A DNA stretch of 16,073 bases, taken from the IMG/VR virus record IMGVR_UViG_2667527592_000011, positions 1 through 16,073 of that record. One strand, written 5' to 3'. Positions 1-16,073 of this stretch are shown piece after piece (the stretch's first letter is position 1; the number at the start of each line of letters is the position of its first letter). The translations under genes were made by a program, and so were the position numbers. Below the pieces are notes generated by a model. The model was not told the DNA's origin. It worked only from the letters and a program-made list of their open reading frames with translations, and ran no database searches. The stretch is from a virus (taxonomy: Duplodnaviria > Heunggongvirae > Uroviricota > Caudoviricetes).

Positions 1-462
1 ATGCTGGGTGATTGTTTCCCTCCTGATTTTAAGGCTAATTTTAGTCGTGAAAGAGGTATATCACCCGGTGATGTATTGTATCTTCATTGTGATTTTACGA
101 CCCCACCTAAAGTAAAATATATGGTGGTTGTTTGCTGTGAACCTCTTTTAGTTCTTCTAATAAATTCAGATATAAATGAATTTATTAAGAGAAACAATGA
201 TCTTATGGCTTGTCAGGTCGAAATTAATAGAGAAGACCATGATTTTCTTAAATGGGACTCATTTGTTAATTGCATTGAGGCTCATGCTGCTTTCGATCTT
301 GAAATTATTAAAGAGAAAATAGCCATCCAATATGGTGACGTGCTAAAAGGTCGCATTACAGATCATTGTATGAGACAAGTTCGATGTGCAGTTGAGATAT
401 CTAAAACTATGGTTAAACGGCATAAAAAACTGATACTCGCTGCTCTTCAACATTATGAATAA
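1..462 (+). CDS. Hypothetical protein, AT-rich cargo gene (153 aa); may be 5'-truncated by the window edge
   Basis: ORF from ATG at position 1 to TAA at 460-462. Visibly AT-rich (about 35% GC by eye) against roughly 50% GC in neighbouring phage genes. Convergent with the leftward early operon and followed by a hairpin terminator. No family recognised; the N-terminal stretch RERGISPGDVLYLHCDF...KYMVVV only weakly recalls Kid/PemK/MazF-type N-termini (unverified). Confidence 0.5.
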   Translation: MLGDCFPPDFKANFSRERGISPGDVLYLHCDFTTPPKVKYMVVVCCEPLLVLLINSDINEFIKRNNDLMACQVEINREDHDFLKWDSFVNCIEAHAAFDLEIIKEKIAIQYGDVLKGRITDHCMRQVRCAVEISKTMVKRHKKLILAALQHYE

Positions 463-485
463 ACCCATCTTTGGATGGGTTTATT
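461..485. terminator. Bidirectional rho-independent-like terminator between convergent genes
   Basis: Perfect hairpin AAACCCATC (461-469) / GATGGGTTT (474-482) with a 4-nt loop, flanked by A/T-rich sequence on both sides; sits between the stop of the + strand gene and the stop of the - strand gene at 496. Confidence 0.5.
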
Positions 486-495
486 CATATTCTAT

Positions 496-768
496 TTAAA
501 TGAGCCTTTGTTTATGGGTTCTGACCCTTTCCCACTCAGCACGCCCTTCTTCTCGCCTTTTGTCTATGTATTCCGCAAGATCCTGAATATTGATGCAACG
601 TTTTGCTTTTTGTGATGTGCCGATGCGATATGTTGGAACGGGCAACTTACAAGCATTTGCTTTTGCCTCTGCCGTGGCTGGACTCATACCAAAGTACTTT
701 TGGCTAACTGCTGAGAGTTCAATGTTTGGGGTATTGAATTCAGCCATCAGTAAAAACAAGGTGTTCAT
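496..768 (-). CDS. Excisionase-like / PrtN-family DNA-binding protein (about 90 aa)
   Basis: Likely start is ATG at 768-766, preceded on the - strand by GGAG with a 6-nt spacer; the ORF track's longer form starts at a GTG at 795. Small basic protein (MNTLFLLMAEF...LPVPTYRIG...DLAEYIDKRR) at the distal end of the early-left operon, the usual xis position. Family assignment is from memory of PrtN/excisionase-like proteins. Confidence 0.5.
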   Translation of the reverse strand: MNTLFLLMAEFNTPNIELSAVSQKYFGMSPATAEAKANACKLPVPTYRIGTSQKAKRCINIQDLAEYIDKRREEGRAEWERVRTHKQRLI

Positions 769-804
769 AATTTTCTCCATCAAAACCGGCTGCACCCGGG
801 AAAA

Positions 805-1377
805 TCATAATTCTGTGCTGGTGGCAGGAATTAATTTCTGCCAGATAGCGGAAACATATTTTGCCTGATGACGGGCATCAGCCAGGGCGTTGTGCCGTTC
901 GCCATCGAAAGGCATGTCCATTTTGGGGTCGAATCCGATGGAACGCCCAAGCGTAACGATCGTGCGTACATCGTGGTCATTCCAGTATGCCCACGGGCAG
1001 ATTTGTCCTGCTCGCTCATAAGCTCCACGTAAAATTACGTTGTCGAAGGTGGCTCCGTTACCCCAGACTTTTAAATATTTCGTATTGTCTGCGTGCCGGT
1101 TAATGAAATGATTTAGTTCTGAGAGAGCATCGCTGATCGACAAAGTATCATCAATACAGATTGCAGCTCGTGCTTCAGGGCTTTGTTTCAACCACCACAG
1201 GATGGTATCGCCGTCAGGTGTAGCTCCTTGCACCATAGCACTTTCCAGGCTAACAACCGTATAGAATTCTTGTCCGATGTCTCCGGTTTCTGGAGTGAAG
1301 AACACCGCGCCAATGGAAACGATCGGTGCATCCTTATTTTTCCCCATCGTCTCAAGGTCGATCATTAAGTTGTTCAT
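805..1377 (-). CDS. DEDDh-family 3'-5' exonuclease (DnaQ-like, phage type)
   Basis: Exo I motif MIDLETMG (D-x-E) near the N-terminus and Exo III motif HNALADARH near the C-terminus. Start ATG at 1377-1375 overlaps the upstream stop (TGATG coupling). Confidence 0.75.
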   Translation of the reverse strand: MNNLMIDLETMGKNKDAPIVSIGAVFFTPETGDIGQEFYTVVSLESAMVQGATPDGDTILWWLKQSPEARAAICIDDTLSISDALSELNHFINRHADNTKYLKVWGNGATFDNVILRGAYERAGQICPWAYWNDHDVRTIVTLGRSIGFDPKMDMPFDGERHNALADARHQAKYVSAIWQKLIPATSTEL

Positions 1378-2111
1378 CACTTCACCTCCTGCGGCGGTTC
1401 CGGTAGCGGCATCCAGTGAGTTGCTTGCTCAATACCATTACCCGGCTTAATCGTTGCATCTCCGCGCCGAAAGGTGCTTCCGGTATAGCGTGCGGAGCAT
1501 ATTAGCGGTTCAACCAGAGAGCTATCGAAATTCACCGAAATAAGCACGTTCTGGCCCTTTTCAGGCATTCGATCACTACAGCTTATCCAACTATCCGGAG
1601 TTCCCGGAGAGTTGCCATTTACATCGAAGTTTGGCTCTGCGTCCTGAACCAAGAGGATGTAACCATTCTTGGCTGTATCAAGTTCTAACGCTTCGGTGAC
1701 GGTGCCGAAATAGCGATTACCTAAATCAGCATCACAAGTGCTTATATCAATGGAAACTTCCATGCCTTCGATTAATTCTGGCAAGTTGTAAGTTTGGCTT
1801 ACAGGTTGGCTACCCTGAAGCATGGCGGCGCGGTGACACCAGATAATCCAGCCAAGTGCCATATCCCATGCCATGTATTCTCTATCGCCATTTTTTGCCC
1901 TACGGCGATCTACAGATTCCCCGAAACGCTTCTCTATAAATAATTCATAGGCTGCTCGTTCATCCGATACTGCTGCCAGTGATGCCAGTGCAATTTTTAA
2001 TGCGGTAAGCATGTTGTTTTGATCTTCATCGAGTCCGAACGGTATTTCATCCCGTGCTGACTCAATGCTGGTAATCGTGTTCTGTAACCATTCTTTGGTA
2101 AGAGTATTCAT
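1377..2111 (-). CDS. Phage hypothetical protein with a DUF551-like C-terminal region
   Basis: 244-aa ORF; ATG at 2111-2109 preceded by AAGGTGA. C-terminal segment WISCSDRMPEKGQNVLI...HWMPLPEPP resembles the DUF551 signature (from memory). Confidence 0.55.
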   Translation of the reverse strand: MNTLTKEWLQNTITSIESARDEIPFGLDEDQNNMLTALKIALASLAAVSDERAAYELFIEKRFGESVDRRRAKNGDREYMAWDMALGWIIWCHRAAMLQGSQPVSQTYNLPELIEGMEVSIDISTCDADLGNRYFGTVTEALELDTAKNGYILLVQDAEPNFDVNGNSPGTPDSWISCSDRMPEKGQNVLISVNFDSSLVEPLICSARYTGSTFRRGDATIKPGNGIEQATHWMPLPEPPQEVK

Positions 2112-2113
2112 AA

Positions 2114-2305
2114 CTATTTCACCTTAATCTCAACATTTCGCAGCTTTAGCTCTACTGGCAAGTCTGACTTTCCTGTTAATGCTAATGCGAGATTTTCAGG
2201 AGTAATGAGAGCAGTTATTGTTTTCCCCATCGCCAGACGAATAATCATTCGTATCTCGCGATCGTCACATGCTCCCGGTCGAACAATTGATATTTGTCCG
2301 TTCAT
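2114..2305 (-). CDS. Small hypothetical protein (63 aa)
   Basis: ATG at 2305-2303 preceded by AGGAG; stop 2 nt before the next start; fits the tight coupling of the operon. The ORF-track version (2114-2386) extends upstream in the same frame without a ribosome-binding site. Confidence 0.4.
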   Translation of the reverse strand: MNGQISIVRPGACDDREIRMIIRLAMGKTITALITPENLALALTGKSDLPVELKLRNVEIKVK

Positions 2306-2306
2306 C

Positions 2307-2906
2307 TCACTCTCCTTTGATGCGAATGCCTGCGGCGCGTGGCACATTAACTTCCACGATGCGCACATTTGGTTTGTACATCTCAATCGCTGTCAGCCAG
2401 TCAGCGCCGGTCATATGCTTTTCTGCATCGCCATTAGTCCATTGAACCGGCACACCAATAGCTTTCATCGCAATTTCTATTTCCCCGGCAATGGCGCTTT
2501 TCCCGCAACCAGTAAAACCAGAGACAACGACAAGAACTTCGCCTTTGGCTGGTTTTATTTCCCGTGCTTCCAGTTCAGCAATACGCTTACTCCCATCCGA
2601 GATAACACCTTCGTAATACTCACGCTGCTCGTTGAGTTTTGATTTTGCTGCCTCCAGTTCGTCCAGTAGTGCAATCACATCAGGGTCACTGTCATCAACT
2701 ACTGTTACGCGTGATTTTTCATAATGCTCGTCGGCAAGTGTGCGACCAATTTTGAAATCTCCATCACCACCATAACTGGAGCAGGCATAAGTGACATGTG
2801 CTCCAGATATACGCTGTATTGACATTTCCTCGCCACAAACAGAGCATTCAGGTACTGGCTTAGGTGAATAACGTTCCCGTAGCGCCTGATAATCAATCTC
2901 GCTCAC
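2307..2906 (-). CDS. Hypothetical protein with an N-terminal Cys-rich (zinc-ribbon-like) segment and a C-terminal Walker-A-like motif
   Basis: GTG start at 2906-2904 overlaps the upstream TGA (GTGA) and is preceded by AAGGAGG. Residues CSVCGEE...YACSS and GFTGCGKS (G-x4-GKS). Possibly Ea22-like, unverified. Confidence 0.55.
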   Translation of the reverse strand: MSEIDYQALRERYSPKPVPECSVCGEEMSIQRISGAHVTYACSSYGGDGDFKIGRTLADEHYEKSRVTVVDDSDPDVIALLDELEAAKSKLNEQREYYEGVISDGSKRIAELEAREIKPAKGEVLVVVSGFTGCGKSAIAGEIEIAMKAIGVPVQWTNGDAEKHMTGADWLTAIEMYKPNVRIVEVNVPRAAGIRIKGE

Positions 2907-3388
2907 TGGTTGCCCTCCTTCATAAAAATAATCCAGTGGGTCTTGTCACCCTTTCCTGTTCGTTGACCGATAACAGGCTTTCTGTCGGTCAGTGCCAATA
3001 TCTGGCGAACAGGTATTTGCGTTTCATTCCATTTAAAAATCAGAACGCCGTATGGCCACAACACACGAAAGGCTTCTTTGAATCCTTGCCGTAAATCATC
3101 ACGCCGGGTATCTTTATTCAGCCGTCCATATTTCTTTCCCATCCAGGCGTTATCACCAACACGCTCAAGATGCGGAGGGTCGAATACAACCATCGAAAAG
3201 GATGCGTCTGCAAATGGTAGTGCACGAAAATCAGCTATCAGGTCAGGACTGATAATCAGGCGTCGTCCATCACACAATGTGTGCTCTTCCTTTCTGATAT
3301 CGCTAAATATCGCCCGGTCGTCATTCTTATCGAACCAGAACATGCGACTGCCACAGCACATGTCGAGGATTGCTGCATGTCCAGTCAC
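2903..3388 (-). CDS. Small putative DNA methyltransferase (YfdM-like)
   Basis: AdoMet-binding-like motif ILDMCCGS and catalytic-type motif VVFDPPH (DPP[YFH]). Preferred start is GTG at 3388-3386, preceded by AAGGAGG with a 7-nt spacer and overlapping the upstream TGA; an alternative ATG lies at 3421. Confidence 0.6.
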   Translation of the reverse strand: MTGHAAILDMCCGSRMFWFDKNDDRAIFSDIRKEEHTLCDGRRLIISPDLIADFRALPFADASFSMVVFDPPHLERVGDNAWMGKKYGRLNKDTRRDDLRQGFKEAFRVLWPYGVLIFKWNETQIPVRQILALTDRKPVIGQRTGKGDKTHWIIFMKEGNQ

Positions 3389-3927
3389 TGGCTGCCTCCT
3401 TTGCGAAGCCGTTCCGCCCATTCTTCAAGGGATTTCTCTGCATATTCACCGGACAGGCCATCAATCGGGTGCGGTTCATTAGCCAACTCTTCTTTCGCTG
3501 ACAGAATCATGCGCGTAACGTCGAAAACTTCACGTAAAGACTTATTGATAAATCCGTGGTTGAAAGCAGCAGCAAGACGGCTTGCGGTATAGTTAATCCC
3601 CTCGTTGCGCGCCTCCGCACGTATTTCAGCCAGGAAAGCGTCGGTGGCTGGCATATTTCCTGTTGCCTTCATGGCCTCCAAAATAACCAGAACGCCATCT
3701 CGCCCAACCTCCTCAGCGATAACCTCGGTGTTGTCGCCAACAACATCGCAGAATGCCTGAACCGCCTTACGAGCCAGTTCATTCTCCGCCGCAAGCGCCG
3801 AAATCTTAGCCTCCGCTTCAGCAAATTTACGCACCAGATACTCAGCATTTGTTTCATTCACTTTCAGATCTCGCGGTACACATTTCCCGCGAAGAAACCC
3901 TTCCATTTCGAAAACATTCATGCGCAT
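3385..3927 (-). CDS. Phage hypothetical protein (180 aa)
   Basis: ATG at 3927-3925 preceded by GGAG; translationally coupled on both sides; Ala/Glu-rich central segment suggests a coiled coil. No family recognised. Confidence 0.55.
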   Translation of the reverse strand: MRMNVFEMEGFLRGKCVPRDLKVNETNAEYLVRKFAEAEAKISALAAENELARKAVQAFCDVVGDNTEVIAEEVGRDGVLVILEAMKATGNMPATDAFLAEIRAEARNEGINYTASRLAAAFNHGFINKSLREVFDVTRMILSAKEELANEPHPIDGLSGEYAEKSLEEWAERLRKGGSQ

Positions 3928-4454
3928 TTGCGTAACTCCGATAACTCGTTAAAACGTTCCATAAACATCCCATAGGCATGGACTGGCGACAGTGGAATAA
4001 CTTTGAACATCTCTGTTGCCGGGATACCTTCCAGAACAGGCCAGAAAGAGCCATCATCAAGCCCGAGATCACGGCGTTCGGTTGCCAGCATAATGAGATC
4101 GGCATATTTCACTGGCGTGCTCATAACAGGAGGTAACCCGTATTTCTCACGGATTACGGCGTCTATTTTTTCTTCCATCCGTTTATAGTCAGGAAGAAGT
4201 CGTTTCAGTGGCGCGGGGATGTCCTGGCAATATGCTTCTGTTGCATCATGCATTAACGCTTCAAAAGCAAATTCCTGCGGCACCAGCTGGCTGCAAAGCA
4301 CCGCATGCTGGGCGACACTGTAGAAGTGTGAAAGATGTCCTGCAAAGCGACAGATATTTGAAAGGGAAACTGCGATATCGTTAATCACGATGTCGTCTTT
4401 ATTTATCTTGTCATAATAAAAATGCTTCCCGGAAAAAGTTTTAATAAATGACAT
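3918..4454 (-). CDS. HD-domain phosphohydrolase (YfdR-like 5'-deoxynucleotidase family), 178 aa
   Basis: HD signature: H in SVAQHAVLCSQL and HD in ALMHDATEAY. Preferred start ATG at 4454-4452 with GGAG 6 nt upstream; the ORF track's GTG at 4466 is less likely. Length matches YfdR of CPS-53 (from memory). Confidence 0.7.
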   Translation of the reverse strand: MSFIKTFSGKHFYYDKINKDDIVINDIAVSLSNICRFAGHLSHFYSVAQHAVLCSQLVPQEFAFEALMHDATEAYCQDIPAPLKRLLPDYKRMEEKIDAVIREKYGLPPVMSTPVKYADLIMLATERRDLGLDDGSFWPVLEGIPATEMFKVIPLSPVHAYGMFMERFNELSELRKCA

Positions 4455-4548
4455 TTCGTTCTCCACTTTATATGCGCTGCACCGCGCTGAATTCTGCTAA
4501 AAGGAAGCTCTCACCATCCGGTGATTATTGAGTTAATTACGTTTCCAT

Positions 4549-4570
4549 AAATGCCCCCGCAGGGGCATTT
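4549..4570 (-). promoter_or_regulatory. Intercistronic stem-loop just after the YfdQ-like stop (possible attenuator or RNA-stability element)
   Basis: Perfect 9-bp stem AAATGCCCC / GGGGCATTT with a 4-nt loop, 13 nt downstream of the stop at 4583-4585; only a short U-tract follows on the - strand transcript, so it is not a canonical terminator. Confidence 0.3.
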
Positions 4571-4582
4571 GCAGTAATGAAA

Positions 4583-5407
4583 TCAGGCGGTGAAAGTACC
4601 AATAAAGGTTTCTACTTTGCTGTCTTTGAATTTCTCAACAAGCAGATCACGAAATTCGTTAGCCATTTCTTCCTGCATCGCTTCCAGCTGAATAATGCGA
4701 AGAACCAGTACAGGACGATCGCCAGTGATAATGCTGAGGCGTAATTTAAACGGACGTTCTTTCAGGCCTTCAAACGGAACGCATTTAAATTCAAATGCCA
4801 CTGGCATAATGTCTTTGGTTTTCGCTTCGACAGACTCCATCAGAGAGCGTTTGCCGCTGAAGTCATTGTCTTCAAAATCAGCGGTCTGGTTTGCTTCAAT
4901 TGTGATTTTACGGACTGCCGCAGCCGCTTTGGTTGCCTGAATGGTGTCACCATTAGCATCAAAGCCCACAAGGTAGTCGGCCCAGTCTTCAATCCATTCT
5001 GCCAGTGACTTCTGGGAGTTACGCTCGCCATTAACAGACAACAGAGCAGAAAACGGTGCTGTCTTTTTCAGTTTGAGGGTGGCGGTGTTATCTGCGTGAC
5101 CTGGTTCATCAATAGTACCCAGGTTAAGCACACTGACGGCACGCATATTATCGGCATCGATAAAGCAGCGGGTGCCTTCATCTGCAAGATCTTTAGAATA
5201 ACGGGTAAAGTCATCGATGCTGGCAGTGGAAAGCGCACCACGGAAACGGAAGCGATTTAAATTAAATTTTTCCAGATCATGAATGCGGAAATTCTCAGGC
5301 AATGCCACTGCATCGGCACCAATCTTACTGATAATTTCATTAACACCCTGAGCAGAAATAAGGGCATGGATTTGATTAATTGCGGTTGCGTCTAAGTTCT
5401 GAGACAT
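4583..5407 (-). CDS. YfdQ-like protein (DUF2303 family), 274 aa
   Basis: ATG at 5407-5405 preceded by GAGGA; length and position next to YfdR-like and YfdP-like genes match CPS-53-type prophage order (from memory). Confidence 0.6.
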
Positions 5408-5472
5408 AATAAGTCCTCACTATATAAAGATATTCAGTGATGAGATAAATAATCAGTTTATTAATAACGATA

Positions 5473-5835
5473 TTAATGACCTGCTGCGCGTAGTTTTCCG
5501 TCAGGCTCACCGGCAAGAGTCAGTAATTGTCCCTGGTCTTCCTGCAGAATAGTCAGGCGACCACCGCGATTGACATACATCGGCGTTTCGGTGGTGTCTT
5601 CTTCGGAAATTTTCCCGCGGTTAGTCGGGCGAACATATGAGAGTTTGTGTTTGATTTTCACACGGTTCTCATCAAATGGTTCGATTTCCAGGTTGAGTGA
5701 GACCTTACCTTTGGTTTTCGTGTTCATCACACCGGAAGCGACTTCACTGAGAACTGCGCCGATTTTGGTTTCAAATACGCCGCCGTCCAGCTCCCCGATA
5801 AATGCCTGCACATCAGTACTGCGTTCGCTAGCCAT
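5473..5835 (-). CDS. YfdP-like hypothetical protein (120 aa), first gene of the leftward operon
   Basis: ATG at 5835-5833 preceded by AGGAG with an 8-nt spacer. The ORF-track version (5473-6021) extends upstream without a ribosome-binding site and is Cys/Arg-rich, so the shorter form is preferred. Confidence 0.55.
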   Translation of the reverse strand: MASERSTDVQAFIGELDGGVFETKIGAVLSEVASGVMNTKTKGKVSLNLEIEPFDENRVKIKHKLSYVRPTNRGKISEEDTTETPMYVNRGGRLTILQEDQGQLLTLAGEPDGKLRAAGH

Positions 5836-5884
5836 TTTGCTGCTCCTCATCATATCGACCCTGCAAGGTCGGTTGGTTTCTCCA

Positions 5885-5982
5885 CAAAACAGAGAAGAAC
5901 ACTTGCGGTGGCAGCCGCCCGGATGGATTGGGTTATCAGCTCGTCGTCCGGTGATGCTCTTCTCTGTTTTGTAAAAAGAGCG
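5885..5982 (-). promoter_or_regulatory. boxA-like motif followed by a long imperfect hairpin in the PL leader (candidate antitermination or termination RNA element)
   Basis: On the - strand transcript: CGCTCTTTTTA (reverse complement of 5972-5982), resembling lambda/rrn boxA, immediately followed by a 14-bp stem CAAAACAGAGAAGA / TCTTCTCTGTTTTG (5885-5898 with 5958-5971) enclosing a 59-nt loop with internal GCGG/CCGC and CCGGA/TCCGG pairings. Confidence 0.3.
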
Positions 5983-6176
5983 GTACCAGCCGGAAGCAAG
6001 TGTACAAACTGGTACCGCCAAAGCAGTGGCTGTTGTGGTGACCGGTGCTGATCTCCGGCATGCGGTTATTTCAGACTCTCACGGGCATTTAATTGCCCCG
6101 CCGAACAGCTCTTTTCCGCAATAGCTGCAATGTCTTTCGCGCATCAGCCTGCGCATTCACCACAACTCTAAAAACA

Positions 6177-6230
6177 AATGTAGGATATCCAACATGTGGG
6201 TGTCAAGAGTTTATGTTGGTTATCCTACAT
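6177..6230 (-). promoter_or_regulatory. OL/PL: leftward early promoter with overlapping operators
   Basis: On the - strand: TTGACA (reverse complement of 6201-6206), 17-nt spacer, CTACAT (reverse complement of 6178-6183). 18-bp operator ATGTAGGATATCCAACAT (6178-6195) overlaps the -10; a second copy ATGTTGGTTATCCTACAT lies at 6213-6230. Confidence 0.55.
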
Positions 6231-6246
6231 AAAAAGATAGGCTCAT

Positions 6247-6273
6247 AAAAAAAACCGGGGATACCCCGGTTTT
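6247..6273 (-). terminator. Rho-independent terminator downstream of the repressor gene
   Basis: CCGGGG-ata-CCCCGG hairpin (6255-6269) flanked by an A8 run (6247-6254) and a T4 run (6270-6273); on the - strand the stem is followed by nine U residues, about 20 nt after the cI-like stop. Confidence 0.6.
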
Positions 6274-6293
6274 GCGATAGTGAGGAAGATGTG

Positions 6294-6947
6294 TCAAAAA
6301 TCCATTATTACTTGTTTGACAAGACCAACTATTCTGCAGTTCTCACCGCATTCAATAGTTTTATAGTTAGGATTTAGTGGGACGAGATACCTGTTCGGCC
6401 AGTCCTCAACAAATTTTTTGAGTGTCGCTTCTTGCCCACCATTGATATGGGCAACAACGATTTTTCCGTTAATACACTCTGTATCAATAATATCTGGCTC
6501 TACGATAACGATAGAACCTTCTGGTATCGATGGTGAGCCGAGGGGATTGGTCATTGAATCACCACGGACCCGTAGTGCAAATGCCATTTCTGATACAAGG
6601 GCGGTAGTATAAACCCACTCTTCAGCATCTTCTTTCCTGACACCAGGCTCCGTCATTGTCCATGAACCCGCCTGAACCCACGAGATAAGGGGGACTTTTT
6701 TAACTGCGAATATTTCAGGTTTTAGATTTATCTTTGGTTCAGGCGAGCCTTTTCCGCTAACAAGCCACAGAGGATCGCATTTAAGTGCGTTGGCTAGGGC
6801 TTGAAGGTTGGCTCCATTTGGTTGGTAGTCGTCCTTTTCCCATCCAGTAACCGTGACGCGGTTCACACCAGTCAAATCAGCCAGTGCTTGTTGTGTCAGG
6901 TTCAGTTCTTTTCGCCTTTGGCGAATACGATCACTCATGTTCATCAT
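6294..6947 (-). CDS. cI: CI-like prophage repressor (HTH_XRE N-terminal domain + S24 LexA-like peptidase domain)
   Basis: N-terminal HTH (LTQQALADLTGVNRVTVTGWE); Ala-Gly cleavage-site candidate (WVQAGSW); catalytic Ser in RGDSM and Lys in ATLKKF. Divergent from a cro-like gene across the operators; no ribosome-binding site, possibly leaderless as for lambda cI from PRM. Confidence 0.85.
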   Translation of the reverse strand: MMNMSDRIRQRRKELNLTQQALADLTGVNRVTVTGWEKDDYQPNGANLQALANALKCDPLWLVSGKGSPEPKINLKPEIFAVKKVPLISWVQAGSWTMTEPGVRKEDAEEWVYTTALVSEMAFALRVRGDSMTNPLGSPSIPEGSIVIVEPDIIDTECINGKIVVAHINGGQEATLKKFVEDWPNRYLVPLNPNYKTIECGENCRIVGLVKQVIMDF

Positions 6948-7011
6948 GTAGGCAATCCTACCACATGCCCATGTAGGATTCTTGACATTGGTATGTTGGA
7001 TATCCTACATT
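6946..7011 (+). promoter_or_regulatory. OR/PR: rightward early promoter with three operator-like sites
   Basis: TTGACA (6982-6987), 17-nt spacer, CTACAT (7005-7010). Operators: ATGTTGGATATCCTACAT (6993-7010, over the -10), ATGTAGGATTCTTGACAT (6971-6988, over the -35) and a degenerate site ATGTAGGCAATCCTACCACAT (6946-6966) overlapping the cI start codon; spacing about 21-22 bp. Confidence 0.6.
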
Positions 7012-7042
7012 TCTGCTTAACGTAATTTAACGGGAGGCAGAA

Positions 7043-7240
7043 ATGCGGAAATCCGACGTGATTAATTATTTCGGCGGAGTTTGTAAAACCGCCGAAGCCC
7101 TAGGTATTAAGCATCCGTCTGTTTCAGAGTGGCCTGAGATTATTCCTGAAGGCCGAGCGTACCAGTTAGAAAAAATTACTAACGGGAAACTGAAAGTTGA
7201 CGTGTCTTTATATCAAAAGACTAACAGTGCTGCGGCATAA
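7043..7240 (+). CDS. cro: Cro-like repressor (P22 Cro family)
   Basis: 65 aa; GGGAGG 5 nt upstream of the ATG. MRKSDVINYFGG...ALGI...SVSEWPEIIPEGRAYQLEKITNGKLKV closely parallels P22 Cro (MYKKDVIDHFG...ALGISDAAVSQWKEVIPEKDAYRLEIVTAGALK, from memory). Divergent from the cI-like gene. Confidence 0.8.
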   Translation: MRKSDVINYFGGVCKTAEALGIKHPSVSEWPEIIPEGRAYQLEKITNGKLKVDVSLYQKTNSAAA

Positions 7241-7267
7241 AAACACCACAGAAATGAGGAATTAACC

Positions 7268-7852
7268 GTGGGTAAAGAACCTGAATGGAAAGTTGATAAA
7301 CAGCCAGCATGGCTGGTGGCAGCAATACGAAGAACGATTGCTGATTTACCTCATGGTTATGAGGAAGCAGCAGAAATTCTTGGTTTGTATAAATCTGATG
7401 ATATCACCCCAGCAAAAGATCAATTGCATAACAGACTGCGTAGCGGTGGGGATCAAATTTTTCCACTTGAGTGGGCCATGGTTTTACAGGATGCCAGTGG
7501 TACCAGGCATGTAACGGATGCAATAGCCCGTCGTAGTAATGGGGTGTTTGTGCCGCTGGTGGTCATTGATGACATTGACAATGGTGACATTAATCAGCGG
7601 CTGATGGAGTCAATAGAATGGATTGGCAAGCATTCCCAGTACTTACGCAAGGCAACTGCTGATGGAGTTATTGACCAGGCTGAGCGTGAGCAAATCGAAG
7701 AGAACAGCTACCAAGTAATGGCGAAGTGGCAGGAGCATTTAACACTGTTATTTCGTGTTTTTTGTGCGCCGGAAAAGAGTAACGCCCGCGAGTGTGCAGC
7801 TCCGGGCGTCGTGGCGTCGATTGCTTCTGGTTGTGGAGAAACTAACGCATGA
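7268..7852 (+). CDS. Hypothetical regulator at the cII position (possibly YmfL/CII-like)
   Basis: GTG start at 7268 preceded by GAGGA; 194-aa ORF immediately after cro. Family is inferred from position and recollection only; the C-terminal 35 residues are Cys/Ala-rich and of doubtful validity. Confidence 0.45.
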
Positions 7853-8187
7853 ACAGTTTAACAACACACTACCGTCGCTCGCAACTGATTGCGCTTCCTG
7901 TACCGGGTGGAAAAGCGAAGGTGGAGTATTGCTATGCAGTAAATGTACCAGGTGGCAGGGTAATTGTAACCCACAGCTTTGCAGAGTGGGCTGTGGGTGA
8001 TTTCAACCGGCAGAAGGAGACAGTCCTTTGCGACAAGTTAACCGCTGGTTCAAAGATCACTACGGAGTGCCCGTCAGAGTCATTCGTTGGGAGCCGGAAA
8101 CACAACGGGTTATCTACCTCCGCGAAGGTTATGAGCATGAATGCTTCAGTCCGCTCGAACAGTTTCGTCGTAAATTCAGGGAAATAG
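7849..8187 (+). CDS. YmfM-like protein (112 aa), possible SOS-associated cell-division inhibitor; 3' half has a competing reading frame
   Basis: ATG at 7849 overlapping the upstream stop (ATGA); length and position (after the cII-position gene, before the O-like gene) match e14 ymfM (from memory). The 3' third is Ser/Thr/Asn-rich low-complexity sequence, while another frame over 8001-8207 reads protein-like. Confidence 0.4.
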
Positions 8188-8196
8188 AGGTCGGTC

Positions 8197-9138
8197 ATGA
8201 GCACTAAATTAACCGGCTATGTATGGGATGGTTGCGCTGCATCAGGCATGAAGTTATCCAGCGTGGCAATTATGGCCCGCCTGGCTGATTTCAGTAATGA
8301 CGAAGGTGTGTGCTGGCCATCAATTGAAACCATTGCCCGTCAGATTGGCGCGGGGATGAGTACCGTCAGAACGGCTATCGCACGGCTGGAAGCAGAAGGC
8401 TGGTTAACGCGTAAGGCGCGTCGCCAGGGTAACCGCAATGCGTCGAATGTTTATCAGCTTAACGTTGCGAAGCTTCAGGCAGCGGCATTTTCTCAACTGT
8501 CAGATTCTGACCCGTCAAAATCTGACGCATCAAAATCTGACCCGTCAAAATTTGATGCGTCGAAATCTGGCAAAAAAGCGGGTTTTCACCCGTCAGAATC
8601 TGGCGGGGATCCGTCAGTAAAATCAAAACATGATCCGTCAGATAAAAAACCTTCTCGTCCGGACGCTTCGCAACCGGACACGCAGACGGCTGAACAGGAG
8701 TTTTTAACTCGCCATCCTGATGCGGTTGTATTCAGTCCTAAAAAGCGCCAGTGGGGAACGCAGGATGATTTGACCTGCGCACAGTGGCTCTGGAAAAAAA
8801 TCATCGCTCTGTACGAGCAGGCCGCTGAATGTGACGGCGAAGTGGTACGTCCTAAAGAACCGAACTGGACAGCCTGGGCAAACGAAATTCGCCTGATGTG
8901 TGTACAGGATGGGCGTACTCACAAACAAATCTGCGAGATGTACAGCCGCGTCAGCCGCGATCCGTTCTGGTGCCGTAACGTGCTCAGCCCGTCGAAGCTG
9001 CGGGAAAAATGGGATGAGCTTTCCCTGCGCTTATCGCCGTCCGTCAGCACGTACACAGAAAAACGCGAAGATCCGTACTTCAAAGCCAGTTACGACAATG
9101 TGGACTACAGCCAGATCCCGGCAGGATTCAGGGGGTGA
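8197..9138 (+). CDS. Replication initiation protein, O-like (N-terminal winged-helix DNA-binding domain, iteron-encoding repeat linker)
   Basis: GAGG 7 nt upstream of the ATG. N-terminal HTH region (SVAIMARLADFSNDEGVCWPSIETIARQIGAGMSTVRTAIARLEAEGWL); central repeat PSKSD/ASKSD/PSKFD/ASKSG encoded by 15-bp direct repeats; follows the cro, cII-position and ymfM-like genes as oweE does in e14. Confidence 0.7.
   Translation: MSTKLTGYVWDGCAASGMKLSSVAIMARLADFSNDEGVCWPSIETIARQIGAGMSTVRTAIARLEAEGWLTRKARRQGNRNASNVYQLNVAKLQAAAFSQLSDSDPSKSDASKSDPSKFDASKSGKKAGFHPSESGGDPSVKSKHDPSDKKPSRPDASQPDTQTAEQEFLTRHPDAVVFSPKKRQWGTQDDLTCAQWLWKKIIALYEQAAECDGEVVRPKEPNWTAWANEIRLMCVQDGRTHKQICEMYSRVSRDPFWCRNVLSPSKLREKWDELSLRLSPSVSTYTEKREDPYFKASYDNVDYSQIPAGFRG
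8514..8650 (+). repeat. Iteron-like direct repeats inside the O-like gene (candidate phage replication origin)
   Basis: Four tandem 15-bp units CCGTCAAAATCTGAC / GCATCAAAATCTGAC / CCGTCAAAATTTGAT / GCGTCGAAATCTGGC (8514-8573), further CCGTCAG-containing copies to about 8643, then an A-rich tract GATAAAAAACC. Confidence 0.55.
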
Positions 9139-9140
9139 TT

Positions 9141-9629
9141 ATGAGTCTTTTGAATGAAGTTCAGAAATTCATTGAAGCCCATCCGGGGTGTACTTCCGGA
9201 GACATTGCGGATGCTTTGGCAGGTTACTCACGGCAGCGCGTTCTGCAGTCAGCAAGCAAGTTACGTCAGAGTGGGCGTGTGGCTCACCGTTGTGAAGGAG
9301 ATACACGCAGACATTTCCCACGCCTGACTGAGAGAGCGCAGGAGCCGGAACCACAACCAGTTCGTGAAACCAGACCTGTGCGCAATTTCTATGTCGGCAC
9401 TAACGATCCCCGGGTGATTTTGTGCCTGACCCGCCAGGCTGAAGAACTGGAGTCAAGGGGCTTATACCGTCGTGCTGCAACGGTGTGGATGGCGGCATTC
9501 CGTGAAAGCCACTCCCAGCCAGAACGAAACAATTTTCTGGCGCGTCGTGAGCAGTGTTTACGGAAAAGCAGCAAGCGTGCTGTATCGGGTGATGAGTGGT
9601 ATCTGTCAGGGAATTACGTGGGGGCTTAA
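9141..9629 (+). CDS. PerC/Pch-family transcriptional regulator homolog with an N-terminal winged-helix-like extension
   Basis: Preferred start ATG at 9141 (GGGGGTGA upstream); the ORF track starts at a GTG at 9135. C-terminal signature GLYRRAATVWMAAF...FLARREQCL resembles the PerC motif GLWRRAA..W...RR..C (from memory). Confidence 0.55.
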   Translation: MSLLNEVQKFIEAHPGCTSGDIADALAGYSRQRVLQSASKLRQSGRVAHRCEGDTRRHFPRLTERAQEPEPQPVRETRPVRNFYVGTNDPRVILCLTRQAEELESRGLYRRAATVWMAAFRESHSQPERNNFLARREQCLRKSSKRAVSGDEWYLSGNYVGA

Positions 9630-10282
9630 TGAGTAATAAATATTGCCAGGAGCTGGTGGAACTGCGGAACAAACCAGCCCATGAACTGAAGGAAGTGGGC
9701 GATCAGTGGCGCACGCCGGACAACATTTTCTGGGGAATTAACACCCTGTTTGGCCCGTTTGTTCTGGATCTGTTCACTGACGGTGATAACGCCAAATGTG
9801 CTGCGTATTACACGGCGGAAGACAACGCGCTGGCGCATGACTGGTCAGAACGTCTTGCGGAGCTTAAAGGTGCTGCCTTTGGTAATCCCCCATACAGCCG
9901 CGCCAGTCAGCATGAGGGGCAATACATCACTGGCATGCGTTACATCATGAAGCATGCCAGTGCCATGCGTGATAAGGGCGGGCGCTATGTTTTCCTGATC
10001 AAAGCTGCCACCAGCGAAGTGTGGTGGCCGGAAGATGCGGACCATATTGCTTTTATTCGCGGGCGTATTGGTTTTGAACTGCCTGTCTGGTTTATCCCGA
10101 AAGACGAGAAGCAGGTACCGACAGGCGCTTTCTTCGCTGGTGCTATTGCTGTTTTCGACAAGACCTGGAAGGGACCGGCAATCAGCTACATCGGGCGCGA
10201 TGAACTTGAGGCATGTGGTGAGGCGTTTTTGGCGCAGGTTCGCCAGCAGGCAGAAAAACTTGTCAGGGAGATGGCGGCATGA
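9629..10282 (+). CDS. Phage Dam-type DNA N6-adenine methyltransferase
   Basis: Catalytic motif FGNPPYS (NPPY). ATG at 9629 overlaps the upstream TAA (TAATG); the ORF-track extension from 9596 has no ribosome-binding site. 217 aa. Confidence 0.75.
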   Translation: MSNKYCQELVELRNKPAHELKEVGDQWRTPDNIFWGINTLFGPFVLDLFTDGDNAKCAAYYTAEDNALAHDWSERLAELKGAAFGNPPYSRASQHEGQYITGMRYIMKHASAMRDKGGRYVFLIKAATSEVWWPEDADHIAFIRGRIGFELPVWFIPKDEKQVPTGAFFAGAIAVFDKTWKGPAISYIGRDELEACGEAFLAQVRQQAEKLVREMAA

Positions 10283-10605
10283 CGACGTTAACTCAATGCC
10301 AGCAGCAGGTGCTGGATATGCTGATTTCTTACCAGCAAGAGCGTGGCTTTCCGCCAACCAATCAGGAGGTGGCAACCATGCTGGGATACCGTTCAGTGAA
10401 TGCAGCGGTGGAGCATCTTCGCGCACTGGAGAAAAAAGGCGTCATCACGATAAAGCGTGGCGTGGCCCGGGGGATCACGCTTCATACCGCAGTGAAGGAC
10501 GACGACAGCGAAGCGGTCGGTATCATCCGCGCACTGCTTGCCGGTGAGGAGAACGCTAGGTTGCGTGCAGCCCACTGGTTACATGAGAGGGGCCTGAAAG
10601 TATGA
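10279..10605 (+). CDS. LexA DNA-binding-domain-only protein (no S24 peptidase domain)
   Basis: LTQCQQQVLDMLISYQQERGFPPTNQEVATMLGYRSVNAAVEHLRALEKKGVITIKRGVARGITL parallels the E. coli LexA N-terminus ([65 protein letters not shown], from memory). Only 108 aa, so the cleavage site and Ser/Lys dyad are absent. ATGA overlaps on both sides. Confidence 0.7.
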   Translation: MTTLTQCQQQVLDMLISYQQERGFPPTNQEVATMLGYRSVNAAVEHLRALEKKGVITIKRGVARGITLHTAVKDDDSEAVGIIRALLAGEENARLRAAHWLHERGLKV

Positions 10606-10991
10606 AGTTGATCCTTCCTTTCCCGCCCAGTGTGAACACGTACTGGCGACACCCCAACAAAGGGGCATTTGCTGGTAAGAGCCTGATAAGCGAGGTGGGG
10701 CGAAAATTTCAGAGCGCGGCGTGCGCAGCAATAGTTGAGCAGTTACGTCGTCTGCCGAAACCAACGTCGGCACCTGCTTCAGTGGAGATCGTGTTGTTTC
10801 CGCCGGATAACCGGATCCGTGATCTGGACAACTATAACAAGGCGCTGTTTGACGCCCTGACCCACGCGGGTGTGTGGGAAGACGACAGACAGGTGAAAAG
10901 AATGCTGGTGGAGTGGGGACCGGTTATCCCGAAAGGGAAGGTCGAGATCACTATCAGTAAGTACGAGAAAACGGCGGGTGCAGCCGCCTGA
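10602..10991 (+). CDS. rusA: RusA-family Holliday junction resolvase
   Basis: 129 aa; PFPPSVNTYWRH and DLDNYNKALFDALTHAGVWEDDRQV match the RusA signature (PWPPSNNRYYRH, DLDN...FDALT); GAGAGGGG upstream of the ATG. Confidence 0.85.
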   Translation: MKLILPFPPSVNTYWRHPNKGAFAGKSLISEVGRKFQSAACAAIVEQLRRLPKPTSAPASVEIVLFPPDNRIRDLDNYNKALFDALTHAGVWEDDRQVKRMLVEWGPVIPKGKVEITISKYEKTAGAAA

Positions 10992-11010
10992 TTAAGAGGA
11001 GAAACGAAGT

Positions 11011-11820
11011 ATGAATAATCTGATGGTCATTGATGGTATTGAAGTTCGTCGTGATGCTTATGGGCGTTACAGCCTGAACGATCTGCATCGCGCAGCAGTA
11101 GCATCTGGTGCAAATGCCAGAACCAAGGAGCCAGGAAAGTTTCTTTCCAGCCAACAAACTGTTGAGCTTGTTCATGAATTGACCAACACCCAGAATTTGG
11201 GTGTTGACCCGGTGAGTGTGATTCATGGGGGAAATGAACGGGGAACGTATGTCTGCAAGGAACTGGTGTATGCCTATGCAATGTGGATCAGCCCGTCATT
11301 CCATCTGAAGGTGATCCGTACTTTCGATATGGTAACCAGCGCACCGGAAAAATTATCCGGGCAGGCTGCTGACAAGATGCAGGCTGGTGTGATTCTGCTG
11401 GACTTTATGCGCAGGGAGTTAAACCTGTCTAACTCATCAGTGCTTGGTGCCTGTCAGAAACTCCAGGAGGCTGTTGGCTTACCGAATCTGGCACCGCGCT
11501 ATGCTATTGATGCTCCTGCTGACGCGCCTGATGGCTCAAGTCGCCCCACGCTGTCGCTGAGTGCACTGCTGAAACAGTATGGTATCCGCCTTACGGCTAA
11601 TCAGGCATATCACCAGATGGTGAAGCTGGGGATCGTCGAGCAGCGCGAACGATACAGCCGTACCGCGATTAACAACATCAAAAAATTCTGGTCGCTGACA
11701 GCGAAAGGCTGCATGTTCGGCAAGAACATCACCAGTCCCGCAAATCCGCGCGAGACGCAGCCGCATTTCTTCGAATCCCGATTCCCTGAGCTGTTAAAGC
11801 TGCTCGATACCGTTCATTGA
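11011..11820 (+). CDS. KilA-N domain protein
   Basis: Strong ribosome-binding site AAGAGGAG; N-terminal KilA-N-like region (VIDGIEVRRDAYGRYSLNDLHRA...VIHGGNERGTYVCKELVYAYAMWISPSFHLKVI). Confidence 0.65.
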   Translation: MNNLMVIDGIEVRRDAYGRYSLNDLHRAAVASGANARTKEPGKFLSSQQTVELVHELTNTQNLGVDPVSVIHGGNERGTYVCKELVYAYAMWISPSFHLKVIRTFDMVTSAPEKLSGQAADKMQAGVILLDFMRRELNLSNSSVLGACQKLQEAVGLPNLAPRYAIDAPADAPDGSSRPTLSLSALLKQYGIRLTANQAYHQMVKLGIVEQRERYSRTAINNIKKFWSLTAKGCMFGKNITSPANPRETQPHFFESRFPELLKLLDTVH

Positions 11821-11821
11821 G

Positions 11822-12817
11822 GTGACTGTGAGAGCACTACTGACCCCTGAAATTGCCCCGCGTATGGGGATCGTATTGTTCAGACCTGGTTCAGAGCTGA
11901 TGCCCCTGTTTATGCAGGGGCGTGTCCTGCTGGAGCCTGAGCCGGAACGTTATTCATCTTTTGCCAGTGGTGCCGTTCCGGCGGCATCACAACCGCTGGC
12001 GGATGATCCTGTCGTTCGGGCCGTGTTCCGCAATGAGGCAGTGATCCGTCGTGCTGGTGGCGTGGAATGTCTTGAAAGCTGGTTACTTCGTGAAAAGGGC
12101 TGTCAGTGGCCTCATTCCGACTGGTACAGCGAGAACATTACCACAATGCGACACGCTCCGGGCGCAATCCGTCTGTGCTGGCACTGCGATAACCAGCTGC
12201 GCGATCAGTTCACGGAACGGCTGGAATCAATGGCAACGGATAACTGTGCCCGCTGGGTGTTGTCTGTTGTGCGTCGGGATCTCGGTTTTGATGATAGTCA
12301 CGTTGTGACAATGCCGGAACTGTGCTGGTGGCTGATTCGTCATGATCTGGCGGATGCCTTACCGGAAAGTGCAGCCCGTAAGGCACTGAGATTACCAAAG
12401 CCTGTTGTGCCGTCTGTCACCCGGGAAAGTGACCTTGTGCCTTCGGTTCCTGCCACCAGCATCATCCAGGATAAGGCAAAAAAGGTGCTGGCGCTGAAAG
12501 TGGATCCGGAGTCGCCGGAGTCTTTTATGTTACGCCCAAAACGTCGCCGCTGGGTTAATGAAAAGTACACGCGCTGGGTTAAGACGCAGCCGTGTGCATG
12601 TTGTGGAAAGCCTGCTGATGATCCCCACCACCTGATAGGTCACGGTCAGGGTGGAATGGCTACAAAAGCGCATGACCTCTTTGTGTTGCCTTTGTGCAGA
12701 AAGCATCACGACGAGCTGCATGCGGATACCGTGGCATTTGAAGAGAAGTATGGCTCCCAGCTGGAGCTGATATTTCGTTTTATCGATCGTGCGCTGGCAA
12801 TAGGCGTGCTGGCCTGA
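11822..12817 (+). CDS. DUF968 / NinG-like protein with a C-terminal HNH-type Cys/His motif (YdfU-like)
   Basis: C-terminal CACCGKP...DPHHLIGHGQGG...LPLCRKHHDELH; sits directly upstream of Q as ydfU does in Qin (from memory). Start is uncertain: GTG at 11822 or 11828. Confidence 0.6.
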   Translation: MTVRALLTPEIAPRMGIVLFRPGSELMPLFMQGRVLLEPEPERYSSFASGAVPAASQPLADDPVVRAVFRNEAVIRRAGGVECLESWLLREKGCQWPHSDWYSENITTMRHAPGAIRLCWHCDNQLRDQFTERLESMATDNCARWVLSVVRRDLGFDDSHVVTMPELCWWLIRHDLADALPESAARKALRLPKPVVPSVTRESDLVPSVPATSIIQDKAKKVLALKVDPESPESFMLRPKRRRWVNEKYTRWVKTQPCACCGKPADDPHHLIGHGQGGMATKAHDLFVLPLCRKHHDELHADTVAFEEKYGSQLELIFRFIDRALAIGVLA

Positions 12818-12834
12818 TTTTGTGGAGAAAGTTG

Positions 12835-13206
12835 ATGCGTGATATTCAAATGGTTCTTGAACGTTGGGGGGCATGGGTGGCAAATAATCACGAGGATGTG
12901 GAATGGTCATCTGTTGCTGCAGGTTTTAAGGGATTAATTCCTTCGAAAGTAAAATCCCGCCCGCAATGTAGCGATGACGATGGCCTGATCATTAGCTCTG
13001 CGATGACAGTTCTTAAGAAAAAGGAACCGTATCAATACGAATTACTGGAAATGTATTATGTGTATGGGGTTACATTACGGGCGTTGGGGGTAAAACTGGG
13101 GATATCACTTAATCAGGTTGTTATCAGACTGCAGAAAGCTGAAGGGTTTATTGACGGTTGTCTGGCAATGTTGGGGGTATCTTTAGAAATTGATTGTTAC
13201 ATATAG
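12835..13206 (+). CDS. Q-type late-gene antiterminator (phage 21 / DLP12 QuuD-like family)
   Basis: ATG at 12835 with GGAG 8 nt upstream; N-terminus MRDIQMVLERWGAW...SKVKSRPQC...RLQKAEGFIDG parallels QuuD-type Q proteins (from memory). The ORF track's TTG at 12820 is less likely. Confidence 0.7.
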   Translation: MRDIQMVLERWGAWVANNHEDVEWSSVAAGFKGLIPSKVKSRPQCSDDDGLIISSAMTVLKKKEPYQYELLEMYYVYGVTLRALGVKLGISLNQVVIRLQKAEGFIDGCLAMLGVSLEIDCYI

Positions 13207-13281
13207 TAATAAATTCAATCAAAGTAAATAATCATATTTTATTATAACCTCCTGATGATACCTGTTCATTGGGAGGTTATT

Positions 13282-13899
13282 ATGGATAAAAATGTAGAGC
13301 ATGTATTAGTTGATGCAATTGAAAATAAGCAATCTTTAACAGTCGTTTACTTAGGAGGGAGCCAGCCCGGAACATTAAGGAATATTTCTCCGATTAGTAT
13401 AAATGGGGATAAATTGCGGGCAAGATGCCATAGTTCTGGAGCAGTAAAGGTTTTCAATCTTGGGAAAATACAGTTACCCAGTGACTCCTGCGCGGTATCT
13501 ATGCACTATGGAGATTTAGAAGTTAAAGCTTATGAGACGATGCAGAGCGTAAATGACAACTTTCATGCCCTTTATCCTGAAGGACGATGGGGTGTTGATT
13601 TTAATGAGCATCGCTTTGCTTTATTTGATTTTTTTAAAAACGGGAAACGAAAAAAAACGGCATTTATGGCAATTGAGTTCAGGGAAAGAGATGAAGAGAA
13701 AATAATAACAGGTGTAACAATTGATATTGGTATATCTGGAACAGTGATTTCTGAGAAGTCCCGAATCCCAAAAAGACGACCATGGGTAGTGGTTGGTCCC
13801 GAACACGGAGAATACAGTACTTATTCAACTTTGGACAAGGCTGCTACAGCGTTTTTTGAGAGGCTATCGTTGATAGCATCCGGCCTGGAAGATAATTGA
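13282..13899 (+). CDS. Hypothetical protein, AT-rich cargo (moron) gene, 205 aa, unknown function
   Basis: GGGAGG 5 nt upstream of the ATG at 13282; stop TGA at 13897-13899. Markedly AT-rich (about 38-40% GC by eye) and Lys/Ile/Asn-rich against its flanks; lies between Q and the holin, the usual cargo slot of lambdoid phages. No recognisable catalytic motif. Confidence 0.6.
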   Translation: MDKNVEHVLVDAIENKQSLTVVYLGGSQPGTLRNISPISINGDKLRARCHSSGAVKVFNLGKIQLPSDSCAVSMHYGDLEVKAYETMQSVNDNFHALYPEGRWGVDFNEHRFALFDFFKNGKRKKTAFMAIEFRERDEEKIITGVTIDIGISGTVISEKSRIPKRRPWVVVGPEHGEYSTYSTLDKAATAFFERLSLIASGLEDN

Positions 13900-14028
13900 T
13901 TTTATGTTTGGTATTCAGAGTTCGCCGTGCTTAAGAAAGTCAAGATTCTAAAAATACTGAATGAGCTACTTGTGTTATAACAAAAATGCTATTAGTGTGT
14001 TAAGAGTGGTTACTTCGCCACACAACTT

Positions 14029-14054
14029 AAACCCGCCACTGAGCGGGTTTTTTG
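14029..14054 (+). terminator. Rho-independent terminator (end of the cargo gene transcript, or tR'-like)
   Basis: CCCGC (14032-14036), loop cactga, GCGGG (14043-14047), then T6 (14048-14053). Confidence 0.6.
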
Positions 14055-14175
14055 TACCTGTAAACTTGGTGCAGTACAGTAAACACGCTGGTGGTCGTGA
14101 ATACTGACTTTTTATCTTGCTGGCTTTTTAGACAAGAGTTATTGGTATGTTATGTTAACCAGAAGGGAAAAAGAC

Positions 14176-14379
14176 ATGCTAAAACAGCAAGATATGACAG
14201 AAACCGCCGCCGCAGTCCTTCATTTCTTACCTGCTGACAAGTGGGTAACGCCACGCATGATGACGAGAACTACCGGAGTAAGCGAAGCCCGGTGCCAGTT
14301 AATACTGACTCAGTTAGTTCTGGCGGGTCTGGCGAAGGATAACGGCGGGTACGGGAATAAATTCAGACGCTGCCAGTAA
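14176..14379 (+). CDS. Small hypothetical protein (67 aa), possibly a winged-helix DNA-binding protein
   Basis: ATG at 14176 preceded by AGAAGGGAAA; the ORF-track form starts at 14152. Segment TPRMMTRTTGVSEARCQLILTQLVLAGLAKDNGGYGNKF has an HTH-like character; directly upstream of a methyltransferase gene. Confidence 0.4.
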   Translation: MLKQQDMTETAAAVLHFLPADKWVTPRMMTRTTGVSEARCQLILTQLVLAGLAKDNGGYGNKFRRCQ

Positions 14380-14529
14380 TGGCGGTTTCCTGCTGTGAAA
14401 ATGGGCGGCTGGTGGGTGTTGGTAGCACCTGCCAGCCATTCGCTCATGCTTACTGGTCACAAGCGAACCACGGCCCACTGCTTTAGCGCAAAAGCAGAGT
14501 GAGCCTACCAGAGTTACGCTTACTGATCC

Positions 14530-15582
14530 ATGAAAAATACTGTAAAAATAAACAGTGTTGGTTTAATCAACGCTGATTGCCTGCATTTTATTCAGTCCCT
14601 GCCTGATGATTCCATTGACCTGATTGTTACCGATCCGCCGTACTTCAAGGTGAAACCCAACGGTTGGGACAATCAGTGGAAAGGGGACGAAGATTACCTT
14701 AAGTGGCTGGACCACTGTCTGGCCCAGTTCTGGCGGGTGTTAAAACCTGCCGGAAGCCTTTACCTGTTCTGTGGGCATCGTCTGGCATCTGATATTGAGA
14801 TCATGATGCGTGAACGTTTCAACGTGCTTAACCATATCATCTGGGCGAAGCCGTCCGGACGTTGGAATGGGTGTAATAAAGAAAGTCTGCGCGCATATTT
14901 TCCTGCCACAGAGCGCGTTCTGTTTGCTGAACATTACCAGGGGCCATATCGCGGCAAAAGTGACGGCTATGCAGCAAAAGAAAGGGAACTCAAACAGCAC
15001 ATAATGGCACCGCTGATATCGTATTTCAGGGATGCTCGTGCCGAACTGGGTATAACGGCAAAACAAATTGCCGAAGCCACAGGTAAGAAAAATATGGTTT
15101 CCCACTGGTTTGGTGCCAGTCAGTGGCAGTTGCCGAATGAGGCTGACTATCGGAAGTTACAGGCACTGTTTTCCCGTATAGCGGCAGAGAAGTTTCAGGA
15201 ACAACAACTGGAACAACCACACCACCAGCTGGTGGCATCTTATGATTCACTGAATCGCAAATATTCTGAATTGCTGGATGAGTTTAAATCTCTCCGGCGC
15301 TATTTCTCCGTATCAGTCTCCGTGCCTTATACCGATGTCTGGATGCATAAACCCGTTCAGTTCTACCCGGGGAAACATCCGTGTGAGAAACCGGCGGATA
15401 TGCTCAGGCAAATAATCAATGCCAGTAGTCGACCAGGTGATCTGGTTGCTGATTTTTTTATGGGATCCGGTTCCACAATAAAAGCAGCAATGGCGCTGGG
15501 GCGTCGGGCCTTAGGTGTTGAGCTTGAGTCAGAGCGGTTTAACCAGACAGTGAAAGAGATAAACGAGCTGGTGGGGAAATAA
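14530..15582 (+). CDS. Beta-class DNA methyltransferase (N6-adenine or N4-cytosine specific), apparent orphan
   Basis: Motif [12 protein letters not shown] near the N-terminus and motif [14 protein letters not shown] near the C-terminus (beta-class order). No candidate restriction endonuclease gene adjacent within the window. Confidence 0.8.
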
Positions 15583-15586
15583 TCTG

Positions 15587-15612
15587 GTGGCCACGTCAGG
15601 TGGCCTTTTTAT
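15587..15612 (+). terminator. Rho-independent terminator after the methyltransferase gene
   Basis: GGCCAC (15590-15595), loop gtcag, GTGGCC (15601-15606), then T5 (15607-15611), 8 nt after the stop. Confidence 0.55.
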
Positions 15613-15649
15613 TTCCATTACACAGCACCCGCATCTGCGAGGTGGGGTT

Positions 15650-15865
15650 ATGAAATCCATGGATAAGTTAACAACGGGTGTCGCCTATGGCACCTCAGCA
15701 GGTAGTGCCGGGTACTGGTTTTTACAGCTGCTCGATAAAGTCACGCCCTCACAGTGGGCGGCAATAGGTGTGCTGGGTAGTCTGGTATTTGGCTTGCTGA
15801 CGTATCTGACAAACCTTTATTTCAAGATTAAAGAAGACAAGCGTAAGGCTGCACGGGGAGATTAA
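15650..15865 (+). CDS. Phage 21 S-type pinholin (S21 / EssQ-like) with a dual-start motif
   Basis: [71 protein letters not shown] parallels S21 ([46 protein letters not shown]..., from memory). Two in-frame Met codons (M1, M4) as in the antiholin/holin pair; 71 aa. The ORF-track extension from 15587 overlaps the terminator and is rejected. Confidence 0.85.
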
Positions 15866-15869
15866 TTCA

Positions 15870-16073
15870 ATGACTCAAAACTATGAACTGATTGTGAAAG
15901 GGATCCGCAATTTTGAGAATAAAGTTACGGTAACTTTAGCGTTACGGGACAAAAAACGCTTTGACGGTGAAATTTTTGACCTGGACATCTCGCTGGACCG
16001 TGTTGAAGGTGCCGCGCTGGAGTTTTATGAGGCAGCAGCCAGAAGGAGCATCAGACAGGTCTTCCTGGATGTT
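15870..16073 (+). CDS. DUF1327-like phage protein (YdfR-like), 3'-truncated by the window end
   Basis: ATG at 15870, open to the window end (MTQNYELIVKGIRNFENKVTVTLALRDKKRFDGEIFDLDISLDRVEGAALEFYEAAARRSIRQVFLDV); sits immediately after the holin as ydfR does in Qin (from memory). Confidence 0.5.
   Translation, partial: MTQNYELIVKGIRNFENKVTVTLALRDKKRFDGEIFDLDISLDRVEGAALEFYEAAARRSIRQVFLDV

Follow-up and report, generated by a model that had tools for sequence, protein, structure and literature searches.

A predicted MazF-fold PanT toxin and its Panacea partner in a cargo cassette next to attL of a lambdoid Escherichia coli prophage

Introduction

SocA is the founding Panacea-domain antitoxin. 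Among toxin-antitoxin (TA) systems of type III, the toxins ToxN, AbiQ and CptN are neutralised by a tandem-repeat RNA. Panacea antitoxins (PanA) were defined as a group by Kurata et al. (2022, PMC8832971), who sorted the associated toxins (PanT) into 88 clusters. The five PanAT pairs that were subjected to pull-down experiments gave stable complexes, which corresponds to type II behaviour. The MazF-like PanTs of Pseudomonas moraviensis (cluster T6) and Bifidobacterium ruminantium (cluster T25) were validated as selective inhibitors of translation that are neutralised by their PanA, and the P. moraviensis toxin bound its PanA in pull-down (Kurata et al., 2022). Several further MazF-like or 'mRNase' PanT candidates were reported as non-toxic, among them a protein of an E. 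coli prophage and one of a Salmonella phage (cluster T1; Kurata et al., 2022). Direct neutralisation by Panacea domains that stand alone was later demonstrated, and a possible role of Panacea as a sensor was suggested (Ernits et al., 2023, PMC10440598).

The cluster that is closest to the locus described here is T5. A representative of it matched EndoA/MazF (99.5%) and CcdB (98%) in HHpred, and Dataset S1 lists the Photorhabdus heterorhabditis protein WP_054475897.1 as a T5 toxin with the gene order A|T, a 'noNTD' PanA and a score of 5|5 (Kurata et al., 2022). In E. coli, toxicity was observed for the Chryseobacterium bovis toxin of T5 and for its PanA alike, so that neutralisation was not established in this sole test of a T5 pair (Kurata et al., 2022). 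The PanTs of T6 and T25, which are likewise MazF-like by HHpred and form complexes with PanA, were placed in homology clusters other than T5. Here, a gene pair of the T5 kind is described from the end of an E. coli prophage.

Results

A complete low-GC gene opens the window

The window (the whole stretch of DNA analysed here, 16,073 nucleotides) starts with an open reading frame of 153 codons on the plus strand, hereafter panT, whose ATG is formed from base 1 and which ends with a TAA at positions 460-462. Its product is RefSeq entry WP_000900143.1, a 'hypothetical protein' of 153 aa that also starts at window base 1, and extension of the frame in the 5' direction is limited to three codons, up to a TTG. 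Given this start and a stop codon located 5 nt before the ATG, the gene is complete and not cut by the window edge. The initial annotation had considered that the frame might continue upstream into a known phage gene, which would have spoken against its reading; the DNA in front of the ATG instead holds the stop codon of a separate gene, panA. The following features are referred to below:

Positions 1 to 462, plus strand: panT-like gene, encoding a 153-aa predicted MazF/Kid-fold toxin (RefSeq WP_000900143.1).
Positions 1 to 505, no strand assigned: window part of a low-GC cargo cassette, with its right boundary to the conserved backbone at about 506-518.
Positions 454 to 489, no strand assigned: hairpin, intrinsic terminator for panA-panT and possible terminator for the convergent xis transcript.
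Positions 496 to 768, minus strand: PrtN-family excisionase-like gene (PF11112, 82.2 bits), a backbone neighbour outside the cassette.

The strong AT-richness that had been noticed from the letters is borne out by the GC content of panT, which is 0.346; the xis-like gene has 0.436, the exonuclease gene 0.483 and the stretch at positions 506-16073 0.485. The gene at 496-768, which matches PF11112 (PrtN/excisionase type) and whose counterpart in phage mEp460 is annotated 'excisionase', is convergent to panT, as the initial annotation had it. Beyond this gene lie a 3'-5' exonuclease gene and then the leftward early genes. The wider window has the content of a lambdoid immunity/early region, with genes for a repressor of the S24-peptidase type, a Cro of the P22 type, a CII-like protein, KilA-N and DUF968 proteins and a methylase.

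Between the convergent genes a hairpin with a perfect 16-bp stem and a 4-nt loop overlaps the panT stop codon. Its folding energy is -21.6 kcal/mol on the plus strand (z = -7.4) and -20.2 kcal/mol on the minus strand (z = -7.7), and none of 200 shuffled sequences folded equally well. The hairpin had been described as bidirectional. This holds for the plus strand, on which a T-rich tail follows at 490-500 and on which alone the terminator scan called it, while for the minus strand termination is only plausible: in our own reading a U-rich tail would exist there only if the inner GC stem (CCCATC/GATGGG) were used, the outer A/T-rich arm of the hairpin then acting as the tail.

A second patch of low GC content (0.34-0.39) was observed at positions 12950-13950. 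It contains an ORF of 214 aa (13255-13899, plus strand) without a Pfam match, which has the DUF968/HNH-like gene on one side and the DNA methylase gene on the other and is probably the other 'AT-rich gene' that the title of the initial annotation implied by calling panT the second.

A Panacea-domain gene lies directly upstream of panT

In the E. coli genomes CFS3292, DA33137 and AST240, a gene for a 'Panacea domain-containing protein' is located upstream of panT on the same strand. In all three carriers 5 nt separate its TGA from the start codon of panT, and panA itself thus lies outside the window. Any antitoxin partner had been expected upstream of the window, and the neighbour found there belongs to PF13274 (SocA_Panacea; DUF4065), with a score of 72.9 bits against a cut-off of 25.7 and no other domain. 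As PanA has no additional N-terminal neutralising domain, it would bind PanT directly via the Panacea domain. PanAT systems are recognised by a Panacea-domain gene adjacent to a candidate toxin gene, on the same strand and at most 100 nt apart, which is the arrangement of panA and panT. From the window alone the gene at 1-462 could not be interpreted, its partner being 5 nt outside.

Two versions of the panA start are present in RefSeq, giving 193 aa and 189 aa (7414-7995 of locus L001). Alignment to homologues suggests that the real start is the internal Met19 (MLNVRFDSEKALEA...), resulting in a protein of about 175 aa. Upstream of panA, at 7372-7401 of the same locus, a match to the sigma-70 consensus (9/12) was found. 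In NCBIfam the only match of PanA was the SocA model (NF047745), with 17.4 bits against a cut-off of 190.

The locus resembles PanAT pairs of cluster T5 in several respects: a Panacea-only ('noNTD') antitoxin directly upstream, the order A|T, a gap of few nucleotides, and a toxin of about 150 aa with a MazF/EndoA-like fold and no CDD or Pfam domain. The T5 toxin WP_054475897.1 of P. heterorhabditis shares a 90% cluster with P0033, a protein that is 53% identical to the panT product (E 9e-51). The E. coli/Salmonella prophage version was not found in the part of Dataset S1 of PMC8832971 that was covered, and the validated P. moraviensis PanT was not found among the homologues of the panT product. 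The panA-panT pair is a new example of a family predicted in 2022 and not a new kind of system, and nothing in it should surprise a TA specialist.

The gene pair is conserved, and some toxin copies are broken while panA is kept

Forty-one close homologues of PanT (148-157 aa) were found in Enterobacterales and beyond. A profile of the toxin family matched 1,249 of the 50%-identity clusters at E <= 1e-3, and 626 at the stricter limit of E <= 1e-10; the family is thus large, and it is without a Pfam model. Loci were scanned with HMMs built from the toxin family and from four PanA sequences, and in 28/28 testable loci a PanA-like ORF was located directly upstream of the toxin gene on the same strand, with a spacing that ranged from an overlap of a few bases to about 40 nt; one further locus begins at a contig end and was not among the testable ones. 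The 28 loci include Photorhabdus, Proteus, Serratia, Atlantibacter, Idiomarina and Marinimicrobium as well as Gallionellaceae, Acidobacteriota, Chloroflexi, Ca. Vecturithrix and a Serratia phage. Two distant family members, P0150 and P0100, showed the same arrangement, giving 30/30 loci in all, and precomputed Pfam annotation showed it in Idiomarina and in a marine integrase island. The two-gene architecture is hence conserved across species and several phyla; conservation across species is the reciprocity used to define PanAT systems.

Disrupted copies of the toxin gene were also observed. In the E. coli O166:H15/AST lineage (AST240), the A-run that follows window position 315 is one A longer, which shifts the frame after residue 106, while panA is intact (L079, 901-1406), and the resulting product of 112 aa was found on 82 contigs. 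In four loci from several Photorhabdus species (L065, L068, L074 and L075) the toxin gene is likewise broken and panA intact. Loss of the toxin with retention of the antitoxin is what is predicted for a real toxin, and these copies are consistent with toxicity.

PanT is predicted to adopt a MazF/Kid-type fold

Sequence searches with the panT product gave no match in Pfam, NCBIfam or the sequences of the PDB (phmmer). For PF02452 (PemK_toxin), neither this protein nor 57 family members had a Pfam match at E <= 1, and the family profile found only a chance match among PDB sequences. Two low-scoring candidates were treated as noise, namely PDC-M02B of PADLOC (12 bits, E 0.016) and a 17-bit match to a PHROGs family of unknown function; PADLOC has no model for PanA or PanT.

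The AlphaFold2 model of the 153-aa protein has a pLDDT of 91. In structure comparison its ten best matches were all MazF/Kid endoribonucleases, with structural scores of 11.1-8.4; 98 residues were aligned to Staphylococcus aureus MazF at 23% identity, and lower scores were obtained for CcdB (7.7), CptN (6.8), AbiQ (5.0) and ToxN (4.6). A Foldseek search of the model against the PDB was not significant (best MazF match E 0.42, TM 0.61). Against viral structures (BFVD), the two best matches were an 'Endoribonuclease' and a 'PemK-like protein' (probability 1.00, E 2.5e-3). Profile-profile comparison with hhalign, using 174 family members and 18 diverse MazF sequences from viral contigs, yielded a full-length collinear alignment that was weak (probability 3.6%, P 0.012), an earlier comparison with shallower alignments having failed outright.

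The modelled structure shows a MazF/Kid-type fold, i.e. the SH3-like barrel of MazF and CcdB, for PanT. The faint likeness to Kid/PemK/MazF toxins that had been sensed from the sequence is in this way supported; it is not confined to the N-terminal segment, as had been thought, but spans the whole core (barrel plus helix, about residues 20-135). To this core are added an N-terminal helix (residues 2-17), helical inserts (60-69 and 100-114) and a last helix (139-148). Compared to the MazF/PemK/Kid/EndoA proteins of PF02452, PanT is set apart by these helices at both ends and by the helical inserts; it is about 40 residues longer, does not match PF02452 and has a far shorter loop between strands 1 and 2. 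The partner differs as well, being a Panacea protein here and MazE, PemI or Kis there.

Conserved polar residues mark a candidate active site

Over 174 family members, K39 and S87 are conserved in 100%, N55 in 99% and C91 in 98%, followed by L83 (97%), F82 (94%), S56 (93%) and K37 (92%); the residue after Asn55, at position 56, is Ser or Thr. A MAFFT profile merge with MazF proteins gave the following correspondences:

G23-D24 of the toxin family: G10-D11 in E. coli MazF; none in B. subtilis EndoA.
K39 of the toxin family: R29 in E. coli MazF; R25 in B. subtilis EndoA.
N55-S56 of the toxin family: T52-T53 in E. coli MazF; T48 in EndoA (for N55 only).
D86-S87 of the toxin family: none in E. coli MazF; D72-S73, a conserved Asp-Ser pair, in EndoA.

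In the hhalign alignment, which is of low confidence, N55 was placed on T52, and K39 one position away from the Arg. In MazF-bs, Arg25 and Thr48 are essential for catalysis (PMC10893535). By these profile alignments, PanT would differ from MazF in carrying Lys39 where MazF has its catalytic Arg, and Asn55 where it has its catalytic Thr, and with these replacements an RNase chemistry is not assured. The related RNase ToxN uses Lys33, Thr52, Ser53 and Lys55, and some clusters have Arg in place of this Lys33 (PMC8860590); a Lys-based site in the MazF/ToxN fold thus has a precedent, and its chemistry is plausible. On the basis of conservation and alignment, K39, N55-S56 and D86-S87 may form the active site.

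The cassette occupies an exchangeable slot at the attL end of the prophage

Bases 1-505 were found at >=98% identity in 46 of 5,426 complete E. coli genomes, always on the chromosome and always adjoining the PrtN-type gene, and no plasmid copies of the cassette were found. The adjacent xis/exonuclease backbone DNA is present in 741 complete E. coli genomes. The toxin protein was found in Salmonella too. In sequenced phage genomes no homologue of the cassette was found except in Serratia phage OS31, and matches to phages (including mEp460) and to the most similar prophages begin at base 496-518. In the other direction, the cassette extends for about 730 bp beyond window base 1, takes in panA and stops at the dusA fragment of attL; its overall GC content in L001 is 0.386.

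At that end, panA is preceded by nothing but the attL of the prophage, in the form of a dusA 5' fragment, and no integrase was found. In the related free phage mEp460, the gene order is int, two cargo genes on the plus strand, and xis, which locates the cassette between attP and xis. The proposal of a slot for accessory genes is therefore upheld by the 46 versus 741 genomes and by the other genes that occupy it in other prophages; its position needs correcting, from between int/xis and the early genes to between attL (the dusA 5' fragment) and xis. The cassette is exchangeable cargo, and the lambdoid prophage that bears it next to attL is integrated in dusA.

Among the other occupants of the slot, DEC9B and mEp460 carry hypothetical genes of 177 aa and 57 aa (L077, 3639-4542; L076, 2519-3422). 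In GU2018_CL13 (L078, NZ_AP029000.1, 1547-3921) the slot holds a different Panacea gene (29% identity) and additionally an ORF of 128 aa, an ORF of 57 aa and a CoiA-like gene; the 128-aa protein matched the toxin-family profile weakly, at 11.6 bits and in its C-terminal half. An attL-xis cargo slot of dusA-integrating lambdoid prophages with alternative Panacea-linked cassettes is hereby documented, and such alternatives fit the idea that PanA swaps partners at prophage hotspots.

Discussion

The reading that we favour, at a probability of roughly 0.7, is that the cassette encodes a type II PanA-PanT system in which the predicted toxin is a MazF-fold endoribonuclease held in check by PanA binding. 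Transcription of panA-panT would start from a promoter upstream of panA and end at the hairpin at 454-489. PanA would neutralise PanT by contacting it directly with the Panacea domain, and PanT freed from PanA could cleave cellular or phage RNA in a ribosome-independent, MazF-like manner, upon which translation would stop. PanT is probably an RNA-cleaving inhibitor of translation. The lysogen or the prophage might benefit through abortive infection of other phages or through stabilisation of the prophage.

That the open reading frame is a chance frame in AT-rich foreign DNA and does not encode a protein would agree with its low GC content, its lack of a Pfam or NCBIfam family and its annotation as nothing more than a 'hypothetical protein'. 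Against this stand homologues of 152-157 aa at 42-77% identity in many genera, the 626 clusters recovered by the profile at E <= 1e-10, the confident folding of the model and the conserved synteny with panA; judged by this conservation the idea is already refuted, and its probability is negligible. A type VI mechanism as in SocAB, in which the Panacea protein would not sequester the toxin but deliver it to ClpXP as an adaptor for proteolysis, gains something from SocA being the founding Panacea antitoxin and the SocA model the only NCBIfam match of PanA. That match lies far below the cut-off (17.4 versus 190 bits) and the MazF-fold toxin shows no relation to SocB, so that the pair was not assigned to SocAB; the five PanAT pairs tested by pull-down were moreover stable complexes of type II (Kurata et al., 2022), and we consider such a mechanism very improbable. 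An assignment to type III (ToxIN/AbiQ/CptIN) was rejected too: no tandem repeats were found in L001 7150-8550 and no Rfam family was matched, and the partner is a protein gene upstream of the toxin instead of a tandem-repeat RNA.

The remaining alternatives accept a MazF/CcdB-fold protein next to PanA and concern its activity. The protein could be something other than an RNase, neutralised by PanA all the same, and could act on a different target (e.g. DNA gyrase, like CcdB) or by binding. In contrast to the gyrase poison CcdB, PanT has conserved residues at the RNase positions, and membership in CcdAB was rejected with an antitoxin that differs from the CcdA type and a structural score for CcdB below that for MazF. 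We regard a non-RNase activity as distinctly unlikely. Somewhat less remote, yet still unlikely, is a pair that does not arrest growth in the conventional way. The MazF-fold protein would then be non-toxic alone, being either an effector that responds to a phage-derived trigger sensed by PanA or a remnant that has decayed or been domesticated. In line with this, several 'mRNase'/MazF-type PanTs were reported as non-toxic in E. coli (Kurata et al., 2022), Panacea was proposed mainly as a sensor (Ernits et al., 2023), and frameshifted toxin copies circulate. On the other side, length and invariant polar residues are kept in a family as large as 1,249 clusters, which points to purifying selection on an activity, the only T5 member tested was toxic (Kurata et al., 2022), and the toxin is lost while the antitoxin is retained, as expected of a real toxin.

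A further-reaching proposal, which is speculative and which we hold to be doubtful, is that the T5 family, with at least 1,249 clusters at 50% identity and no Pfam entry, is a branch of its own within the MazF/ToxN fold for which no model exists, in which the invariant set of Lys39, Asn55, Ser87 and Cys91 may confer a substrate or chemistry unlike that of classical mRNA interferases, and that in this prophage, together with PanA, it would form a phage-sensing abortive-infection module in a hotspot on the attL side where Panacea-effector cassettes are swapped.

The type II reading provides a hypothesis of function for a protein that at least 46 complete E. coli genomes encode as 'hypothetical', and the E. 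coli pair would be a convenient model in its native host for studying the targets of MazF-fold toxins of the Lys/Asn type and their release from PanA. The value of the locus lies in a large MazF-fold branch with a Lys/Asn site that lacks a Pfam model, and in a slot near attL that exchanges Panacea-linked cassettes.

Other genomic settings of the pair

In Serratia phage vB_SspS_OS31 (L008, 3444-4474), the pair, with a toxin homologue of 46% identity, is flanked by the Q antiterminator on one side and the lysis genes on the other, another cargo slot that differs from the one in E. coli. On marine metagenome contigs (L004-L007, 3120-3816 and 4490-5471), panA-panT is found in an island flanked by integrase, where it comes right after a ParE-toxin/HTH pair, so that two TA modules stand side by side. 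Finally, on two unrelated metagenomic contigs (L080, 710-1795; L083, 3342-4079), the toxin homologue is followed, in the same orientation, by a gene for a protein with a staphylococcal-nuclease (SNase) domain, which may be a coincidence or a recurrent third gene.

Follow-up and report, generated by a model that had tools for sequence, protein, structure and literature searches.

The 3′ half of ymfM probably encodes two proteins: a conserved DUF4222 gene in a second reading frame on the same strand

The window, by which we mean the whole 16,073-nucleotide stretch of DNA that was analysed, carries two overlapping reading frames at positions 7849–8207, between a gene for a cII-like regulator and a gene for an O-like replication initiator. 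The features of this region are as follows.

7268–7852, + strand: ymfL, cII-like regulator gene (NCBIfam NF041471 YmfL, E = 8e-54; phrog_101, CII-like).
7835–7838, + strand: GGAG, Shine-Dalgarno-like as read from the sequence, 10 nt 5′ of the ymfM ATG.
7849–8187, + strand: ymfM ORF, ATG start, 112 aa (phrog_1170, E = 4e-68; annotation of NC_000913.3).
7849–8027, + strand: ymfM N-terminal module, about 60 aa, outside the overlap.
7850–7852, + strand: ymfL stop codon TGA, sharing ATGA with the ymfM ATG.
7932–8204, − strand: antisense 90-aa ORF, codon-for-codon opposite DUF4222, judged a shadow ORF outside the system.
8013–8020, + strand: DUF4222 Shine-Dalgarno sequence GAAGGAGA, AGGAG core at 8015–8019, 8 nt before the TTG at 8028.
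8028–8207, + strand: DUF4222 gene, TTG start, 59 aa, −1 register relative to ymfM (Pfam PF13973).
8028–8187, + strand: probable dual-coding overlap, 160 nt, ymfM codons 60–112 over DUF4222 codons 1–53.
8185–8187, + strand: ymfM stop codon TAG, 10 nt ahead of the O-like ATG.
8197–9138, + strand: O-like replication initiator gene, ATG at 8197 (phrog_391, E = 1.5e-135).
8205–8207, + strand: DUF4222 stop codon TAA, 8 nt past the O-like ATG; the gene ends 11 nt inside the O-like gene.

A preliminary description of this region had reported that the 112-aa frame ends in Ser/Thr-rich sequence and that a second protein-like frame, lacking an ATG, covers its 3′ half. The frame at 7849–8187 reads as quoted there, and the Ser/Thr-rich tail is the part that is overlapped. 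The second frame is open from 8001, after a TGA at 7998–8000, through the TAA at 8205–8207. It contains no ATG, its earliest start codon is the TTG at 8028, and it runs into the O-like gene, all as had been proposed. The O-like gene is itself in the ymfM frame, from which it is separated by the TAG and three codons, and its start lies within the 3′ end of the DUF4222 gene. The strong Shine-Dalgarno sequence at 8013–8020 had been overlooked in the preliminary description.

The second frame is a real, protein-like frame laid out as described. Its 59-aa product scored 69 bits on the DUF4222 profile (PF13973), for which the cut-off is 27, and covered profile positions 1–52 of 53 (E = 2.6e-19), and the frame also matched phrog_1343 (E = 2e-34). 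In E. coli genomes the NCBI pipeline PGAP calls exactly the ORF at 8028–8207 as WP_001250269.1. The window protein is a small stand-alone protein with its own TTG and Shine-Dalgarno sequence, in keeping with the DUF4222 family (about 58–80 aa, own translation start); 139 close homologues were found, and homologue lengths ranged from 58 to 78 aa. Among 95 distinct homologous contexts the gene begins with ATG in 74, GTG in 17 and TTG in 3, and a Shine-Dalgarno-like sequence precedes the start in 90. The DUF4222 gene of the E. coli e14 type has a weak TTG start. In almost all clusters of homologues the stop codon of the gene overlaps the beginning of the replication gene that follows. The AF2 model of the protein is a small beta-barrel (pLDDT 82.5), and the conserved 59-aa product is predicted to be of the Tudor/SH3-like type. 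A sequence search of the PDB gave no match, and NCBIfam contains no model for YmfM or for the DUF4222 protein.

The amino-acid constraint in the overlap is carried by the DUF4222 frame. Homologues were compared in both frames, as the preliminary description had suggested, and the result is the reverse of the pattern expected if the end of the ymfM frame were the conserved sequence: the DUF4222 frame has a pN/pS of 0.23 (pS 0.58), whereas the ymfM frame has a pN/pS of 1.30, and the mean amino-acid identities in the overlap are 0.72 and 0.49, respectively. One detail of that description was inaccurate, namely that the second frame has a typical enterobacterial codon choice. Several rare codons are present in the DUF4222 ORF (CGA, AGA, AGG, CGG, GGA, ATA, and CTC twice), and for the ATA at least the overlap is the reason, since the stop codon of ymfM is formed from it.

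The two-frame layout was found in the same register at all 33 close loci and at 135 loci in total, in Escherichia, Shigella, Klebsiella, Citrobacter, Enterobacter, Kluyvera and other genera; approximately 1,977 E. coli records carry it. The preliminary description had offered three explanations for the frame conflict: a frameshift (by mutation, or as an indel from sequencing), a small gene that overlaps ymfM, or recoding. The overlapping gene is the one that stands. If an indel had split one ancestral gene in which the N-terminal module and DUF4222 were continuous, fused forms should be expected, and a few do occur in the databases (P0032, P0053, P0060, P0063 and P0090); in Klebsiella phage KpF5, moreover, the DUF4222 frame is, as it happens, free of stops over 129 codons upstream. 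However, the five database fusions have five differing junctions and come mostly from single assemblies, and in none of the 33 close loci and none of the 135 loci is the N-terminal module in one frame with DUF4222. The start codon and Shine-Dalgarno sequence of DUF4222 are conserved, and the window aligns to complete genomes without gaps at 99% identity. A split ancestral gene is therefore hardly credible.

Recoding would take the form of programmed −1 frameshifting that joins the ymfM N-terminal module to DUF4222. The register is appropriate, as DUF4222 is read at −1 relative to ymfM, and a Shine-Dalgarno-like GAAGGAG lies just 5′ of the junction. Such a sequence acts as a frameshift stimulator in dnaX. 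However, no slippery X_XXY_YYZ heptamer occurs near the DUF4222 start in the 95 distinct contexts, and such heptamers are present only at the far 3′ end of the overlap. The independent DUF4222 start is conserved, and under frameshifting the zero frame would stay open for 52 further codons without a reason. We consider this mechanism very improbable.

Outside the overlap, the ymfM N-terminal module has a pN/pS of 0.39–0.42 in the ymfM frame, and the remaining two frames carry stops across homologues. As judged from this substitution pattern, the N-terminal half of ymfM is fast-evolving yet clearly coding and under purifying selection. Homologues of ymfM are 112–117 aa long and extend down to 44–50% identity; the window YmfM is 97–98% identical to database YmfM proteins, and the phrog_1170 match spans residues 1–112. 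Of 30 distinct start contexts, 29 have the ATGA overlap at the ymfM start and 29 have a Shine-Dalgarno-like tetramer before it. AF2 modelled YmfM with low confidence (pLDDT 44.9 overall and 50–66 in the N-terminal module), and the tail was predicted to be disordered. The tail, of about 53 aa, is polar and probably disordered.

The ymfM frame is kept open across DUF4222. At loci that were retrieved with DUF4222 alone, the ymfM frame was open in 33 of 33 cases, for exactly 52–54 codons. Among 167 distinct DUF4222 genes, the +1 (ymfM) frame was free of stops in 149, and the +2 frame contained 1–8 stops. When DUF4222 was resampled synonymously with the codon usage of flanking genes, the probability of an open +1 frame, P(open), was 0.015–0.37 per cluster. 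Open frames were observed in 19 of 21 clusters against about 2 expected (Poisson-binomial tail 7e-21), a calculation that ignores phylogeny and counts clusters at less than 80% identity as independent units, although their independence is incomplete. Subject to that non-independence, synonymous randomisation yields two open frames less often than is seen among diverged homologues, and the open clusters extend down to 35–47% identity. The exceptions are clusters L139 and L160 and three members of L201, each with one +1 stop.

Codon usage shows how the stops are avoided. Valine codons that precede an A are written as GTR in 1% of cases in DUF4222 (n = 332) compared to 70% in flanking genes, and leucine codons that would make a stop before an A account for 0% (n = 44) compared to 88%. 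GTG and CTG are common at the safe valine and leucine sites of the same DUF4222 genes. Synonymous turnover in DUF4222 (GTT/GTC, CTT/CTC, and Val/Leu exchange) never yields a ymfM-frame stop at the sensitive sites, and at codon 53 of DUF4222 the ymfM stop itself is in every case formed by a rare codon, ATA, TTA or CTA. The distant DUF4222 gene rgdR of a P4-like element, used as a negative control, has four +1 stops in its domain and uses GTA-A and GTG-A freely. Selection keeps the frame of the ymfM tail free of stops and fixes the stop just before the start of the O-like gene. Codons of the type NTG before a G, which give TGG and no stop in the +1 frame, are likewise under-used in DUF4222, so the codon pattern is partly due to some other cause. 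In addition, the +1 frame is open without the N-terminal module feeding into it in Hafnia yong2, L201, L233 and L185, and the target of selection may therefore be something other than "YmfM" as such.

Another interpretation of these data is that only DUF4222 and the ymfM N-terminal module matter, and that the tail is tolerated read-through whose openness stems from ancestry or codon habits. The pN/pS of 1.30 and the predicted disorder of the tail agree with this interpretation, as does the occurrence of the N-terminal module as a stand-alone ORF in Yersinia phage YeP1, L122 and L139. Permutation of codons within the gene gives a fairly high P(open) of 0.07–1.0, and the open frame has been lost in two clusters. 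On the other hand, ancestry and codon habits do not readily account for 19 open clusters of 21, down to 35–47% identity, when the resampled P(open) is so low, or for a synonymous divergence of 0.58 with turnover that makes no stops while GTG and CTG are used at safe sites. The absence of an open frame in rgdR and the conserved placement of the ymfM stop through rare codons also speak against it. A merely tolerated tail thus appears unlikely, and the region 7849–8207 is probably occupied by two genuine same-strand protein-coding genes with an overlap of 160 nt.

The codon choice might instead be shaped by the antisense ORF at 7932–8204 acting as a functional partner. This ORF is open in 155 of 167 genes and in about 19 of 21 clusters, compared to 10.8 expected, or 13.7 given an open +1 frame. 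However, its baseline P(open) is already 0.3–0.8, as only TTA, CTA and TCA need to be avoided; it is about 0.5, and about 0.7 given an open +1 frame, so that the constraint on the +1 frame explains much of the excess. Sporadic stops occur within clusters (6 of 18 L122 members and 2 of 5 L025 members), the length varies between 51 and 115 aa, and the ends differ between loci. An open antisense frame also leaves the openness of the +1 frame unexplained, with a P(+1 open given antisense open) of 0.02–0.45. A role for the antisense ORF is accordingly highly unlikely.

Other candidates in the region were considered and rejected. An upstream ORF at 7755–8000 in the DUF4222 frame overlaps the 3′ end of ymfL and the N-terminal module; it has no Pfam match, and within the N-terminal module the ymfM frame alone lacks stops in the homologues. 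A search of Rfam gave nothing in 7849–8207; its one hit was a spurious, sub-threshold miRNA match on repeats inside the O-like gene. No promoter-like site was obtained in a search for internal promoters, and the only terminator-like elements were two weak hairpins at about the level of shuffled sequence.

Returning to two overlapping genes, the ymfM tail owes its sequence essentially to DUF4222, as a by-product, although selection biases the tail toward Ser/Thr and away from hydrophobic residues. The Ser/Thr fraction is 0.30 compared to 0.21 in stop-free resamples, and the hydrophobic fraction is 0.36 compared to 0.46. As the amino-acid sequence of the tail is itself unconstrained, it is only the stop avoidance, the stop placement and this composition that suggest that the tail is translated. 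Selection for an open ymfM frame, and with it the reality of both genes, had not been anticipated in the preliminary description.

We propose that both frames would be translated from an early-right (pR-type) transcript after inactivation of the LexA-like repressor. Translation of ymfM would occur by termination-reinitiation from ymfL and that of DUF4222 by independent initiation, and both genes would pass ribosomes to the replication gene. Overprinting is the most likely origin of the overlap: a separate upstream small ORF would have been extended across an older DUF4222 gene. The ancestral, separate state may persist in the YeP1, L122 and L139 lineages, where the N-terminal module alone forms an ORF of 53–69 aa. 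phrog_20047 matches only residues 1–63 of ymfM. In L122, L157 and L139 an ATG of the +1 frame overlaps the TGA of the N-terminal module, and in SfV and ST64B this module continues as a fusion into an Ash/Rha gene.

ymfM is a named K-12 gene with an assigned function, that of a cell division inhibitor and the long-sought sfiC. Inhibition of the Z-ring and filamentation have been published for the expressed ymfM ORF of the cryptic prophage e14 of E. coli K-12, in which YmfM (b1148) is identified with SfiC (bioRxiv 10.1101/2020.11.19.390815; PMC3614548; PMC6206680). The annotations divide the two frames between them: the curated K-12 record NC_000913.3 has only the 112-aa frame, labelled "cell division inhibitor YmfM", PGAP annotates only the DUF4222 frame in thousands of genomes, and no database record was found in which both are annotated. 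Clone D1-8E and pBAD-ymfM contain both frames, and deletion of ymfM removes both; the published ymfM ORF construct includes 53 of the 59 DUF4222 codons together with the Shine-Dalgarno sequence and the start. Since the constructs and the deletion span both frames, YmfM and the DUF4222 protein are indistinguishable as the division inhibitor in the published experiments. In the literature we found no ymfM experiments that separate the two frames, and no footprints, peptides or frame-specific phenotypes for both products. Either YmfM or the DUF4222 protein, or both, may thus underlie the SfiC filamentation phenotype assigned to ymfM. As a tentative suggestion, which we regard as possible rather than probable, SfiC could be, or require, the nested 59-aa DUF4222 protein, and the stop-free ymfM tail could mainly be a ribosome relay from the cII-like gene to the replication gene that modulates initiation of DUF4222.

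If both genes are real, the polypeptide behind SfiC filamentation is still to be pinned down, and every ymfM knockout, including those in UPEC infection studies, is a double knockout. The module of cII, small ORF, DUF4222 and replication gene that many enterobacterial temperate phages carry would then be a clean natural example of an overprinted frame that is held open without sequence constraint, and would be useful for studying translational coupling and the origin of overlapping genes.

Among the known systems nearest to the window is e14 of E. coli K-12, whose ymfL-ymfM region is 99% identical to it over 519 aligned nt. The two share the 112-aa ORF and its neighbours, namely the LexA-like repressor, cro, ymfL and the O-like gene. 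K-12 annotation and papers treat ymfM as a single gene, whereas the 3′ half in the window holds a second conserved gene. Embedded gene pairs on the same strand are known from phages, as in Rz/Rz1 of lambda and the overprinted genes of phiX174. The present pair resembles these in layout, with a short gene that begins at its own start codon inside a longer same-strand gene but in a different frame, and in that an older, constrained frame is paired with a new one of biased composition that is likely disordered. It differs in that DUF4222 is not wholly embedded, as it extends 20 nt beyond the ymfM stop, and in that the overlapped part of the longer gene, the ymfM tail, shows no independent sequence constraint.

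RgdR (ECs1581), from prophage Sp7 / CP-933C (OI-51) of E. coli O157:H7, is the one DUF4222 protein for which we found experimental work in the literature. Its reported activities are activation of LEE1 and type III secretion (T3S), repression of motility and non-specific DNA binding, and an RGD motif at residues 20–22 of ECs1581 is reported to be important for activity (PMC3378721; PMC10877973). RgdR and the window protein are both small prophage proteins that match PF13973 (E = 2e-23 and 2.6e-19, respectively), and hhalign aligned them with a probability of 97% and 43% identity over 47 columns. Both genes overlap the start of a replication gene, a primase gene in Sp7 and the O-like gene here. 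RgdR differs in its length of 99 aa, with N- and C-terminal extensions, and in its location on a P4-like element, and rgdR has no overlapping +1 ORF. The RGD motif is absent from the window protein: hhalign places ECs1581 residue 22 at R6, and when the alignment is extended the motif lies opposite V4-N5-R6. Because its relative RgdR rewires the expression of host virulence and motility genes, the nested DUF4222 protein is, by analogy, a plausible host-directed regulator.

Positions 6294-9138 hold the immunity and replication genes of an e14-like lambdoid prophage. The part at 7700-8300 matches E. coli chromosomes at 99% identity and occurs in 2,679 of the 5,426 complete genomes of this species. 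The whole region consists of:

6294-6947, minus strand, LexA/cI-like repressor
7043-7240, cro-like gene
7268-7852, ymfL, cII-like gene
7849-8187, ymfM ORF, 112 aa
8197-9138, O-like replication gene

Six tandem repeats with 15-nt spacing (TCAAAATCTGACCCG-like) lie inside the O-like gene at 8485-8607 and resemble the iterons of the lambda-type origin within O; the sole Rfam match there, to a miRNA, was sub-threshold and spurious. Homology with an annotated ETEC locus (L001) places a PerC-family (yfdN-like) gene and then a phage N6-adenine methyltransferase after the O-like gene (9135-10282), and these two ORFs share 34 nt (9596-9629).

The preliminary description was accurate: the ymfM frame ends in a tail rich in Ser, Thr and Asn, and a second frame, whose first start codon is the TTG at 8028, is open over 8001-8207. 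The resulting 59-aa ORF ends 11 nt within the O-like gene. What had been overlooked is a strong Shine-Dalgarno sequence, GAAGGAGA, at 8013-8020, 8 nt before the TTG. The second frame matches Pfam DUF4222 (PF13973) with 69 bits (cut-off 27), and structure prediction gave a confident model (pLDDT 82.5), a barrel of five strands plus a short helix; the ymfM frame matched no Pfam family. The DUF4222 frame is also open upstream at 7755-8000, for 81 codons to a TGA at 7998-8000, and in Klebsiella phage KpF5 (L004 1239-1628) no stop separates this upstream frame from DUF4222, the two forming a single GTG-started ORF of 129 codons. Pfam gave no match for the upstream frame, which appears to be the shadow of coding in ymfL and ymfM.

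The nested gene is already annotated in RefSeq. WP_001250269.1, 'DUF4222 domain-containing protein', is exactly the TTG-started ORF as called by NCBI PGAP in an ETEC strain and a K-12 derivative, with ymfM unannotated in both, and in PGAP records from E. coli, K-12 derivatives included, such as NZ_CP053607.1 (L002 1747-1926), the DUF4222 ORF is the only one of the two annotated. The curated MG1655 record NC_000913.3 (L242 2323-2661) lists ymfM b1148 as 'cell division inhibitor YmfM' and no DUF4222 CDS. The phage GenBank records examined annotate one frame or the other, none of them both, and many Stx phage records leave DUF4222 unannotated (features listed as 'none'). In PHROGs the 112-aa protein, the 63 residues at its N-terminus and the 59-aa protein each have a family of their own, all three listed as of unknown function.

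A frameshift or indel, a recoding event, and a short overlapping gene had all been proposed for this layout. With the DUF4222 protein alone as query, and the sample therefore unbiased as to the ymfM frame, 28 loci were retrieved from the genome collection. In all 28, and in five phage loci, a ymfM-type frame starts at an upstream ATG, runs through the DUF4222 gene for 52-54 codons and stops at the same place. Fused database proteins are rare and have five different junctions; together with the two-frame layout, this led us to reject a frameshift or indel. Among 95 distinct contexts, the DUF4222 start codon is ATG in 74, GTG in 17 and TTG in 3, a Shine-Dalgarno-like sequence is present in 90, and no slippery heptamer was found near the junction of both frames; recoding was rejected on these grounds. 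The Pfam match, the gene's own start and the maintenance of both frames support a short overlapping gene.

Constraint in the overlap was compared over 2,929 sequence pairs. In the DUF4222 frame pS was 0.58, pN 0.13 and pN/pS 0.23, with a mean amino-acid identity of 0.72; the corresponding values in the ymfM frame were 0.19, 0.24, 1.30 and 0.49. Nucleotide differences fell mostly at DUF4222 third positions (0.41, compared with 0.16 at first and 0.12 at second positions). The sequence is thus dictated by DUF4222, the Ser/Thr-rich ymfM tail being its shadow. A conserved ymfM C-terminus over an unconserved alternative frame had been named beforehand as evidence against a second gene, and the reverse was seen.

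The ymfM frame is nevertheless real too, judging from the sequence comparisons: its N-terminal module is selected, and the frame of its tail is kept stop-free. In the ymfM frame, purifying selection acts on this non-overlapped module (7849-8027; pN/pS 0.39-0.42), whose other two frames both contain stops, and in 29 of 30 distinct contexts the ymfM ATG forms ATGA with the stop of the gene before it. For the tail, a widened DUF4222 sample reaching down to 35% identity with the window protein was used (242 sources, giving 167 distinct core sequences, which group at 80% identity into 21 clusters). The +1 (ymfM) frame was stop-free in 149 genes and carried a single stop in the other 18; 1-8 stops occurred in the +2 frame, and the +1 frame of flanking genes had 0.055 stops per codon. 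When synonymous codons were resampled with the usage of the flanking genes, the probability of an open frame was 0.015-0.37 per cluster, so that about 2 of the 21 clusters were expected to be open and 19 were observed (Poisson-binomial tail 7e-21, relatedness ignored).

The frame is open because stop-making Val and Leu codons are avoided before A. Val before A is GTA or GTG in 70% of cases in flanking genes (n = 410) and in 1% in DUF4222 genes (n = 332), and the stop-making Leu codons account for 88% and 0% (n = 44), respectively. At 'safe' sites of the same DUF4222 genes, GTG makes up 22-27% and CTG 23-37%. The critical sites turn over between GTT and GTC, CTT and CTC, and Val and Leu, and a stop is never created; the ymfM stop itself is always supplied by DUF4222 codon 53, which is one of the rare codons ATA, TTA and CTA. 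NTG before G, which gives Trp (TGG) and no stop in the +1 frame, is also strongly rarer in DUF4222 genes family-wide (for example, L43 is CTC-GAA in the window): GTG-G is used at 2% versus 23% in flanking genes, and CTG-G at 13% versus 44%. Stop avoidance alone is an insufficient explanation for this under-use. Compared with stop-free resamples, the ymfM tail has more Ser/Thr, fewer hydrophobic residues and less Trp, and AlphaFold predicts it to be disordered (pLDDT about 30-40).

Whichever type of replication gene lies downstream, the DUF4222 stop overlaps its start as ATGA or ATGAGCACTAA in nearly all clusters, and most clusters have the +1 stop within about 15 nt of that start. Across lineages, the N-terminal module behaves as a piece separable from the tail. 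The two are fused in e14-type phages and also where DUF4222 identity is as low as 43-47%. Yersinia phage YeP1 has the module as an ORF of 53 aa that stops at the DUF4222 start, and in three further lineages (L122, L157, L139) it occupies the +2 frame and ends as AATGA just within DUF4222, with a +1-frame ATG overlapping its TGA. In SfV and ST64B the frame continues into an Ash/Rha-type gene, and the Ash gene annotated in Hafnia phage yong2 begins 4 nt past the DUF4222 start. The lineage anatomy is consistent with overprinting, whereby an older DUF4222 gene would have been overlaid by a frame translated in most lineages. Translation of the tail could yield a disordered C-terminal extension or relay ribosomes to the replication gene.

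The genes annotated as 'transcriptional regulator' or Ash/Rha in these phages, SfV orf37 (L035 1352-2188), ST64B sb41 (L036 1358-2515) and the yong2 'Ash family protein' (L038 1484-2167), have at their start a YmfM-like N-terminal module, the +1 shadow of a DUF4222 gene that is itself unannotated, or both, and are either real fusions or the product of mis-placed start codons. In the window, ymfM and the O-like gene share a frame, with TAG and three codons between them (8185-8199, TAG AGG TCG GTC ATG). Read-through of the TAG would join them into one product; the position of the ymfM stop is kept in all e14-type loci.

These results bear on SfiC, the e14 division inhibitor equated with YmfM. 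Ansari et al. cloned ymfM as 'the open reading frame' in pBAD24 and deleted it by lambda Red recombination. The cloned ORF includes the DUF4222 Shine-Dalgarno sequence, start and 53 of 59 codons, practically the complete folded domain. An earlier library clone, D1-8E, with ymfL(142-185), ymfM and ymfN(1-92), includes all of DUF4222, and the UPEC ymfM deletions are double knockouts as well. Since the published constructs and deletions cover both frames, the Z-ring block is not assignable to one polypeptide. Literature searches on ymfM and on DUF4222 turned up no mention of the nested gene; the evidence for upkeep of both frames, and the resulting ambiguity of a named K-12 function, appear to be new.

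RgdR, the one DUF4222 family member studied, is a regulator encoded by a prophage; it activates LEE1/T3S and represses motility, and its DNA binding is non-specific (PMC3378721; PMC10877973). The window protein is without the RGD motif of RgdR. The gene for RgdR, rgdR (ECs1581) of a P4-like element, served as a negative control: its domain contains four +1 stops, and GTA-A and GTG-A are used freely, so the open +1 frame is not intrinsic to the DUF4222 family. In E. coli O157 Sakai (L244 3720-4019, ECs_1581) the rgdR stop overlaps the start of a downstream primase gene (4016). Both DUF4222 genes thus lie directly upstream of, and are coupled to, a replication gene; rgdR is without the overlapping +1 ORF of the window gene.

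Follow-up and report, generated by a model that had tools for sequence, protein, structure and literature searches.

The window analysed here, a stretch of 16,073 nucleotides from a prophage of the Caudoviricetes (IMG/VR record IMGVR_UViG_2667527592_000011), carries at 10279-10605 an open reading frame for a protein of 108 residues, which we call LexN. As originally predicted, the frame is present on the plus strand, preceded by a GGAG Shine-Dalgarno sequence 8 nt upstream of its start, and its location is nin-like, with an O-like replication gene at 8197-9138 on one side and on the other Q, at 12820-13206, with which it is co-directional. Its direct neighbours are the methyltransferase gene dam and the resolvase gene rusA, and it shares an ATGA stop/start overlap with each of them (Table 1). 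Judged by its sequence, the overlap with dam is one of translational coupling. A promoter or operator of its own was sought and none was found, the gene overlapping both neighbours, and no promoter-like site was seen upstream of it within 7000-10279. LexN would be translated in coupling with its neighbours dam and rusA from the delayed-early (nin) operon, and as a part of that operon it would be made in lytic growth or after induction and be absent from the quiescent lysogen. PADLOC gave no link to a defence system, and an Rfam search of the window returned nothing.

Table 1. Features of the LexN locus and of the SOS box in the window (aa, residues of LexN)
Feature	Position	Strand	Basis
LexN, LexA-family protein without the S24 autocleavage domain	10279..10605	+	ORF, PF01726, PHROG 362, dN/dS
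Winged helix-turn-helix, aa 1-69; helices 6-22, 28-35 and 40-52; wing 56-68	10279..10485	+	AF2, Foldseek 3jso
Recognition helix, aa 40-52, with S39 just before the helix	10396..10434	+	alignments, published contact residues, family conservation
Beta-hairpin wing, aa 56-68; R64-G65-I66 invariant	10444..10482	+	AF2, family conservation
C-terminal hairpin of two helices, aa 75-88 and 93-103	10501..10587	+	AF2 pLDDT about 90, conservation
ATGA overlap, dam stop / LexN start	10279..10282	+	sequence; same 4-nt overlap in 182/212 related loci
ATGA overlap, LexN stop / rusA start	10602..10605	+	sequence; same overlap in 113/212 related loci
Upstream neighbour, phage Dam N6-adenine methyltransferase	9596..10282	+	PF05869, E=1e-45
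Downstream neighbour, RusA Holliday-junction resolvase	10602..10991	+	PF05866
DUF968 / HNH-type nuclease, most constant syntenic partner	11822..12817	+	PF06147, PHROG 96
Only canonical SOS box of the window, TACTGTAAAAATAAACAGTG, in codons 3-9 of a late-region DNA methylase	14538..14557	+	PWM

The family is neither rare nor new to the databases. Proteins 96-100% identical to LexN are found in SfV, SfII, cdtI, mEp460 and Stx2 phages, where they already bear the label "LexA family transcriptional regulator" (PHROG 362), and a count over 5426 complete E. coli genomes puts the gene in 2233 of them (about 40-41%). Among the carriers are Stx2a and Stx2c phages and the 'bully' phage 1720a-02. A pangenome paper on Stx phages lists "pham 237, LexA family transcriptional regulator, pfam01726", a family whose annotation and Pfam domain agree with those of LexN and which presumably is the same one; full-text literature searches found no functional study of the protein. 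Wherever a host of the short LexN family is named, in records or loci, it belongs to the Enterobacterales. A scan of genome contigs returned mostly host lexA genes, with short-family matches only in Atlantibacter and Kosakonia. PHROG 362 is matched over the full length of the protein including its C-terminal hairpin (1-108 against 1-106/106, E=2.6e-59), and dN/dS across relatives is 0.11-0.26 in both halves. The reading frame is real and under purifying selection. What it encodes is the DNA-binding half of LexA with a short helical tail, and the public labels "protease LexA" and "RecA-mediated autopeptidase" are wrong for it.

A close match to the LexA N-terminal winged-helix domain had been claimed for LexN, and profile and structure comparisons bear this out. 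Pfam LexA_DNA_bind (PF01726) is matched over its whole length (1-65/65, E=2.6e-19, 69 bits where the cutoff is 23.7), and matches to structures of E. coli LexA have E of about 1e-15. The AF2 model of LexN (pLDDT 84) has as its top Foldseek match the N-terminal domain of 3jso, a LexA-DNA complex, at 1.0 A rmsd and 50% identity over 68 residues. The second half of LexA is missing, also as predicted: Peptidase_S24 (PF00717) finds no match in LexN, Ser119 and Lys156 have no counterpart, and the protein ends at residue 108. In line with this, it scores 70.3 bits against the TIGR00498 lexA model, below the cutoff of 110.95, and matches only positions 1-91 of 203. Since the autocleavage domain is absent, LexN is, from its domain content, incapable of self-cleavage in cis.

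The place of the S24 domain is taken by a flexible linker and a conserved hairpin of two helices. In the hairpin A97 (148/149 family members) and L101 (144/149) are nearly invariant, and the module is kept, at a dN/dS of 0.25, in relatives of 40-52% identity. It is probably a dimerisation module, a role that we infer. The original prediction erred in letting the protein stop short of the Ala-Gly site. HMMER aligns residues 2-90 to LexA 2-86, which brings Ala88-Gly89 opposite LexA Ala84-Gly85, and 19 residues follow. As a vestigial cleavage site the dipeptide is nevertheless rejected: it is poorly kept in the family (Ala 33/149, Gly 109/149) and lies within a confidently predicted helix (pLDDT about 90), so that it makes no credible cleavage loop.

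At the recognition helix, alignment shows S39, N41, A42, E45 and H46 to be identical to E. coli LexA, and it is mainly the first four of these that read CTGT in the LexA crystal structure (PMC11442139). The expected conservation of the DNA-contacting helix holds in these residues and fails at position 44, where Glu44, a contact residue in an older NMR-based model of LexA (PMC13416735), is replaced by V. This loss runs through the family, none of whose 149 members is acidic at the position. Position 45 varies by clade (E in 78, D in 38, A in 21 and L in 11), and positions 44-46 together fall into five classes, AEH, TDM, VEH, VAH and ALH, the LexN of the window being VEH. To our knowledge, CTGT-N8-ACAG boxes are used by all the Enterobacterales hosts of the short family. 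From the family alignment, such a pattern of classes would not be expected if all its members read one fixed host operator.

The original prediction further called for a scan of the prophage for SOS boxes. The window holds one exact CTGT-N8-ACAG match, and sites with one mismatch occur at chance level (9 observed, 5.4 expected). A position weight matrix built from E. coli boxes likewise gave one strong site, at 14538 (21.8 bits), and scored all others at 9.8 bits or less; the strong site scores in the same range as real E. coli boxes and higher than any of 200 shuffles. Of this box, CTGT-N8-(A/C)CAG is kept in phages of Citrobacter, Klebsiella, Morganella and Providencia. The box is also present in phiNP, Morganella IME1369_02 and Providencia 117lys, phages that lack LexN, and its co-occurrence with LexN was accordingly rejected as evidence of function. 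The box is a candidate target of LexN, yet host LexA alone suffices to explain it, because it occurs where LexN does not. Two other genes that had been linked to the SOS circuit were found as described: a cleavable CI-like repressor with HTH_3 and Peptidase_S24 domains, and a gene 97% identical to the cell-division inhibitor YmfM of the K-12 element e14.

The best explanation of these features, which we hold tentatively and rate a little short of probable, is that LexN, made in the course of lytic growth, represses LexA-type boxes and is itself proof against RecA. Binding of LexN to SOS boxes is plausible from the residues it keeps. It would dimerise through its short helical hairpin behind the flexible linker and bind LexA-type palindromes of the host SOS regulon, possibly also the methylase box; such palindromes are its most likely targets because the recognition helix and wing keep the CTGT-reading residues of LexA. 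Once host LexA has been cleaved, LexN would restore or reinforce repression, a direction and a benefit that we infer.

Comparison with E. coli LexA itself (PDB 3jso, 1jhh) shows what has been kept and what has been lost. The two share the winged-helix domain with S39, N41, A42, E45, H46 and R64-G65-I66, whereas LexN lacks the S24 protease and dimerisation domain and a functional cleavage loop, has V for E44, carries a 35-residue helical hairpin in place of the C-terminal domain and is encoded in a phage delayed-early operon. A nearer counterpart is the N-terminal cleavage fragment of LexA (residues 1-84), which is likewise a stand-alone LexA DNA-binding domain. This fragment retains some SOS-box binding and repression, and has to be cleared by ClpXP for full SOS induction (PMC10584840). 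LexN differs from it in being genetically encoded and in having an extra conserved hairpin. It also ends in GLKV, unlike the VAA exposed at the end of the cleaved fragment. That VAA is reportedly the ClpX signal of the fragment; LexN, with no terminal VAA, may be stable. Ind- mutants of LexA or CI, for example LexA S119A, share with the proposed LexN an immunity to RecA*, but they are laboratory point mutants that possess the C-terminal domain, whereas LexN is natural and widespread and does without it. Over-expressed non-inducible LexA variants block both the SOS response and persister formation (PMC3159453). With GIL01 gp7 and the DinI-like proteins LexN would share an outcome, the host SOS response being damped or reshaped in favour of the mobile element; those proteins contact LexA or RecA, whereas LexN would occupy the operators directly.

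The other protein from GIL01 (Betatectivirus), gp6, is the only characterised truncated LexA homologue of a phage, and it points in a different direction. Like LexN it is phage-encoded, consists essentially of the LexA winged-helix domain and is expressed from an early operon; it differs in its length of 66 aa, has no C-terminal hairpin and is 35% identical to LexN. It binds a palindrome of its own, GaCACAnnTGTGaC, and activates the late promoter P3. By this precedent LexN could be a phage-specific transcription factor, repressor or activator, that was recruited from LexA to a private operator and acts on a phage promoter rather than on the host SOS regulon, a reading that is the main rival of our best explanation and that we consider possible but doubtful. 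Both the precedent, a private site with activation, and the loss of E44 in all 149 members count against our best explanation, and the clade-specific classes at positions 45 and 46 are as expected for diversifying specificity. Moreover, LexN diverges faster (41-50% identity) than the flanking rusA (61-77%) and dam (77-80%), and stand-alone LexA-domain proteins are common across many unrelated phages. However, the VEH-class LexN of the window keeps all four crystal contact residues, N41 among them, whereas gp6 has changed two, its recognition helix departing from that of Bacillus LexA with K at the N41 equivalent (K38) and R at the E45 equivalent. Nor was a candidate operator found for LexN, whose gene is not bordered by any intergenic space, and CTGT/ACAG palindromes at spacings of 0-16 are not enriched in the window.

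The constancy of the gene order might instead suggest that LexN is no transcription factor, and that it serves the recombination or nuclease functions of the nin region (RusA, DUF968/HNH) as a DNA-binding accessory, for instance by targeting or restraining them. Synteny is indeed tight. Of 181 diverged viral loci, 172 have DUF968, in the gene order of the window, and 150 have RusA (directly downstream in 90 of 91, present in 60 of 90), and stop/start overlaps are usual. Rare fusions of LexA_DNA_bind to DUF968 also exist (three clusters of 79-80% mutual identity), but a Rosetta-stone argument from them was rejected as strong evidence, since DUF968 is found fused to Dam, O and KilA-N as well, and the fusions therefore have the look of deletions from prophage decay. 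Lambdoid modules normally conserve their gene order, one subgroup is entirely without RusA, and the conserved residues of LexN are those for sequence-specific major-groove readout. We regard this role as improbable.

More improbable still is a modulation of the SOS response through protein contacts, in which LexN would join LexA N-terminal domains on DNA or offer its AG helix as a pseudo-substrate to LexA- or CI-type proteases or to RecA*. The alignment of Ala88-Gly89 to the LexA cleavage site speaks for it, as does GIL01 gp7, evidence that LexA is indeed a target of phages through protein contact. LexA-type C-terminal domains are also said to cleave substrates in trans. Against it stand the poor conservation and helical setting of the dipeptide, and the parts of LexA that dimerise and contact RecA* sit in its C-terminal domain (PMC3159453), which LexN does not have. 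Finally, since LexN is homologous to a host gene and truncated, it might be read as what is left, without function, of a lexA once captured. This is scarcely credible and is effectively refuted already by the data on selection and conservation: dN/dS is low, the C-terminal module is maintained among distant relatives, more than 200 loci have the frame unbroken and with translational coupling, and the gene is frequent in E. coli genomes.

The SOS response drives prophage induction in E. coli, the release of Shiga toxin, stress-induced mutagenesis and the formation of persisters. If LexN binds LexA operators, it would be a second repressor of the SOS circuit, one that DNA damage cannot switch off, and its gene is present in clinically relevant Stx2 phages. 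Phage 1720a-02 is known to alter the induction of co-resident prophages, an effect currently attributed to Cro. Should LexN serve a private operator instead, it would give the lambdoid phages their first counterpart of GIL01 gp6 and be a clean example of a DNA-binding domain captured from a global regulator of the host and retargeted. That it is a natural, RecA-proof mimic of LexA, re-occupying after induction or infection the SOS boxes of the host left free once LexA is cleaved, seems to us rather unlikely. If this were true, SOS functions that harm the phage would be shut down, among them toxin genes, mutagenic polymerases, antirepressors of rival prophages that are under LexA control, and colicin lysis genes, while the adjoining gene provided the phage with a resolvase of its own, RusA. 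LexN would then have been overlooked as a widespread influence on SOS-dependent toxin production, mutagenesis, persistence and prophage competition.

LexN, the 108-residue LexA-family protein of this prophage, lies at exactly the coordinates originally predicted for it, with a GGAG Shine-Dalgarno sequence 8 nt 5' of its ATG. It covers the entire Pfam LexA_DNA_bind model (1-65/65, E=2.6e-19), a match far beyond chance. PHROG 362 "transcriptional repressor" matches it over its full length (E=2.6e-59), and PDB chains of E. coli LexA are found at E about 1e-15. Against the NCBIfam lexA equivalog it scores 70 bits, under the cutoff of 111, and covers model positions 1-91 of 203. Pfam and NCBIfam profile searches found no S24 peptidase domain, which bears out the original prediction of a LexA N-terminal domain without its autocleavage domain. 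The claim that the protein ends before the Ala-Gly cleavage site was wrong: HMMER pairs LexN residues 2-90 with LexA 2-86, placing Ala88-Gly89 opposite LexA Ala84-Gly85, and 19 further residues follow. We rejected this dipeptide as a cleavage loop because it is unconserved in the family (Ala in 33/149 sequences, Gly in 109/149) and lies within a high-confidence helix of the AlphaFold2 model.

That model, built from a 20-sequence alignment (mean pLDDT 84), has helices at 6-22, 28-35 and 40-52 and a beta-hairpin wing at 56-68, followed by a low-confidence linker (71-74 at pLDDT below 50) and a C-terminal helical hairpin (75-88 and 93-103). Foldseek superimposes the N-terminal part on the N-terminal domain of the E. 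coli LexA-DNA complex (3jso) at 1.0 A rmsd and 50% identity over 68 residues. In the LexA-DNA crystal structure, CTGT is read by S39, N41, A42 and E45 (reviewed in PMC11442139). The proposed conservation of the contact helix holds at all four of these residues and at H46, and the wing residues R64-G65-I66 are identical too. It fails at E44, which is Val in LexN and belongs to an older NMR-based contact list cited in PMC13416735.

The window is a lambdoid prophage of the SfV/mEp460/cdtI type, with the gene order CI-type repressor, Cro, YmfL, YmfM, O-like, PerC-domain YfdN-like, Dam, LexN, RusA, KilA-N, DUF968/HNH and Q (Table). LexN thus occupies a nin-like setting between the O-like replication gene and Q, and the prophage carries both the cleavable CI-like repressor and the YmfM-like gene that had been noted alongside it. 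ATGA overlaps join the dam stop to the LexN start and the LexN stop to the rusA start; the 4-nt upstream overlap recurs in 182 of 212 related loci, irrespective of the upstream gene. When the plus strand from 7000 to 10279 was scanned for promoters by a simple method, nothing promoter-like turned up. Therefore, LexN is a delayed-early, translationally coupled gene of the rightward operon and should, we infer, be made in lytic growth and not in the repressed lysogen.

Features of the prophage window
Feature	Coordinates	Strand	Remarks
CI-type repressor	6294-6947	minus	HTH_3 plus Peptidase_S24
YmfM homologue	7849-8187		97% identical to the K-12 e14 cell division inhibitor
15-bp repeat TCTGACCCGTCAAAA, 4.3 copies	8506-8569		within O-like replication gene; probably origin iterons
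PerC-domain (YfdN-like) putative transcriptional activator	9135-9629		just upstream of dam
LexN	10279-10605	plus	ORF, 108 aa
214-aa ORF	13255-13899		between Q and predicted late terminator region; PHROG 8498 (unknown function)
GC-rich hairpin then T run, aaacccgccactgagcgggttttttgt	14030-14052		downstream of Q; looks like a tR'-type terminator
N6_N4 DNA methylase gene	14530-15582		late region
Canonical SOS box TACTGTAAAAATAAACAGTG	14538-14557		codons 3-9 of the methylase gene

Several neighbouring features deserve mention. A 59-aa ORF (8028-8207) overlaps the YmfM homologue in a different frame, and in many genomes PGAP calls it a DUF4222 protein and leaves ymfM unannotated. The repeats in the O-like gene encode the DPSKSDASKS repetitive stretch of its product. 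The last 34 nt of the PerC-domain gene overlap the beginning of dam, and its product is a second nin-region candidate regulator that might act on the host. The 214-aa ORF has PHROG 8498 as its sole match, with none in Pfam, NCBIfam or PADLOC, and may be a moron. The hairpin downstream of Q was absent from the output of a simple terminator scan.

What would such a protein do? Our leading, if tentative, reading is that the LexN of the window is a RecA-proof LexA mimic. It retains all the crystal-structure contact residues and lacks all the parts acted on by RecA*. Cleavage of LexA exposes a terminal VAA on its N-terminal fragment, which is reportedly a ClpX signal, whereas LexN ends in GLKV. Short-family records and loci with a named host all come from Enterobacterales, which to our knowledge share one LexA-box type. 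The isolated LexA N-terminal domain still binds and represses SOS boxes, and SOS induction requires its removal by ClpXP (PMC10584840). Made from the delayed-early operon after cleavage of host LexA, LexN would bring SOS genes back under repression, and its helical hairpin probably provides the dimerisation that is the job of the C-terminal domain in LexA.

A more doubtful possibility is that LexN is a regulator with a private operator. Among truncated LexA homologues of phages, only gp6 of the betatectivirus GIL01 has been characterised, and it binds its own palindrome, with activation of the late promoter (PMC6182141). The family itself also offers an argument. HMMER, run exhaustively over 1.84 billion representative proteins, returned 4626 matches at E<=1e-3, and full-length relatives (105-118 aa, 40-52% identity) share the C-terminal hairpin. 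Among 149 distinct short-family sequences drawn from viral contigs, Q8, V11, G23, P25, P26, S39, N41, K53, R64, G65 and I66 are invariant and A42, A97 and L101 nearly so. No member has Glu at position 44 (0/149), where all carry A, V or T except for one F; the counts at position 45 are E 78, D 38, A 21 and L 11. Residues 44-46 fall into clade-specific classes: AEH (56), TDM (37), VEH (21, the class of the window protein), VAH (20) and ALH (11). LexN also diverges faster than any other gene of its block, with 41-50% identity across 181 diverged viral loci against 61-77% for RusA and 77-80% for Dam. The family-wide loss of E44 and these classes resemble specificity diversification, and the class pattern would be unexpected if all members read one host box. 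However, as a calibration, gp6 differs from the Bacillus LexA sequence used for comparison at the equivalents of 41 (the essential K38 of gp6) and 45 (R), whereas the window LexN has the E. coli LexA residue at both. This match tilts us toward the LexA-mimic reading for the window protein; members of other clades (TDM, VAH, ALH) may well bind different sites by now.

The remaining explanations are improbable. That LexN assists RusA or DUF968 as an accessory factor would fit the synteny and a few fusion proteins. Of the 181 diverged viral loci (LexN 41-52% identical), 172 have DUF968 and 150 have RusA. The rare fusions combine LexA_DNA_bind with the HNH-like C-terminal half of DUF968 (P0154, P0252, P0253), but since Dam-DUF968, O-DUF968 and KilA-N-DUF968 fusions exist as well, they look like artefacts of nin-region deletion in decaying prophages. 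It is likewise improbable that LexN modulates LexA or RecA by binding to them as proteins. A dead remnant is refuted by pairwise dN/dS of 0.11-0.26 overall (N-terminal domain 0.20, C-terminal part 0.25); such values show purifying selection on both halves, and the gene is functional. Variants with the same N-terminal domain and a different or missing tail hold the same genomic position, and stand-alone LexA-domain proteins (65-150 aa) are common in unrelated phages, such as Mycobacterium phage Wildcat, Tectiviridae and uncultured Caudovirales. Some public proteins (P0128, P0135, P0141, P0144, P0156) carry a tandem pair of LexA DNA-binding domains and no S24 domain; possibly single-chain pseudo-dimers, they are a further LexA-derived architecture without the C-terminal domain.

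The window part of the SOS-box scan proposed with the original prediction yielded one canonical box. Exact CTGT-N8-ACAG occurs only at 14540-14555, and other CTGT/ACAG spacings in the window are at chance level. With a PWM built on 21 E. coli boxes (training boxes 13-26 bits), the box scores 21.8 bits, compared with a maximum of 18.2 in 200 shuffles and 9.8 for the next window site. CTGT-N8-(A/C)CAG is kept in methylase homologues of Citrobacter phiNP, Klebsiella Kp4866-6, Morganella IME1369_02 and Providencia 117lys. Because it survives spacer changes and an amino-acid change at one position, it looks like a real LexA site, which suggests that the methylase gene is under host LexA control. 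We did not count it toward LexN function: phiNP, IME1369_02 and 117lys have the box without LexN, host LexA suffices to explain it, and many LexN phages lack this methylase.

A very conserved noncoding leader of ~140 nt (14395-14535) precedes the methylase gene; blocks of it stay 100% identical in Morganella and Providencia phages whose overall identity is only ~76%. Its fold comprises two long hairpins (MFE -56.9 kcal/mol, z=-3.98), with only 2 compensatory pairs in the RNAalifold consensus and no Rfam match, and it is a possible regulatory RNA or leader. The mEp460 CI-type repressor ORF (L001, the mEp460 locus, 2825-2844) and similar positions in related phages, about 3.0-3.6 kb upstream of LexN in 10 close viral loci (e.g., L013:1095, L034:444), carry near-perfect SOS boxes, TACTGTTTTTACATACAGTA and TACTGTTTTTATATACAGTA. 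The window CI gene has no box of this type.

The LexN gene is already catalogued. Records label it "LexA DNA binding domain protein", "LexA family transcriptional regulator" or "transcriptional repressor", and SfV orf42 is labelled "unknown". In cdtI, 1720a-02, mEp460_4F5 and 2H10 it is mislabelled "SOS-response repressor and protease LexA" or "RecA-mediated autopeptidases"; both labels are incorrect, as LexN has no protease domain. A Stx-phage pangenome lists "pham 237, 15 phages, pfam01726" but reports no work on its function (PMC8136144); annotation and Pfam domain agree, and this is presumably the LexN family. Searches of open-access full-text literature found no functional study of the protein, which is not proof of absence. 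Phage 1720a-02 has been published as the 'bully phage': it suppresses the induction of prophages residing in the same host, and this is ascribed to its Cro. By tblastn, 60 of 50,697 phage records carry LexN, all with Enterobacterales hosts, among them SfV, SfII, SfIV, cdtI, mEp460, Stx2a and Stx2c phages and 1720a-02. Of 5426 complete E. coli genomes, 2233 have the gene at >=90% nucleotide identity, and a single genome can contain as many as four copies. Through gp6, truncated LexA homologues were already known from phages. LexN differs in its conserved added helical hairpin, in keeping recognition residues like those of the host protein, in its place in a lambdoid nin operon and in its very high prevalence in E. 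coli, Stx phages included.
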